NCBI GenBank assembly: GCA_026706595.1
Contig: JAPOYL010000011.1
Location: 146,946-210,945 of the forward strand
DNA length: 64,000 bases
Source: Gammaproteobacteria bacterium
GTDB taxonomy: Bacteria > Pseudomonadota > Gammaproteobacteria > UBA4575
Direction: 5' to 3'
Shown here: in pieces, positions 1-64,000 of the stretch
How positions within the stretch are numbered: the stretch's first letter is position 1
Layout of the letters: the number at the start of each line of letters is the position of its first letter
Made by a program: the position numbers and the translations under genes
Notes under the pieces: model-generated
The model's input: the letters and a program-made list of their open reading frames with translations, nothing else
Told to the model about the DNA's origin: nothing
Databases searched by the model: none

Positions 1-146
1 ATCGGGAATTCGTATTGATTCCCTTACAAGAGATAGAGGGGGATCTCGTGATCCCCGGCAAGGGCAGCCTGCGTGAATTGATTGACAAGCTTCCCGCGTA
101 CCAGTTAACCAAGATAGCGACCCCGGATGTCGGAGCACAGCCTTAA
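1..146 (+). CDS. folK: 2-amino-4-hydroxy-6-hydroxymethyldihydropteridine diphosphokinase, 3' end (partial)
   Basis: Frame 3 reads REFVLIPLQEIEGDLVIPG, matching the FolK C-terminal RxFVLxPLxEI motif; TAA at 144-146; folK-dNK-panB synteny. Confidence 0.8.
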   Translation, partial: REFVLIPLQEIEGDLVIPGKGSLRELIDKLPAYQLTKIATPDVGAQP

Positions 147-777
147 ATACATCGTCATCGAAGGATCCATCGGTGTCGGCAAGACCAGTCTGGCGCAACG
201 CCTGGGCGATGAGTTTGGCTCATACCTGCTGCTTGAGCAGGCGGATGAAAATCCCTTTCTTGAGCAGTTCTACCAGAACCCCAGGGAAGCGGCCCTGTCC
301 ACACAATTGTTTTTTTTGCTGCGAAGGACCAAGCAGTTGCAGGAATTCAGGCAAGCCGATATCTTTTCACCAGTCCGGATATCCGATTTCCTGATCGAAA
401 AAGACCAGCTGTTTGCGCAGATCACTCTCAATGCCAGCGAATATGAGCTGTATAAGCAGGTGTACTCCTACCTGACGATTGATGCTCCTAAGCCGGACCT
501 GGTTGTGTATCTGCAAGCCCCTGTGGAAGTCCTGATGCAACGCATACGAAAACGCAAGCGGGGGTACGAGCGCCTGATTGGATCCGCCTATCTGGAACAG
601 TTAAATGCGGCCTATGCAAAATTCTTTTACAACTATGTCGACGCCCCCTGCCTGATCGTGAACGCGAGCGAAATCGATTTCATCAACAGCGAAAAGGATT
701 ACCAGCAACTGCTGCAACAGATCCTGGGCACCACGGCTGGGAAACGCTATTTCAACCCACTGCCGTTCGCCAGCTGA
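127..777 (+). CDS. Deoxynucleoside kinase family protein
   Basis: P-loop IEGSIGVGKTS, NPFLxxFY, PDLVVYLQA motifs. Confidence 0.92.
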   Translation: MSEHSLKYIVIEGSIGVGKTSLAQRLGDEFGSYLLLEQADENPFLEQFYQNPREAALSTQLFFLLRRTKQLQEFRQADIFSPVRISDFLIEKDQLFAQITLNASEYELYKQVYSYLTIDAPKPDLVVYLQAPVEVLMQRIRKRKRGYERLIGSAYLEQLNAAYAKFFYNYVDAPCLIVNASEIDFINSEKDYQQLLQQILGTTAGKRYFNPLPFAS

Positions 778-801
778 ATTCGTGAGTATCCGGTACGCCC
801 C

Positions 802-1605
802 ATGAGTGTCCATCATCCCGCCAAAAGCATCACCCTGAAGCGCTTGCAGGCCATGAAGTCGCAGGCTGAGAAAATTGCCTGCCTGACCGCCTATGACGCG
901 AGTTTTGCCGCCGTGCTGGATGCGACGGGGGTTGATGTGATTCTGGTCGGTGATTCCCTAGGCATGGTCATACAGGGCCGAGAGAGCACGGTATCCGTGA
1001 CCATGGACGACATGATCTATCATAGCCAGTGCGTCACTTCGGCAGTCCGGCATGCCTTCGTGATCGCCGACATGCCCTTCATGACGTACACCAGCGTGCA
1101 GCAGGCCCTGGACAATGCGACGGACCTGATCCAGCTGGGAGGTGTTCAGATGGTCAAGCTGGAAGCCTCGGTCCGCCAGGCGAGCATTGTGCAGGAACTG
1201 AGCGAATGCGGCATCCCCGTGTGTGCGCACCTGGGTTTGCGCCCGCAGTATATTCACAAGCTTGGCGGATATTCCATGCAGGGCAACGACCAAAAAAGTT
1301 CAGATGACTTGCTGAGAAGTGCGGAAAGCCTGCAGGCTGCAGGTGCCGATATGCTGTTGCTCGAATGCATCCCCGAAACGCTGGCGCGGCGCATCACAAG
1401 CAGTAGCTCCATACCGGTCATCGGTATCGGTGCCGGACAGGACTGCGACGGGCAAATTCTGGTGCTGCACGATGTGCTGGGCATCACCCGGGGCATTACG
1501 CCGAAATTTGCAAAAAATTTCCTTGCCGACACACACGACATTCCATCGGCGATCCGCGCATACGTGGATGCTGTGAAAAGTTGCAGTTTTCCATTGAAGC
1601 CCTGA
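802..1605 (+). CDS. panB: 3-methyl-2-oxobutanoate hydroxymethyltransferase
   Basis: LTAYDA, LVGDSLGM, ADMPF, IGIGAG..DGQILV motifs. Confidence 0.97.
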   Translation: MSVHHPAKSITLKRLQAMKSQAEKIACLTAYDASFAAVLDATGVDVILVGDSLGMVIQGRESTVSVTMDDMIYHSQCVTSAVRHAFVIADMPFMTYTSVQQALDNATDLIQLGGVQMVKLEASVRQASIVQELSECGIPVCAHLGLRPQYIHKLGGYSMQGNDQKSSDDLLRSAESLQAAGADMLLLECIPETLARRITSSSSIPVIGIGAGQDCDGQILVLHDVLGITRGITPKFAKNFLADTHDIPSAIRAYVDAVKSCSFPLKP

Positions 1606-1622
1606 CTGCATCAAACCGGACC

Positions 1623-2474
1623 ATGCAAACTGTTGCGACAGTGGCTGACTTGCGCCAGCAGCTTTCTTTGTGGAAGGCGCAGGGCGAGCGTATTGTGCTG
1701 GTGCCCACCATGGGAAACCTGCACGAGGGGCACCTCGCGCTGGTCAGGCATGCTGCCCGCTGTGGCAGTAAAATCGTGTGTACTATTTTCGTCAACAGCC
1801 TGCAGTTTGACCGTCAGGAGGACCTGGCTGCCTACCCGAGGACCCCCCGAGAAGACCTGCATGCCTTGCGCTGTGAGAATACCGACCTGGTGTTCATGCC
1901 GGAACATGCAGAAGTCTACGCCGAGCAGCACCGCGTTCAAAAAAGCCTGCCTGTGAATCCGCTGTACCGGCAGCTGTGCGGGAAGTATCGGCCAGGATTT
2001 TTTGACGGTGTCGCCGAGGTGGTAAGCCGGCTGTTCCACATGACAGACCCCGACGTGGCGGTATTCGGAGAGAAGGACTATCAGCAACTGCTCATCATCA
2101 AGCAACTGGTGAGGGATTTGGGGCTGGCTATTGAGATTGAGCAGGTGCCGACCCAGCGCGAGCATGACGGTCTGGCATTCAGTTCGCGCAATGCATACCT
2201 TGAGCCGCAGGAACGTGCCATGGCCCCGCAACTGTATGCCGAGCTGGTCCGTGTGGGCGAGCGGATCAAAAGCGGCCTGCGCACATTTTCGCAAATGGAA
2301 TCCCAGGCAACCGAGCGACTGCAACGGGCAGGATTTCGCCCGGATTACGTGGCCATCCGGGATGCCGAAACTCTCGAAAACGCCGCCTATGAAGCCGACA
2401 ACATCGTCATTCTGGCGGCTGCCTGGCTTGGAAAGGCACGGCTGATCGACAATATAGCGGTGCGGCCGGGCTGA
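1623..2474 (+). CDS. panC: Pantoate-beta-alanine ligase
   Basis: VPTMGNLHEGH, FGEKDYQQ, SSRN, RLIDN; ATG at 1623 chosen as start. Confidence 0.97.
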   Translation: MQTVATVADLRQQLSLWKAQGERIVLVPTMGNLHEGHLALVRHAARCGSKIVCTIFVNSLQFDRQEDLAAYPRTPREDLHALRCENTDLVFMPEHAEVYAEQHRVQKSLPVNPLYRQLCGKYRPGFFDGVAEVVSRLFHMTDPDVAVFGEKDYQQLLIIKQLVRDLGLAIEIEQVPTQREHDGLAFSSRNAYLEPQERAMAPQLYAELVRVGERIKSGLRTFSQMESQATERLQRAGFRPDYVAIRDAETLENAAYEADNIVILAAAWLGKARLIDNIAVRPG

Positions 2475-2570
2475 ATGAGCGGTCCGCACCCCCTGCCCAT
2501 CGCCTTCTCTTGCACAGGTGGGGTCTTGCCTTGCGGTGGATGATGTACTGGCCGTGTGGCAGAGAAGGTG

Positions 2571-4148
2571 ATGCGTAGACCTCTTCCAGAACTGGGTTCC
2601 TACCGGGCGCTTCGCTCCCATGCACAGGAAATCGAGAAACGCACCTTGCGTGACTGGTTTGCACAGGATCCTTTGCGGTTTGAGACGTTTTCACGGGAAC
2701 TGGAGCAATTCCTGTTTGATTTTTCCAGAAACCGCATTTGCGACAAGACGGTAGACAAGCTCCTCGACCTTTCTTCGGAATGCGAAGTCGAGTCCTGGCG
2801 TGACAGGATGTTTGCCGGCGAATCCATCAACCTGACGGAGAACCTGCCCGTCCAGCACACGGCACTCCGTGATCCGGGTCCCGCGTCCGGCGAGCCGGGA
2901 ATGTTGCACAGTCGGACACTGGAACGCATGGAGGTACTTGCCGAAGAAATCCACGAGCAGGGTTTCACGGATGTGGTCCATCTGGGTGCAGGGGGTTCTC
3001 AGACGGGCCCCCGGCTGGTATGTGATGCGTTCAGTGATGCTGCTCAGGCCGGCCTGAGCATGCATTTCGTAGCCAATGCGGATGCCACGGAAATCAACCG
3101 CGTGCTGAAGGGGCGGGAAGCAGATAACACGCTTTTCATCATCGCATCGAAAAGCTTCTCAACATCGGAAACCCTGGCCAATGCACAGGCCGCAAAAAAC
3201 TGGCTCTTGCAGAATGGCATCGCAGACCCAAGGATTGCACGGCATTTTGTTGCCGTGACCTCCATGCCCGAACGGGCCAGTGAATGGGGGATTCCGGAAT
3301 CCCGGGTGCTGCCGGTATGGGATTCGGTGGGCGGGCGCTTTTCAGTATGGTCTGCTGTCGGATTCGGTATCGTGCTCTACCTCGGCATGCCGGCATTCAG
3401 GCAACTGCTGCAGGGTGCCAGGGAGATGGATCGCCATTTCCGGACCGCTCCTCCAAGGCAGAATGTGCCGCTGCTGCTCGCCTTGCTGGGCATATGGAAT
3501 CAGCATTTCATGGGTACGGTTGCGCAGGTTGTCCTGCCGTATGATGCGCGCTTGCGCTACCTGCCGGGATATCTGCAGCAACTGGAGATGGAAAGCAACG
3601 GCAAGTGCGTGGACCGGGCCGGGCGCGCTCTGGGCGTGCCGGGTTCTGCCATCGTTTTCGGAGATATCGGCACGAACGCACAGCACGGGTTTTTCCAGTA
3701 TCTGCACCAGGGAAGCCATGTAGTGCACTGCGATTTCATCGGCGTAGTGCGGGCAGGGCACTCCAACCGCTCCCAGCATGAAATGCTGCTGTCCAACATG
3801 ATTGCACAGGCCCGGGCCCTGATGCATGGCCAGACACTGGAAGAGGCCCAGGCCCGAACCCAGACAGAGTCAGCCGAGCACAGGGTGTTTCCCGGCAACC
3901 GCACCAGCAACACGATTTTGCTCAGGGAGCTTACCCCGCATACCCTGGGTCAGTTACTGGCCCTATACGAACACAAGGTGTTTGTGGAGGGCATCGTCCT
4001 GAATATCAACTCATTTGATCAGCCAGGTGTCGAACTGGGGAAGAACCTGGCCGAATGCCTGCTCGAGAGCCTGCGGTCCAGAGATTTAGTGCAGGATTTC
4101 GACCCTGCAACGCGTGCGCTGCTGGATTACTACAGGAAACATGCCTGA
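2571..4148 (+). CDS. pgi: Glucose-6-phosphate isomerase
   Basis: IASKSFST, VGGRFSVWS, QLEMESNGK, FDQPGVELGK; start could be GTG 2556. Confidence 0.95.
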   Translation: MRRPLPELGSYRALRSHAQEIEKRTLRDWFAQDPLRFETFSRELEQFLFDFSRNRICDKTVDKLLDLSSECEVESWRDRMFAGESINLTENLPVQHTALRDPGPASGEPGMLHSRTLERMEVLAEEIHEQGFTDVVHLGAGGSQTGPRLVCDAFSDAAQAGLSMHFVANADATEINRVLKGREADNTLFIIASKSFSTSETLANAQAAKNWLLQNGIADPRIARHFVAVTSMPERASEWGIPESRVLPVWDSVGGRFSVWSAVGFGIVLYLGMPAFRQLLQGAREMDRHFRTAPPRQNVPLLLALLGIWNQHFMGTVAQVVLPYDARLRYLPGYLQQLEMESNGKCVDRAGRALGVPGSAIVFGDIGTNAQHGFFQYLHQGSHVVHCDFIGVVRAGHSNRSQHEMLLSNMIAQARALMHGQTLEEAQARTQTESAEHRVFPGNRTSNTILLRELTPHTLGQLLALYEHKVFVEGIVLNINSFDQPGVELGKNLAECLLESLRSRDLVQDFDPATRALLDYYRKHA

Positions 4149-4156
4149 GTCCCGTC

Positions 4157-5257
<1,101 letters not shown>

Positions 5258-5280
5258 CGTTAATTACGTATAATTTACCG

Positions 5281-6768
5281 ATGTCTTTCATCCCTGAAAA
5301 TATTTATCTGGTCAGGCAGGTCCGCGAAATGGACCGCATGGCGATCGGGGAATGCGGGATTCCCGGCTACACGCTGATGCAGCGAGCAGGTCAGGCTGCC
5401 TTTGACCTGGTCCGGGCCAGCTGGCCGGATGCCAAGGATTTTGTGGTGGTGACTGGGCCCGGGAACAATGGCGGAGACGGTTATGTCATTGCCCGCCTGG
5501 CGCGTGCAGCCGGGATGCGGGCAAGCGTTTTGCAGTCAGGTGATCACTCCGGGCTCACCGGTGATGCCGGGCGTGCCCGCGACGAATATCTGGAGCACGG
5601 TGGTCAATGCTCGGTCTTTACCGGACAGCAGGCACTGCCGGGGTGCGATCTTGTCATCGATGCCTTACTGGGTTCCGGGTTGACCCGGGCCGTTGAGGGG
5701 GAGTTTGCGGCTGTGATACAGGCTATGAATGCCCAACCCGCTCCAGTCCTGAGCGTGGATGTTCCCTCGGGGCTCGATGCCGACTGTGGCATGGCCCTGG
5801 GAGAAGCAGTGCTTGCACAGGCCACCATCACCTTTGTCGGCATGAAGCTGGGCTTGATCACCGGGGCTGGGCGCCGTCACGCCGGCAGCATCTTTTTCGA
5901 CGATTTGCAGATTCCGGATGAAGTGTTCCAGGCGATTCCGGCCTGCTGTCATAGAGTGGCCCTGGAAGGTCTGCATGAGTTGCTCGGGGTGCGCCACCCG
6001 GATGCCCACAAGGGCGATTTCGGACATGTGCTTGTGGTCGGGGGCAATGCGGGCATGGCCGGGTCTGTCAGACTGGCAGCTCAAGCTGCTGCACGGGTTG
6101 GCAGCGGACTGGTATCGGTGGCCACGGTGCCACAGCATGCCAGCCAGATCAGTGCTGCCTGTCCCGAGGTGATGGCGCACGGCGTGCGCAATCGCAGAGA
6201 ACTTGATGCGCTGATCCACCGTGCCACGGTCGTGGCAATCGGGCCCGGGCTCGGGCAGGATCCGTGGGCCAGGGAACTGTTTGCCCGGGTTCTGGAACTG
6301 GATCTCCCGACAGTCGTGGACGCCGATGCATTGAATTTGCTCGCACTCGATCCGGTGCACAAAGAATCCTGGGTTCTGACCCCGCACCCCGGGGAAGCCG
6401 CCCGGCTGTCGAAGGTGGGCACCCGGGAAATCCAGCAGAACCGCCTTGGACGGGTACAGGCCTTGCAGGAGCAATACGGCGGTGCCTGCGTTCTGAAAGG
6501 CTGTGGCACGCTGGTGGCTGGCGAGGACCGGGTGTCCGTGTGTACGGCGGGAAATCCCGGCATGGCCTCGGGAGGCATGGGGGATGTACTGACAGGGGTC
6601 ATTGCAGGGCTGCTCGCTCAGGGGCTGGAGCTGTACGATGCGGCACGCTTCGGCGTGCAACTGCATGCCCAAGGTGCGGACATGGCCGCGCGCGAAGGCC
6701 AGCGTGGTCTGCTGGCCAGCGATTTGTTTTTACCGCTTCACACCCTGGTCAATGCGGCCTGTGACTGA
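5281..6768 (+). CDS. nnr: Bifunctional NAD(P)H-hydrate epimerase/dehydratase
   Basis: GPGNNGGDG, DVPSG, HKGDFG, TPHPGEAARL, GGMGDVLTG; ATG at 5281. Confidence 0.95.
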   Translation: MSFIPENIYLVRQVREMDRMAIGECGIPGYTLMQRAGQAAFDLVRASWPDAKDFVVVTGPGNNGGDGYVIARLARAAGMRASVLQSGDHSGLTGDAGRARDEYLEHGGQCSVFTGQQALPGCDLVIDALLGSGLTRAVEGEFAAVIQAMNAQPAPVLSVDVPSGLDADCGMALGEAVLAQATITFVGMKLGLITGAGRRHAGSIFFDDLQIPDEVFQAIPACCHRVALEGLHELLGVRHPDAHKGDFGHVLVVGGNAGMAGSVRLAAQAAARVGSGLVSVATVPQHASQISAACPEVMAHGVRNRRELDALIHRATVVAIGPGLGQDPWARELFARVLELDLPTVVDADALNLLALDPVHKESWVLTPHPGEAARLSKVGTREIQQNRLGRVQALQEQYGGACVLKGCGTLVAGEDRVSVCTAGNPGMASGGMGDVLTGVIAGLLAQGLELYDAARFGVQLHAQGADMAAREGQRGLLASDLFLPLHTLVNAACD

Positions 6769-6773
6769 CCCAC

Positions 6774-7217
6774 ATGTATCTGGAGAATGAAACATCGACG
6801 CTTGGGTTTGGTGCCAGCGTGGCCCGTCTCAGTTACCCCCCGCTGGTCATACACCTGCGTGGAGACCTGGGCACGGGCAAGACCACGTTTGCGCGCGGCT
6901 TCATTCGTGCCCTCGGGCATTCCGGCCGGGTAAAAAGCCCGACATTTTCCCTTCAGGAAAGCTATGTGCTTGAGCAGGCAGCACTTTTTCATTTCGATCT
7001 GTACCGGATACAGGACCCGGCCGAGCTTGAGTTTATCGGTATTCGCGATGCCGCAGGCGAAGCCGATACCATCTGCCTGATCGAATGGCCGGAGCGAGGG
7101 GCAGGGGAGATTCCAGAGGCCGATGTCGAACTTGTATTCCGGTATGCGGGGGAGGGTCGCGAGGTCGATTCCCATGGCAGGTCGGCCAAAGGTCGCTCAG
7201 TTATCAAGCTGTTGTAA
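6774..7217 (+). CDS. tsaE: tRNA threonylcarbamoyladenosine biosynthesis ATPase
   Basis: GDLGTGKTT, VKSPTF, HFDLYR, IEWPE. Confidence 0.96.
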   Translation: MYLENETSTLGFGASVARLSYPPLVIHLRGDLGTGKTTFARGFIRALGHSGRVKSPTFSLQESYVLEQAALFHFDLYRIQDPAELEFIGIRDAAGEADTICLIEWPERGAGEIPEADVELVFRYAGEGREVDSHGRSAKGRSVIKLL

Positions 7218-7386
7218 TACAGGACTCTAACTTAGGCAGCTATGCTAATAATTCCATTATAAAAATCACTTGTAGTGACGTAAAATCTTTGCCACACTTT
7301 CACCATGGTTTTATAACCAGGGTTGTATTTTCTCAGTGCGACGTCAGACAGGCATGGTTTTGCGGGCAGGCTGGTTCGGTGCGGAC

Positions 7387-8706
7387 ATGTACCGGACAGG
7401 GATCTGCGCGCTGCTGGCACTGCTTGTGTTCCCGGCGCTGACGGCGGCCGGGGTATCCAAAATCGAGGATGTCCGGATTGCAGACCGAGGCGACAGTACA
7501 CGCATCGTGTTTGATCTGTCTTCTCCTGCGAAGCACAAGGTCTTCGTACTTTCGAACCCGCACCGGGTAGTCCTGGACATCGAGCGCTGCAAGGCGAACG
7601 GCAAGCTCAGTTCTGTCAAGGCCAAAAGCACTTTGCTGAAAAGTCTGCGCTATGCACAAAAGTCACCCCAGAAGCTGCGCGTAGTGCTGGACATGCAAAC
7701 TGCGGTGGTACCGAAAAGCTGGCTGCTGGGCCCTGGCAATGGAAAAGGACACCGTCTGGTACTCGACCTGTCCTCGGAGGTGAAACAACCGAGTGTCAAG
7801 CCCGTACTCGCCATGCCGGATACTTCGCACAGAAGGCGGGATGCCATCATCGCGATTGATGCCGGGCATGGTGGCAAGGACCCGGGGGCCATCGGCCGCA
7901 AGGGCACTTACGAAAAGGTGATCGTACTGTCCATTGCAAAACGGCTCAAAAACCTCATTGACAAGGAAAGGGGCATGCGCGCCGTGATGATCCGCAACGG
8001 CGACACCTACGTGCCCTTGCGAACGCGGATCAGAAAGGCGAGCCGGCTGAACGCGGACATGTTTATTTCCATCCATGCGGATGCATCGGTGAACCGCAAT
8101 GCGCGGGGTTCGTCCGTGTATGTCTTGTCCCAGCGAGGCGCCACCAGCGAGGCGGCCCGGATCCTGGCACAACGTGAAAATGCGGCGGACAAGATCGGCG
8201 GGGTCAGCCTGGATGACAAGGACAAGGTACTCAAGTCAGTGCTGGTCGACTTGTCCCAGACGGCTACGATTGACGCCAGTATCGATCTTGCCGAAGACAT
8301 CCTTCACGAACTCGGTGCAATCGGGAATCTGTTGCACAACCGCGTGGAGCAGGCCGGATTCGCAGTGTTGAAATCGCCCGACATCCCTTCCGTGCTGGTG
8401 GAGACAGCCTTTATATCAAACCCCCAGGAAGAGCAGCGTTTGCGGACCCGAGCCCACCAGCAGAAGCTGGCGGCAGCCATTCTGAAAGGTATACGAAGGT
8501 ACCTGAAGGATCATGCCCAAAGTGACATGCTCCTGGCCGCCTCCGGCAGTGGCAGCAGGCACGTGATACGAAGAGGTGAGACCCTTTCCACCATTGCCAA
8601 TTACTACCAGATCGGAGTCGGTGAACTGCGCAGGGCCAATGCCCTCAAGTCAGACAAGATTCGTGCAGGGCAGGTGCTGATGATCCCGGGGTCCACCGGA
8701 ACCTAG
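7387..8706 (+). CDS. amiB: N-acetylmuramoyl-L-alanine amidase (AMIN + Amidase_3 + LysM)
   Basis: IDAGHGGKDPGA, SIHAD, LKSPDIPSVLVETAFISN, C-terminal LysM; follows tsaE; start uncertain (7336-7387). Confidence 0.9.
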   Translation: MYRTGICALLALLVFPALTAAGVSKIEDVRIADRGDSTRIVFDLSSPAKHKVFVLSNPHRVVLDIERCKANGKLSSVKAKSTLLKSLRYAQKSPQKLRVVLDMQTAVVPKSWLLGPGNGKGHRLVLDLSSEVKQPSVKPVLAMPDTSHRRRDAIIAIDAGHGGKDPGAIGRKGTYEKVIVLSIAKRLKNLIDKERGMRAVMIRNGDTYVPLRTRIRKASRLNADMFISIHADASVNRNARGSSVYVLSQRGATSEAARILAQRENAADKIGGVSLDDKDKVLKSVLVDLSQTATIDASIDLAEDILHELGAIGNLLHNRVEQAGFAVLKSPDIPSVLVETAFISNPQEEQRLRTRAHQQKLAAAILKGIRRYLKDHAQSDMLLAASGSGSRHVIRRGETLSTIANYYQIGVGELRRANALKSDKIRAGQVLMIPGSTGT

Positions 8707-8800
8707 CCCAGACCCGGCACCTGCCGGCAATACCCCGTTTTCAGGCTGGGGCGACCAGGCTGGAATGCTGCCCGCACCCGGGCGAGGGTTCCGTAGCTAC

Positions 8801-9829
8801 TCAGGCCATGAACCTCGAGTCCTGGGCTTTTTGCCACCAGGAAAAAAACACCTTTTCGGTACTGGCATGAACGCTTGCTGCAATACGCTCGCTGAGAGTC
8901 TTGGGCACCGTGTAGTTGACCTCGTAAATATCCGCGTCGTGGCTGGCCTGCAGCAGGTAGTCATCGCTGGTAATCAGTGTATCCACCAGGTTCAGCTCGA
9001 GGGCGCGGCTCGCCAGCCAGTGTTCCCCGGTAGACACCTTGTCAATCTCGAGCCCGGGACGGTGGTCTTTGACGAACTCCTTGAACAGGGCGTGGGTGTC
9101 TTCAAGTTGGCGGTTGAAATGTTCGCGGTCCTCATGGGTATTTTTGCCGAACATGGTCAGCGTGCGTTTCAGTTCGCCGGCTTTCATGAGTTCGAAATCG
9201 ACACCGTGCTTGTCAAGCATGCGGTTGAAGTTGGGTATCTGTGCCAGCACGCCAATCGAGCCGACCACGGCAAACGGGGCGGCAATGATCTTGTCGGCCA
9301 CACAAGCCATCATGTATCCCCCGCTTGCGGCCACCTTGTCTATGGATACGGTAAGGGGAATGTCTTTTTGTTTGATGCGCAATAACTGCGATGCGGCAAA
9401 ACCGTGTTCATGCACCAGACCGCCGGTGTTTTCCAGGCACACCAGCACCTCATCCCGGCTGGTGGCTACTGACAGGATCGCAGTAATCTCCTTGCGCAAA
9501 TGGCGCACGGCCGTGGCGCGGATGTTGCCCAGGAAGTTCAGCACGAAAATGCGTTTGCGAACTTCGGAAGACGTTTTCTTTTTTTCCAGGCGGGCTTCTT
9601 TCTTGCTTTGCTTTCGTGTTTTTCTGAATTCTTTCTTCGGCAGCAGGGAGAGCAGCAGTGTGTCCGCCATGGATTTGTATTTCTTGTTCAGGTGGGTGAT
9701 TTCCAAATGGTCAACTGCACGCGATTTCTTGGACAAGGAAGACAGCAGGCTGATGACGATCCACACGAAGATCAAAATGGTCAGTACCTTGGTTAAAAAT
9801 AATCCGTACTCTGAAATGAACTCAAGCAT
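8801..9829 (-). CDS. sohB: Protease SohB (S49 family)
   Basis: MLEFISEYGLFL N-terminus, LENTGG.VH, DKVAASGGYMMACVA, GSIGV. Confidence 0.93.
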   Translation of the reverse strand: MLEFISEYGLFLTKVLTILIFVWIVISLLSSLSKKSRAVDHLEITHLNKKYKSMADTLLLSLLPKKEFRKTRKQSKKEARLEKKKTSSEVRKRIFVLNFLGNIRATAVRHLRKEITAILSVATSRDEVLVCLENTGGLVHEHGFAASQLLRIKQKDIPLTVSIDKVAASGGYMMACVADKIIAAPFAVVGSIGVLAQIPNFNRMLDKHGVDFELMKAGELKRTLTMFGKNTHEDREHFNRQLEDTHALFKEFVKDHRPGLEIDKVSTGEHWLASRALELNLVDTLITSDDYLLQASHDADIYEVNYTVPKTLSERIAASVHASTEKVFFSWWQKAQDSRFMA

Positions 9830-9848
9830 GTCAGATGCCTCTCGTTGG

Positions 9849-10688
9849 TTATGTGTCGTAAATGCATTCGTAGCTGACAAAAAACTGCCCGCAGCCATTG
9901 TCTGAAACCTCGTCCAGCAGCAGTGAACTCAGCTGAAGCCTGCAGTGTGCCAGTGTTTCGCCTTCCAGCAGGGTCCTGTACGTTTGTCCGCCTAGCACCT
10001 GGTGCGAGATGCTGATGTACAACGTGTCCAGTTGCCGGTCCTCCAACATGGTGTGCAGCATCCTGGGACCCGCGATCAGGTAGATGTTGCGGTATCCGCG
10101 CCGGGCAAGTGCATCGATCAGGGGCTTGCCCTGCACCATATCGGATTTTCCGGCAAGCAGGACTTCCAGCCCCTGTGCCTGCCAGTGCTTGTGCCGTGCA
10201 GGATCCGTGGCCTGCCCGGCAGCGACATAGACCTTTTGTCCACTTTCCTTCAATGAAGGATGCAATGGGAACTCCAGGCTTGAACTTGCGATCACGACGT
10301 CTGGATGTTCGCGCAGGCCCTGCTGTCTTCGCCAGGCATGCAGATCCTCATACTCTGGGGTGTTCGGCAGTTGCAGGATATTTCCAAGTTCGGAGGACGC
10401 GAGGCTTCTCATGTACTTGCCGTGCGTGATCAGACAATCCGCTTGTGCATGAAGTTCCAGAAACAGGCGGAAGTCCTCCCCACTGGTCAGGGATTCGGGC
10501 AGATGAAGTTTTGGGTTGGTCCGGGTGGTGGCAGCAATCCGTCCATCCAGGCTGGTCACAAAGTTGGCCGCCACAACCGGCTTTTTCTGGCTGGATTGTC
10601 GCCAGCCGAACTGCTGGAGGTACACGTTCTGCAGGGCGCATGCTGCTGGGGGCTGAGGGAAGAGCCGCAACAGCTGTTTTGTACTCAT
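9849..10688 (-). CDS. RibD C-terminal / dihydrofolate reductase-like protein
   Basis: ANFVTSLDGRIA and AGP..LHTML..D.L motifs of RibD_C-type reductases. Confidence 0.75.
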   Translation of the reverse strand: MSTKQLLRLFPQPPAACALQNVYLQQFGWRQSSQKKPVVAANFVTSLDGRIAATTRTNPKLHLPESLTSGEDFRLFLELHAQADCLITHGKYMRSLASSELGNILQLPNTPEYEDLHAWRRQQGLREHPDVVIASSSLEFPLHPSLKESGQKVYVAAGQATDPARHKHWQAQGLEVLLAGKSDMVQGKPLIDALARRGYRNIYLIAGPRMLHTMLEDRQLDTLYISISHQVLGGQTYRTLLEGETLAHCRLQLSSLLLDEVSDNGCGQFFVSYECIYDT

Positions 10689-10751
10689 TCTTGAATAATA
10701 CAGGTATGTGCCGGATGTTATAGTATCCTAGCATGCCAACATCCAGGACCC

Positions 10752-11117
10752 ATGCGAAAACCGAATATTTCCAGAGCCATTCCAAAGCAGCGTTACAAGC
10801 TCGGGGATTACACAATCGTCGTGCTCGAAGACATTGAGAGCAAGGACCAGATCGAGTACGAATATTTGCTCGCCGCTGTCAAAGACGGGCACCACGAGCC
10901 CGAGGTGTATATCAGCTGCGAAAAGTCAAAGACGGAAACAGCGACTGACAGCCACGCCGTCCGGGTTTTTGCCGCCCGCCTGGGAGATCAGGCATCCGGA
11001 CAGGTTATCGAGCACTCCGAGCGGTGGGCCAGCCAGGATGCGTTTGTTGCCTATGCCCTTTCCGGGTTTCAGCAGATGCTTGAGATGCAGGACGAAGAGC
11101 CTGTTCCGATCATATGA
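10752..11117 (+). CDS. Hypothetical protein
   Basis: 121-aa ORF with AGGA RBS; stop overlaps mutL start (ATGA). Confidence 0.75.
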   Translation: MRKPNISRAIPKQRYKLGDYTIVVLEDIESKDQIEYEYLLAAVKDGHHEPEVYISCEKSKTETATDSHAVRVFAARLGDQASGQVIEHSERWASQDAFVAYALSGFQQMLEMQDEEPVPII

Positions 11118-12940
11118 GCAGACCGGCCGTGCCGTCCATTCAGCATTTACCCCCACAGCTTGTTAACCAGATTGCAGCAGGCGAGGTTATCGAACGTCCC
11201 GCGTCGGTCCTAAAGGAGCTTCTTGAAAATGCCCTGGATGCGGGTGCTACAAGAGTCTCGGTCGAACTCGAGCGCGGTGGAATGGAGTGCATACGGGTAC
11301 GTGATGACGGCAATGGCATACCCGGGGAAGAAATTCCGCTGGCCCTGCAACGCCATGCGACCAGCAAGATTTCGTGTCTGGAAGATCTTGAGCAAATTAC
11401 TACCTTGGGATTTCGTGGCGAGGCCTTGCCCAGCATTGCCTCGGTGTCCAGGTTCAGTATTGCCTCCAATCCCGAGACCACCACCAACGAAGGCTGGATG
11501 ATCTCGGCAGAAGGCGGGGAATTTGTACAGGATGCAGTGCCGGCACGCCAGGCCAAGGGCACGATGGTGGAGGTCAAAAACCTGTTTTTCAATGTGCCTG
11601 CCCGCAAGAAATTTCTGCGCACCGAGAAAACCGAATGGCAACACTGTCAATCCATGCTGCTCAGGATTGCCCTGAGCCGATTCGACATCGAGATGTCGGT
11701 CCAACACAATGGCAGGCACTGCCTGCAACTCGATGCAGCTGAGGACAAGCCTGACAGGGTCCGGCGCCTGCGCCAGGCATGCGGACAGAAATTTGCGCAG
11801 CAAAGCATCGCTCTGGAAAATTCCGCACAGGATCTGCACATGGATGGCTGGATCAGCCTGCCCACGTTCTCACGCAGCCAGGCGGACCTGCAGTACTTCT
11901 ATGTGAACGGTCGTGCCATACGGGACAAGGTGGTCGCGCACGCCATCAAGCAGGCCTATCAGGACGTGCTGTATCACGGACGGTTCCCTGCCTTTGTGCT
12001 GTTCCTGGAAATGGACCCTGCCCAGGTGGATGTCAATGCCCACCCCATGAAGCATGAAGTGCGTTTCCGCCAGGGTCGGTATGTGCATGACTTTGTCCGG
12101 CACACGGTGGGCAAGGCGATCGCAGAAACCATGCCTGAGTCCGGGCAGCAGGATGTCGGAAAATACCGTGATGTCGTGGATGACTATGCGCACACCCCCC
12201 AGTCCGGCATGTTGCCCCGCAGTGTCATGGGGGATGGATTGCCGGGTACACCTTCCATGGCCTCCCAGCTGCAGGCTGCGGCCGGACTGTACGGGGATAC
12301 GGCGATGGAACGGGCACACACTGCCGGTTCCGAGGAGGACGAGAAGTCGATGCCACCGCTGGGCTATGCCCTGGCCCAGCTGCAGGGAATTTACATACTT
12401 GCGCAGAATGACCAGGGCCTGATCATCGTGGACATGCATGCCGCGCATGAACGCATCGTGTACGAGAAGCTGAAAACGGCTTTTCAGCAGCAGGGAGTTC
12501 CCGTGCAGGCCCTGCTTGTTCCCCTGACCCTTGAACTCAGTCAGCAGGAAGCGGCCCTGGCTGAACAGCAGGCACAGCTGTTTTCGAAATTCGGTTTCGG
12601 AGTTGAACGGTTCGGCAACGAGAGTGTGGTCATACGGGAAATTCCGGCATTGCTGCAGCAGGGCGAGATCGACGTCGGGAGTCTGGTCCGGGATGTGTTG
12701 TCGGACTTGGGCGAATACGATGCTTCGGGAAGGCTGGAGCAGGCCAGCAACGAGATCCTGTCGACCATGGCGTGCCATGGTTCCGTGCGCGCCAACCGCA
12801 AGCTGATGATCACTGAAATGAACGCCTTGTTGCGCGACATGGAAGCGACGGAACGAAGTGCACAGTGTAACCATGGACGTCCTACCTGGATGCAGTTGAG
12901 CGTGGGCCAGCTGGACAAGCTGTTCAAGCGTGGGCGCTGA
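11114..12940 (+). CDS. mutL: DNA mismatch repair protein MutL
   Basis: NQIAAGEVIERP, GFRGEAL, DMHAAHER, ACH, CNHGRPT. Confidence 0.98.
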   Translation: MSRPAVPSIQHLPPQLVNQIAAGEVIERPASVLKELLENALDAGATRVSVELERGGMECIRVRDDGNGIPGEEIPLALQRHATSKISCLEDLEQITTLGFRGEALPSIASVSRFSIASNPETTTNEGWMISAEGGEFVQDAVPARQAKGTMVEVKNLFFNVPARKKFLRTEKTEWQHCQSMLLRIALSRFDIEMSVQHNGRHCLQLDAAEDKPDRVRRLRQACGQKFAQQSIALENSAQDLHMDGWISLPTFSRSQADLQYFYVNGRAIRDKVVAHAIKQAYQDVLYHGRFPAFVLFLEMDPAQVDVNAHPMKHEVRFRQGRYVHDFVRHTVGKAIAETMPESGQQDVGKYRDVVDDYAHTPQSGMLPRSVMGDGLPGTPSMASQLQAAAGLYGDTAMERAHTAGSEEDEKSMPPLGYALAQLQGIYILAQNDQGLIIVDMHAAHERIVYEKLKTAFQQQGVPVQALLVPLTLELSQQEAALAEQQAQLFSKFGFGVERFGNESVVIREIPALLQQGEIDVGSLVRDVLSDLGEYDASGRLEQASNEILSTMACHGSVRANRKLMITEMNALLRDMEATERSAQCNHGRPTWMQLSVGQLDKLFKRGR

Positions 12941-12985
12941 CATGGCAAACCATGCGCGGGGCCTGCGAGCCTGAATTCAAGAGCG

Positions 12986-13951
12986 TTGGATGCGATACCA
13001 GCAGTTTGCCTGATGGGCCCGACGGCCAGTGGCAAGACCGGCCTTGCATTGAGGATTGCAGCAGAGTTCCCGTGCGAGATCATCAGCGTGGACTCGGTCA
13101 TGATTTACCGTGGCATGGACATCGGTTCTGCCAAACCGGACAAGACCGTCCTGCAAACTGTGCCCCACCACCTGATTGACATCCTTGACCCTGCTGAAAC
13201 CTATTCGGCGGCAAATTTCAGGACCGATGCACTGCGGCAGATCCGTGCCATCCATGCACGCAAACACATTCCTTTGCTGGTGGGCGGTACCATGCTTTAT
13301 TTCAATAGCCTGTTGCGTGGCCTGTCCAACATGCCCGGAGCCAACGCCCAGGTCCGGGAAAAGATCAACCGCGAGGCAAAAACGCATGGCTGGGAAGCCC
13401 TGCATGCGCGCCTTGCCCGGATCGATCCGAAGGCGGCCGCCCAGATTCATCCGAATGATCCGCAGCGCATACAGCGAGCCCTGGAAGTCTATGAGATCAG
13501 CGGCATTCCGATCAGTGTGTGGCATGCAAAACCCGGGGCGCCACGACCGGTATTTCAGGCGTTGAAAATTGCGCTGGTCCCGGAAGACCGCAGCCGGTTG
13601 CATGAACGTATCTGGCAGCGTTTTGAGGTCATGCTGGCAGACGGATTCCTCGACGAGGTGGAAACATTGCAGCGCAGGGAGGAGTTGCACAGCGGCTTGC
13701 CGTCGATCCGCTCGGTCGGCTACAGGCAGGCCTGGAGTCACCTCGCCGGTGAGTATGGTTACGAGGAAATGTGTGAGAAAGCGGTCGCTGCCACACGCCA
13801 GTTTGCGAAAAGGCAACTGACCTGGTTACGCGGCGAAACGGACCTGACCCGGGTGTGCGCCGAGCAATTCGATATTGGTAATATCTATCGTACAATTGAC
13901 TCCCATATAGGAACATCGACCTGTTACACTACAGGGACACCGAGCCGGTGA
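12986..13951 (+). CDS. miaA: tRNA dimethylallyltransferase
   Basis: GPTASGKT, DSVMIYRGMDIGSAKP, VGGTMLY, AKRQLTW. Confidence 0.97.
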   Translation: MDAIPAVCLMGPTASGKTGLALRIAAEFPCEIISVDSVMIYRGMDIGSAKPDKTVLQTVPHHLIDILDPAETYSAANFRTDALRQIRAIHARKHIPLLVGGTMLYFNSLLRGLSNMPGANAQVREKINREAKTHGWEALHARLARIDPKAAAQIHPNDPQRIQRALEVYEISGIPISVWHAKPGAPRPVFQALKIALVPEDRSRLHERIWQRFEVMLADGFLDEVETLQRREELHSGLPSIRSVGYRQAWSHLAGEYGYEEMCEKAVAATRQFAKRQLTWLRGETDLTRVCAEQFDIGNIYRTIDSHIGTSTCYTTGTPSR

Positions 13952-14011
13952 GGGTACAACTCGCTAGTAGGTAGTAATAACAATACAAAATAAACTAGAG
14001 GTACTACAGTG

Positions 14012-14248
14012 ATGTCAAAAGGCCAAACTTTGCAGGAGCCTTTTCTGAATGCACTGCGGAAAGAGAAGGTTCCCGTTTCAGTCTATCTCGTAAACGGAAT
14101 CAAGCTACAGGGCCAGGTTGACTCTTTCGATCAATTTGTGGTGTTGTTGAAAAACAGTGTGAACCAGATGGTCTATAAGCATGCGATATCAACGATTGTT
14201 CCGTCGCGCATGGTGAAAATCCCCTATAACGACGAGCGCCGGGAGTAG
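14012..14248 (+). CDS. hfq: RNA chaperone Hfq
   Basis: [29 protein letters not shown]. Confidence 0.98.
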
Positions 14249-14285
14249 CAACACCTGGTGAATTGCAGCAGACCGGAGCAATTGT

Positions 14286-15569
14286 TTGTTTGAGCGCCCT
14301 GATACAGGCGAGCGCGTGATCCTCGTGCATACGCGGTTTCGAAGCGTAGCCAACAATCAGGAACTGAACGAATTCGAGGAACTGGCCCGTTCGGTCAGTG
14401 CGGAAATTGCCACCGTCATCACGGTGCAGCGTGACAAGCCGGACGCAAAGCTTCTGATTGGCAGCGGCAAGGCGGCTGAGCTGGCTCAGCTGGCCTGCCT
14501 GCTGAATGCAGATATCATCATCTTCAACTATGCCTTGTCTCCGAGCCAGGAACGCAACCTAGAAAAAATCTGCAAGAGGCGGGTGCTGGACAGAACCGGA
14601 CTGATCCTGGATATCTTCGCGCAGCGCGCACGTTCCTATGAGGGCAAGTTGCAGGTTGAACTTGCGCAACTGAAATACCTTTCCACCCGGTTGATACGCG
14701 GGTGGAGTCACCTGGAACGCCAGAAAGGGGGGATTGGACTGCGTGGACCGGGGGAGAAGCAGCTGGAATCAGACCGGAGGCTGCTGCGACAGCGCATCAA
14801 GCAAATTTCCAAACGCCTGGAGAAAATACGCATCCAGCGCAACCAGGGACGGGCCGCGCGACGCAAGACCACGACCCCCACCGTGGCGCTGGTCGGCTAT
14901 ACCAATGCAGGGAAATCCACGCTGTTCAACCAGCTTACCAATGCGGACGTGTACTCCGCGGACAAGCTGTTCGCGACCCTGGATCCTACCCTGCGACGCA
15001 TGGAACTTTCGAAAAGCCGGCATGTCGTACTGGCGGATACAGTCGGCTTTATCCAGGACCTGCCGCATGACCTGATTGAAGCGTTTCATGCGACACTTCA
15101 GGAGACCGGGGAAGCCGATCTGCTGTTGCATATTGTGGATGCCGGGGATGACAACCGGACGCATAATATTCTGGAGGTCGAATCCGTGCTGCGGCAGATT
15201 GATGCTTTGGATATACCCCAGATTATGGTTTACAATAAGATTGATCTGATCAACATGTTGCCCAACATACAGCTGGACTCGCAGGGTCGCATACAGCAGG
15301 TGTGGGTATCTGCGCTACAGGGGCAGGGCCTGGATCTGCTGAAACAGGCGTTGCGGCAGCATTTTGACATTCAGTGTGAGTGTATCTGGCTGCGCCTGCC
15401 GCCCACTGCAGGCCACATTCGCAGCGAGTTGTACGCCAAAGATCATGTCGTGCAGGAATTTGTCGATGATGAAGGGCATTGGCAGATCGAAGCCGAGGTA
15501 CCTGCACAAAGAGTCAAGCATTTTGCAGACTACCAGATTGCAGTGCAGTCTGAGCAGCTTGCAGGTTGA
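14286..15569 (+). CDS. hflX: Ribosome rescue GTPase HflX
   Basis: GYTNAGKSTL, LFATLDPT, DTVGFI, NKID. Confidence 0.97.
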   Translation: MFERPDTGERVILVHTRFRSVANNQELNEFEELARSVSAEIATVITVQRDKPDAKLLIGSGKAAELAQLACLLNADIIIFNYALSPSQERNLEKICKRRVLDRTGLILDIFAQRARSYEGKLQVELAQLKYLSTRLIRGWSHLERQKGGIGLRGPGEKQLESDRRLLRQRIKQISKRLEKIRIQRNQGRAARRKTTTPTVALVGYTNAGKSTLFNQLTNADVYSADKLFATLDPTLRRMELSKSRHVVLADTVGFIQDLPHDLIEAFHATLQETGEADLLLHIVDAGDDNRTHNILEVESVLRQIDALDIPQIMVYNKIDLINMLPNIQLDSQGRIQQVWVSALQGQGLDLLKQALRQHFDIQCECIWLRLPPTAGHIRSELYAKDHVVQEFVDDEGHWQIEAEVPAQRVKHFADYQIAVQSEQLAG

Positions 15570-15654
15570 AGCCACTTTTTGACGGTAGCTTGATACAATA
15601 CCTAATTGCTTCAGAGTTGAAGCATGGGTTCAGTAATCATTCTTGGAGAAAACC

Positions 15655-16797
15655 ATGCCCTGGAACAGCCCGCAAGGCGGCAAAGATGATGACCCCTGGG
15701 GTCAGAAGTCGAGCAATCAAGGGCCACCGGACCTGGACGAGGTATTCCGCAACCTAGGCAAGAAATTTGGCGGAATTTTCGGTTCCGGCATGCAACGCGG
15801 TTCGTCGGGTCCTAAAAGGCCCTACCTGTGGCTTACACTGGCGGCAGTCGTTGCGATCTGGGGCGTGTACGACCGGTTTGGATTCTACACCGTGCAGCAG
15901 GCGGAAAGAGGCGTTGAGTTGCGCTTCGGCAAATACAGCGAGACTACGACTGCGGGACTTAACTGGAAGATGCCGTTTCCGATTGAACGGGTTGAAATCG
16001 TCAACATCGATGAAGTGCGTGAAGTCAACAACAAGACCTCGATGCTGACGCAGGACGAAAACATCGTCGAGGTATCACTGGAGGCCCAGTACAGGATCAA
16101 GAGCGCGGAGGACTACCTGTTCAATCTTCGTGATCCTGACATGACGGTGAAAGATGCCATGGAGAGTGCGGTGCGCGAGATCGTGGGTAAGAGCACCATC
16201 GACTTTGTCCTGTTCGAAGGACGCGGCCAGATTTCGAGCGCCACGCGAGAACTGTTGCAGGGCATCATGGACGAGTACGGATCCGGTATCTACATCCAGA
16301 AGGTGAACCTGGAGAAATCCCAGCCGCCCGATCCGGTGAAGGCAGCGTTTTCCGATGCGATCAAATCCCGGGAGGACTATGAACGCTATATCAAGGAAGC
16401 CGAGGCCTATGCGAACAGCATCCTTCCCCAGGCGCGCGGCGAGGCCGCCAGGCTCCTGCAGGAAGCCAATGCCTATCGTGACCGAGTGGTCGCGAATTCG
16501 GAGGGCGAGGCCAAGCGGTTCCTGAAATTGTTGGGTGAGTATGAAAAGGCTCCTGAAGTGACACGTGAGCGCCTGTATCTTGAGGCGGTGGAATCGGTGT
16601 ATGCCAACAGCAACAAGCTGCTCATGGATGTAGAGGGCGGGAACAACCTGATTTACCTGCCACTGGACCAGATCGTCAGGCAGCGCTCCATGCCGGGTAA
16701 TCCGGGCGCCATCCAGGACCGGCTGTCTCCGGAAGTCGGCATGAACAACTCGCAAAGTGGTTTGACACGGCCCGGGCGGGGCAGGGGGGAGCGCTGA
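15655..16797 (+). CDS. hflK: FtsH protease modulator HflK
   Basis: MPWN..DPWG..GPPDLDE, SPFH domain, APEVTRERLY. Confidence 0.96.
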   Translation: MPWNSPQGGKDDDPWGQKSSNQGPPDLDEVFRNLGKKFGGIFGSGMQRGSSGPKRPYLWLTLAAVVAIWGVYDRFGFYTVQQAERGVELRFGKYSETTTAGLNWKMPFPIERVEIVNIDEVREVNNKTSMLTQDENIVEVSLEAQYRIKSAEDYLFNLRDPDMTVKDAMESAVREIVGKSTIDFVLFEGRGQISSATRELLQGIMDEYGSGIYIQKVNLEKSQPPDPVKAAFSDAIKSREDYERYIKEAEAYANSILPQARGEAARLLQEANAYRDRVVANSEGEAKRFLKLLGEYEKAPEVTRERLYLEAVESVYANSNKLLMDVEGGNNLIYLPLDQIVRQRSMPGNPGAIQDRLSPEVGMNNSQSGLTRPGRGRGER

Positions 16798-16798
16798 C

Positions 16799-17662
16799 AT
16801 GAACGGCAAGGTGGCTCTTGGAATTGTGATTGCGACCATCGTTGCGATCTGGGCATTCACCTTCCAGGTCGATCAGCGGCAGAAAGCCATCAAGGTGCAG
16901 TTTGGCGAAATCAAGGACGCTACGCTTAAGCCAGGCCTGCACTTCAAGATTCCCATCGTGCACAAGATCAGACGCAACGACGGGCGCATTCTCACGCTGG
17001 ATGTTCCTCCTACCGAGTTTCCGACGAGCGAGAAAAAATACGTCAAGGTTGATTTCTACGCCAAGTGGCGCATCGAGGATGTGGAGAAGTACTTCATTGC
17101 CACGGGGGGGCAGGAAACGCGGGCAAACCAGCGCCTGGAACTGATCCTGGTGGATGGCCTCAAGAACGAATTCGGAAAGCGCACGATCCAGGAGGTAGTC
17201 TCCGGCGAGCGCAGTGAAATCATGGATGTCATCCAGGTGCAGTCCAACGAAGACGCCAAGAAGTTCGGCATCCAGGTGGTGGACGTGCGTGTCAGCAAGA
17301 TTGACCTGCCGGATGATGTGAGCGATTCGGTGTTCAACCGCATGCGTGCGGAGCGTGCCCGGGTTGCCAAGGACTTCCGTGCACGCGGGAAAGAACAGGC
17401 AGAAATTATCCAGGCCACGGCGGACAAGGGGCGTACTATCATTCTGGCCAACGCCTACAACGAGTCCGAGCAAATCCGCGGGGATGGAGATGCACAGTCG
17501 GCAAAGATCTACGCCGATGCGTACCAGCGTAACGAGGAGTTCTACCGGTTTACGAGGAGCCTGAAGGCGTACATCAACACGTTCAGCGGCAGCAACGATT
17601 TCCTGATCATGCAGCCGGATTCCGAGTTCTTCCGTTACTTCAAGCAGTCGGAAAAAAACTAG
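16799..17662 (+). CDS. hflC: FtsH protease modulator HflC
   Basis: PGLHFKIP, RMRAER, FYRFTRSL, PDSEFFRYF. Confidence 0.96.
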   Translation: MNGKVALGIVIATIVAIWAFTFQVDQRQKAIKVQFGEIKDATLKPGLHFKIPIVHKIRRNDGRILTLDVPPTEFPTSEKKYVKVDFYAKWRIEDVEKYFIATGGQETRANQRLELILVDGLKNEFGKRTIQEVVSGERSEIMDVIQVQSNEDAKKFGIQVVDVRVSKIDLPDDVSDSVFNRMRAERARVAKDFRARGKEQAEIIQATADKGRTIILANAYNESEQIRGDGDAQSAKIYADAYQRNEEFYRFTRSLKAYINTFSGSNDFLIMQPDSEFFRYFKQSEKN

Positions 17663-17687
17663 CAGTTTTTCCGGCTAACCTGTTTCA

Positions 17688-17882
17688 ATGTGGAATGAAT
17701 TACTGGTCGCAGTTGCACTGGTGCTTGTGCTTGAAGGTATTTTCCCTTTTCTGGCACCGGAAAAATTCAAGCAGGCGCTGTCCCAGCTGGACGAGTTGTC
17801 CGGCCAGGCCCTTCGCATTGCCGGCCTGGCCAGCATCACGATCGGAATCATTCTCCTGTACGTTCTCAGACCTGGTGGATGA
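17688..17882 (+). CDS. DUF2065 (YjeT) small membrane protein
   Basis: ALVLVLEGI.PFL.P..LR..GL pattern; position after hflC. Confidence 0.88.
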   Translation: MWNELLVAVALVLVLEGIFPFLAPEKFKQALSQLDELSGQALRIAGLASITIGIILLYVLRPGG

Positions 17883-17888
17883 GACGCC

Positions 17889-19073
17889 ATGAGTGAGCGC
17901 AACCGCTGGCTGTTGCCGGAAGGGATCGAGGAGTCGTTGCCGGATGAGGCTGCATGGCTTGAGCACTACCGGCGTGCCCTGCTCGACATGTTTTCCACGT
18001 GGGGATATGAACTCGTGATTCCACCCCTCATCGAATACCTGGAATCCCTGCTGGTAGGTCCCAGCGACGACCTTGACCTGCAGACATTCAAGGTCACGGA
18101 CCAGCTGACCGGACGCATGATGGGCATACGGGCTGACATGACCCCGCAGGTTGCCCGCATCGATGCCCACAGGCTGCGCCAGGATGCCCCGGCACGCTTT
18201 TGCTACCTGGGAACGGTCCTGCACACCCGGCCCGGAGGGCGCGACATGACGCGCAGCCCCCTGCAGCTGGGTGCGGAGCTGTATGGTCATGCCGGTGCGG
18301 ACAGTGATCTTGAGGTGATCTGCCTGATGCTCGAGGCCTTGCGGCTGGTAGGGATCGAGAATATTTGCCTGGACTTGGGGCATGTGGGCGTGTTTGAAGA
18401 TCTGGTGAAGCAGGCCGGTCTCGGGGAAGATCAGTGCAGGGCTTTGCTGGCACTTCTGGAGCAAAGGGCCTTGCCGGAGTACGAGCAGCTGTTGTCGGAG
18501 TGTTCGCTTGCCGAGAACTGGAGAAAAATCCTGCTCGCACTTTCCGATCTCAGCGGGGGTGAAGAGGTGATTGGCCAGGCAAGAGAGGTGCTGCAGGGGA
18601 CGGGCGGGAAGGCGATCGAGCATGTCGATTATGTCGAGGCCCTGTCTGAAAGGATCAGGCAGCGCGTTGCGGGAATCCAGTTGCATTTCGATTTCGCGGC
18701 CCTGAGTGGCTATCACTATGAAAATGGTGCCGTATTTGCCGCATATATCTCCGGACAAGGGGAGCAGATTGCCCGCGGTGGCCGGTATGACATGATCGGG
18801 CAGGTATTCGGGCACTCGCGCCCGGCGACCGGTTTCAGTCTAGACCTGAAAGCCCTGGCAAAGATTTCCCCGCTTGCGGAGCCCGCACGGCCTGGAATAT
18901 TTGCCCCCTGCGATGAAGACCCCGAGCTGCATGCGGCCATCGACCGGCTGAGAAGTCAGGGCGAGCGGGTCATTCGCGGGTTGCACGGACAACAGGGCGG
19001 TCCGCAGGCGATGCACTGTGACCGCGTGCTGGAAAAACAAGACCACCAGTGGTGTGTCAGAGGAGTGGGTTGA
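17889..19073 (+). CDS. hisZ: ATP phosphoribosyltransferase regulatory subunit
   Basis: RWLLPEGIEE.LP, RADMTPQVARIDAH, GGRYD, RPATGFS. Confidence 0.95.
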   Translation: MSERNRWLLPEGIEESLPDEAAWLEHYRRALLDMFSTWGYELVIPPLIEYLESLLVGPSDDLDLQTFKVTDQLTGRMMGIRADMTPQVARIDAHRLRQDAPARFCYLGTVLHTRPGGRDMTRSPLQLGAELYGHAGADSDLEVICLMLEALRLVGIENICLDLGHVGVFEDLVKQAGLGEDQCRALLALLEQRALPEYEQLLSECSLAENWRKILLALSDLSGGEEVIGQAREVLQGTGGKAIEHVDYVEALSERIRQRVAGIQLHFDFAALSGYHYENGAVFAAYISGQGEQIARGGRYDMIGQVFGHSRPATGFSLDLKALAKISPLAEPARPGIFAPCDEDPELHAAIDRLRSQGERVIRGLHGQQGGPQAMHCDRVLEKQDHQWCVRGVG

Positions 19074-20369
<1,296 letters not shown>

Positions 20370-20445
20370 CGCCCGCCGCATCGCAAGGGGTAATCCTGCC
20401 AGTGCATGACGGGCCAAAAGAAGTTGGATTGATACGGAGGTGGAG

Positions 20446-20952
20446 ATGAATTTTTTGCGTTATCTGTGCGCGGTTGTGTTGTCCCTGGGGCTTGGAGCCG
20501 TTGTCGGCCATGCCGACCCTGAACGTGCAGCCCCGCAATCCTGGCCCAACAAGATCTGGCTGGACGTGTACAAAAGCCCGACCTGCGGCTGCTGTACCAA
20601 GTGGGTGGACCATGCACAAGCCAACGGTTTTGATACAGCGGTCCATCATCCGAAAGATCTGGCCCAAGTCAAAGACGAGTATGCGATTGCTTCTGACCAT
20701 TGGGCCTGCCACACTGCAGTCTCCGAAGACGGCTATGTGTTCGAAGGGCACATCCCGGCCCGGTACATCCGCGAGTTTTTCGCAAGCCCGCCCAAGGGCG
20801 CGATGGGCCTTGCAGTCCCCAGGATGCCCGTTGGCAGTCCGGGAATGGAGACGGAAAACAAGTTTTCTCCCTACCAGGTGCTGTTACTCAAGGCCAACGG
20901 TGAAAGCGAGGTATTTGCAGAAGTCAAAAGCGCACAGGAGCAGTATCGTTGA
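20446..20952 (+). CDS. DUF411 (CopG-like) periplasmic metal-binding protein
   Basis: Signal peptide, YKSPTCGCC, CHTA, EGHIP, MPVGSPGME. Confidence 0.9.
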   Translation: MNFLRYLCAVVLSLGLGAVVGHADPERAAPQSWPNKIWLDVYKSPTCGCCTKWVDHAQANGFDTAVHHPKDLAQVKDEYAIASDHWACHTAVSEDGYVFEGHIPARYIREFFASPPKGAMGLAVPRMPVGSPGMETENKFSPYQVLLLKANGESEVFAEVKSAQEQYR

Positions 20953-20994
20953 CCAAGTGATGTCTTGCTTGCTGGCCAGGATGGCCGGTTTGTC

Positions 20995-21081
20995 TGGTGC
21001 CGAGGAGAGGACTCGAACCTCCATGGGATTGCTCCCACTAGCACCTGAAGCTAGCGCGTCTACCAATTTCGCCACCTCGGC
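20995..21081 (-). tRNA. tRNA-Leu(CAG)
   Basis: Reverse complement GCCGAGGTGGCGAAATTGGTAGACGCG CTAGC TTCAGGT GCTAG, long variable arm, GTTCGAGTCCTCTCCTCGGCACCA. Confidence 0.97.
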
Positions 21082-21234
21082 ATTTTCCAGTCCTGGGCCG
21101 GTTCTGGCCCGCCGGAAGGTGGGCACTTTACGAAGCGCCCGGATACTTGTCAACGCGACTCATGGCGATATGGCCGGCCCGACGGAATCGGGAAGTTTCC
21201 GGTTTTCAGTGCGAAAAGGTAAAGTGCATCCCCC

Positions 21235-23457
21235 ATGACAAGGAAGAAAAAGAAACTCAAGGACCCCTACAGCCGGCGCGAGGCTGCAAAATACGAGCAC
21301 CCGATCGCCAGCCGGGAGTTTATTCTTGACGTGCTCGAAGACAGCAAGGGCCCACTGTCGGCGACAGCCCTGCACCGGGCACTGGACATCCACACGGACA
21401 AGGCTGAGAACGCGTTGAAACGGCGCCTGGTGGCGATGGAGCGCGATGGGCAGATCATACGCAACCGCCAAAACCATTATTTGCCGGTCGCCAAGGTCAA
21501 CCTGGTACGGGGGCGGGTGATGGGCCATACCAACGGCTTCGGTTTTCTGATTCCCGACGAAGGGGGTCCGGATCTTTTCCTATCTCCCCATGAAATGCGC
21601 TCCCTGATGCATGGAGACCGCGTGGTCGTGCGGCCTACCGGGAATTCCAAGAACGACAAACCGCAGGGAAAGCTGGTTGAGATCATCAAGCGTCACAACA
21701 AGCAGATCGTGGGCAGGTACTACCAGGAATCCGGCATCGGATTCGTGGTACCCGATGACAAGCGTCTGGGCCAGGACGTTATGATCCCTGACGGGTCTGC
21801 CGGGAAGGCGGTGAACGGGCAATTCGTGGTGGCCGCCATCGTGGAACCGCCCAACCGCTCGCGACAGGCCATCGGCAAGGTCATCGAGGTGCTCGGAGAC
21901 CACCTTGCTCCCGGTATGGAAATCGATGTCGCGATCCGGTCCTACGATATACCGCATCGCTGGCCCGAGGAGGTGCTGCGTGAAGCGGCTCAATTCCGGA
22001 AAAGCACGATCAAGCAGCAGCTGGGACAACGCAAGGACCTGCGCACACTCAACTTTGTCACCATCGATGGCAGCGATGCCCAGGACTTTGACGATGCGGT
22101 GTACTGCGAGCCGCGCGAAAACGGCTGGCGCCTGTGGGTCGCGATTGCGGATGTCTCGCATTATGTGCAGATGGATTCAGCTCTGGATCTTGAGGCCCGC
22201 AAACGCGGTACCTCGGTGTATTTTCCGGAGCGCGTGGTGCCCATGCTTCCCGAACGGCTTTCCAACGGACTGTGTTCGCTCAAACCAGACACCGACCGGC
22301 TTTGCATGGTGTGCGAGATGTTTGTCTCCAGGGACGGGGTGCTGAAGCGTTACAGTTTCTACGACGCAGTCATGCGTTCTGCGGCGCGCCTAACCTACGA
22401 GGAAGTCCAGAAGATCCTGTACGACAGGGATAAAAAAACGCGCAAGCGCTTCAGCCATGTCAGGCCTGATCTGGAGCACCTGCAGGGGGCCTTCCGTGCC
22501 CTGAGAAAGCAGCGCAAGAAAAGAGGGGCGATCGACTTCGATACCCAGGAAAGCTTTTTTGAATTCGATGAACACAAGAAGATCAAGGCCATAGTTCCGC
22601 AACAGCGTTTCCAGGCCCACATGATCATTGAAGAATGCATGATCAGCGCAAATATTGCGGCTGCCAGGTTCATCAGCAAACGCAAGCTGCCCACCCTGTA
22701 TCGTGTCCACGACGGTCCGACCGGTGAGAAAACGCGAGAATTGAGGGAGTACCTGCAGACGCTCGGCGTGGGGTTTACCCGGTCCGACAAACCCCGGAGC
22801 GAAGATTATCTGGCAACGCTGAAGAAAATCTCGCATCGCAAGGACCGGCACATCATTGAAATGATGCTGCTTCGTTCCATGGCGCAGGCAGCGTACAGCC
22901 CGGAGAACATCGGACATTTCGGGCTGGCACTGCCCCTGTATGCACATTTCACCTCCCCGATCCGGCGATACCCGGACCTGGTCGTGCATCGAACCATCCG
23001 GCACCTGCTGGAAGCCCGCAAGAAGGATCCGTTTCCGTTTTCCGAAAATGATCTTCTTCTGCTGGGTGAGGAGTGCTCGATGTGCGAGCGCAGGGCCAAC
23101 GATGCCACGCGCGATGTGGATGCCTGGCTCAAGTGCGAGTTCATGCTGGACAAGCTGGGGGAACAGTTTTCGGGCGTGATCAGTTCTGTCACCGCATTCG
23201 GATTTTTTGTCACCCTGGACCACACATTTGTTGAAGGGCTGGTGCACGTGACTTCGCTGGCGAACGACTATTACCACTATGACGAGCCGTCGCGGTGCCT
23301 GTTTGGTGAGCGCAGTAAAAGGCGTTACAGGCTCGGAGATGAGGTGGATGTAATTGTTTCGCGGGTGGGGCTGGATGAGAGAAAAATCGATTTTGTCCTG
23401 CCGGATTCAAGCCGGGACACCAAGCACAGCTCGAGAAAACGGAAAAAACGCCGCTAA
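21235..23457 (+). CDS. rnr: Ribonuclease R
   Basis: TIDG.DA.DFDDA, AIADVSHYV, HFTSPIRRYPDL, S1 domain, basic tail. Confidence 0.97.
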   Translation: MTRKKKKLKDPYSRREAAKYEHPIASREFILDVLEDSKGPLSATALHRALDIHTDKAENALKRRLVAMERDGQIIRNRQNHYLPVAKVNLVRGRVMGHTNGFGFLIPDEGGPDLFLSPHEMRSLMHGDRVVVRPTGNSKNDKPQGKLVEIIKRHNKQIVGRYYQESGIGFVVPDDKRLGQDVMIPDGSAGKAVNGQFVVAAIVEPPNRSRQAIGKVIEVLGDHLAPGMEIDVAIRSYDIPHRWPEEVLREAAQFRKSTIKQQLGQRKDLRTLNFVTIDGSDAQDFDDAVYCEPRENGWRLWVAIADVSHYVQMDSALDLEARKRGTSVYFPERVVPMLPERLSNGLCSLKPDTDRLCMVCEMFVSRDGVLKRYSFYDAVMRSAARLTYEEVQKILYDRDKKTRKRFSHVRPDLEHLQGAFRALRKQRKKRGAIDFDTQESFFEFDEHKKIKAIVPQQRFQAHMIIEECMISANIAAARFISKRKLPTLYRVHDGPTGEKTRELREYLQTLGVGFTRSDKPRSEDYLATLKKISHRKDRHIIEMMLLRSMAQAAYSPENIGHFGLALPLYAHFTSPIRRYPDLVVHRTIRHLLEARKKDPFPFSENDLLLLGEECSMCERRANDATRDVDAWLKCEFMLDKLGEQFSGVISSVTAFGFFVTLDHTFVEGLVHVTSLANDYYHYDEPSRCLFGERSKRRYRLGDEVDVIVSRVGLDERKIDFVLPDSSRDTKHSSRKRKKRR

Positions 23458-23566
23458 AGCCGTTCGCCTACAACGGGAGATCCCGGAATCCTTCAAGCCC
23501 GTTCTCCTGCGGGCTTGCCCGGTGCAGGCTCTTCCCGTAGACTTCGCGATCTCTGAAGGCATCAAC

Positions 23567-23634
23567 GATTCCTTGTCTCACCGGGTACTTCGGCAAGAAC
23601 TCCCGGGAGACTGTAAACCCATAAGGAGAACTGA
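23567..23634 (+). promoter_or_regulatory. Putative rpsF leader (S6:S18-binding RNA)
   Basis: TTCCTTGTCTC...GAGAC TGTAAACCC A TAAGGAG: stem pairing with the Shine-Dalgarno and a CCC-containing internal loop, as in the S6:S18 leader. Confidence 0.65.
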
Positions 23635-24234
23635 ATGCGCCATTATGAAATCGTGTTCCTGGTCCACCCGGACCAGAGTGGCCAGGTCCCTGCCATGATT
23701 GAACGCTATCGCTCAATCATTGAAAAAGAGGGCAACGGCAAAGTCCACAGACTGGAGGACTGGGGCCGCTTGCAGCTCGCCTATCCAATCCAGAAAGTCC
23801 ACAAGGCACACTATGTGCTGATGAACATCGAGTGTGGACAGGAGATCCTGAATGAAATGAACACGGCGTTTCGTTTCAACGATGCGGTGGTTCGCAATAT
23901 GGTGATTTCCAGGAAGAAAGCGGTCACCGAGCCCTCGCCAATGATGAAGATGATTGAAAGTGAGAAGGCCGAATCTGAAAGTCAGGATACCGAGGAAAAA
24001 CCCAAGTCCTCCAAGGACACAGCGCAGGCTCCCGAAGAAAAACCGCAATCCCCTGAGAACGAGTCACAGCCTTCTGAAGAAAAGCTACAATCTTCCGAGG
24101 AAAAGCCCCCTTCTTCCGAGGAAAAGCCCCCTTCTTCCGAGGAAAAGCCCCCGTCTTCAGAGGAAGCCGACAGTGGCCCGGATGAGAATACCGAAACTGA
24201 AGCCACTCCGGAGAATGCAGATGAAAATAAGTAA
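23635..24234 (+). CDS. rpsF: 30S ribosomal protein S6 with long acidic repetitive tail
   Basis: [36 protein letters not shown]. Confidence 0.97.
24091..24166 (+). repeat. 21-bp tandem repeat (SSEEKPP x3 plus partial) in rpsF
   Basis: TCTTCCGAGGAAAAGCCCCC(T/G) at 24091, 24112, 24133; partial copy at 24154. Confidence 0.93.
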
Positions 24235-24293
24235 CTGTCCTTCGCAACGGATGCTTCGGCAGATTATGGCCAGCCTGGCAGGAGGATGCTGAT

Positions 24294-24518
24294 ATGGCGA
24301 ACTATTACAGAAAAAGAAGGTACTGCCGTTTCACTGAGGATGGTACCAAGGAGATCGACTACAAAGACGTCAAACTGCTGAAGGATTTTGTCAGTGAGGC
24401 AGGCAAGATTGTCCCAAGCCGGGTCACCGGAACAAAGGCGAGATACCAGCGCCAGCTGTCAAAGGCGATCAAACGGGCTCGCTATATCGCCTTGCTGCCA
24501 TACAGTGATCAGCATTGA
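24294..24518 (+). CDS. rpsR: 30S ribosomal protein S18
   Basis: [29 protein letters not shown]. Confidence 0.98.
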
Positions 24519-24560
24519 GTGCTTTTTATAAGCCGTACCTTGACTGATTCGTAGTCAGCC

Positions 24561-25478
24561 ATGCGTTCGTTGGCGCGCTATATCCTCTCCGGGCCATTTC
24601 AGGCTGTGACGGTCGTGTTTTTCTTTGCATTGCTGTCATTTTTGTTCCCCTTCCTGATTATTTTCAGTGGCGGTGCACTCGCCTTGATCACACTGAAGGT
24701 TGGAATGCGGCATGCGATCCGTATTTTGCTCATCTGTGTTGCACTGATAGCGCTGAGTACCTGGCTGCTGCTGGGGAACCTGACCGCGGGCCCCCTGGTC
24801 GTCTGGGTATCCATCGTTGCTGTCGCCTATATGTACCAGCACTTCCAGTCACTGAGCATTGCATTGCAGGCGCTAACCGTTTTTGGGGCAGTGCTCACGC
24901 TGCTCGTTGCGGTCCTGTTCCCGGATCTGCAGGCAGACTGGCTGCTTTACCTGACGAACCTCCTGGAGGCGATCAAACAGGGTCCGTCATTTCAGATCAT
25001 GATGCAGAGCGCAAATCTCAGCCTCGAGCAGGCTGAGCAATACCTGCCTGGAATCGCCTCCCTGATGACCGGCATGGTAGTCGCGGTGTACCTGCTGACC
25101 GTCAGCGTGACGTTGTCTTTTGGCGGCTGGTGGAATGACTTGCTGGACGATGCGCAGGCTTTTCACAAGGAGTTCGCACGCTTCAACCTGGGGCGGATAC
25201 TGGCCATCTCGGTGGCCTTGTTTGCGGTAGTGGCCTGGGGTACCAAGGCTGCCATTTTCTGGCAGTTGACGATTGTATGCCTCAGCATGTTCTTCTTGCA
25301 GGGCCTGGGCCTGGCGCATGCAGTCATCGGTGCACTCTCCAGGCCCCTGCTGGGTTTCGTAGCCGTGTATGGCCTGCTTTTTATCGTGACCCCGCAAATG
25401 ATGCTGGTGCTTGCATCGGCCGGTGTGCTGGACGGCTTCGTGGATTTTCGCAAGCGATTTATAAAATCTGAAGAGTGA
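24561..25478 (+). CDS. DUF2232/YybS-type membrane protein
   Basis: Multi-TM ORF between rpsR and rplI; MRSLARYILSG start, QGL..H, DFRKR end. Confidence 0.8.
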   Translation: MRSLARYILSGPFQAVTVVFFFALLSFLFPFLIIFSGGALALITLKVGMRHAIRILLICVALIALSTWLLLGNLTAGPLVVWVSIVAVAYMYQHFQSLSIALQALTVFGAVLTLLVAVLFPDLQADWLLYLTNLLEAIKQGPSFQIMMQSANLSLEQAEQYLPGIASLMTGMVVAVYLLTVSVTLSFGGWWNDLLDDAQAFHKEFARFNLGRILAISVALFAVVAWGTKAAIFWQLTIVCLSMFFLQGLGLAHAVIGALSRPLLGFVAVYGLLFIVTPQMMLVLASAGVLDGFVDFRKRFIKSEE

Positions 25479-25533
25479 ACGGGGCAGGAACAACCGTTTA
25501 TAATGAACCTTTACTGATAAAGAGAGATACAAG

Positions 25534-25986
25534 ATGGAAGTGATTTTGCTGGAGAAAGTGGACAATCTCGGGGATCTGGGTGAAAAGGTCAGGGTCCGAC
25601 CCGGATATGCGCGCAATTACCTCGTGCCCAGCGGCAAGGCCAAGGTTGCGACTGCGGAAAATCTTGCCGAATTTGAGGAGCGGCGTGCGGAGCTGGAAAA
25701 GATGGCAGCAGACTCGCTGGCTGCGTCTGAGGCCCGCAAGGCTGAGCTGGACGGGTTTTTACTTACGATCACGGCAAAATCTGCCGGCGAGGAGGGCAAG
25801 CTGTTCGGTTCTGTGGGGACTGTGGATATTGCCCAGGCCTTGAGCGAGGCAGGAAAACCGGTGGAAAAAAAGGAGATCCGCCTGCCATCCGGCGTATACA
25901 AGCAGGCCGGCGAATACCAGGTCGATATCCGTTTGCACACGGATGTGATCGCGACAATCAATCTGAAGATTGTTCCCGAAGAATGA
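25534..25986 (+). CDS. rplI: 50S ribosomal protein L9
   Basis: [26 protein letters not shown]. Confidence 0.98.
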
Positions 25987-26005
25987 TCGGTCAATTTCAT
26001 GAGCC

Positions 26006-27439
26006 TTGGCAGCAGTTGGGAGGACAGCAGAAAATATTGTGGCCGAAGTGACGAAAACGGGACCCGACTACGGTGTGACCTATGCCGAGAACCTGCGCAC
26101 GCCCCCGTATTCACTGGAAGCCGAGCAGGCAGTTCTCGGCGGGCTGATTCTGGACAACTCTGCCTGGGACCAGGTCGCAGACAAGATCAACGAGGATGAT
26201 TTTCATCTCTTCAACCATCGCCTGATTTTCCGGGCCATCGGTGAACTGGCCGACAAGCGTCAGGTATTCGATGTCCTGACCCTGTCCGACCTGCTTCGCC
26301 AGAGAAGCGAAATCGAGAACACCAACATCCTGGCGTACCTCGGGACTCTGGCAAACGACATTCCAAGCGTTTCGAATATCAGGGCCTATGCGGACATCGT
26401 GCGGGAAAAATCCGTTTTCCGGCAGCTGGTCCAGGTGGGTAATGAAATCGCTGCAAGCGGCCTTTCACCGGATGGCAAGGATATCAAGAATTTGCTGGAT
26501 GAGGCAGAGCAGAAGATCTTTCATATCACCGACCGCAGTGCGCAGTCCGGGCAAGGCTTTGTCAACATCAGGTCTTTGCTCAAAACAACCGTTGAGCAGA
26601 TTGACGAGTTGTCTGAACGTGCAGACCACATCACCGGCATTCCCAGTGGCTTTACTGAGTTCGATGAAAAAACGGCAGGCCTGCAGAAAGGAGACCTGAT
26701 CATCATTGCCGGGCGGCCTTCCATGGGCAAGACCAGTTTTGCCATGAACATCGTTGAATACGCGGCGCTTCAGACGAAAATCAATGTGGCCATCTTTAGC
26801 ATGGAAATGCCTGCTCCATCCCTGGCCATGCGCATGCTTTCCTCCATGGGGCGGATTGATCAGCAACGGGTTCGCACCGGCAAGTTGAAAGACGAGGACT
26901 GGCCTCGCCTGACCAGTGCAATGTCGATGTTGCAGGAAGCCAACGTGTTCATCGACGATTCCGCAGTGTTGTCACCAACGGAACTGAGGGCTCGTGCCCG
27001 CCGGCTGAAACGCGAGCATGGCTTATCGCTGGTTGTTGTGGATTACCTGCAGCTCATGACGGTCGGTGGAACCTCCGAAAATCGTGCCACTGAAATTTCC
27101 GAAATATGCCGCTCATTGAAAGCACTTGCCAGGGAACTGAATGTGCCGGTAGTTGCATTGTCCCAGCTGAACCGCAGCCTGGAGCAGCGTCAGGACAAGC
27201 GGCCGGTGATGTCTGACCTGCGTGAGTCAGGAGCAATCGAGCAGGATGCGGACCTGATCGTCTTTATCTACCGCGACGAGGTGTATCGGGAAGACTCCCC
27301 CGATCAGGGAACTGCCGAGATCATCGTCGGCAAGCAGCGCAACGGCCCAATATTCAAGACCCGGCTCACTTTTTTGGGCCAGTACACACGTTTTGAAAAT
27401 CATATCCCCGAGATCCAGACTGGCGACCACTTTCCATAG
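26006..27439 (+). CDS. dnaB: Replicative DNA helicase
   Basis: AEQAVLGG, GRPSMGKT, VDYLQL, LSQLNR, DLRESGAIEQDAD; start uncertain. Confidence 0.98.
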   Translation: MAAVGRTAENIVAEVTKTGPDYGVTYAENLRTPPYSLEAEQAVLGGLILDNSAWDQVADKINEDDFHLFNHRLIFRAIGELADKRQVFDVLTLSDLLRQRSEIENTNILAYLGTLANDIPSVSNIRAYADIVREKSVFRQLVQVGNEIAASGLSPDGKDIKNLLDEAEQKIFHITDRSAQSGQGFVNIRSLLKTTVEQIDELSERADHITGIPSGFTEFDEKTAGLQKGDLIIIAGRPSMGKTSFAMNIVEYAALQTKINVAIFSMEMPAPSLAMRMLSSMGRIDQQRVRTGKLKDEDWPRLTSAMSMLQEANVFIDDSAVLSPTELRARARRLKREHGLSLVVVDYLQLMTVGGTSENRATEISEICRSLKALARELNVPVVALSQLNRSLEQRQDKRPVMSDLRESGAIEQDADLIVFIYRDEVYREDSPDQGTAEIIVGKQRNGPIFKTRLTFLGQYTRFENHIPEIQTGDHFP

Positions 27440-27447
27440 CCTGCCAT

Positions 27448-29121
27448 ATGGAAAAAATCTGGTTAAAAAATTACCCGGAAGGAATTCCCGAATTCGTTGA
27501 ACTGGACCAGTATGTGTCGTTGGTTCAGCTACTGGAGGAGGCTGCCGCACGCTACAGTCATCTGCCGGCTTTCGAGAACCGGGGTGTTCGTTTGAGTTTC
27601 TCGGCGCTCAATGTCGAGAGCCGTAACTTTGCCGCCTACCTGCAGACCGAGATGAATCTGCAAAGAGGCGATCGTGTTGCGGTCATGCTTCCCAATCTCC
27701 TGCAGTTCCCGGTCGCAATGTTCGGCATCCTGCGTGCCGGGCTGTCAGCCGTCAACATCAATCCCCTGTATACCTCAAGAGAGCTCGGGGAAGCGCTGAA
27801 GAAGTCAGAGGCAAAGGCCATCGTCGTTCTGGAAAACTTTGCGAGTGTGCTGGCCGAGGTGGTTGAGGACAGTTGCATCGACCATGTGATTGTTGCAAGG
27901 GTGGGGGACTTGCTCAGTTTTCCCGAATCCTTTGTTGTAAATTTTGTGCTGGAACATGTGCAGCATAAAATCCCCGAATACGAACTGGAGAACACGGTAT
28001 TTTTCAATGAGGTCTTGGCTGTCGGCCGTGACAGACGATTCGTCAAACCGTCGCTTACCCCGGATGATGTCGCTTTCCTGCAGCTGACGGGCGGTACGAC
28101 AGGTTCAGCAAAACTGGCAATCCTCACGCATGGCAACCTGCTCTCGAACATTGCGCAGGTTGATGCATGGTTCAAGCAGGTTCTGGAAGAGGGCAAGGAA
28201 ATCGCGATTACGGCATTGCCGCTGTACCATATATTCTCCCTGACTGCGAACTGTTTCTTGTTTGTTCACCTCGGAGGCCTGTGCCATCTGATCACCAATC
28301 CCCGCGACATGAAAGGCTTTGTCAGGGAGCTCTCGGAAGTGAAATTTTCCGTGATCACCGGGGTTAACACCCTGTATAACGGGCTACTGAACACCGAGGG
28401 ATTTTCGGCGCTGGATTTTTCGAGTCTCAAGATCTCTTTGGGAGGCGGCATGGCCGTTCAGGAAGCCGTGGCTGAAAGGTGGCAGCAGGTCACGGGCTGC
28501 GTTCTTGCCGAGGCGTACGGCCTGACAGAAACCTCACCGGCCGTGACAGTCAACCCGCTGGACCTCGAAAAATTCAACGGCAAAATAGGGTTACCAGTTC
28601 CGAACACGGAGATTTGCATACGCGATGACGACGGCAAGGATCTCGGCATAGGGGAGGCCGGTGAACTATGCGTTCGAGGACCCCAGGTGATGCAGGGCTA
28701 TCTGAACGACCCGGAGGAAACCCGCAATGCACTGAGCGAGGATGGCTGGCTGCGGACCGGCGACATTGCCATGGTGGACGATGCCGGATTCGTAAGCATT
28801 GTCGATCGCAAGAAAGACATGATTCTGGTTTCAGGATTCAATGTCTATCCCAACGAAGTCGAACAGGTTGTGGCCGCCCACGAGGGCGTGCTGGAGGTTG
28901 CCGCCATCGGAGTGGAGGATCCGTCCTCAGGTGAGGTTGTAAAGCTCTGCATCGTAAAAAAAGATCCCGCGTTGACCGAGGAGGATGTGCTGGAGTTCTG
29001 CAAGGACCGTTTGACCCGCTACAAGTGGCCCAAGCACATTGAGTTTTGTGCAGAGTTGCCGAAGACCAACGTGGGCAAGATCCTGCGGCGCGCCCTGCGC
29101 GACAAGAAACCGTCCGAATAG
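27448..29121 (+). CDS. fadD: Long-chain-fatty-acid--CoA ligase
   Basis: TGGTTG, ALPLYHIF, YGLTETSP, DRKKDMILVSGFNVYPNE, PKTNVGKILRR. Confidence 0.93.
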   Translation: MEKIWLKNYPEGIPEFVELDQYVSLVQLLEEAAARYSHLPAFENRGVRLSFSALNVESRNFAAYLQTEMNLQRGDRVAVMLPNLLQFPVAMFGILRAGLSAVNINPLYTSRELGEALKKSEAKAIVVLENFASVLAEVVEDSCIDHVIVARVGDLLSFPESFVVNFVLEHVQHKIPEYELENTVFFNEVLAVGRDRRFVKPSLTPDDVAFLQLTGGTTGSAKLAILTHGNLLSNIAQVDAWFKQVLEEGKEIAITALPLYHIFSLTANCFLFVHLGGLCHLITNPRDMKGFVRELSEVKFSVITGVNTLYNGLLNTEGFSALDFSSLKISLGGGMAVQEAVAERWQQVTGCVLAEAYGLTETSPAVTVNPLDLEKFNGKIGLPVPNTEICIRDDDGKDLGIGEAGELCVRGPQVMQGYLNDPEETRNALSEDGWLRTGDIAMVDDAGFVSIVDRKKDMILVSGFNVYPNEVEQVVAAHEGVLEVAAIGVEDPSSGEVVKLCIVKKDPALTEEDVLEFCKDRLTRYKWPKHIEFCAELPKTNVGKILRRALRDKKPSE

Positions 29122-29156
29122 GTCGCGTGGTCTCGACAGAGACCCGGTGAAGACGC

Positions 29157-30395
29157 TCAGTTCAGTGATTGCCCGGGGTGTTTCACGGGATGGTAGTGGT
29201 TGGCCACATATTCCTGCACGATGCTCTGGAATTCCTCTGCAATGTTGTCCCCCCGAAGCGTTGTGAACTTGCTTCCATCCACGTGCACGATGGCCACGGG
29301 CGCTTCACCTGTGCCTGGCAGGCTGATGCCAATGTCCGCATGCTTGCTTTCGCCTGGTCCATTCACCACACAACCCATGACCGCAACCTTCATGGTTTCC
29401 ACTCCTGGGTACTGCAGCTTCCAGACAGGCATGCTTTCCTGTAGATAACTTTGGATGCCAGCTGCCAGATGCTGAAAGTATTCACTGGTCGTGCGGCCAC
29501 AGCCAGGGCAGGCGGTCACCGAGGGCATGAATGAGCGAAGATCCAGGGTTTGCAGGATTTGCTGGGCGACACGCACTTCCTGGGTGCGGTCACCGCCTGG
29601 CTCCGGAGTCAGGGATATCCGGATCGTGTCCCCGATTCCTTCCTGCAACAAAACAGACAGTGCAGCGGTGGAGGCAACCACTCCTTTGGTGCCCATCCCG
29701 GCTTCGGTTAAACCCAGGTGCAGCGCATAATCACAGCGCGAGGCGAGGTCACGGTACACGCTGACCAGCGCTGGCACTTCACTCAACTTGCACGACAGGA
29801 TGATCCTGTTGTGTGCCAGGCCGATCTGCTCGGCCAGTGCAGCACTTTCCAGGGCCGAGGCAATCAGGGATTCATGCATTACTTCGGGAAGGGACTTGGG
29901 CTTTGGCAATTTGGAGTTTTCATCCAGTTTTCTTGCCAGCAGGTCCTGGTCGAGGCTGCCCCAGTTGACCCCGATGCGGACTGGCTTGTCATGCTGGCAC
30001 GCAATTTCCACGATTTCACCAAATTGCTTGTCGTGCAGGTTGCCCCTGCCCACATTACCGGGATTGATGCGGTATTTGTCGAGCGCTTCTGCGCATGCTG
30101 GATGTTTTTTCAGCAGACGGTTGCCATTGAAGTGAAAATCGCCCACCAGAGGCACATTGACCCCCTGGGCCAACAGTTGTTCCCGTATGTCCGGCACGGC
30201 ACGGGCAGCTTCCTTGTCATTGACAGTGAGGCGCACGATTTCAGAGCCAGCCTCGGCCAGCGCAGCAACCTGCTCCACTGTGTTTTTAATGTCGGCAGTA
30301 TGGGTATTGGTCATAGACTGCACGACAACCGGGGCCTGTCCGCCAACCGTTACATCACCAATTTGCACTGCTGTGCTTGCACGTCGAGTGATCAC
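29157..30395 (-). CDS. ispG: 4-hydroxy-3-methylbut-2-en-1-yl diphosphate synthase
   Basis: [47 protein letters not shown]; GTG start at 30395 with AAGGAG RBS. Confidence 0.96.
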
Positions 30396-30582
30396 TACCG
30401 TCTCCTTATCATCCAGCGGCTGTGAACCGGGAATTACAGGCTTCAATTGTATCTGATCTGTATCCAGCCGTAATCTACCATGTACAACCGGCTGCAACCC
30501 GCAAATCCGGGCTCAAATTGTCGGATTTTCAGCCCCTGATGCCGCAACCAGCTGCATGATGTTGAAAAGAGTAACAACCCAG

Positions 30583-31176
30583 CTATTTCCTGAATTCGAC
30601 CAGGTAAATTGCCAGTCCCAGTCCGATCAAGGCGATCTCGACAGCACTGATGCACAGCAGCACGAATGTGATTCTCCGGGCAGAAGGTTTCATGCGTTGC
30701 CACACCCGTTTTTTATAGTATCGCCAGGGACTGAACCATGCCCATCGCTGCCACTGCAGCAAGTACTGCTGAATTTCCTCTGCCCATTTGGTCAGACTCC
30801 TGTCGACTTCGCCGAGCCTGTCCAATCGTTCTGACTCAGGAATACCTTCATATTTCTCTTCGATCACGATGGATGAACCCTCAGGGGATTCCTGCACGGT
30901 GATATGTGTGCTGGATTTCAGGCACCGGGAGTAGTGAATCTCAAGACCGTCCGGAACAGGTCTCACAGTCAATTCGGTATCGATCTCGAAAGTGGGGGTT
31001 TGGCTGTGATTTAAGGCATGCAGGCGGTACTGCCCTGCAGAGATTTTTTCCCATCTCTTGAATACCAGGTACGGATTGATGCGGAACAGTCGTTCCACAT
31101 CCTGGAAGAATTCCAGCAGGGTCGTCGACTCCAGTGGCGATTTGAATTGTACCCAGGCCTTGTCTTCCAGGGTCAC
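30583..31176 (-). CDS. Hypothetical protein with C-terminal TM helix
   Basis: ORF downstream of USP gene in the same operon; GTG with AGAGGG RBS. Confidence 0.7.
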   Translation of the reverse strand: MTLEDKAWVQFKSPLESTTLLEFFQDVERLFRINPYLVFKRWEKISAGQYRLHALNHSQTPTFEIDTELTVRPVPDGLEIHYSRCLKSSTHITVQESPEGSSIVIEEKYEGIPESERLDRLGEVDRSLTKWAEEIQQYLLQWQRWAWFSPWRYYKKRVWQRMKPSARRITFVLLCISAVEIALIGLGLAIYLVEFRK

Positions 31177-31189
31177 TGACGGGCCCTCT

Positions 31190-31648
31190 TTAGCCACAAG
31201 GATGGGGCACAACCAGGAGTGGAGTTTTCAGCCGCCGGGTGACATGCCGGGTCATCATTCGCGAGTGCAGGCCCCTCGATATCTTGGGTCGGGGCGAGCC
31301 CATCACGACCAAATCATAGGCTGACTGTTCACAGGCATCAGTCAAGCAGTGGTCCGGCCTGCCAAGGACGACCTCATGGGCCGCATCCGCACTTGTCTTG
31401 GATAGCCGGTCCTGAACCCGCCAGAGGTGTCCGTTCATCTCGTGATTCAATTCCATCTCGAGATAATGCTCGAACCGCATGCGGGTTGAGCTGTTGTTCA
31501 ACCAGTCATCCCCCAGCATGTCCTTCCAGAATTCGGGTATGACCAGCAAGTGGGTGATCCGGACTCCGGGCGCACACATCTCCAGCACTCTGTTCTCCGC
31601 AGCGAGGGCTCCCTCGGTCCCGTGGCTTGCAAGCAGGATATTCTTCAT
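31190..31648 (-). CDS. Universal stress protein
   Basis: MKNILLASHGT, YDLVVMGS, PLLVVP. Confidence 0.88.
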   Translation of the reverse strand: MKNILLASHGTEGALAAENRVLEMCAPGVRITHLLVIPEFWKDMLGDDWLNNSSTRMRFEHYLEMELNHEMNGHLWRVQDRLSKTSADAAHEVVLGRPDHCLTDACEQSAYDLVVMGSPRPKISRGLHSRMMTRHVTRRLKTPLLVVPHPCG

Positions 31649-31681
31649 GATCCGTCCAATCGAGGTACCTAAACGTTGCGA

Positions 31682-31810
31682 CTAGTAGGCGATATACACG
31701 ACCAGGGCGATCACCAAGGCAAGGATCAGCGCCATCAAATCTTCCCTGCGGTCGCTGTTGAAGATTGACAATGCACTGCCTCGATCAAATTCTTTTTCAC
31801 TTTCATTCAT
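31682..31810 (-). CDS. Small single-TM protein (42 aa)
   Basis: Manual translation MNESEKEFDRGSALSIFNSDRREDLMALILALVIALVVYIAY, GGAG RBS, between YeiH and USP genes. Confidence 0.65.
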   Translation of the reverse strand: MNESEKEFDRGSALSIFNSDRREDLMALILALVIALVVYIAY

Positions 31811-31835
31811 GGGGAACTCCTGGGAAATTTTTCAT

Positions 31836-33419
31836 TTAAACGGTTTCCGAGATGAACAGCATGACAACAACCAGGGACAGGCCAGCCTTGATCGCACCCA
31901 CGATGCCACCGATTATGGCAGGCTGCCCACCCGCTTGGCGCATTGCCGAGACCGTGATTTGCATACCAAGACCGACCAGGCCAAAGGCAAACAGCCACGT
32001 GATCCAGTCACGGAAGGCCTTGATTTTCTTCGCGGTGTGGCGCACGGATTTGTGCGCCTTCGTCAGGATCTTGTTGGCCCCCTTGGAGAGCACCTTTGCA
32101 TTGATGAGCCCACGAAGGACATCGTCATCCTCGATACTCATCACCTTGCCGTGATCGATAAGCCGCTGCAGGGCCTGCTGGCGGTCCTGGCGCTGCACCT
32201 TGGAGGATTCCTCTGCGAGCTGTGCCGTTTGCTCGTGCGACAGCAGGTTTTCCTGCTTGAAACCCGACTCGGTGGTGTTGCCAAAATACTTGCCCTTGTA
32301 ATGGTTCGCCGGTGCGAACACGCCGGTGGTCGAGAGTGCGAACAGCAGGATGAAACCGAGCACGAAGATCGGGAATTTCTCGAAGGTCACCCGTGCAACA
32401 TTCACCTGCTGGGCTGCAGCCACCTCTTCCCGTTTGACGTACCACACGGCCAGCCACAAGACGATGATGGGCAACACCAGCACGCGCGTGATATTGAAGA
32501 TCTCCGCGACCTTGAGGGTCTCGATACCGTCCGGCTGGTAGGCCAGTGCAGCGCCTGCGACCTGGGCGGAATTCAGGATGCCGGTGCCGGCCCAGGCCCC
32601 GAACTGCACATGTGACATGTCGAGCAGGTGGCCGACGATCGGAAATACGAACATGCAACCCACGCCCCACAGCAGGATAGTGCCGATGGTGTAGGCGATC
32701 TCCACCGACTTCGCCTGTACGACCGGGGCTGCGGCCACGGTAGCCGAGACCCCACACACGCCCATGCCCGCCGACAGCACGCCCCCCATGGAACTCGGGA
32801 TTCTCATGCGGGTCCCGATCCACAGCACGAGCCCGACCGAGCCCAGCACGAAAAAACCGAACATGACGATAGAAAGCCCGCCAAGGTTCTTCAGTTCCGC
32901 GGCGCTGTAGAGCGTACCCAGAAGAATGACGCCAGTCTTCAGACCGAGGCGCGAAAGTCGCACCCCGTTTTCCGCCCAGACAGGGATTTTGAAGAAATTG
33001 ACGATAAGGATTCCGGTAAGGATGCCGAGCACGACGTAGTTCAGCCCCAGGATGGTGTGCAGGTGTTTGCCGGTATTGCCGATCTTGCCCAGCGCCTGGC
33101 TTGCGACAGCGATCTCGGGCGCCAAAAACCAGCGCACCAGCATCGCAATGAGCAGGATGAACATGGCACCGGCTACTGTAGACAGGTAGTAGTCGAGATG
33201 GCCCTCACGCGGCTTTGCTTGCCACTGCCAAGTGCCCACCACCACGGAAAAAATCCCGAAATACAGGGGCACGGTGGCGATTTCACCGGTGTACTTGTAT
33301 TTACCACCGCCAAGGTGTCCGATATAGCCCAATAAAAGTCCGGACTCGAACAGGTACCAGATGCCCAGCATGATCAGGCCCATCATGAGCAGGGCCGGAG
33401 ACTTGCGGGTATAGATCAT
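31836..33419 (-). CDS. YeiH / putative sulfate exporter family transporter
   Basis: LKTGVILLG, GVCGVSATVAAAP, FGAWAGT.I..SAQV..A, K..NITR; multi-TM. Confidence 0.88.
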   Translation of the reverse strand: MIYTRKSPALLMMGLIMLGIWYLFESGLLLGYIGHLGGGKYKYTGEIATVPLYFGIFSVVVGTWQWQAKPREGHLDYYLSTVAGAMFILLIAMLVRWFLAPEIAVASQALGKIGNTGKHLHTILGLNYVVLGILTGILIVNFFKIPVWAENGVRLSRLGLKTGVILLGTLYSAAELKNLGGLSIVMFGFFVLGSVGLVLWIGTRMRIPSSMGGVLSAGMGVCGVSATVAAAPVVQAKSVEIAYTIGTILLWGVGCMFVFPIVGHLLDMSHVQFGAWAGTGILNSAQVAGAALAYQPDGIETLKVAEIFNITRVLVLPIIVLWLAVWYVKREEVAAAQQVNVARVTFEKFPIFVLGFILLFALSTTGVFAPANHYKGKYFGNTTESGFKQENLLSHEQTAQLAEESSKVQRQDRQQALQRLIDHGKVMSIEDDDVLRGLINAKVLSKGANKILTKAHKSVRHTAKKIKAFRDWITWLFAFGLVGLGMQITVSAMRQAGGQPAIIGGIVGAIKAGLSLVVVMLFISETV

Positions 33420-33688
33420 AGGCCTGACTTGGTTCGGTGATGAAATTCCGTACTGCAACTCGCATATGTCCGTTGCAGTTCAAGGAGATTACCAACGCCT
33501 GTAGGGGACTACAAGCGGGCCCAGACCGTGGGATTCTTGAAGTCGCAGACAAGATCTGACTTGTTAGCTTCACGCACTATGATACGGGTTTTCTCAACCT
33601 GGCAGAAAACCGGGTGGAACCCCTCGGCGACAACCCCTTCGTGCAAAAAAAGTGTCACCCATGTCCCCGGTACGGACCCTGGCAGAAA

Positions 33689-33765
33689 TGGTGCCCCGTG
33701 CAGGATTCGAACTTGCGACCTTCCCCTTAGGAGGGGGACGCTCTATCCAGCTGAGCTAACGGGGC
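33689..33765 (-). tRNA. tRNA-Arg(CCT)
   Basis: Reverse complement GCCCCGTTAGCTCAGCTGGATAGAGCG TCCCC CTCCTAA GGGGA AGGTCGCAAGTTCGAATCCTGCACGGGGCACCA. Confidence 0.95.
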
Positions 33766-33888
33766 AGAACACGGACGTCATTTGCAGGCGAGGGTCCTGT
33801 GGGTGTTTTTCCTGCAGGTAATCCTAGTGGATTCAGGTGATTCAAAGCCACTTTTTGCAGGTTTTTTTCTCGTATCTGCTGGGTGTTT

Positions 33889-33912
33889 TGGTGCCGGGAG
33901 AGGGAATATAAC
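33889..33912 (-). repeat. tRNA 3'-end remnant, candidate att site of the island
   Basis: Reverse complement GTTATATTCCCTCTCCCGGCACCA resembles T-loop, T-stem, acceptor strand and ACCA; sits at the core/accessory boundary. Confidence 0.55.
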
Positions 33913-34353
33913 TTACTATGTAAATAATTGTTTTTAATAAATAAAAAATATATTAAATTCTTTTTCCCCACTATCTATCCCACTGTCATCTGCTATACTG
34001 ATGCTTATTCTGCTTCACCTCTGTGAAAAATATCAGTTTCTCTAAAATAGTCAATGCGATGGTTAGTCTTGGGCTAGCTTTAATTTGGCAATACAGGGTT
34101 CGCAGAATCAAGTCTTTAAATAATGGACAATTCTGGAATCCAGATGTGTGAAACTATCTGATGCAGGTGAGCATCGTCCTGCCTTGGGTCTGTTGGTTTT
34201 AATCATCCTGCCAGCGATTACAGTCCTGTCGAAATGGCTCTATACGGAACTAGGATTATGATTGGAAATGAATCTGTAAACTGGGTGCGCAAGGCATGAC
34301 TGTGCACCTGTAGAGGTGCGCTGGATGCGCTGTATTCTCAGATCAGGAATGAT

Positions 34354-34686
34354 GTGAATGAAGCCAGCCAGATTCCATACTGGTTAGGCGGGATGTCACG
34401 CTCTTTTGTGGTTGAAAAATTTGAACACGAGATACAGGTAGAAGAAAAAATTCTTCCTGATCCAATAGGGCGTATGCAGTATATAGTGTTTACCAGCAAC
34501 CAAGTAGACAAAATCTCTGTAAGGTATGTGCCTTATGGGGATAATTTCGATATTCAAATCATATGGAATAGCGAAGATGCAGAGTGCGAACTGCATGTAG
34601 GCGGTAAGCTCATGCCCTTATGGAAGATTAACCAGAAGGCACTGGAGAAGTTTTTGATAAACCGGCAAAGAAGTAATGCTTGTTAA
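34354..34686 (+). CDS. Hypothetical protein
   Basis: AT-rich 110-aa ORF, no recognised motif. Confidence 0.55.
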   Translation: MNEASQIPYWLGGMSRSFVVEKFEHEIQVEEKILPDPIGRMQYIVFTSNQVDKISVRYVPYGDNFDIQIIWNSEDAECELHVGGKLMPLWKINQKALEKFLINRQRSNAC

Positions 34687-34798
34687 GCATCGTTATCATT
34701 GTCTTTTTTGAAGCAACCTGTCTCTCAATCCAATCGCAAGAATTTTCTATTTTTCAGTCTCTCCAGCTCGATTTGCAGGTTCCTGTTCTTTCAAGGTT

Positions 34799-35458
34799 TT
34801 AATGTTTAAAAACGTGTGCGAGAAGGGCGTTTCGCTCAAGTGTGGTTAAGCTTTCAATACGTTTTTTCCAGCCTTCATTACGACGCCGGATCCGTTCTCT
34901 CTCCCTGAAAGAATCACCCAGGTGGCGATAGTCGTGTAACTCAACTGGTGCCGGATAATTCATCCAGAGGTATTCTTCAGCCACTGCACCAGAGCGTGTT
35001 CGCACACAATATCGCAGAGTACGCCATCGTGAAAGATATTGCTTATAAAGTGAAGATCGGTAACTGGAAATCATGACCTGGCAGGGGAGACTAACAAGGG
35101 TCTTGAGCAACTCAACGTGATCGTCTTTGGTGTAATCGTATTTGTACAACGAACGATGAGATCGGCGCGTACACGCCAAGTAAGGGGGGTCGGCATAGAC
35201 AAATTCCTCGCCATTAAATGGATAAGTTCCGAGGTAGTCTACTGCGTCAGCACAAACAAACTGGACCTGCTCTGCGTCTTGCCAGGCCTCCGATACATCC
35301 ATATCTAGATCGACACCAATGTTTACTTCAGCCAGCTTTTTGTGACGCATGATCGCACCGCCGCCTAGATGTGTTTCGATGTACACTCTGTGAGGGGGGA
35401 TCTGATTGATGATCCGTTGATAAACCCCGCTTACCCCTTTGCCGCCAGGATAATGCAT
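34799..35458 (-). CDS. DNA adenine methylase (D12/Dam-like)
   Basis: YPGGKG, YIETHLGGGAI (motif I), YADPPY (motif IV), EYLWMNY. Confidence 0.88.
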   Translation of the reverse strand: MHYPGGKGVSGVYQRIINQIPPHRVYIETHLGGGAIMRHKKLAEVNIGVDLDMDVSEAWQDAEQVQFVCADAVDYLGTYPFNGEEFVYADPPYLACTRRSHRSLYKYDYTKDDHVELLKTLVSLPCQVMISSYRSSLYKQYLSRWRTLRYCVRTRSGAVAEEYLWMNYPAPVELHDYRHLGDSFRERERIRRRNEGWKKRIESLTTLERNALLAHVFKH

Positions 35459-35482
35459 CACACTGATTTCCGTACGATCAGA

Positions 35483-36223
35483 TTACACTGCAGCCAGAGG
35501 CATCTCGTCCCAAGTTTTCTCTTTGTAGATTCTGCCGTTCGCCTTTTTAGAACGTTTGACGCCGTCTGCTCCCCAAGCTCCCCACTGCTTGAAAAAGAAT
35601 GCGACGCCTGCCGATTCTGCCTGCTGCCGAATTTCTTCTAACCACTCAGCCTGCATCGGCCTAGCTTTCGACCCCGACTCACCGCCGACAATCACCCAAC
35701 TGATTCCATCCAGGTTGATCTGTCCAAGACTCTCAAGTAATGGCTCTATGGAAAGAAATCGAATCTGTGCATCCACTTGACGGAGGTGATCGATGCGTGG
35801 CAGCCCATGACGGCGATTTTCCACGGAAACTCCGATCCAGGCATTACTGGGACAGTCCTGCTTACCGAAATACACCGGCAATCTGTCAGCCCTTTTTGTC
35901 AGTATCTGGTATGTGTGGTGCGGTGTTTTTCCAATGACACCCATGACCTGATCCAGGAAACTATCTGGGACCTCTTTATGAAAAAGGTCTGACATGGAGT
36001 TTACAAAATATGTAGTCGGCTTTTTTCTGTGTAAAGGCTGAGACAGGCGTTCCGGATGAAGCGTCAATCTAAACGCAGACTCATAGCCAGGCACGCCCAT
36101 TACATGCAGGCGATCCGCCATTGTTTTCGCATAACAGTGCTTGCAGCCCGGTGAGACTTTTGTGCATCCTGTGGTTGGATTCCATGTGTGGCCTGTCCAT
36201 TCAATACTCGACTCCGCTGCCAT
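35483..36223 (-). CDS. DUF5131 / phage Gp37-Gp68 family protein (three-Cys motif)
   Basis: SSIEWT..TWNPTTGCTKVSPGCKHCYA, FVNSMSDLFH, WVIVGGESG, FFFKQWG. Confidence 0.93.
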   Translation of the reverse strand: MAAESSIEWTGHTWNPTTGCTKVSPGCKHCYAKTMADRLHVMGVPGYESAFRLTLHPERLSQPLHRKKPTTYFVNSMSDLFHKEVPDSFLDQVMGVIGKTPHHTYQILTKRADRLPVYFGKQDCPSNAWIGVSVENRRHGLPRIDHLRQVDAQIRFLSIEPLLESLGQINLDGISWVIVGGESGSKARPMQAEWLEEIRQQAESAGVAFFFKQWGAWGADGVKRSKKANGRIYKEKTWDEMPLAAV

Positions 36224-36328
36224 ATCAAAGCCCCTTTGAATTGAAAGAAGTGATGAGCATCGCAAAATCAAGCGATTCCGTCAATAGCAGGATACAATGA
36301 ATTTTTTAAATCATTTAATGCTCTTGCA

Positions 36329-37219
36329 TCAATTTCTGTCTACGATGTCTTGGGCGATCCGCGTAGCAGTATCTGCCGCTTTTTTGTTGCCAGCTGCAAA
36401 AACCAGCAAATATAGCGGGGAGTTTTTTGAGTTGTACAAAACAAGCGGTTTTTCGATTACCCCTGAATAGCACGAATTCAGTTTTTTCAGCAGGTAGCGG
36501 AGAACCTTGTCCATCGTGACATCGCGCTTAGAAGTATCGTATGGACCGAAAAGTTCCGTTCTTTTTTCCTGCGGATAAAACACTTGCCGCCACTTGTCGT
36601 CACCAAACAACTGAGTCAGCCGATCCGACCAAGCCTCATCTGGAGGACCCGCATTTGGCAACATGCGCACTACGCTCGAATATGGAAATAACATCCAGAG
36701 GTCCACTTTCTGGGTTTTTCCGAGATCTTCAACCGTCTTCCACTGGACTTGCATACCCAACGGGTCTAGGAAAACTACGGCCCTGTCCATTGTTTGCAAC
36801 CTACCTGTCCAGTCAACCAAAAATTTGTTTGCATCAGCTGTGACAACCTCACACTTCGAGGCCCTATCAGGAAAATCGCTTTTGATCATCTGTTTCAGCG
36901 ACTTTGTGTGCTTCTTTTTGGCGTCAATGAACCAGTATTTATCAAAGCCCTTCGCTAATGACAAAACCCTGCGAACACTGCCGTCCATGTATTGATGTTC
37001 TTCATCCAAAAACAGGAGATCAGGTGATGACTCTTGTTCATCACATACCTTGCGAAATCCTGGCCCGGCAAAAGCATCCACATAGTGAATGGTCAATTTC
37101 CTTGCTCTCGGATTCCCATGAAAAATATCCAGATAGGCTTTCAAATAGTTTTCCAGAGAGGCCAGTTTCTTTTCTGTCCAAGGTCCGCCAAACTGTTCTG
37201 CGTTTTCTATCTTTATCAT
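36329..37219 (-). CDS. tcmP: Three-Cys-motif partner protein TcmP
   Basis: FGGPWTEKKL..L..YL, YVDAFAGPG, DGS, FLDPLG, LYLLVFA; adjacent to DUF5131. Confidence 0.87.
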   Translation of the reverse strand: MIKIENAEQFGGPWTEKKLASLENYLKAYLDIFHGNPRARKLTIHYVDAFAGPGFRKVCDEQESSPDLLFLDEEHQYMDGSVRRVLSLAKGFDKYWFIDAKKKHTKSLKQMIKSDFPDRASKCEVVTADANKFLVDWTGRLQTMDRAVVFLDPLGMQVQWKTVEDLGKTQKVDLWMLFPYSSVVRMLPNAGPPDEAWSDRLTQLFGDDKWRQVFYPQEKRTELFGPYDTSKRDVTMDKVLRYLLKKLNSCYSGVIEKPLVLYNSKNSPLYLLVFAAGNKKAADTATRIAQDIVDRN

Positions 37220-37418
37220 TCCATAATAATGTTGAAATACATTTCTGGAGGACCCTATAGGTTCGATTTTGATTGGGTCGGCCACCCACTGCCGCTCCCA
37301 TGTACATGAACAAGATGATCTGTAGTTGTCCGACCTTGGAAAGACGTTCAACTACTCGGGTGAGGGAGGTGTATAGTATATGCCAAGATTGCTGCCAACA
37401 AGCACAAGCTGAATATTT

Positions 37419-39653
37419 CTAACCTAGACGTAACGGCTCCTTCTCGTTATTCACACTTGGCTCCAAGGCGATAGAGTTCCGCCACTGATCACAGTTCTTA
37501 TACTCCAGCCCAGGAACTGCTGTCGAAACAATTTTATCTATCGCATCGCGAATGGGGTCATCGTGTATTTCCGGAAATGGCTTCAAAGTCTGGCTGGCGT
37601 ATTCATCATAGCAAGCGGCCAGTCCCCCAATATCACAATGCTCCGGGTGCGGGACGGGAAGCGATCGGAGGCCATCAAGAGAGAAACTGGGGTATGTGAG
37701 GTTCTTCTGACGAGTGTTCAGAAAGCAGATGATTCCGGCAGTAGAATTCAGCCAGACGCACCAGGCCTTGCAAATAGCTATCTTGTCGCCGTTTAAAGGT
37801 GTCGCCGGCACGAAGGCGGAACCGATCACCGGCTCATCGGAGAACACTGCCGGTGTCTGCGTCAGGTTCAATCGCATTCTGTTAGCCAGCAGGAGATGGC
37901 TGCGTTTGCTCCACAGGTACCTCGCGTAGTCGTGTCTTCCTTTCTTTGCGACCAGAAATCGATCAGGACTGGTTTGCATTGCAGTCTGGCGAGAGGACTT
38001 GTGTAACCAAAGGGCACGTATGTCCGGGTTCTGTCGCTGCTCAGCTTGGGTAAACGCATCCCTGGCTCGTTGCCCCCCAGGTTCAACAGCCGCCAGGTTG
38101 CCAATGGGGACAAGTGCAGGGTTTTCGGTCAACGTGTCATACACCTCGGCAAGGCTCTGATCATAGAAGCAGGCCGCATTCCACGGCCGGTCACGAAGCT
38201 GCTCGAGGGATCGCCAGGCAATGGTGCCGTAACTTGCTAAAGCTGTGACATCTCCAGCAAGTGCTTGCTGGATGGCTTCAGCGAGATAATGGGCTTCACT
38301 TGCACTTGCCGGGTTGTCTGCCAGAGACACAAAGGCCGTTGGCTTGTCTTGAGACTCTGGAGTTGGGCGCCGTGCGATGATCAGGGACTCATGAATGTTT
38401 GTGTTCTCGGAAAAGTTGATGCGGCGGTTGTCATGGCTGGTAACCACGAGCTCAAGATGGAACCGCTCCGGGTCTGTTAAGAGATTCCGCTCATTTTTAC
38501 CACCCGCACCAGTACACGCGGTAAACGGTTTGACGGCTGCCAAAGTACCGCGTTCTCGAAGAAGAATATCAGCGATCGGGGTAAAGAATGTGCTAATTGC
38601 TGTTTGATCAATGGCGTTTCGGTGTCCCTGATCTGGAGTTTTTTTAGCTAGGCTGATCTCATGTTGTTGAACTTTGCGGCGGACTTCGGGGGGCAAATTC
38701 CGGTTTCGTATGTCATTGCGGGTGAAAGGCGGATTCATGATCACAAGGTCACACAACCCCTCAAGGTTCGGGGCCTCTTCCTCATAGCCAGACGCTGATG
38801 CTCGCCTTTGCCTGGATGCGGGGGGGGCAAATCCTGGCATATAGCCCGCGCTGTTTGTAAGTATGTCCAGCGAACCTGCATGAGTCTCCCCCTGCGCATT
38901 CACACCATGCTGCATGTTGTAAAGGTTCATCTTGTTGTAGTCGATTTTCGGTGCGCTCAGGGTCAACATAGAGGCTGCGAGGTGGATCGCATGCCGGTTG
39001 ATGTCGAGTCCATGCAGGACATCCTCGATCAGCCCAAGATGAAGTGCTTCAAGATCATCCTGACTCCCGCCTGCAGAACGAAAGCGTCTCTCAATCACTT
39101 TTGCCGTGGCCATCAGCAGCGTTCCTGTACCACAAGCGGGATCGCAAACTTTGAGAGTCGTCAGCTGGTTGGCATCTGCCCATCCATTCCCCGAAACAAG
39201 CCAATTGGGTGGCATGGCAAGCTCCGCCAAAAGAACAGCGGCGGCCGTACTGGTGTAAAAAGAACCGTCGTATCGTGCTGTCTGTAGCAGCTCGTGGTAC
39301 AGGGGCCCTGCATGATCAAGCTGCAGCCCCCGAATCCTGGGAACGCACTCAAGTACTGCCTCAATCAGGGTATCGAGAAGAAGATCCGTGTGGTGGTCAG
39401 CCGGCAGCAGGTCCAGAACCGCAAGCGCAGGATCAACGACGGGAGCATAGTCCACTTCACGGATTCGCTTCCAGTTGTCGAGTAGTGCTACCTGTTTGTT
39501 TGGAGACTCTCGAATCTGGATAAGCGTCTCAAGCTCAGGAATACGGACTCCTTCACTCCGCAATCGGTTCTGCAGCAGTGCCATATTGGCGATAACCAGG
39601 CAGGCAATGCGTGCAGGCCGAACATCAATTACGCTCTTGCCGGGGGGTCCCAC
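37419..39653 (-). CDS. Type IIG-like R-M enzyme, methyltransferase + specificity portion (frameshifted from upstream ORF)
   Basis: GSFYT, VCDPACGTGTLL, DLVIMNPPF, C-terminal TRD-like region; ORF begins at a C6 tract. Confidence 0.8.
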   Translation of the reverse strand: MGPPGKSVIDVRPARIACLVIANMALLQNRLRSEGVRIPELETLIQIRESPNKQVALLDNWKRIREVDYAPVVDPALAVLDLLPADHHTDLLLDTLIEAVLECVPRIRGLQLDHAGPLYHELLQTARYDGSFYTSTAAAVLLAELAMPPNWLVSGNGWADANQLTTLKVCDPACGTGTLLMATAKVIERRFRSAGGSQDDLEALHLGLIEDVLHGLDINRHAIHLAASMLTLSAPKIDYNKMNLYNMQHGVNAQGETHAGSLDILTNSAGYMPGFAPPASRQRRASASGYEEEAPNLEGLCDLVIMNPPFTRNDIRNRNLPPEVRRKVQQHEISLAKKTPDQGHRNAIDQTAISTFFTPIADILLRERGTLAAVKPFTACTGAGGKNERNLLTDPERFHLELVVTSHDNRRINFSENTNIHESLIIARRPTPESQDKPTAFVSLADNPASASEAHYLAEAIQQALAGDVTALASYGTIAWRSLEQLRDRPWNAACFYDQSLAEVYDTLTENPALVPIGNLAAVEPGGQRARDAFTQAEQRQNPDIRALWLHKSSRQTAMQTSPDRFLVAKKGRHDYARYLWSKRSHLLLANRMRLNLTQTPAVFSDEPVIGSAFVPATPLNGDKIAICKAWCVWLNSTAGIICFLNTRQKNLTYPSFSLDGLRSLPVPHPEHCDIGGLAACYDEYASQTLKPFPEIHDDPIRDAIDKIVSTAVPGLEYKNCDQWRNSIALEPSVNNEKEPLRLG

Positions 39654-40186
39654 GGGAGTTCCAATGCCTGAGCTAGGTCACGGCCGGTACGTTCATCAAT
39701 CTGCTCACTGGCATCCATGATGGCGCGCTTGAGTACGTCTGTGATGGCATAGGTTTCATTTGCGCCAATATCGTTGGAAAGTTTTACCAGGTCGGCTAAA
39801 TTGCCGGTATGCCAACGACCAATAATCCCGCCTTGGTTCACCCTGGCCATCAGGAGATCAGTTGTAACTTCGAGAAGTGTTCTTGGCGTACCCAAGTCAC
39901 TGTCCTCGCTGAGGCGGTCTGGATAGCAAAGTGCAATTGAATTCCAGCAGTCCCCTTGCTTGAGCCAACGCTGGGCATCTTCTACAGCCTCTCGTTTCTG
40001 GACAGGTCCTTGTCCAATTTTGCATTCGACCGCTGTGAAATACCGGTCGCCGTGCTTTAATCGAATCTGAACATCGCAACGCTTCGCACCCGTTTTCCTG
40101 CGCGTCTGTTCAGGTACTGCATGAACGTCATGAGTTGCAAGAGCTTCCGCTAATGCGGAATTGAGAGCATTTTCTTGTATCGGCAC
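39629..40186 (-). CDS. Type IIG-like R-M enzyme, N-terminal nuclease portion
   Basis: RCDVQI...AVECKIG PD-(D/E)XK-like motif; one extra C in the tract at 39642-39647 fuses it to the downstream ORF. Confidence 0.7.
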   Translation of the reverse strand: MPIQENALNSALAEALATHDVHAVPEQTRRKTGAKRCDVQIRLKHGDRYFTAVECKIGQGPVQKREAVEDAQRWLKQGDCWNSIALCYPDRLSEDSDLGTPRTLLEVTTDLLMARVNQGGIIGRWHTGNLADLVKLSNDIGANETYAITDVLKRAIMDASEQIDERTGRDLAQALELPWDPPARA

Positions 40187-40320
40187 TTAAATTCCTGGAG
40201 TTTTCTATTGAAGAGCGGATCGAGGTAGATCAGGTCCACCAAGGCACTGTTCATGCCCCGCATGATGTCGAGGCTATCGCCGGTCCAGATGGTTTGGATT
40301 GTCCGGTTCGGGGCTGCCAA
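40150..40320 (-). pseudogene. 5' stub of N4/N6 DNA methyltransferase
   Basis: Manual translation MAAPNRTIQTIWTGDSLDIMRGMNSALVDLIYLDPLFN (DPPF degenerated to DPLF), then loss of similarity. Confidence 0.75.
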
Positions 40321-40589
40321 AACATACTCCTGTCTCGATGGAGCTCATCCGGCACCCAAAGGTGCCGGGTCTTGTCACCCTATGCAAACGGCAAAGGTTC
40401 TGCCTATTTGCCCAAAAGGACTGTTGTATTCAGCAGGAGACCCGACTTCGGGTTCGCTTGCATAGGTGACATGGATATAATATCAAAAACTGGGAGGCAT
40501 TAATGGAGATAAGACAGCTTGCAGAAGAAAGCCTAAGCAAGCTCTTCGGCAAGCTATTACATTGAAGGGCTAATGTGTAAATTGAATCA

Positions 40590-40973
40590 ATGAATGCTCG
40601 AGTGAGAAAAAAGGCCTCTGATGTTTTTCGTGAGACTGAGTTTCTGCTTGCAGAGAAAGTGCCATTCTCTAAGGCTTTCCCTCAAATCAAAGACATTGTT
40701 ATTGAGATTACCGAGTCTAACGGCTTCCAAAAATCAGAGCGCAGATATCAGAAATCTAATTTTCCAGGCGAGTACGTGGATTGCAGCAATACCCTGTGTT
40801 ACAACGGAGGAATACAAATTGGCTCAATGGTGCGCGACATGGTATTAGCTAACAAGACAGTATCGAAAATATCAAGATCATGTCAGGGTTATGAAGGGTC
40901 TCCAAAAGGCCGCCGAAGATACAGGCCTTGTATACATTTCTTTTGGGTAGAAATCACAATTGAATACTATTAG
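40590..40973 (+). CDS. Hypothetical protein, four Cys (possible Zn binding)
   Basis: CSNTLC...C...C in AT-rich 127-aa ORF. Confidence 0.65.
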   Translation: MNARVRKKASDVFRETEFLLAEKVPFSKAFPQIKDIVIEITESNGFQKSERRYQKSNFPGEYVDCSNTLCYNGGIQIGSMVRDMVLANKTVSKISRSCQGYEGSPKGRRRYRPCIHFFWVEITIEYY

Positions 40974-41021
40974 GTGTAGGCGGGATTACCTCTAATGTCG
41001 GCATGGTAATATTCACGAAGT

Positions 41022-41540
41022 ATGACGAAAAGGTTGCGTGTTGTTGGGACGGGCCTGGTCTTGGTGGCTATCGTAGCCGTCGGGCCGGCTGTGATTTCAC
41101 CAGCAGGTCCATCATTCACCGGACCCGCCCGGATTATCGATGGCGATACACTAGTAGTGCGGGGGCTGAGTGTGCGGTTGTACGGCATTGATGCCCCGGA
41201 AAGCATGCAGCACTGCCTCATGGGAAGCCTGACTTGGCCGTGTGGTCGTGCGGCTGTTCAGGTGCTTTCCCGCCGCATCGGCTCACGTGAAGTGTCGTGC
41301 GAAGAACGTGACCAGGGTCGCTATGGACGGGTGGTCGCGGTATGCCGGGTCGGGGGTGAGGATGTGAACGTGTGGATGGTAGCCGAGGGCTGGGCGTTTG
41401 CCTACAGCAAATACTCGAAGGATTATGTTTCACATGAAACAGCGGCGCGGGCAGCCAAACGCGGGATCTGGCGAGGCGAGGTGATCGCCCCATGGGAATG
41501 GCGCAAGGGCAAGCGGTTTGCTGACACCAAGAGCAAGTAA
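41022..41540 (+). CDS. Thermonuclease (SNase) family protein, C-terminally truncated
   Basis: IIDGDTL, VRLYGIDAPE, YGRVVAVC, MVAEGWA, RGIW..PWEWRK. Confidence 0.88.
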   Translation: MTKRLRVVGTGLVLVAIVAVGPAVISPAGPSFTGPARIIDGDTLVVRGLSVRLYGIDAPESMQHCLMGSLTWPCGRAAVQVLSRRIGSREVSCEERDQGRYGRVVAVCRVGGEDVNVWMVAEGWAFAYSKYSKDYVSHETAARAAKRGIWRGEVIAPWEWRKGKRFADTKSK

Positions 41541-41717
41541 CAAGTCAGCCAGCAGTGCAGCATCAAAGGCAACACCAGTAATAGCGGAGAGTACATCTAC
41601 CACGTATCTGGGGGTCGGTACTACGACCAGACCTGCATCGACCCCTCGAAGGGCGAGCGCTGGTTCTGTTTAGAGGCTGAGGTGCGGAAGGCGTGATGGC
41701 GACGCTCGCGCCGCTAG
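41541..41717 (+). pseudogene. Detached C-terminal domain of the thermonuclease (ExoI-like CxIKGN...WFC domain)
   Basis: Same frame after TAA reads CSIKGNTSNSGEYIYHVSGGRYYDQTCIDPSKGERWFCLEAEVRKA*WRRSRR*. Confidence 0.75.
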
Positions 41718-41743
41718 CCAGTCCTGCACACAGTTAAAGAGTG

Positions 41744-42358
41744 CTAATAAGTGGACTCCAGGGCTTCTACGAAATGCGCCTCACTAATGACAGCGGGCTT
41801 GCCGTACTTCTCCCGGGATTTGATCGCTTTCTCGATCTTCCCTCCGTATGCTTGGGTTTTCCACTGCTTCGAGGCGTAGACCGCAACCACCAAGTAATCC
41901 AGCTTCCGGGTAATCGAGGCGTTCACTCCTCCCCTTGCATGGACTTCCTCCTTGTAGATTCCGCGTTGCCCCTCTGGCATGAATTCACCGGTAAACTCGA
42001 ATGACCGGCCCTCAAACTCCACGGGAAGGTCGTCGAAATCCTTTGCCGATTTCATAGGTTCCCCGCCTACCGAGATTTCACCGGCCAGCGCAACGAGCGA
42101 CTCAAACAGATTCTTCGATTCAGAGCTGTCCAGAATCCCGTCTGCAAGCACGGTTTCCAGCTGGTCGAACAACCTGGTAACAAGAGGATGCTCAATGCTG
42201 TCTGCATCGTTTACCCTCATCCAGTTAAGCAGGTATTCTCCTTCCTCTTGGTTGACCACACCATCTGCCAGCATCCCTTTGCAGATGCCCTGCAGGGTAT
42301 GCAGGTCGCGGTCCTTGATACGTCTTCTGCTATACTGGGGTAAAGGCTTTACGGTCAT
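41744..42358 (-). CDS. BRCT-domain protein
   Basis: L.GIC.G.LADG.VN..E N-domain; FEFTGEF...GG....ITRKLDYLVV...W....YG.KIEKA...ISE. Confidence 0.8.
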   Translation of the reverse strand: MTVKPLPQYSRRRIKDRDLHTLQGICKGMLADGVVNQEEGEYLLNWMRVNDADSIEHPLVTRLFDQLETVLADGILDSSESKNLFESLVALAGEISVGGEPMKSAKDFDDLPVEFEGRSFEFTGEFMPEGQRGIYKEEVHARGGVNASITRKLDYLVVAVYASKQWKTQAYGGKIEKAIKSREKYGKPAVISEAHFVEALESTY

Positions 42359-42458
42359 TTTGTCCTCCTGGCTGGGGACCCTGTGTCAGCAGTCTGGTTT
42401 AGATTTGGGGGTTGGTTACTTTTGTATATAACCCCTTTGATTTCAGTATAGGTACTCT

Positions 42459-42767
42459 ATGTTACTTAGAGTCGTTCGTATGCGCAATTCACTACCTTTT
42501 CACAAACGGATACACCTCTGCCAGTGGGTAGATGCCATGGAAGATACGAGGATGGCCGCAAGACTGGCTTCAGTGTTTTACATGGTGGACAACAAGATCA
42601 GGGTTCCTGGAGGATTTCCAAAGGCACCCTCTGCTGATCAATGGTTTGAGTTCATCAGGGAAGATGTCGGGAAATACAAGAACGGGCTGTTGGACAAGGA
42701 CAATAATCTTTTTACAGCCATATTGATCGTCTTGGTGGCAATAGTCATTTGGTGGCTGTTTTTCTAA
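42459..42767 (+). CDS. Hypothetical protein with C-terminal TM helix
   Basis: 102-aa ORF ending LFTAILIVLVAIVIWWLFF. Confidence 0.5.
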   Translation: MLLRVVRMRNSLPFHKRIHLCQWVDAMEDTRMAARLASVFYMVDNKIRVPGGFPKAPSADQWFEFIREDVGKYKNGLLDKDNNLFTAILIVLVAIVIWWLFF

Positions 42768-42818
42768 ATCACTTGGACCTTGAGTGAAAGCTGTCTAGCT
42801 CTGTATATAAGCACCAAA

Positions 42819-43850
42819 TCAAGGAACCTGGTCCCAGCACTCCTTCAGAGCTTTCTCACTGGAGAGGGACGGGATGCCAGGAACCGGGAGATCGGTGACT
42901 AGCGTCACACCCGTATCAGTGAACCCCAGACCGGGCGTGTTTTCTGGCCTTCTGCCCGTTCTGACGAACTCGATCACGGCTTCGACACCGAGCGACGCCA
43001 TCCTGACGGGGTACTGCATGGCGGTTGCCCCGATCGCCCCGGCGGCGACGTCGCGCACCCCGTGGCAGCTGCCGTCAACCGTCACGATCATCACGTCCTT
43101 CTCCATACCCAGCGCCTTGAGCGCCGCATAGGCACCAGTCGCCGCTGGCTCGTTGATCGCGTAGGCTACATCGATCCCCGGGTACATGCGCATCAGAGCA
43201 TCCATGGCAACCCGTCCGCCTTCTTCCGTGCCCCACGTTCTGGCGCTGCCAACGATACGGGGGTCGTCTTCATCCTGCATCTTCCCCTGGTCACGGATGT
43301 CGATGCCGAAGCCCCGAAGAAACCCCTGGTTGCGCAGCACATCCACCGTGATCTGGGCTTCGTACCCGTCCAGCGTGGCAATCCGTGCACGTTTCGCCGA
43401 ATCCCCCAGCCTCGCCATCGCCCACAGGCCGATCAGCTCACCGGCCCTGAAATTGTCTGTCGCGAAGGTCGCATCTACCGACCCTGACGGGTCGAACGGA
43501 GTGTCGAGCGCAACCACCATCACACCGGCTTCCCGCGCCCTGGCGACGACATCCGCAAGTACCGCAGGGTCCGAAGGCGTGATCAGGATTCCCTTCGCGC
43601 CCGCGTTTACGAGACTCTCTATCGCCTCGATCTGCGTCTGCGTGTCCCCGTCATAGGCACCCGAGAAGGTGCGCAGCTCGATACCGAGCGCGCCGGCTTT
43701 CTCAAGCGCTGCCTGTTTCATAGTCACGAAAAACGGGTTGGTGTTGGTCTTGACGATCAGCCCGACGATCGGCTCGGCCGCTATCCCATGAGAGGCAGAC
43801 AGCACGCATGCCAGTACGGGGGCAAAAAAGAGACGGTTCAGGGAGGACAT
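42819..43850 (-). CDS. Sugar ABC transporter substrate-binding protein (FrcB-like)
   Basis: Signal peptide, KTNTNPFFV, ALDTP, FATDNFRAGELIG, INEPAA, VDGSC, ATAMQYP. Confidence 0.88.
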   Translation of the reverse strand: MSSLNRLFFAPVLACVLSASHGIAAEPIVGLIVKTNTNPFFVTMKQAALEKAGALGIELRTFSGAYDGDTQTQIEAIESLVNAGAKGILITPSDPAVLADVVARAREAGVMVVALDTPFDPSGSVDATFATDNFRAGELIGLWAMARLGDSAKRARIATLDGYEAQITVDVLRNQGFLRGFGIDIRDQGKMQDEDDPRIVGSARTWGTEEGGRVAMDALMRMYPGIDVAYAINEPAATGAYAALKALGMEKDVMIVTVDGSCHGVRDVAAGAIGATAMQYPVRMASLGVEAVIEFVRTGRRPENTPGLGFTDTGVTLVTDLPVPGIPSLSSEKALKECWDQVP

Positions 43851-43907
43851 CGCGTTGCCCCTGGTGATGCGTGGCCGTTGAATCTGGAGTTTCGACATGT
43901 CCAACGG

Positions 43908-44228
43908 TCAAAGATGAATTTCCATGATCCACTCGCGATAGCCGCCTGGCATGTCCGGGGAGGTGCGGGGGTCCGGATCCCTATATACGCCTGCCTTGTC
44001 AGCCAGTTGTGCCGGCAGGGCCCAGTGGACACCTTCCATCATTTTGGTCATGGCCTCGTCGGTGGTTGCGCGAACATGCAGCTGCAGCAGGTGCTCGCTG
44101 TACGCCAGACGGCGGTAATGAATGCACCGGTGCGTCCCGGGCGGGACCTCGTCGGAAGGATATACCTGGACCCCGGGCAGGGTTTTCTGCAAACGTTCCA
44201 GCAGGGCCTGTTCATCAAAAGCACTCAT
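43908..44228 (-). CDS. Hypothetical protein, weakly phage tail-terminator-like
   Basis: 106 aa; L...L.G..VYP..P....I.Y......LQLHVRA pattern; diverged partial copy at 45941-46046. Confidence 0.5.
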   Translation of the reverse strand: MSAFDEQALLERLQKTLPGVQVYPSDEVPPGTHRCIHYRRLAYSEHLLQLHVRATTDEAMTKMMEGVHWALPAQLADKAGVYRDPDPRTSPDMPGGYREWIMEIHL

Positions 44229-44422
44229 TAGTCAAGTCTGGCAGTTTTTTGGTAGGCTTGCTCTTCAGGAAAACCTTCAGCTCGGGCTTTCAGGTGTCTG
44301 GCAGGTTGATCAGTAGTGCTGTCCTGCGCCGATTGTGCATCTATCCTGGTCTCGAACTGATCCACCACACTACACATCCAGCCTGTTGCACCTGTCAGGC
44401 ACAGACCGTCGCAGATGTTCCT

Positions 44423-44572
44423 ATGAACGGGTTCTGCTCTGTTAAGCATTATCCTGGCGCTGATTGTCCTTGTGATCATCATGCGGGCCCTGTGATTGGT
44501 GCCAGATTGATTCTGGAATTGCTCGGCTTCGGGTCACCGTGGCCTTGCCCCTGTCCAGTCCGGCAGGACTGA
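44423..44572 (+). pseudogene. Frameshifted paralog of the 47105-47275 small membrane protein
   Basis: Nucleotide similarity to the reverse complement of 47135-47275; TM segment ALLSIILALIVLVII is out of frame with the ATG. Confidence 0.55.
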
Positions 44573-44620
44573 ATTCGTGGAGTATGACAATGTGGAAACA
44601 TGGTAATAAGCTGGTCGTAG

Positions 44621-44866
44621 CTACACCTCTCGCTGTATCTGATAATTCGAAGTAGTGAAACAGTCTCTACAACAAAAGTAGCAGCCATCGGCTTGAATAC
44701 AGTACTGGTATGCTTTTGAAACTGCTGGATGGCACGAATCAAATTTCCCCAGATATTTTCTGCGACTCCACTTGGGTAGAAATCGGCATCCCTTTCTGTG
44801 CACCTTATGGATGTCGGCTTCCAGTAATGGATACTTATCCATATAGTATTTGGCTGAGCTATCCAT
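44621..44866 (-). CDS. Small Cys/His-rich hypothetical protein
   Basis: H.VH..GC..LP......YLG.F..C..AV..A......DGCYFCCRDC pattern of a small metal-binding family. Confidence 0.65.
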   Translation of the reverse strand: MDSSAKYYMDKYPLLEADIHKVHRKGCRFLPKWSRRKYLGKFDSCHPAVSKAYQYCIQADGCYFCCRDCFTTSNYQIQREV

Positions 44867-45091
44867 GATCGAATGAGAACAGCCTGAAACGTATGCGCGA
44901 CTGCCAATTGCATTCTAGCCTATATCCAGATCAGAAGCGGATGTGATGAGGTAGGTCACCGGGCCGGTAACAACAAGCCCTCTATCCCTATATTGCAAGT
45001 GGATATGCTGCCAGATTGCACCCCGTGTGGATTGCCGCGGCTGTTGCCTGTACCATGACTCTTTCACCAACAATCCGTGAAGGACCCGACC

Positions 45092-45940
45092 ATGTACCGA
45101 ACCCCTTGTCTCTCCGTGCTGCTGGCCTGCATGCTGCTCACCGCCTGTGGCGGCAGTCCCAGGCATAAGCCGCCCGATACCCCGGAATACCATGCCATCC
45201 AGGACTATGAACGCATTGCCGGAGGAGCCATCCTTCTGCTTTCCACAGACCGCATCAACTGGGTTCCGGGACGAAGCCAGCCGGAACGGGTGTCCGTGGA
45301 ATGCAAGGGGCTGTACTGCTCGGTGGGGTACTCGGCGTTCATCCGTGCAAACAAGGTGTACAGCCTGGTGCCCGAGAGGATAACAATCTTTGCAGACACC
45401 AACGGCATCAACACGGGCACCGAGCGAACCATCGACCCTTTCTATGACCTGCACAGCTATGCGGGGTGGATGAAGTACAGCTTCTTCGCATCCACGGTCG
45501 TACAGTACAAGCACGAGATCGACCCCGATCAGGGCGTAATCCAGACGTACGGCACCATTGCCGGCGACGCGACCATGACCAACCCCGTCACCGAAGCTAC
45601 CTGGACCGGCTTTGCGACGGCCAGGGATCATAACATCGCAACGGATTTGGAATCCGTGGTGGTCGGTGATGCCAGCATATCCGTGCACATCGACGATGAG
45701 GTGCTGGCGGACGTTCGCTTGACGGGCCTGGCCAATACCGCAACCGGGCAGGCGTATGCCGATATGATCTTTGAGGGCATGTCCGTGACGGACGGGGAGT
45801 TCAGCCGCTACCATGCCGACGACAACCGCCTGTCGGGGGCCTTCTTCGGTCCCGCCCACGAGGAAGTGGGCGGCGTGTTCGATCATCCTGAAGGACTGGT
45901 TGGGGCGTATGGCGCAGATCGGGACCCAGCTTCAAACTGA
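45092..45940 (+). CDS. Lipoprotein with TbpB-like C-terminal beta-barrel (Slam-dependent type)
   Basis: Lipobox LLTAC; ATWTG, GAFFGPAHEEVGGVF, LVGAYGADR; GAAGGA RBS. Confidence 0.8.
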   Translation: MYRTPCLSVLLACMLLTACGGSPRHKPPDTPEYHAIQDYERIAGGAILLLSTDRINWVPGRSQPERVSVECKGLYCSVGYSAFIRANKVYSLVPERITIFADTNGINTGTERTIDPFYDLHSYAGWMKYSFFASTVVQYKHEIDPDQGVIQTYGTIAGDATMTNPVTEATWTGFATARDHNIATDLESVVVGDASISVHIDDEVLADVRLTGLANTATGQAYADMIFEGMSVTDGEFSRYHADDNRLSGAFFGPAHEEVGGVFDHPEGLVGAYGADRDPASN

Positions 45941-46046
45941 GGCATCCAGGCATCGCAGGCGGGACCTGGCCGGAAAGATATACCGGGACCCCGGGCAGGG
46001 TTTCCTGCAGACGTTCAAACAGGACCAGCTCGTCAAAAGCGCTCAT
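45941..46046 (-). pseudogene. Truncated paralog of the 43908-44228 gene
   Basis: MSAFDELVLFERLQETLPGVPVYLSGQVPP versus MSAFDEQALLERLQKTLPGVQVYPSDEVPP; cut off at the lipoprotein 3' end. Confidence 0.7.
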
Positions 46047-46082
46047 CCGTCAAACCGGGTGATTTGGGTATAGCATCTCGCC

Positions 46083-46955
46083 TCAGGGAACCCTGTCCTG
46101 CCGGTTGCAGCACCCTTGTATGGCCCCGGCAACAATCCCTGCATCGCGTGCAGCCCGCACCTTTGCTCCAGGCACGAACAGGACCGCAAGGAGCAGGTTC
46201 AGAATGGCCTTCAGCAACATGAAGATGAGCCACACAGGTGTTTTCACGGGATGGAAGTGCGAGATTTCCAGGTGCCTGAATTGAAACCCGTACCGGACCA
46301 TGCCCTTATCCCTCGCTCGCCTGAAACGGTACCATGCATCATCAAATTTAGTGCCACCCCCAATTTCCACGATGGCATCCAGGAGCACTCCTGCCAGAGC
46401 CCCGGTTGCCACGCACTCCAGGCCGAACTGGACATCCTCTCCCACGGGCAAGCTGACATTGTAACGGAGGCCGTGTTCTCTCAAGAACGCCATCTCGAAA
46501 ATGGCGTTGGTGCCATGGTGCAGCCTGCGCCTGGAAGGCTTGCGGTTGTTCGGGTAGATGTTGAAGCCATAGCCAATGGTACAGCCTCGGTTTTTGCATC
46601 CCTGGTAGAGTCTGTCGACCCAGCCTCTGGATGTTGGCAGATCATCATCGTCAATCCAAATCAGCCAGTCTGCCCCGATGCGATTCGCAATATCCAGCAC
46701 GCGATTGCGTGCAAAGGGAATGCCGATCTTGGGCTCAAGCTCCAGATGGACATTTCTCCCCTGCGCAAAATTGTCAACCGACCCCCCCACTGAAAGCGCA
46801 CTGTCATTTTCAACGAAAATGAAAAGCAGTTCTGTCCCCGCCGGGATGTTTTGTTCGGCCAGCTCGGCCAGCAATGCGACGAACTGCCTGGGTCTGCGGT
46901 GGGTGATGACCCCGATTGCGAGGCGGGCACGGATCATTTTGGAAATCTGTGGCAT
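46083..46955 (-). CDS. Glycosyltransferase family 2 protein
   Basis: IGVITHRRP, VEND, EPKIGIPFARN, WIDDDD, GED. Confidence 0.85.
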   Translation of the reverse strand: MPQISKMIRARLAIGVITHRRPRQFVALLAELAEQNIPAGTELLFIFVENDSALSVGGSVDNFAQGRNVHLELEPKIGIPFARNRVLDIANRIGADWLIWIDDDDLPTSRGWVDRLYQGCKNRGCTIGYGFNIYPNNRKPSRRRLHHGTNAIFEMAFLREHGLRYNVSLPVGEDVQFGLECVATGALAGVLLDAIVEIGGGTKFDDAWYRFRRARDKGMVRYGFQFRHLEISHFHPVKTPVWLIFMLLKAILNLLLAVLFVPGAKVRAARDAGIVAGAIQGCCNRQDRVP

Positions 46956-47104
46956 ATGAAGTTATGTGAGGCTTGCGGCCCGGCCAAGGGAACACGTCTC
47001 CGGGAACCCTTCTTGGGGAGGCGGGCGTCGTGGCGTGTCAAACTCTCCCCTGGTTGGCCGACTGGAAATTTCAAACAGGTACACTCCCGGTGCAGATGGA
47101 CAGG

Positions 47105-47275
47105 TTACCAGCGCGTGCTTTCGTCTTTGTTTGCTGAACCGGGCAGGGCAGGGGCACGGCGGCCCGAAGCCGAGTGACTCCAGAGCCAGTCAAACACCGG
47201 CCCCAGCGCCCACGCAATGGCGACAAGGGCGATCAGCACTAGGATGATGGTCAACAGTGCGAGGAGTCCATTCAT
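47105..47275 (-). CDS. Small single-TM protein (56 aa)
   Basis: Manual translation MNGLLALLTIILVLIALVAIAWALGPVFDWLWSHSASGRRAPALPGSANKDESTRW. Confidence 0.5.
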   Translation of the reverse strand: MNGLLALLTIILVLIALVAIAWALGPVFDWLWSHSASGRRAPALPGSANKDESTRW

Positions 47276-47336
47276 GGGTTCAGCTATAAAAGTCTATGCC
47301 TGGAAATGAGAAACTGTTCCCTCTATTCTCAGGATT

Positions 47337-48440
47337 TCACTTGGCGAGCCAAGCATTGAAGCGCTGGTCAAGTTCGGCCCGGTAATCGGCCCACCAGACG
47401 TAGTCAAACTTCAGGACCGTCTTGCTGTTTTCTGGATCGGTAGGCATGTGTGGCTTCATGTCGATGCCAAGCTCGGCATGCCTGCTCACCAGTGGCGCGG
47501 AAGAATGGCGGGCGGGCCCGTAAGAGATGTATTTTGCCTGGTCGGCCAGGCGCTGGGTACCGGTGGCAAATCTCAGATAGGCTTTAACTGCTTCCAGATC
47601 TTTCACCCCTTTGGGCACCACCCAGCCGCCCAGGTCAAAGGCCTGCCAGTCCCACAGCATCGCGATCGGCTGGTTCTTTTCTGCAATGGCGGAAAACAGC
47701 CGACCGTTGTAGGCAGAGGCGATCACGACCTCGCCGTCGGCCAGCAGCTGCGGCGGCTGTGCGCCCTTTGACCACCAGACGACGTGCTCCTTGATGGTGT
47801 CCAGTTTCGCAAATGCCCGGTCCACGCCCTCCGGCGTACTCAGCACCGCGTACACCTCATCGCTCGGGACCCCATCGGCAATCAGGGCCCATTCCAGATT
47901 GTTGATCGGTTTTTTCTCCAGCCCACGTTTGCCCGGAAAGGTCTCGAGGTCAAAGACGTCTGCGAGGGTGGAAGGCTGCCTGCCCTGGAATGCATCTGTG
48001 CGGTACCCGAAGGTGGTGGAATAGACGATCTGCGGGACAAAGCAGTTGGTCCCGCCCGGCGTCAGCGTGCCGGCAAAGAAGTCTTCAGAGGCCGGGGTGC
48101 CGTCGGGAGCGGGGGCCAGCCAGGTGTCCGGGTCGACCTCCTCGACCAGGCCCTCGTCGCATGCGGTGATCGCATCGGAGGCCACCATGTCGACCAGGTC
48201 CCAGGTGACACTGCCCGACTCGACCTGTGCGCGGACCTTGGCGAGCCCTTCCGCCCCGGAATCATCACTGATGATCCGGACTTCCGGGTTTTCAGCCAGG
48301 TAAGGGTCGTGATAGGCCTTTTGCTGGCTCGCGGTGTAGGCGCCGCCCCAGGACACGATGGTCAGGTCGATGGCATATGAATTTCCGGCTAGCAACACTG
48401 TACCCGCAACTACTGCGACCACACGCAAGAACTGTTTCAT
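47337..48440 (-). CDS. ABC transporter substrate-binding protein (PotD/PotF-like)
   Basis: Signal peptide, VSWGGAYT..Q, FDLETFPGKRGL, LEWALIADGV, QLLADGEV, YNGR; GAGGAG RBS. Confidence 0.9.
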   Translation of the reverse strand: MKQFLRVVAVVAGTVLLAGNSYAIDLTIVSWGGAYTASQQKAYHDPYLAENPEVRIISDDSGAEGLAKVRAQVESGSVTWDLVDMVASDAITACDEGLVEEVDPDTWLAPAPDGTPASEDFFAGTLTPGGTNCFVPQIVYSTTFGYRTDAFQGRQPSTLADVFDLETFPGKRGLEKKPINNLEWALIADGVPSDEVYAVLSTPEGVDRAFAKLDTIKEHVVWWSKGAQPPQLLADGEVVIASAYNGRLFSAIAEKNQPIAMLWDWQAFDLGGWVVPKGVKDLEAVKAYLRFATGTQRLADQAKYISYGPARHSSAPLVSRHAELGIDMKPHMPTDPENSKTVLKFDYVWWADYRAELDQRFNAWLAK

Positions 48441-48535
48441 GGGACACTCCTCGTTAGAGCTTGGTGAAAAATTTTCTTGAACAGTATACCCTCTAATAAC
48501 TCACCTTTCGTACTCATATGCTACGGGGTATCAAT

Positions 48536-49915
48536 ATGATGAATAACAATAATACGCTCACACTGATCTGCACCCTGATCCTTTTCCTGCTGCTTTCTCC
48601 CTTTGCAATCGCCGGAGGTGCGGTTGAGGACGAGACCGAGGCCTTGAAACAAAAGATCGGGCACCTGGAGCAGGAGCTCGCCGAGGTGCGCAAGAAGCTC
48701 GCCGAGGCCGAGGCCCAGAATGCTGCGCAGGCTGCCGTCAGCGAAGCGCCTGCGGTGCAACCCGTGCCGGGTCCCGTGAAAATCGGCGGCACCTTCGGCA
48801 TCAATTACGCCTACGGGGACTATGACAGCGGGCACCGCAGGAACGAGGACCTCGGGGACGTCGACCTTGAACTCTTCCGCCTGAACGCGGACCTGGACGC
48901 CGACGGATGGATCGGCCGGGTCGAGTACCGGTGGTATGACACCTACAGCATGATGCACACGGCCTGGCTCGGCTATGCGTCGGACCGCTACGGCACGCTC
49001 AAGGCCGGCATCGTGCGCGTGCCTTTCGGGCCCGGACCGTACGGGGTCTCGACCAGCTGGTTTTTCGACCAGCATTTCTACATCGGGCTGTCCGATGACA
49101 TGGACCTGGGCATCCGCTGGACCAAGTCGTACGGCGATCTTGAAGTGGATCTCGCCTATTATCTCCAGGACGAGGGGGAATGGGACGGCGCCAGCCGCGA
49201 CAGCTCCCGCTACAGCTATGACCCCGTGACCTGGGATGAGCACGTCGATGCCGAGGGCGATGTCACCTGGGGTGCAGGCGAGAACGGCTTTGAGGAAGAC
49301 GGCCAGCTCAACCTTCGCATGATCTACGCCACCGAGCACTTCGGAGACCTGGGCGCATCCTTCCAGTATGGCTGGCTGGAGGGCAAGAACGTCGAGGACA
49401 GCGGTGCCGACCATTTTGCTGTTTCTGCGCATGCAGAAAACACCTTCGGGGACTTCACGCTGCTGTCGCAGCTTTCCTACTACGAGTACGACATCACGGA
49501 TGATACGCCATGGGGAACAGGCGATCTGATCCCCATGGGGGCCTATGACTTCGCCTGGCTGGTGGCTTCCGAGGGATGGATCCCCGCCGTGTCGCTTCGC
49601 TACCACGGCATCGACACGTCCGGCATCCCCTGGATCGACAGCATCATGCCCTTTATCGAGTGGAGCACCATCCTCAAGGAAGAAAGCGACTTCAACGACA
49701 GTACCCTGTGGAGCCTTGGGGCCCTGATGTACTGGGACCAGCTGTACATCTATGCCGAACTCGGGATCTCCGACGGCAACAACTTCGTTGGCGGCGAGGG
49801 CGATGTCTATTCCAACATCTACGATGGTGTTGGTGACGTGGGTGCCAACGGAAACGACCGCTGGAACAAGCGCTTCAACATCAACGTGCGCTACTACTTC
49901 AGCCTGTTCGAATAG
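48536..49915 (+). CDS. Putative outer-membrane porin with N-terminal coiled coil
   Basis: Signal peptide, coiled coil, aromatic/Gly-rich amphipathic strands, terminal RFNINVRYYF. Confidence 0.72.
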   Translation: MMNNNNTLTLICTLILFLLLSPFAIAGGAVEDETEALKQKIGHLEQELAEVRKKLAEAEAQNAAQAAVSEAPAVQPVPGPVKIGGTFGINYAYGDYDSGHRRNEDLGDVDLELFRLNADLDADGWIGRVEYRWYDTYSMMHTAWLGYASDRYGTLKAGIVRVPFGPGPYGVSTSWFFDQHFYIGLSDDMDLGIRWTKSYGDLEVDLAYYLQDEGEWDGASRDSSRYSYDPVTWDEHVDAEGDVTWGAGENGFEEDGQLNLRMIYATEHFGDLGASFQYGWLEGKNVEDSGADHFAVSAHAENTFGDFTLLSQLSYYEYDITDDTPWGTGDLIPMGAYDFAWLVASEGWIPAVSLRYHGIDTSGIPWIDSIMPFIEWSTILKEESDFNDSTLWSLGALMYWDQLYIYAELGISDGNNFVGGEGDVYSNIYDGVGDVGANGNDRWNKRFNINVRYYFSLFE

Positions 49916-50104
49916 CAGTCCTGGATGGCGCCGGGGCATGAGGCTTGTCAGGAGGCCGGCAGGCACTGGGGTCGTTTCTCCGGGAATTCCTGCTGTACTG
50001 CCCGGGTGTATGACAGATATGCAACGGGATGTTCATCTCACTGATGCGGTGGAGCAAAGGCCGGTCTCCACCGCCCTGCCGGGCCTGGAAGGGGCTCCCA
50101 ACGC

Positions 50105-52990
50105 CTAGAACCGCACCCCGACATTGAGCCGTGCGGCATAGGCCTGGCTGTCGGCGTTGGCGCGGTGCCACGCCAGGGCGGACTCGAGCACCCACGGCCC
50201 GTACTCCCAGAGCAGCCCTGCCGACAGGTGCACGCGGTTCTGCTCGGGGGTGGCCTCAAGCGTCTCGCCGGAGACCGTGGCGCGGGTGTCGGTATCACGA
50301 AACGCGTGCTCCAGGTGCAGTGCACCCCACAGCACGCCCTGGCCCCCTGCCGCCCCATAGGTGCGATCGGCCATCAGCCCCAGGCTGGCGCGGTAGCGCT
50401 CGGTCTGCGGGAACGACACCCGCGCGCCCACGGCATCGGTGAAGCGCTCGACCGAGAGCCGGGTGTGGTGCAGGCGCAGATGCGGGCTCCAGTGCACGCC
50501 CGCGCCCCAGTGCAGGCGATGCCCGGTCTCGACCCGCAGGTCCATGCGCTCGGCCTCCACCCCCGAGACCAGCCGCCCGACGGTGTCCGAGGAGGCCTCC
50601 AGGGTGTAGTCCGTCCAGGCGGCCCGCCCGGTGGCATAGCTGCCGTTGCCATGGTGATAGTGCGCATCGAGCGACAGGCCCTTGCCGCGGGCACGGAGGT
50701 CGCCGCCCCGGACCGGTGAGGACACGTCCGCCGTTGCCGAGACGTGGTGCACCGAGGCACGGACCCGGTGGTGGCGGCCCTGCAGGATCTGGCCACCGGC
50801 CCGCACGACGAGGTGCTCGGCATCAAAGTGCGCGCCTACGGTGGAGCGTGCCGGGTCGTGCTCGCCGGTGCTGGCGGACAGTTCCATCCAGACCGGCAGG
50901 TCGGGGGTGCGCAGGCTGTGGAGGGCCCCGGCCTGCGTGTGCAGGCCGAGCAGGAACTCCGGCAGCGCCTCGTACAGCGCCGCACGCGGCGCATACGTCT
51001 CCACCAGTACCGGACCCGCAGGCTCCGCAGGTTCGAACTCGGGTATAGACCCGGATCCGGGTTCCGGCGCAGGTTCGGGCGGACCGGGATCGGGCGGCGG
51101 AGGTGGCGGAGGTGGCGGAGGTGATGGCGTGGTGCAGTTGGGCGGGGTGCCCACCATACCGGCCGGGCACCGGGCTACCATCGCTACCTCCATGAAGTCC
51201 TCTGCATTGAAGTCGCGGTCGGCGATCACGCCCGCGGCCCGCGCGCTGAAGGTCCACGGGTCCGTGCTGCGGTCACTCACCTTCACGCCTTGCGCCTGCA
51301 TCGTCACATCCCATGCCCCGTTGCGGGCCACCGCATTCGCCACCACGCCCGTATCCGCATCGTGAAGCTTCTCGCCATTGACGTAAATGGCCGTGCCGCC
51401 GCCATCGTTGAGGATCCAGCCCCCGCCCAGGGCCGCGGCCAGCCAGTTGCCGGTCCCCGCCATCTGCGCCCCGCCGGGGTTCAGGTCCACCCGCAGCTTG
51501 GGCGCGATCGCCGCCATGCTCTCGTCGATGCCGATGGTCTGCGGATCGTCTGCCACCGCGGGTACGGTGCCCGTGGCCAGGATGGCGATGTCCGAACCGG
51601 ACGTGATGCTGCCTGAAGGCCCGAGGATGACCCGCCCGCCGCCCGCCAGGAACACCCCTTCGGCCGCACTCGTGATCGCACCGTTCACCGTCACCGTCTG
51701 GCGGCGGTAGCCGTTGGCATCCAGGCCCGCGACACGACCCGGGGCATCGCCGCTGAGCCTGCCCATCTGCACCCCCCGGGCGCCCGCACCGCTGACGGTG
51801 ATCGGGCCGCGGAGCGCAATGTCGATATCCCCGGTCCCTTCATGCAGCCCGTAGATGCCGTGGGAATATGCCCCAGCTGTGGTAATGGAGCCATCCTGTA
51901 CATCGATATCAACATTACCGGTACCCGAATTGTATCCTTGAATGCCATAGGAAGCGGTCTGTCCCTGATCATTGGTGGCAGTGCTTTCCGTGCGGATTGT
52001 GCTGTCCCGCACATCGATAATGACGTCACCCGAAACCGTGGCCAGTCCTTCGCGTCCAGTGTAAATGCCGTAACTGCCTCTGCCCGTGGTGACAATGGTG
52101 CTGCTGTCCTTCACTGTGGTTCGGGCATCACCCCGACCCACGGCACGAGTGTTCCAGATTCCCCGTCCTGCCGACGTGATCGTGCTGCCCTGGAGGCTCA
52201 ATGACGAGTCAAATTCCTCAGCATCGGTGGTTTGGCCTTGCTGCTGCTGGTAGACACCGATGCGCGATGCATTGATGGCGGTGCCAGCCAACAGGTCGAT
52301 TGTGACATTGCCCTTCACGTAGTGTTCGACAGCGATCCCATCCCCCTCGGTATCCCCCTGCGCACGGATCGCGCTCGCAGACTCCAAGGTGACCTCAACA
52401 TTCCCCTCGCCATCATGTGTGATGCGAATCCCCCGGGACCGCCTGCCGCTGACATCGATGATTGCCCTCTCCCTCAGTTTGACCTCGATATCCCCGCTGC
52501 CGGGAGTGGAAAACGTACCATGGTGGGCAAAGATTCCATGGGCTTGCAAGCCGGTGGTGGTGATGGTGCTTTCCGACGGGTTTTCCATACCGTTTGATGA
52601 GACATCGATGGTGATATCGCCCATGCCCGTATGCTCGGCTTGGATGCCGTATGCGGAGCTGCCCGTGGTGGCAATGGTGCTTATGGCCTGTGGGGTTTCC
52701 GTACCGCCAGAGGTGATATTGATGGTGATGTCACCGGTGCCCTCATGCTTGCCATGAATTCCAGATACATTATTGGCCATCGTGTCAATGTCGACATTTT
52801 CTCCGTTAATGCTGATGCTGTCGGTGGAAGAAGCCCCCTTCGTGCATTTGAGCCAATACGTTCCGCTGCTTGGCACAGCGTCGGAATCGCTGCACACCTG
52901 AACCTCCGATGCCTGCATGTCACCCAGGGCAAGCATGGTGACCCCGACCAAGATCCGCATGGCAGGACGTATCCTGCAGGCGTGGGTCAT
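50105..52990 (-). CDS. Autotransporter (type Va) with beta-helical passenger and Pro-rich linker
   Basis: Repeats ITTTG..A.GI.A.H.G.GDI.I, poly-Pro linker, YAPRAALYEALP, C-terminal barrel ending VGVRF; true start may be 53043 across a C9 tract. Confidence 0.88.
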   Translation of the reverse strand: MTHACRIRPAMRILVGVTMLALGDMQASEVQVCSDSDAVPSSGTYWLKCTKGASSTDSISINGENVDIDTMANNVSGIHGKHEGTGDITINITSGGTETPQAISTIATTGSSAYGIQAEHTGMGDITIDVSSNGMENPSESTITTTGLQAHGIFAHHGTFSTPGSGDIEVKLRERAIIDVSGRRSRGIRITHDGEGNVEVTLESASAIRAQGDTEGDGIAVEHYVKGNVTIDLLAGTAINASRIGVYQQQQGQTTDAEEFDSSLSLQGSTITSAGRGIWNTRAVGRGDARTTVKDSSTIVTTGRGSYGIYTGREGLATVSGDVIIDVRDSTIRTESTATNDQGQTASYGIQGYNSGTGNVDIDVQDGSITTAGAYSHGIYGLHEGTGDIDIALRGPITVSGAGARGVQMGRLSGDAPGRVAGLDANGYRRQTVTVNGAITSAAEGVFLAGGGRVILGPSGSITSGSDIAILATGTVPAVADDPQTIGIDESMAAIAPKLRVDLNPGGAQMAGTGNWLAAALGGGWILNDGGGTAIYVNGEKLHDADTGVVANAVARNGAWDVTMQAQGVKVSDRSTDPWTFSARAAGVIADRDFNAEDFMEVAMVARCPAGMVGTPPNCTTPSPPPPPPPPPPDPGPPEPAPEPGSGSIPEFEPAEPAGPVLVETYAPRAALYEALPEFLLGLHTQAGALHSLRTPDLPVWMELSASTGEHDPARSTVGAHFDAEHLVVRAGGQILQGRHHRVRASVHHVSATADVSSPVRGGDLRARGKGLSLDAHYHHGNGSYATGRAAWTDYTLEASSDTVGRLVSGVEAERMDLRVETGHRLHWGAGVHWSPHLRLHHTRLSVERFTDAVGARVSFPQTERYRASLGLMADRTYGAAGGQGVLWGALHLEHAFRDTDTRATVSGETLEATPEQNRVHLSAGLLWEYGPWVLESALAWHRANADSQAYAARLNVGVRF

Positions 52991-53021
52991 GGCAGATAGC
53001 CAACAGGAAAGCTGGTACTGA

Positions 53022-53030
53022 GGGGGGGGG
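53022..53030 (-). repeat. C9 homopolymer at autotransporter 5' end (candidate phase-variation tract)
   Basis: ATG AGT TTA TCA A(C9)T...; C10 would join ATG 53043 in frame to the ORF. Confidence 0.65.
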
Positions 53031-53191
53031 TTGATAAACTCATTTCAGAAAATATCCTCAGCACTCACCGGCTTGCTTGATAATGAGTGCAGGCTTGTCC
53101 ACGAAAGCTGTACGCTCGCGCCAGATTGAATCCAGCCAGTCGATCTAGAGGCCTGGCGTTCTTTCAGGGGATGATGTGCCATGGCTGGTTT

Positions 53192-53425
53192 TCATGAGGG
53201 GTTTTCGTTCCGGCTTCGGGACAGGGGCTGTAACCGGTCGATGACGTGCTTAAGGGAATCACGTATTTCAACCATGTCATCGACGGTGAGCTCAAGCGTG
53301 GACACGTGAAAGCCGCACTGCCTGCACTGGTAGCGCCGCCACCGGACATAGAGATGATGTGTGCGGGAGTTGACGCAACGCATCCCTTGTACGGGTTCGC
53401 AGTTCGGGCAATTCACAGTTGGCAA
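53192..53425 (-). CDS. Small zinc-ribbon protein (NrdR N-terminus-like)
   Basis: CPNC...V.SR......RRYQCRQCG...STLE. Confidence 0.65.
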   Translation of the reverse strand: MPTVNCPNCEPVQGMRCVNSRTHHLYVRWRRYQCRQCGFHVSTLELTVDDMVEIRDSLKHVIDRLQPLSRSRNENPS

Positions 53426-53929
53426 AATCGGCAGTGTGGCTCCTTGCGGGAATGCATGATGCCATAAAAGCCCGATACGTGGTTAACCCATCCCCGGATT
53501 GCCCGCCGCCGAGGTTGGAAAGGGTGCATCATGTGCAAGAGTCAGTCGGATGGGAAATCCGAGCGCAGAGGTGCCGGAACCTGGTTGATGCCTGCCCCGT
53601 AAGGATGATGGATTTCGTGTCGACACACAGCCAGATCCTTGACCTTTAGCCCGATCTCGTCAAAGAAGTCCAGGATCGTTGTGTGAGTGAGCAGATGCGA
53701 GACCGGACCGTGGCAGATCACGGGCATGGCACCCATTCCGCCCATGGTCGAAGACCAAAAAGAACATCTCGTTGAGCAATAGTTTCATCACCAGGGGTTT
53801 CGCTTCTGTCCCTCATCTGAACCCTGGTGCGGTCACTGCAGCAGCCGGATAACGCTATTTTTCAGCCTGTTGCCTGAAATTTGCACTAATTACAGGGGCT
53901 CTATTGGTTTCATGATCAAAAATTACTTG

Positions 53930-53958
53930 TTTACGAATTAGTAATTATCCTCTACACT
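53930..53958 (+). promoter_or_regulatory. Putative sigma70 promoter upstream of lipoprotein gene
   Basis: TTTACG-17 bp-TACACT in AT-rich DNA. Confidence 0.45.
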
Positions 53959-53965
53959 TCACCTC

Positions 53966-54093
53966 GTCAACACTACGAAAAACCCGGAGCCGGGTTACCT
54001 GCTGAATACAACACTTGTATAGGCGCAGGAAAACAGGCTTGTATTCCTTGCCTTGGAATAGGCAGGAACTTCCACTTTTTCGTAGATGTTGAC
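53966..54093 (+). ncRNA. Candidate structured RNA / leader
   Basis: GTCAACACTACGAAAAA pairs with TTTTTCGTAGATGTTGAC (one bulge) and encloses three internal hairpins. Confidence 0.4.
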
Positions 54094-54150
54094 AATGGCC
54101 CGGCACCTATGGCCGGAAACCTTCAATAGTCTATAGAGGATGGTGGGAGC

Positions 54151-55641
54151 ATGAATATGAGAAGTTTTCCAATTAAAATGGCCTCGGTGTGCCTGATGGC
54201 TATTTCACTCTTTATGTATGGCTGTGGCGGCGGTGGCGGCGGCAGTGACCCAGAACCAGGTGGCGAAGGAACTGGAGCTGAAAATGGAGAAAGTACAGCT
54301 ATGCAGTGCCCTGAAGGACAAATGGGCACATACCCAGACTGTATGCCAGCAGGTCCTACGGCAGCCGAAAGGGATGCAGAAGGAAAAGCGCTGGATAGTG
54401 CCATAAGTAAGGCTGTAAATAATACAGGGGCATTCCAAGATACAACGGATGCTACGATCACAGGGATTGTTACCAGTGGGATGCCTGCTAGCAATTCAAA
54501 GTTCGGGAAGTCCGATGAAGCACCCCACAGCATAGATGGTCGGAACGTCAATGTTTATGAAAGATCAAACGCGGGCCCGGCATCTACGGACCTAGTTGTG
54601 CTCTACAACGATAAGGCCGCAGATAAACCGACAGCATATGGAACCGTGTATCCAAATGCGGACAGTTCGACCATCGAGGGTATCAGTAGCATTAGTAGCG
54701 GTGTCATCACCTTTACTGCTGACACTGCGGCATTCTCAAGCAAGATCAAGGGCAATTTCTTTGACAGCATAGGGAATAGCCAACAGGGCAATACTGTTGC
54801 GGACAACGCCGAGACTGCAACCATAAAGGAACATGAACATAAAGGGATCTTTGACACGGTACCTGGGAAGTTCACATGTGGTGACGGTACATCCACTTGT
54901 AGCGCCAGTCGCACCGCTGCTGGTGTGCTGTCACTGTCAGCAGGGTGGACATTCACCCCGGACCCACAGGAAGCAGGGGCTGCACAGTACACCGTACCGG
55001 TAGCAGATGCTGACTACCTGCGCTTTGGTTTCTGGAAAAATACAGGAAAGAACGACAAGGGTGAGACCACCTTTACCGTTGACCCGCTATATGGTGGAAC
55101 AATGCCGATCAACACAAGTGAGCTCAGCCCCGCTCAGGGCACCTTGTATACCGGCACTGCCAAGTATGTTGGTAAGGCTACCGGCAAGTATGTCAGGAAG
55201 ACATTTACCTCGGATAATGATCCTGAGCACTACTTCCCGGGACAGTTCACAGCTGATGCGAGCCTGACTGCCTCCTTTGGAGGCGGCGGTATTGCGGCGG
55301 ACTCCCAATATGGTGTTGTAGGTAAAATCAGCAATTTCAAGGACGGAGATACAGCCATAGACAATTCCTGGACATTGGAGTTACAACGCGCTGGCTTTGG
55401 TTCTGGAGAGGATTCCCTTCATGCTACCAGTGGTGTGTTTTCTGGGATTACCGAGGGTGACAAAGCGCTTGAAGGCAACTGGGAAGGCCAATTTTTTGGA
55501 TCCGCACCTCAGCTAGATGCTGACACGGAAACTGATGGTAATCAGCAGGCCTTTCCTACAGGTATTGCTGGACAGTTCGATGGCCGCTTCACAAATGGAA
55601 GTGTATTGGGCTCCTTTGGAGCAGCACATCAAGACAACTAA
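54151..55641 (+). CDS. Lipoprotein with TbpB-like handle/barrel domains
   Basis: Lipobox FMYGC then Gly-rich linker; GTAKYVGKATGKY, GQFTADASLTASFG, GNWEGQFFG, VLGSFGA. Confidence 0.82.
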   Translation: MNMRSFPIKMASVCLMAISLFMYGCGGGGGGSDPEPGGEGTGAENGESTAMQCPEGQMGTYPDCMPAGPTAAERDAEGKALDSAISKAVNNTGAFQDTTDATITGIVTSGMPASNSKFGKSDEAPHSIDGRNVNVYERSNAGPASTDLVVLYNDKAADKPTAYGTVYPNADSSTIEGISSISSGVITFTADTAAFSSKIKGNFFDSIGNSQQGNTVADNAETATIKEHEHKGIFDTVPGKFTCGDGTSTCSASRTAAGVLSLSAGWTFTPDPQEAGAAQYTVPVADADYLRFGFWKNTGKNDKGETTFTVDPLYGGTMPINTSELSPAQGTLYTGTAKYVGKATGKYVRKTFTSDNDPEHYFPGQFTADASLTASFGGGGIAADSQYGVVGKISNFKDGDTAIDNSWTLELQRAGFGSGEDSLHATSGVFSGITEGDKALEGNWEGQFFGSAPQLDADTETDGNQQAFPTGIAGQFDGRFTNGSVLGSFGAAHQDN

Positions 55642-55960
55642 AATCTCTTGAAGGAACAAGAGGGGTGTTTGATGATTTCTCATCCCGCTTGTGCAGTGAG
55701 TAATCGAAGCTCCCAAATTTCGTTCGCTCACGAACCCGGGGCAGGTGCTAACGAACCTGCCCCATCTCTTTCCAGGAGCACGGGCATCAGGTCTTGGTAG
55801 AGTCAGCATCCTCCAATCTCCAGCAGCCCCTGCTCTCTTTCGAATAGACAAGGATAAGGAACATCAGTTGAATTCCCCGAATGATTCGCGGGCCTTTTGG
55901 GTCCGAGTGAAGTAGACATCACTCGGAGCTCCTGAAACACCGAGATCCAAGACAGTCCCG

Positions 55961-56215
55961 GTGTCTCACTTCCTAAGGATGTACATCTACAACATCAAAT
56001 CGGTCAATGGAAATTGCGTGTACACAACGCTCGCAACCGACACCAGTCATGCGCTTAGGGAGTTCTCCCGACAACTGGGCAAGTGCCTGGCACTCAACAC
56101 GACAGAAGACACCCGGCCAGCCTACATAATGGGCCAGCGGGTCATACAGGCTGGGGACGATGCGGCGGCATTGAACTTCGGCATCCGCGTGTACGATGTC
56201 ACCGGGCTTTATTAA
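55961..56215 (+). CDS. Hypothetical protein
   Basis: Short ORF, no recognised motif. Confidence 0.45.
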   Translation: MSHFLRMYIYNIKSVNGNCVYTTLATDTSHALREFSRQLGKCLALNTTEDTRPAYIMGQRVIQAGDDAAALNFGIRVYDVTGLY

Positions 56216-56512
56216 TGATCTCCTGAGGAGAGGGCTTCGAGGACCGTGCAAGGCATCTGTGCACAAAGCCTGGAACCACTTTACAGGCGATACGCAGAGG
56301 GCATGCTTGCATCTACACTCGGTGCCTCTATGCCATAGGAACGGAAATCGGCACATGAAAACCTGGTTCCAATAAGACTTGGTGCCCAGTGCTAGGAGAG
56401 GGCTGGCACTCATCGTGCAGGGTATCTCTCGCGGACAGGCAGCAGAAATGTGTCAAGTTGTTGAGAATAGCCCCAACCTCCCCGGATTCCTGATGCAAAC
56501 CCGTCCTAGACG

Positions 56513-57010
56513 ATGACTGTCCCCATGCTTCGAAAAGGATTTGCTGTGGTCGTCCTGACAATCCTGTCCGTGGCACCTGTCCAGGCGGTGAGTGAACCGC
56601 CCGAACCGGCACCCATCACCTCCCGGATCACGGAAGCTCGCACCTTGATCCTCTCCGGTCGCTTCGGTGAAGCCTTGACACGGCTGCGCCCCGTGGCTAA
56701 GGCGTATCCTGCCAATACGGACATCCATTTCCTTTTGGCCCTGTCGGCCATTGAGAGCTCCAGAATGGCGAAAAGCCCACAGGTGCAAATGGCCTTGCTG
56801 GATGAGGCGATCGCCGCACTCCACGCCATCCTGGTCGACCAGCCAGGCCTAGTGCGTGTGCGCCTGGAACTGGCACGTGCTTTCTTCTACAAGAGGGAAG
56901 ACCGACTGGCACGCATGCACTTCGAGCAGGTGTTGGCAGGCCAACCACCCGGGCCTGTAGTCTCCAACGTGCAGCGATTCCTTGCCAAAATCCGTGCCCG
57001 GCGCAACTGA
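56513..57010 (+). pseudogene. Truncated Slam (surface lipoprotein assembly modifier) / TPR protein
   Basis: Signal peptide and TPRs, P.LVRVRLELARAFF...D..A..HFE.VL....P..V..N..RFL..IR.R; stops where the beta-barrel should begin. Confidence 0.72.
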
Positions 57011-57208
57011 TTCGTGTATCCCAGTGCTGCTGTGGCTGCTGGGAAGCGAGTGCTGAGTACGTTGACATGGTTTCCCCGGTACCGAGCACTTTCCAGTACA
57101 GGGCTGACCTGGGGGCAGCGTCCCAGCCTCACATCCAGTAGAGACACCTGCCCTTTATTCTATTACAGTAGAGAAATACACAGGCATGGCTGATTAGAGG
57201 AAGATGCC

Positions 57209-57403
57209 ATGGGCAAAGGCCCGATTTCAAAACCGGTCAAGCGCATCAGCAAGGAGGCCCAGATTCGTCGCGACAAGATCCGCGAATGCACCGAGATCTT
57301 ATTGGCGTTCCTGATCGGCAGTGCGATTATGATCCTCGTGGTTGCCGTAGCAGGCCTTACCGTGTACTTCACCATTGCTGGCCTGATGACACTGTTGCAA
57401 TAA
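57209..57403 (+). CDS. Small membrane protein
   Basis: Basic N-terminus plus hydrophobic C-terminus; GAGGA RBS. Confidence 0.5.
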   Translation: MGKGPISKPVKRISKEAQIRRDKIRECTEILLAFLIGSAIMILVVAVAGLTVYFTIAGLMTLLQ

Positions 57404-57408
57404 CGGCC

Positions 57409-57495
57409 GTGCGCCAGGATTGGATGAACTGGACCATATGGATGGGCGATAGCCTGGATACCATACCGGGTATGGATAGGGCCGTGGAGCCTATG
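57409..57495 (+). pseudogene. Second degenerate 5' stub of N4/N6 DNA methyltransferase
   Basis: VRQDWMNWTIWMGDSLDTIPGMDRAV aligns with TIWTGDSLDIMRGMNSALV of the 40150-40320 stub. Confidence 0.55.
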
Positions 57496-57585
57496 CCATT
57501 GCACGGTAGAAATATTCACTTCCATACAGGCGTTAAGCCGAAAATCCACAGCAGAAAATCTCCCTCCCATATTGGTGATCGACCC

Positions 57586-57617
57586 GAAGGGCTGCCTTTG
57601 GCAGCCTTTCTGCTTTT
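57586..57617 (+). terminator. Putative intrinsic terminator
   Basis: GGCTGCC-TTT-GGCAGCC hairpin followed by TTTCTGCTTTT. Confidence 0.45.
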
Positions 57618-57885
57618 CCGGCATCAGAAGCACAGCATGCCAGCGGGACGACTGGCACTGACAGCTTCGGTGCAACTGGCGCACCCTTCGGGGATGGGCT
57701 ACAATTCAGGCGTGCCGGGTTACCCGCCAAATACAACAGCCTAGTTTCTGGTGATGGCCAGCCGTCTGCCAAAGCTTGGCAAATCGGTGGAAACCTCCTA
57801 TCTTTTTAGTAGCGTTAGCAATGGCCCGGCACCCACTGGATGCCGCCTCGCCATCATTGCTTCCGTCATACCCTTTTCATGGTCT

Positions 57886-58071
57886 TCACCGCTTGGGGTG
57901 CACGCATCTTCTCATAGCTATGAATAGGTGCTCCATACGCTCACGCTCAAAAGTAAATCTGTCGCACCCGTAGAGCTGGCCCACAGCACGGCCGAGTGCC
58001 TGATGTGTCCGGCGCAGGTCCGGCGGCATTAGATCGGGATCATAAAGAACTGCAAGCGTAGTACTTGGATG
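57886..58071 (-). pseudogene. 3' remnant of MmeI-type (type IIL) R-M gene
   Basis: TLAVLYDPDLMPPDLRRTHQALGRAVGQLY...ERERMEHLF matches the MmeI-family C-terminus. Confidence 0.75.
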
Positions 58072-58407
58072 CGGCTGTACGGGCACGTGCTTTGCTTCAT
58101 GACACCAGGCAGAGTACTCCAATTCATACAGTGTGGGAGGCAGTTCGTGAGTTAGAAGATTACTCATTGTAGAACTTTGGTTGCTACACCCGAAGCCAGG
58201 ATATGCCGTGTCGGAAAGTGTTTCAGTTTAGAGATTTCCGCAATTCTAGAAACGGGTTTCCGCAGTACTAGCCTGGCTCCTTGTACAGTCTTGTACCTTG
58301 GCATTATCTGCCAGAAAAAAAACGGACCCTGCAGGGCATGTAAGGCCCTAATGCAATCACATTAGAAGATCAATTGACGGAACGCTTCGGCCTGCTGCCG
58401 GGAAGTA

Positions 58408-58971
58408 TCAGTCCATAGGAATCCGAATGACCACGCCGCCCATCACATCATCCACGCTGAGATCCCGGCGCGGGGAATCCTTGTGGTTGTTGTGGCACTG
58501 GACACAGGCCTCCACGACTGCGTAATCGGGGTACACCGCACTGAAATAGCGCTCACCGCCGAGTTCCTCTTCCCCGTAGAAGTTTTCTCCCGGGTTATCG
58601 GCAACATGCTCAAGCCCCTGCCGCTCCAGGTCGGTGGCAGGGCCGTTCTTCTTGTTGATGGGATGCAGGGACAGCAGCGAATAGGAAAAATCTTCCGTGT
58701 TGTCCAGCACTTCCTCGGCCACGAATCGAAACATCTGTGAGGGCAGGGGCAGGCCGGCATCGTCTTCAAAGTGCTCTGAGGCAATCAGGACTTCCTCGTC
58801 CACGGTGAGTCGCTGGACCACGACACGGGTATAGATCTCGCGGTTGGCTGACATCACTTGGTACAGCATGTCCGTGACTTTCGCATAGGGGACACCCTCG
58901 GAGGAGCCCGCAGTTGTCATGGCCACGCCAACGCTCCACAGGAACCCGACCATTACTGCAATTCGCTTCAT
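58408..58971 (-). CDS. DUF3365 / Tll0287-like c-type heme protein
   Basis: Signal peptide, LPLP..MFR, YSLLS..PIN..N.P, single CVQCH, GGVVIRIP; GGGAG RBS. Confidence 0.85.
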   Translation of the reverse strand: MKRIAVMVGFLWSVGVAMTTAGSSEGVPYAKVTDMLYQVMSANREIYTRVVVQRLTVDEEVLIASEHFEDDAGLPLPSQMFRFVAEEVLDNTEDFSYSLLSLHPINKKNGPATDLERQGLEHVADNPGENFYGEEELGGERYFSAVYPDYAVVEACVQCHNNHKDSPRRDLSVDDVMGGVVIRIPMD

Positions 58972-59062
58972 GTTTTTTCTCCCGTGTGGTACACACTGGC
59001 ATTGTCGCTGAAATTTGTGCACGTCTTCAAGGTGTGCAGGCCACACATGGCACATATTTGCA

Positions 59063-60550
59063 TCAGTTCTCCGGTGCATCGGGGTTCGACCGGCTGCGCG
59101 CAATGGCCCAGTCGATGCTTTGCACGTGAACCCCGGGCTTGCCGGTAAAGTTCTTTCGGATAAGCCCGGGATCGGCAAGCGCATCCAGCGAAAAGCCGAG
59201 GCTGTGACAATCCAGGCAGACGCTCCGGATCATTTTCTCGTTGGGCCGCAGGTTGTCGTTCTGGTTGTGAGTGGTGCGCACCTGCCCGCGGTGTTCGAGT
59301 TTTGACATGTGGCAGCTCGCACAGCTGACGCCACTGCCGGGCGGGGCTTCACCGGCCCGCTCCAGTTTCCAGAGCATATGGTGGGGACTGTCGAAATAGC
59401 TGCGGGTGTGCAGATCATCGTGGCAGGATGCGCAGGCCTCGACCTCGGCACGGGTGGTATCCAGGGCATGCTCACCGTGGCAGCTGCCGCAGTCGATGGC
59501 CAAGGCGGGGTCCGCATCGGCACGCATGGGCAGGCGTGCTTCTCCCACGGTCATCCAGGCAGGCACGGCCGGATCGCTGAGCCAGCGGCTCATCGACACC
59601 GGCATGACCTGGGAGAGCCCGAGCCTGGCAAGGCTGCGCTGTGCATTTCTGGGCTTTGCGATGCCGGGGTGCTGGCGCATGCCGTGGCGTCCCATGACAA
59701 ATGTCTTGGCCTGCGGCTTGTGACACGCCATGCACACGTTCATTGGCGGGACATCGATCCAGTGTGCCAGCGCCTGTGTTTTCGGGGCATCCTCGGCGAG
59801 ATCTGTCGCATGGCAGCCGGTGCAGTTGACCCCGGCCCGTGCATGGCCGGAGTCTGCCCAGTGCTCCAGCACGTTTGGGACGGCCAGCGCAGCCGACGGT
59901 GCAATGGCATCGCCTGGCTTCAGGGCCTTGTCTGTGGATACCGGCCGGGCACGGTAGCGCGCAGCCAACCCGTGCACAACTGGGCGTGCCGGCTCAGGCT
60001 GCCCGGCATGTCCGAGCAGGAAGTCCTCAAAGAGCGCGCGGTTATCGTGGAAGTTGTGACAGCCTGCCGTCGCACAGGTCTCAAAGCCGAGGCCTGCGTG
60101 ACTGGCCCGGGTCGTGCGGATATCCTGCTCGCCTTTTGAGTGGCACGCCACGCAATAGTCCATCGCAACGGTGACCGCGCTGGCCCGCGTGATCTCCGGG
60201 CGGTGCTCGATGTGACAGGTGGTACACCGGCGGGCATCCAGCCTGTCCCAGTACTCCGCCATGCGCGGGTTGCGAAAGCGCTTGCGCGAGTGGCTGTCCT
60301 TGGCCGCCTTCAGCTCGTTCTCGTGACACTTCCTGCAGTTCTTGTTCAGCGTCTTTTCTGCAACCTCAGCATCTGCAAAGATGGAGCTTCCATGGCAGGT
60401 CTCACAGGCCATCTCCAGCTGGTGATGGGCATGCGTGGTTTGGCCGATCAACAGCATCCGCCGGTCGCCGCCCACGGTCATCGTCACGGCCATGTACACG
60501 GCACCCAAGAGGGTCACTGCCAGCACAAGCTTCAGGAGTCTGCCAAACAC
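59063..60550 (-). CDS. Multiheme c-type cytochrome (10 CxxCH + 1 CX4CH)
   Basis: N-terminal TM/signal; CETCH, CRKCH, CTTCH, CVACH, CATAGCH, CTGCH, CMACH, CGSCH, CASCH x2, CLDCH. Confidence 0.92.
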   Translation of the reverse strand: MFGRLLKLVLAVTLLGAVYMAVTMTVGGDRRMLLIGQTTHAHHQLEMACETCHGSSIFADAEVAEKTLNKNCRKCHENELKAAKDSHSRKRFRNPRMAEYWDRLDARRCTTCHIEHRPEITRASAVTVAMDYCVACHSKGEQDIRTTRASHAGLGFETCATAGCHNFHDNRALFEDFLLGHAGQPEPARPVVHGLAARYRARPVSTDKALKPGDAIAPSAALAVPNVLEHWADSGHARAGVNCTGCHATDLAEDAPKTQALAHWIDVPPMNVCMACHKPQAKTFVMGRHGMRQHPGIAKPRNAQRSLARLGLSQVMPVSMSRWLSDPAVPAWMTVGEARLPMRADADPALAIDCGSCHGEHALDTTRAEVEACASCHDDLHTRSYFDSPHHMLWKLERAGEAPPGSGVSCASCHMSKLEHRGQVRTTHNQNDNLRPNEKMIRSVCLDCHSLGFSLDALADPGLIRKNFTGKPGVHVQSIDWAIARSRSNPDAPEN

Positions 60551-60560
60551 GTGATGCTCC

Positions 60561-61742
60561 CTAGTAGAGATACACGGTCAAAATGTGCACGATCAGCAGG
60601 GCGGGCAGCGGGCACAGGGCCAGGGCGTGCACCCAGATCAGGACGCGCCGCGCTGCAAAGACCCGGCTCAGGCTGATCTGCTTAATCCGGGGAGCGCCTC
60701 CGACCACAACCCCGGTCAGTGCACCCGAAAGCAGCACGGTGAGGTAGGTGGCCATGAGCGCGGCATTCAGGTTATCGCCTAGGCGAAACCCCGTGTGCAT
60801 GAACAGAACGAATACGCAGGCGATGCCCAGGGCGAGGTGCGAAAGCCTCCAGCGGTGCGAACCCGAGAGCCAGACCAGCAGCTGCTTTTTGAGCGCAAGG
60901 GCGATCATCAGGCCGGTCAGGCTGAGCGCGAGCAGCAGGTAGCCGCTGAACTGCTTCCAGGAATCGTCAAACCAGAGCTGCGCAGGAAGCGAAGGGCCAT
61001 AGTGGTCCGGAATGCCGATGCCCGGGACCAGCAGGGTGGCGATTACGGCCGCACTGGCCACAAGGGCCAGGGTCAGCGTCAACTGCTTGAAGTGCGCCGC
61101 CTGGGCACGCGCCGCACGGATGATTTGGTCCTGGATCTCGCTGATGGTGCTGGTGAGTTCGCGACCGATCAGGTCCATCCTGCGCAGCAGTTCGAGTCTC
61201 GAAGCGGTCTGTTTGGTTTCCCACTCGGGAAACAGGTCGGGAAGGATCTGGCAGGCATCCACCAAGCTGATCAGGGCCACATCCCGCGGGTCCGGGATCT
61301 CATCGGAAACGACGTCCTCGATGCGCGACTTGACCGCCTGCAGGGGGGCCTCATCCAGGGTGGAGTAGCACACGGAGCGGAAGATCCCCAGAAAGCGGGT
61401 GTGCTGCCTTTCCAGGATACGGCGATTGACCAGGCTGTCCAGTGCCTGTTCACGGATCAGAGCGGCATCCTCGGTGGCCAGCACCCGTATCCAGGTCGGG
61501 GTATCGGTAATGTCCGTACGCACAGAAATTTTCTCCAGGACACGATCCAGCATGGGATTGCCCGTGGGCGTAGGGTCTGTGATTACGAGCGCCTGAAGGT
61601 CCGTATCGATCCGGAAGTCAAAGGCAAGGTCCATCAGGATAGCGCCCGCCAGGGCACATTCGAAGGCGTGTTCCTTGACGGGAAGAAACAGGCCCTCCTC
61701 GTCACCTAGCAGGAGCAGGAGTTCCTCTGTAAATGTCAACAT
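60561..61742 (-). CDS. GPP34/GOLPH3-like domain fused to a putative di-heme b membrane domain
   Basis: N-terminus LTFTEELLLL...ALAGAILMDLA...DPTPTG.P.LD...PDPRDVALISL; C-terminal TM helices with two H-x13-H pairs. Confidence 0.8.
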   Translation of the reverse strand: MLTFTEELLLLLGDEEGLFLPVKEHAFECALAGAILMDLAFDFRIDTDLQALVITDPTPTGNPMLDRVLEKISVRTDITDTPTWIRVLATEDAALIREQALDSLVNRRILERQHTRFLGIFRSVCYSTLDEAPLQAVKSRIEDVVSDEIPDPRDVALISLVDACQILPDLFPEWETKQTASRLELLRRMDLIGRELTSTISEIQDQIIRAARAQAAHFKQLTLTLALVASAAVIATLLVPGIGIPDHYGPSLPAQLWFDDSWKQFSGYLLLALSLTGLMIALALKKQLLVWLSGSHRWRLSHLALGIACVFVLFMHTGFRLGDNLNAALMATYLTVLLSGALTGVVVGGAPRIKQISLSRVFAARRVLIWVHALALCPLPALLIVHILTVYLY

Positions 61743-62088
61743 AGGCTGCCCCACTGGGGCTAGGAACACTCGGTAGGTGCCAGTGCCTGCGCAGGTTCAA
61801 TGAAACCGGGCATCTGAACTATCAATTGCTGCACGGGGTCCGGAAGCACGTACCATCTCATATCATCATCGCACTAGTGCTGGCTTACTTGATCAGGAAT
61901 ACACACGCCTGTCCTTCCATACTGGCTTAGTGTACACAGACTAGGGGTCTTGTAAACTCCCGATTGATCCCTATAGGGCCCTGAGCTTCTTGCTGTATAA
62001 TGCCTCTCCAAGTGACAAGTGAATAGCCATTGTTGCTTACAATCCATGTACTATCATTATTGAACCAGAACTACTGAGCATTAGATTT

Positions 62089-63537
62089 ATGAATAACAAT
62101 AAAGCAGGATTTTCATTACTATCTTCGACCATATTTATACTCGTTGCCGTACTCGCCTTGTCCGCCTGTGGTGGTGGAGGTGGCAGTAGCGAGGATGTGC
62201 CGCGATCATCCGACTACAATACTCTGAATACTGTCACAGGCGTTTTGAATTCCGGCTCGGTCAACTCCCAGTCTATACTGAGCAACTCGAATACTGCACA
62301 AGCGATCCGCAGTGCCATCGGTGTGGCCTCGGGGGTAAACCCCCCTGCTCATAACGGTGCACCCACAGGCATAACGGCGACAAGGGGGGCAGTGAACCAG
62401 GCCGACATCACCTTCACTCCAAGTCCTAGCACGCCGTGGATTCGCTCCGGTACGGCCCCCGGGGCTTCAACGGTTCCCTGGTTTGAGGGGTCGAAGTGGA
62501 CCCGCAAGCGTCCAGTGGTGGTGGACGATCCGCCCTCGAACCCTGACGTGCCGGAGACGGTCTGGGTCTGGACGGATATCGATGGGCCGAGTGCGGAGCA
62601 CGTCACTGTGGGCAACCCCCTGGACAGGGACACCAATAGTGATGAAAGCCCCGATGCCATCGACATTACAGCGGCCCGTTTGAACCTTGTGTCGAATATC
62701 GGGCGTGCCCCGGAAGATCCGCGTGAGGACGATGCCCAATCCGTGAATCCGGTTGACCGTGGTGTATTTGGTGAGGACAGGACCTTCAATCAGGGCCACG
62801 AAATTTCCGGGCGCTTCAATGGTGCATATGGTCTTTACAGTTGCGTTAGCACAACCTGCTCGATCAATATCAGCAGCACTCCTGGCGTGGGTATCACGGA
62901 GATGAGGGGCTGGGTGTTCACGCCGAAGTCCGAGACCGGGGCGGGGGGGGGCACGCGCCCGCCGCAGATTCTTGTCCCGGACAACGACTATCAGTATTTC
63001 GGCATCTGGCTGCGTGGCCCGGACCCGTCCGCCGATGACGGGTTCGAGGTTGCGACCTTCTCCGGCGGCTCACAGCCGTTTACTGGGACAGTTACCGCGC
63101 TCTCCGGCCGGGCGTTCTATTCGGGTCCGGTCGCCGGACAATATGTGCAGGACAGTGGTAGCAGTTCGAGCACTGGCCTGTTTACGGCGAAGGCGCAATT
63201 GCAGGCCACCTTCGGGGGGACACCTGGAGTCACTGGCACGCTGTCGGATTTCCGGGACGGTAGTCGCGATTTGGGCTGGAGCCTGACCCTTCAACGGGCA
63301 CCGGTTTCAGGTGTCAATTTCTCGGGCGTGAGCAAGGGTCTAAGCCGGGCCGGGACCTATCGAGGCACGACTGGCTACGAGGACAAAGGCAATGACAATT
63401 TCGGTCGCTGGCAGGGACAGTTCAACGGTAACCGGAATGACGGATATCCGGACGGAATCTCAGGTCGTTTCAACGCCAGATTCGATGATGGCCTGGCAGT
63501 TGGCGCTTTCGGTGCGAGAAAAACGCCTGTTCCTTGA
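62089..63537 (+). CDS. Lipoprotein with TbpB-like handle/barrel domains
   Basis: Lipobox LSAC then GGGGGS; GRAFYSGPVAGQY, GLFTAKAQLQATFG, GRWQGQF.G, AVGAFGA; paralog of 54151-55641. Confidence 0.82.
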   Translation: MNNNKAGFSLLSSTIFILVAVLALSACGGGGGSSEDVPRSSDYNTLNTVTGVLNSGSVNSQSILSNSNTAQAIRSAIGVASGVNPPAHNGAPTGITATRGAVNQADITFTPSPSTPWIRSGTAPGASTVPWFEGSKWTRKRPVVVDDPPSNPDVPETVWVWTDIDGPSAEHVTVGNPLDRDTNSDESPDAIDITAARLNLVSNIGRAPEDPREDDAQSVNPVDRGVFGEDRTFNQGHEISGRFNGAYGLYSCVSTTCSINISSTPGVGITEMRGWVFTPKSETGAGGGTRPPQILVPDNDYQYFGIWLRGPDPSADDGFEVATFSGGSQPFTGTVTALSGRAFYSGPVAGQYVQDSGSSSSTGLFTAKAQLQATFGGTPGVTGTLSDFRDGSRDLGWSLTLQRAPVSGVNFSGVSKGLSRAGTYRGTTGYEDKGNDNFGRWQGQFNGNRNDGYPDGISGRFNARFDDGLAVGAFGARKTPVP

Positions 63538-63756
63538 TAGGAAGAAACAGGCCTTACGGCCTTACCTGCCAAATCGCAACCGCATAAACGGCTCGCTCCA
63601 CAGCCTCATTGAGGCGGGAATGAGGCCCAAGACATCGGCAGGTGTTGTGACTGGCACAGTGTCCTTGGCTACAGGGCCACTGTTTGTGGATTTGAGAAAC
63701 TTGGTAGTGTGTCCGTTTGAGATTTTGGGGTTCACAGGTACGGTAAGCTGGCAGGC

Positions 63757-64000
63757 CTACTGAACTGCCATCGGCGCCAAGAGCCTTGTGCCGTCAAGCG
63801 TCTTGTAGCAGGCCCCCAGTCCCTCGCCGGATTCCGTTCCCAGGTAGTCTCTCAGCCCTTCAGACATTTTCTCTCCATCTGACCCTCCGCACGTTATAGG
63901 CATACCGTTCGTGTCTATCGCATCTCTCGGTATCAGAACATGCGGGCATAGCACCAGGGGATGGTCCTTGATTCTGGAAGGCTCCCCTATCCAGAAACCG
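63757..64000 (-). CDS. Hypothetical protein, 3' end (partial or pseudogene)
   Basis: Open frame running off the window end; no family recognised. Confidence 0.3.
   Translation of the reverse strand, partial: GFWIGEPSRIKDHPLVLCPHVLIPRDAIDTNGMPITCGGSDGEKMSEGLRDYLGTESGEGLGACYKTLDGTRLLAPMAVQ

Follow-up and report, generated by a model that had tools for sequence, protein, structure and literature searches.

What is a GPP34 domain doing at the head of a membrane heme protein, in the slot that most relatives fill with an NAD(P)H reductase? The question is raised by three co-oriented, minus-strand genes in the 64,000-nt stretch of DNA analysed here (the window), and it touches on the role of bacterial GPP34 domains. 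The reading that explains the observations best overall, with a probability of roughly 0.5, is that of a transmembrane heme wire whose reductase head has been swapped for a GPP34 cap. It is very likely that the three genes make up one membrane complex with the anatomy and origin of such a wire. The proposal that GPP34 is a non-catalytic cap for docking or regulation, through which the wire is coupled to quinone or to a partner, is tentative and falls somewhat short of even odds. The system had been put forward as undescribed in the initial annotation of this DNA, and literature searches likewise found no published account of either a GPP34-headed or a NirB-headed cassette.

Gene layout

Gene 1 (60561-61742, minus strand; 393 aa), gene 2 (59063-60550, minus strand; 495 aa, GTG start) and gene 3 (58408-58971, minus strand; 187 aa) are spaced by 10 nt and then 91 nt, in line with the gaps of 10 and about 90 bp given initially. 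The start of gene 1 was placed at the ATG at 61742, homologues likewise beginning MLTF. The sequence shows the gene 1 stop codon (60561..60563, minus strand) overlapping a GGAG-type ribosome-binding site, 7 nt ahead of the GTG of gene 2; the stop and this GTG are separated by a 10-nt spacer (60551-60560, minus strand). Downstream of gene 3, a terminator-like, GC-rich palindrome with a run of eight T was recognised by eye (58315..58350, minus strand), which is absent from the output of a consensus terminator scan. Around the cassette lie gene remnants, namely an MmeI C-terminal fragment and a truncated Slam-type TPR gene, and the G+C content of the cassette is slightly above that of its flanks (0.59-0.65 vs 0.50-0.58).

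The two parts of gene 1

The N-terminal part of gene 1 (residues 1-215; 61098..61742, minus strand) is a GPP34/GOLPH3-fold domain, predicted to be cytoplasmic. Its membership of the GPP34 family, claimed earlier, is borne out by the searches: PF05719 (GPP34) of Pfam matches residues 6-202 (E 5.5e-37; 128 bits, cut-off 29.1), the Foldseek matches include GOLPH3 (9qpq_B, E 1.4e-7; 3kn1, E 4.8e-7) and Vps74, and a PDB profile search matched 3kn1 at E 1e-15. The AF2 model has a pLDDT of ~90 over the domain, and in it residues 191-238 form one continuous helix that carries the last GPP34 helix into TM1. No signal peptide was detected in the GPP34 N-terminus, and no redox-cofactor site is recognisable in the domain. 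The PtdIns4P pocket, as defined by four residues in PMC2806290, retains one of the four: R174 is kept as R97, and W81, R90 and R171 align with K23, A32 and A94. The pocket is thus not kept, and the docking to, or gating by, a lipid or partner protein proposed in the initial annotation is conjectural.

The remainder of the protein (residues 216-393; 60564..61097, minus strand) is a module of five TM helices in which two b hemes are predicted to have bis-His ligands. It carries two H-x13-H pairs, H302/H316 and H372/H386 (codons of H302, H316, H372 and H386 at 60837-60839, 60795-60797, 60627-60629 and 60585-60587, minus strand). All four histidines are invariant, both in 32 full-length gene 1 homologues and in 105 TM-module sequences from across the family, and at least two H-x13-H motifs occur within the last 140 aa of 146 of the 150 best cluster representatives. 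Modelled alone in AF2 (pLDDT 94.1, pTM 0.88), the module folds into five TM helices with the pairs on two parallel ones, TM3 and TM5, much as the initial annotation had described. We infer heme b binding by these histidines, and the model would put H302 and H372 on the cytoplasmic and H316 and H386 on the periplasmic side. The loops TM2-3 and TM4-5 are rich in K/R, and the reductase-headed relatives are necessarily N-in, which argues for an N-in topology of gene 1.

No Pfam family reached its cut-off on the TM module, and Ferric_reduct gave no match. DUF4405 gave a sub-threshold match on TM2-TM3 (14.5 bits, where the cut-off is 26.7), and hhalign of the module with five groups of DUF4405-matching proteins returned a probability of ~4% at best. 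NOX, STEAP and MsrQ are all absent from the top 50 structural matches, and among solved membrane structures the four-helix di-heme CybB resembles TM2-TM5 best (5oc0; Z 10.8, rmsd 2.9 A, 127 residues aligned), although for a helical bundle a Z under ~13 is in the range of chance resemblance. FdnI is the sole heme protein among the weak Foldseek matches of the full gene 1 model. The His pattern is the support for the label 'ferric-reductase/NOX-type' that had been attached to the module, which these searches do not bear out.

Comparison with known membrane cytochromes

In the NOX superfamily (NOX, FRE, NOX5), a pair of parallel helices in a six-helix bundle carries the two His pairs that ligate two b hemes. 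The module described here shares the two pairs on parallel helices, and its parent family is fed by a flavin/NAD(P)H domain, with EF-hands and FNR-type domains in one relative, as in NOX5. It differs in the lack of a Ferric_reduct match and in having five helices; in addition, any reductase sits at the N-terminus and is joined via a [2Fe-2S] domain, and the acceptor would be a multiheme cytochrome c instead of O2 or Fe(III). In di-heme cytochromes b such as E. coli superoxide oxidase (CybB) and HyaC/FdnI, electrons of the periplasm are connected with a quinone site close to the heme on the cytoplasmic side. Despite the possible likeness to CybB, no sequence relationship with these proteins was detected, and the His ligands, 2+2 here, are distributed otherwise in them. 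The DUF4405, MsrQ-like and PepSY-like cytochromes are small bacterial membrane proteins that use four central His to bind heme b and pass electrons through the membrane, at least in the accessible part of their description (mSystems 2024, PMC11334425). They have the W-x2-H-x13-H helix in common with the module, beside the weak DUF4405 match, but the alignment scores are low, and in the same part of that source they pair with flavinylated partners, not with multiheme cytochromes.

Genes 2 and 3 and the modelled complex

Gene 2 (59063..60550, minus strand) encodes an 11-heme cytochrome c with ten CXXCH motifs and one CX4CH, a count that 30 of 31 examined homologues share. Its one N-terminal TM helix (about residues 5-25) has no obvious signal-peptidase site. 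Beyond the 11 motif His there are 11 further His that are invariant in 27 sequences, which would suit bis-His ligation at every heme, and for this reason the gene 2 product has the look of a wire rather than that of an enzyme. Pfam reports Cytochrom_c3_2 (E 5.7e-16), and NrfA and octaheme nitrite reductases are partial profile matches. Gene 3 (58408..58971, minus strand) encodes a DUF3365/Tll0287-like (sCache_heme) mono-heme c protein, predicted to be periplasmic; it matches PF11845 (E 2.4e-19, 70.6 bits, cut-off 24.1) and has a signal-peptide-like N-terminus, a single CXXCH (CVQCH) and no other Cys. Both products are therefore of the kind that had been named at the outset.

The TM module, the cytochrome and two hemes were predicted to form a complex with an ipSAE of 0.72 (0.71-0.73 between runs), against 0.00 for the best of three controls. 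Among solved complexes 58 of 80 attain this mark, and among mismatched pairs 2 of 110 do so, counts that apply only roughly to a model with its own alignments supplied and hemes included. The runs share at least 93% of contacts, with partner pLDDT values of at least 77. In the model the N-terminal helix of the cytochrome (residues 2-24) packs against TM5 (module residues 370-393), and the first heme motif of gene 2 (residues 49/53) sits over the periplasmic loops of gene 1.

Homologues and the origin of the GPP34 head

The fusion of GPP34 to the TM module is genuine and not an assembly artefact, since 119 of the 121 homologue rows listed, query included, span at least 90% of gene 1, at identities down to 48% and on contigs of up to 6 Mb. 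Among the homologues, Defluviicoccus, Rhodospirillales and other Proteobacteria are named as sources.

The NirB-like NAD(P)/FAD head, given in the initial annotation as the norm, is carried by 98 of the best 150 TM-module cluster representatives; five have GPP34, and the 47 other heads are mostly short or cut proteins. In examples, Pfam places Pyr_redox_2, Rubredoxin_C and Fer2_BFD directly before the TM module, the last being the BFD [2Fe-2S] domain, and one representative of 951 aa has EF-hand, BFD, FAD_binding_6 and NAD_binding_1 there. A comparison of gene neighbourhoods over 38 loci gave 26 NirB and 8 GPP34 heads, the other four loci being truncated on the upstream side. In 34 of the 38 the next gene downstream is the 11-heme one, the remaining four stopping at a contig edge, and a DUF3365 homologue follows in all 24 loci with at least 600 nt beyond the multiheme gene. 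The order of head-TM, 11-heme and DUF3365 genes is kept in both types, and that of the window recurs in seven other GPP34-type loci, complete chromosomes among them. Relative to the NirB-headed cassette, the TM module is 33-47% identical (tblastn) and shares the four His and the G/W/P core; identity is 36-58% for the 11-heme cytochrome and 43-65% for the DUF3365 protein. The two types differ in the head, which is FAD/NAD(P)H plus [2Fe-2S] there and GPP34 here, and in the module, where the NirB type has W (95%) and the GPP34 type C309 (100%) and C377 (83%).

In a tree of the multiheme cytochromes the eight GPP34-type rows form one clade (SH-aLRT 99), sister to two NirB-type rows (100) and nested in NirB diversity only under a midpoint root. 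All 35 GPP34-type rows of the 115-row TM tree fall on one branch side (94) with one truncated GPP34 fragment, as do the 32 fused domains of the GPP34-domain tree (85), whose sister group there (94) consists of short GPP34 proteins. Because the GPP34 forms occupy one branch side in all three trees, which are unrooted, the trees fit a single replacement of a NirB head by GPP34, a replacement as such having been proposed from the outset; its direction would follow from the far greater diversity of NirB types. The lineage with the GPP34 head spans Alpha- and Gammaproteobacteria.

Other contexts of GPP34 domains

In sponge symbionts, GPP34_L joins GPP34 to cytochrome P450 (Microbiome 2025;13:4, PMC11706023), and the genome of the window also encodes a 668-aa GPP34-P450. 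Gene 1 resembles the GPP34_L/GPP34_S proteins, as far as the main text of that paper describes them, in having the same Pfam family N-terminal to a heme protein and in shared motifs, but its partner is a predicted membrane di-heme b module in a multiheme operon. The architectures were grouped there by Pfam, and the word 'transmembrane' is absent from the text proper, supplements aside; under such sorting the GPP34-TM form would count as short GPP34. Across 30 GPP34 domains of the short, P450-fused and TM-fused kinds, RIDTD, W84, C164 and MDLIGRE are each conserved in 28 or more, which suggests, on sequence grounds, that the three contexts have one molecular function in common. The TM-fused domains are nearer to short GPP34 (42-59% identity) than to P450-fused GPP34 (39-40%).

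A STAS and/or SpoIIE-PP2C gene lies within ~1 kb at 12 of 26 short-GPP34 loci, and such linkage is seen for 8 of the 13 short GPP34 rows in the clade of 45 rows to which the fusions belong. The genome of the window has one RR-PP2C, one RsbW-like kinase and two STAS genes, with no adjoining sigma factor gene and no free-standing GPP34; a STAS of this genome is 55% identical to one directly upstream of a short GPP34. The STAS pair recurs in five of five related genomes, which are close kin and hence not independent. STAS, PP2C and kinase genes are absent from the 5-8 kb flanks of the eight GPP34-TM loci, and no donor gene is linked to the cassette, whose flanks vary among loci.

Proposed working and alternatives

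In the preferred reading, the 5-TM bundle of gene 1 would stack two b hemes across the membrane, one held by H302/H372 near the cytoplasm and one by H316/H386 near the periplasm. The 11-heme chain of gene 2 would be held by its one TM helix packed on TM5, with the first heme over the periplasmic loops, and the periplasmic gene 3 protein would terminate the chain. In the parent cassette, TM1 is preceded by an NAD(P)H-flavin reductase whose last domain is BFD [2Fe-2S], and for this reason NAD(P)H electrons probably pass outward to the periplasmic hemes, by the logic of NOX. As both b-heme sites stay invariant, electrons would still traverse the membrane in the GPP34 type, with the quinone pool or a GPP34-held protein in place of NAD(P)H at the cytoplasmic face. 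The gene context of its closest relatives would make GPP34 a protein-binding module associated with partner switches (STAS/PP2C). We infer the direction of electron flow, the topology and all binding by GPP34. Against the reading as a whole, its structural support consists wholly of predicted models, the CybB look-alike is within the range of chance, the trees are unrooted, so that NirB ancestry draws on the greater diversity of that type, and the eight GPP34-TM loci are without STAS/PP2C in their flanks. The evidence gathered demonstrates no quinone site in the GPP34-type module; the parent module, fed by a [2Fe-2S] domain, has no need of one, so that such a site would be new in the GPP34 type.

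The more distant GPP34 fusions are to redox enzymes, which fits a role with redox partners at least as well as one in signalling. GPP34 might recruit a soluble donor (ferredoxin, flavodoxin or a free reductase), so that the parent's export of electrons from cytoplasm to periplasm is kept, with the input detachable instead of fused. The domain occupies the exact slot of the reductase-BFD head, the motifs above are common to all three GPP34 contexts, and the P450 to which GPP34 is fused in this same genome needs an external electron donor; fusions to P450 (656 of 663) and Rieske proteins are given in the main text of PMC11706023. This arrangement is nevertheless judged unlikely, there being no cassette-linked donor gene amid differing flanks and no close homologue of the NirB-type head in the genome (the best match, at 29% identity, covers part of a 786-aa frame), whilst the nearest GPP34 relatives stand in signalling and not redox contexts. 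Those contexts (8 of 13 rows) favour a transmembrane transducer, in which the periplasmic redox state, reported by the 11-heme chain, sCache_heme and the b hemes, would alter the binding of STAS/RsbW-type proteins by GPP34, metabolic current being no longer carried. The rigid continuous helix modelled between GPP34 and TM1 would suit it, as would a partner-switch set in a genome that has no adjoining sigma factor gene and no free GPP34. It too appears rather improbable: no GPP34-TM locus has a STAS, PP2C or kinase gene, an 11-heme wire is costly as a sensor, and we know of no precedent for transmembrane electron transfer that signals to a GPP34 domain. In the part of a preprint available, sCache_heme domains are mostly sensor inputs, but stand-alone ones are redox proteins and not sensors (bioRxiv 10.64898/2026.02.01.703092).

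Two further explanations carry very little weight beside the heme wire with a GPP34 cap. A secreted or host-directed PtdIns4P-binding effector, as proposed for sponge-symbiont GPP34, would suit a small, symbiont-like genome (1.56 Mb assembled, 92% completeness) whose ~2 Mb relatives include a sponge-style MAG label, and a PtdIns4P role has been proposed for the family in the main text of PMC11706023. It is highly improbable for gene 1 and contradicted by the predicted topology, the domain being covalently tied to a 5-TM inner-membrane module without a signal peptide; its pocket keeps one residue of four, and the named homologues belong to various Proteobacteria, Defluviicoccus and Rhodospirillales among them. 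An artefact, be it a chimera of the assembly, two genes joined by a frameshift or a pseudogene in decay, for which the neighbouring remnants and the raised G+C could speak, has next to no probability and is refuted by the homologue set, in which the full architecture is general, the functional residues are invariant and the three-gene order extends to complete chromosomes.

The GPP34-TM Cassette and Its Conservation

The cassette comprises three genes on the minus strand of the window. Gene 1 (60561-61742) encodes 393 aa, the ATG at 61742 being taken as its start because homologues begin MLTF, gene 2 (59063-60550) encodes 495 aa from a GTG start, and gene 3 (58408-58971) encodes 187 aa. The intergenic gaps are 10 nt between genes 1 and 2 and 91 nt between genes 2 and 3, and a GGAG-type ribosome site lies 7 nt ahead of the gene 2 start, overlapped by the stop of gene 1. 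Pfam places a GPP34 domain (PF05719) at residues 6-202 of gene 1 (E 5.5e-37, 128.2 bits against a cut-off of 29.1), matches gene 2 with several cytochrome c3/c7 models, and identifies gene 3 as Tll0287-like/DUF3365 (PF11845; E 2.4e-19, 70.6 bits against a cut-off of 24.1). The three-gene arrangement first noted in the initial annotation is thus borne out by the ORFs, their spacing and the Pfam matches.

With gene 1 as query, 618 homologous proteins were found (E up to 0.001). Of these, 121 were listed, and all but two of them (119) span at least 90% of the gene 1 product, with identity down to 48% and on contigs of up to 6 Mb; those that carry a name are called "GPP34 family phosphoprotein" (Defluviicoccus, Rhodospirillales, Rhodospirillaceae and Gammaproteobacteria MAGs). 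The identical three-gene order was found at six genome loci (77-91% identity) and one metagenome locus (67%). The full-length homologues and the gene order at other loci indicate that the fusion of GPP34 to a membrane module, as originally described, is real and conserved, and all four histidines of that module are invariant in 32 GPP34-TM homologues.

The surroundings of the membrane (TM) module were surveyed at 38 loci holding it, where the head in front of the module is GPP34 at 8, NirB-like at 26 and cut upstream at 4. A gene 2 homologue lies directly 3' of the TM-module gene in 34 of the 38, the other 4 stopping at a contig edge, and a gene 3 homologue follows the multiheme gene in all 24 loci with at least 600 nt beyond it, displaced by 0.9-2.4 kb in three close relatives. 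No conserved neighbour was found outside the three genes, and the flanks of three compared loci (L013, L001 and L002) differ.

Heads of the TM Module and Origin of the GPP34 Form

With the TM domain as query, the full library yielded 489 cluster representatives (E up to 0.001); the family is large, and uncharacterised. Among the best 150 of the 489, 146 carry at least two H-x13-H motifs within their last 140 residues, and the N-terminal heads are NirB-like in 98, GPP34 in 5 and "other" in 47, the last being mostly short and including several visibly cut reductase or GPP34 proteins. Pfam analysis of example heads located Pyr_redox_2, Rubredoxin_C and Fer2_BFD domains immediately ahead of TM1, and in two whole genomes of the same class a gene 2 homologue of 474-479 aa comes immediately after a NirB-type protein. 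From this head survey, the Pfam examples and the two genomes, the statement in the initial annotation that such modules normally carry a NirB-like head proved correct.

A third type of head is found in the metagenome protein P0249 (951 aa), which combines an EF-hand pair, Fer2_BFD [2Fe-2S], FAD_binding_6 and NAD_binding_1; this would be a calcium-regulated FNR-type reductase, recalling the logic of NOX5/DUOX. Judged from domain content, every identifiable head other than GPP34 is a predicted NAD(P)H-flavin reductase with a membrane-adjacent [2Fe-2S] domain. There are also 17 TM-module rows of only 165-199 aa, scattered through the TM tree, which may be genuine stand-alone genes, parts of split genes or truncated calls.

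The parent, NirB-type cassette has a homologous TM module, an 11-heme cytochrome and a DUF3365 protein in the same order as in the window, but its NAD(P)H/FAD reductase and BFD [2Fe-2S] head ahead of TM1 is absent from gene 1, where only GPP34 is found. With a NirB-type head as query, no close free-standing head was found in the window's genome (best match 29% identity), nor was a second copy of the TM module found there.

Three trees, all unrooted quick searches, bear on how this difference arose. In the multiheme tree (30 rows, one partial row having been dropped and rows covering <420 residues excluded), a single clade (SH-aLRT 99) unites the 8 rows of GPP34 type; its sister group is a pair of NirB-type rows (100), and midpoint rooting places it inside the NirB diversity. 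All 35 GPP34-type rows of the TM-module tree (115 rows), with one truncated GPP34 fragment, fall on one side of a branch (94). The 32 fused domains in the GPP34-domain tree (52 rows) likewise fall on one side of a branch (85) and are sister (94) to short, free-standing GPP34 proteins of 213-218 aa, with P450-fused domains further off. Since NirB-like heads outnumber GPP34 heads by 98 to 5 among the best 150 of the 489 representatives, the simplest reading of these sequences is one replacement of the reductase head by a short GPP34. The anatomy and origin of the GPP34-TM cassette are well supported.

The GPP34 Domain

In the full-length AF2 model of gene 1 the mean pLDDT is 74.5, rising to about 90 across the GPP34 part (residues 1-215). 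Foldseek matched this part to GOLPH3/Vps74 structures at E 1.4e-7 to 4e-4, the best being GOLPH3 9qpq_B (E 1.4e-7), followed by 3kn1 (E 4.8e-7; TM 0.68 by target), with Vps74 2zih also recovered, and a profile of the GPP34 family found GOLPH3 3kn1 among PDB sequences at E 1e-15. The N-terminal part of gene 1 is hence modelled with the GOLPH3 fold, including the beta-hairpin, the strands of which lie at residues 110-117 and 121-128.

The PtdIns4P pocket of GOLPH3 is formed by W81, R90, R171 and R174, as given in PMC2806290. In a profile alignment to GOLPH3 this pocket is mostly not kept in gene 1, where one of the four residues is retained: W81 pairs with K23 (variable), R90 with A32 (Ala in at least 90%), R171 with A94 (variable) and R174 with R97 (kept).

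Other positions are shared widely. Among 30 GPP34 domains of the short, P450-fused and TM-fused kinds, RIDTD, W84, C164 and MDLIGRE are each present in 28 or more, which suggests one common function accompanying redox proteins. C164 is kept in 29 of the 30, the remaining row being cut short; a metal site formed by C29 and C164 was considered and rejected, as C29 occurs in only 20 of the 30.

A 668-aa GPP34-P450 fusion is also encoded in the window's genome (locus L008, 109-2115, minus strand; G000:C16, ~14.5-15.2 kb), with Pfam matches to GPP34 (E 9.9e-35) and p450 (E 4.7e-34). The same architecture has been published from sponge symbionts; the GPP34 domain of this fusion shares only 39-41% identity with that of gene 1. 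The fusions of GPP34 described in the accessible text of that work are to P450 (656/663), Rieske and PotA (PMC11706023).

The TM Half of Gene 1

Residues 216-393 of gene 1 reach no Pfam cut-off. Modelled alone with 105 relatives, this domain gave five TM helices at pLDDT 94.1 and pTM 0.88, with H302 and H316 on TM3 and H372 and H386 on TM5; these are the two histidine stretches quoted in the initial annotation. Across 105 TM-module sequences the invariant residues are G267, H302, H316, G318, G322, G340, H372 and H386. The loops between TM2 and TM3 and between TM4 and TM5 are rich in K/R, so that both loops and the N-terminus are predicted to be cytoplasmic, and TM3 and TM5 would therefore be parallel helices that place a His pair close to either face of the membrane.

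Ferric reductase/NOX proteins likewise have, on each of two parallel TM helices, a His pair spaced by about 13 residues, and it is to this pattern that the "NOX-type" label first given to the module refers. Profile and fold matches to go with it were not found, leaving the label to the His pattern: the Ferric_reduct Pfam profile has no match in gene 1 at E up to 1, and no NOX, STEAP or MsrQ chain is among the 50 listed matches of Foldseek or VIA-align, although such a listing does not exclude membership. Membership of DUF4405 (PF14358) was rejected (14.5 bits against 26.7, E 0.053). A 100-row TM profile compared by hhalign with five groups of DUF4405-matching proteins gave at most 4.1% probability; building these groups was the sole use of a PF14358 genome search, which returned a mixed set including FdnI-like and cytochrome-b-like proteins.

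The model of the TM domain alone has no Foldseek match at E up to 0.001. In a VIA-align comparison with 48,161 chains the top rows are talin-type bundles, and the best membrane protein is the E. coli superoxide oxidase CybB (5oc0_A; Z 10.8, rmsd 2.9 A, 127 residues), followed by a designed bundle with two hemes (Z 9.9) and then HyaC (4gd3_A; Z 8.8), all below the Z of ~13 up to which helical bundles match by chance. As these values fall in the chance range, no fold family is assigned to the TM half, and no sequence match to the b561, CybB or Ni_hydr_CYTB cytochromes was found. GPP34-type modules are marked by fixed residues of their own, most clearly C309 (100%) and C377 (83%), both mid-membrane on the putative heme-binding helices; at position 377, Trp is found in 95% of the NirB-type modules.

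The Cytochromes and the Predicted Complex

The product of gene 2 contains 10 CXXCH motifs and one CX4CH, a count shared by 30 of 31 homologues, the exception being a partial frame. The 11 motif histidines and 11 further histidines are invariant in 27 aligned sequences, so that bis-His ligation of all hemes fits, and from these counts the protein looks like an electron wire rather than an enzyme. Its C-terminal half resembles the profiles of NrfA and octaheme nitrite reductases over part of their length, at E 8e-12 and weaker, the best being NrfA 2j7a at query positions 207-277. Identity as a nitrite reductase (NrfA/ONR) was nonetheless rejected, as CXXCK is absent, His closes each of the 11 motifs and a further 11 His are invariant. 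Automatically assigned "nitrite reductase" names in the Atlas should not be trusted. The N-terminus forms a single hydrophobic helix, in which a signal-peptidase site is not obvious.

Gene 3 has a signal-peptide-like start and a single CXXCH (CVQCH) near its C-terminus; it has no third Cys, which makes the Cys/His ligation of Tll0287 impossible. Stand-alone sCache_heme proteins have been described as redox-type proteins, and the accessible portion of that preprint makes no mention of the gene context that gene 3 has here (bioRxiv 10.64898/2026.02.01.703092). Cytochrome c maturation genes are present in the window's genome.

Co-folding of the gene 2 protein and two hemes with the TM module, using own alignments, gave an ipSAE of 0.72 (0.71-0.73 over three runs), while none of the three controls scored above 0.00. 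Among solved complexes 58 of 80 attain this benchmark mark, and among mismatched pairs 2 of 110; these counts are a rough guide here given the own alignments and included hemes. At least 93% of contacts agree between runs, and partner pLDDT is at least 77. The predicted interface is formed by cytochrome residues 2-24 and module residues 370-393 (TM5), and cytochrome residues 31-36, 49 and 53 (first heme motif) are placed above the periplasmic loops 243-249 and 322-328. The model lends support to a putative binding of the gene 2 cytochrome by the TM module.

UetJ of Tenderiales was set aside; in the accessible part of the preprint's description, the uet gene list includes no reductase, TM module or DUF3365 gene. 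Papers on Idiomarina and Geobacter that mention DUF3365 are irrelevant to the GPP34-TM cassette.

Possible Role of GPP34 at the Cytoplasmic End

By class, the GPP34-TM cassette belongs with transmembrane b-heme/multiheme-c electron conduits, a kind already known. The literature search found no paper on the parent NirB-type cassette, in which a cytoplasmic NAD(P)H reductase, two predicted b hemes and an 11-heme periplasmic cytochrome would provide NOX-like electron export. No paper on the GPP34-TM architecture was found either, the supplements of PMC11706023, which may list such proteins under "short" GPP34, lying outside the search. The GPP34 variant is a natural experiment in which a domain with no known cofactor stands in place of the enzymatic head, and it persists to ~48% identity with every predicted heme ligand kept. 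The most probable reading, at roughly 0.4, is that a still-functional transmembrane heme wire carries GPP34 as a non-catalytic docking or regulatory cap.

Alternatively, GPP34 may serve as a dock for a redox partner. Known GPP34 fusions are to redox enzymes (P450 and Rieske, in the accessible text of PMC11706023), and the window's genome holds a GPP34-P450 of its own, yet this reading is considered unlikely. Also doubtful is a role as a redox-signal transducer, in which the cassette would be an electron-moving receptor: a heme-c Cache protein and the 11-heme chain would sense the redox state of the periplasm, the two b hemes would relay it through the membrane, and GPP34 would respond by binding or releasing STAS/RsbW-type partner-switch proteins. 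A STAS and/or SpoIIE-PP2C gene lies within ~1 kb in 12 of 26 short-GPP34 loci, including those of the nearest relatives of the fused domain, but no STAS, PP2C or kinase gene is linked to the GPP34-TM gene at any of the 8 GPP34-TM loci, over flanks of 5-8 kb. On another contig of the window's genome, a partner-switch set without an adjacent sigma factor gene was found (L098, G000:C27:25000-36000; ORFs 2261-3418, 3434-3853, 5101-7305, 7310-7660 and 7855-8190), its content being a response-regulator PP2C, an RsbW-like kinase, a solute-binding protein, a sensor histidine kinase and two tandem STAS. No free GPP34 was found in this genome, one STAS of which is 55% identical to a STAS immediately upstream of a short GPP34. 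The STAS pair is present in five related cassette-bearing genomes, and two NirB-type genomes have no STAS or one weak match. Because these genomes are closely related and switch genes are absent from the GPP34-TM loci themselves, the partner-switch link is a lead and not support. Were the transducer reading true, sigma-less partner switches would have their missing output or target in bacterial GPP34, and the GPP34-TM cassette would be the first transmembrane "electron-wire" sensor.

In CybB and FdnI/HyaC, electrons of the periplasm are coupled to a quinone site that lies close to the inner heme. These di-heme, quinone-coupled proteins are the nearest structural look-alikes of the TM module, and by analogy quinone coupling at the cytoplasmic end might be considered as a lead; the parent module needs no quinone site.

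Bacterial GPP34 has been proposed, in the accessible text of the sponge-symbiont study, to be a secreted PtdIns4P-binding effector (PMC11706023). This idea fails for gene 1 because of its predicted inner-membrane topology and lost lipid pocket. The cassette bears on bacterial GPP34 function more generally, as the domain is here predicted to be fixed to the inner face of the cell membrane, without the lipid pocket and in the position of a redox head, and is related to short GPP34 proteins that adjoin STAS/PP2C switch genes. Whether GPP34 acts as a partner-docking, redox-partner or signalling module is directly testable at the bench.

Neighbouring Genes

Just downstream of the cassette, a 93-aa ORF (57886-58167, minus strand) holds only the C-terminal domain of an MmeI-type restriction-modification protein (E 2.9e-15) and looks like a remnant. 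The cassette is flanked by two lipoprotein-like genes (54151-55641 and 62089-63537, both plus strand) with similar Gly-rich ends and no Pfam match, between which lies a 165-aa fragment (56513-57010, plus strand) with Slam-type TPR repeats (PF24575, below cut-off). Together these may be a decayed surface-lipoprotein export locus. In a related chromosome (L001), a 1247-aa ORF (1883-5626, minus strand) 2.3 kb upstream of the cassette has a candidate Cas9-like N-terminus, as judged by eye. The window also encodes a 961-aa autotransporter (50105-52990, minus strand; beta-domain E 2.3e-18), the passenger region of which reaches 0.71 G+C, the window otherwise having 0.51-0.59.
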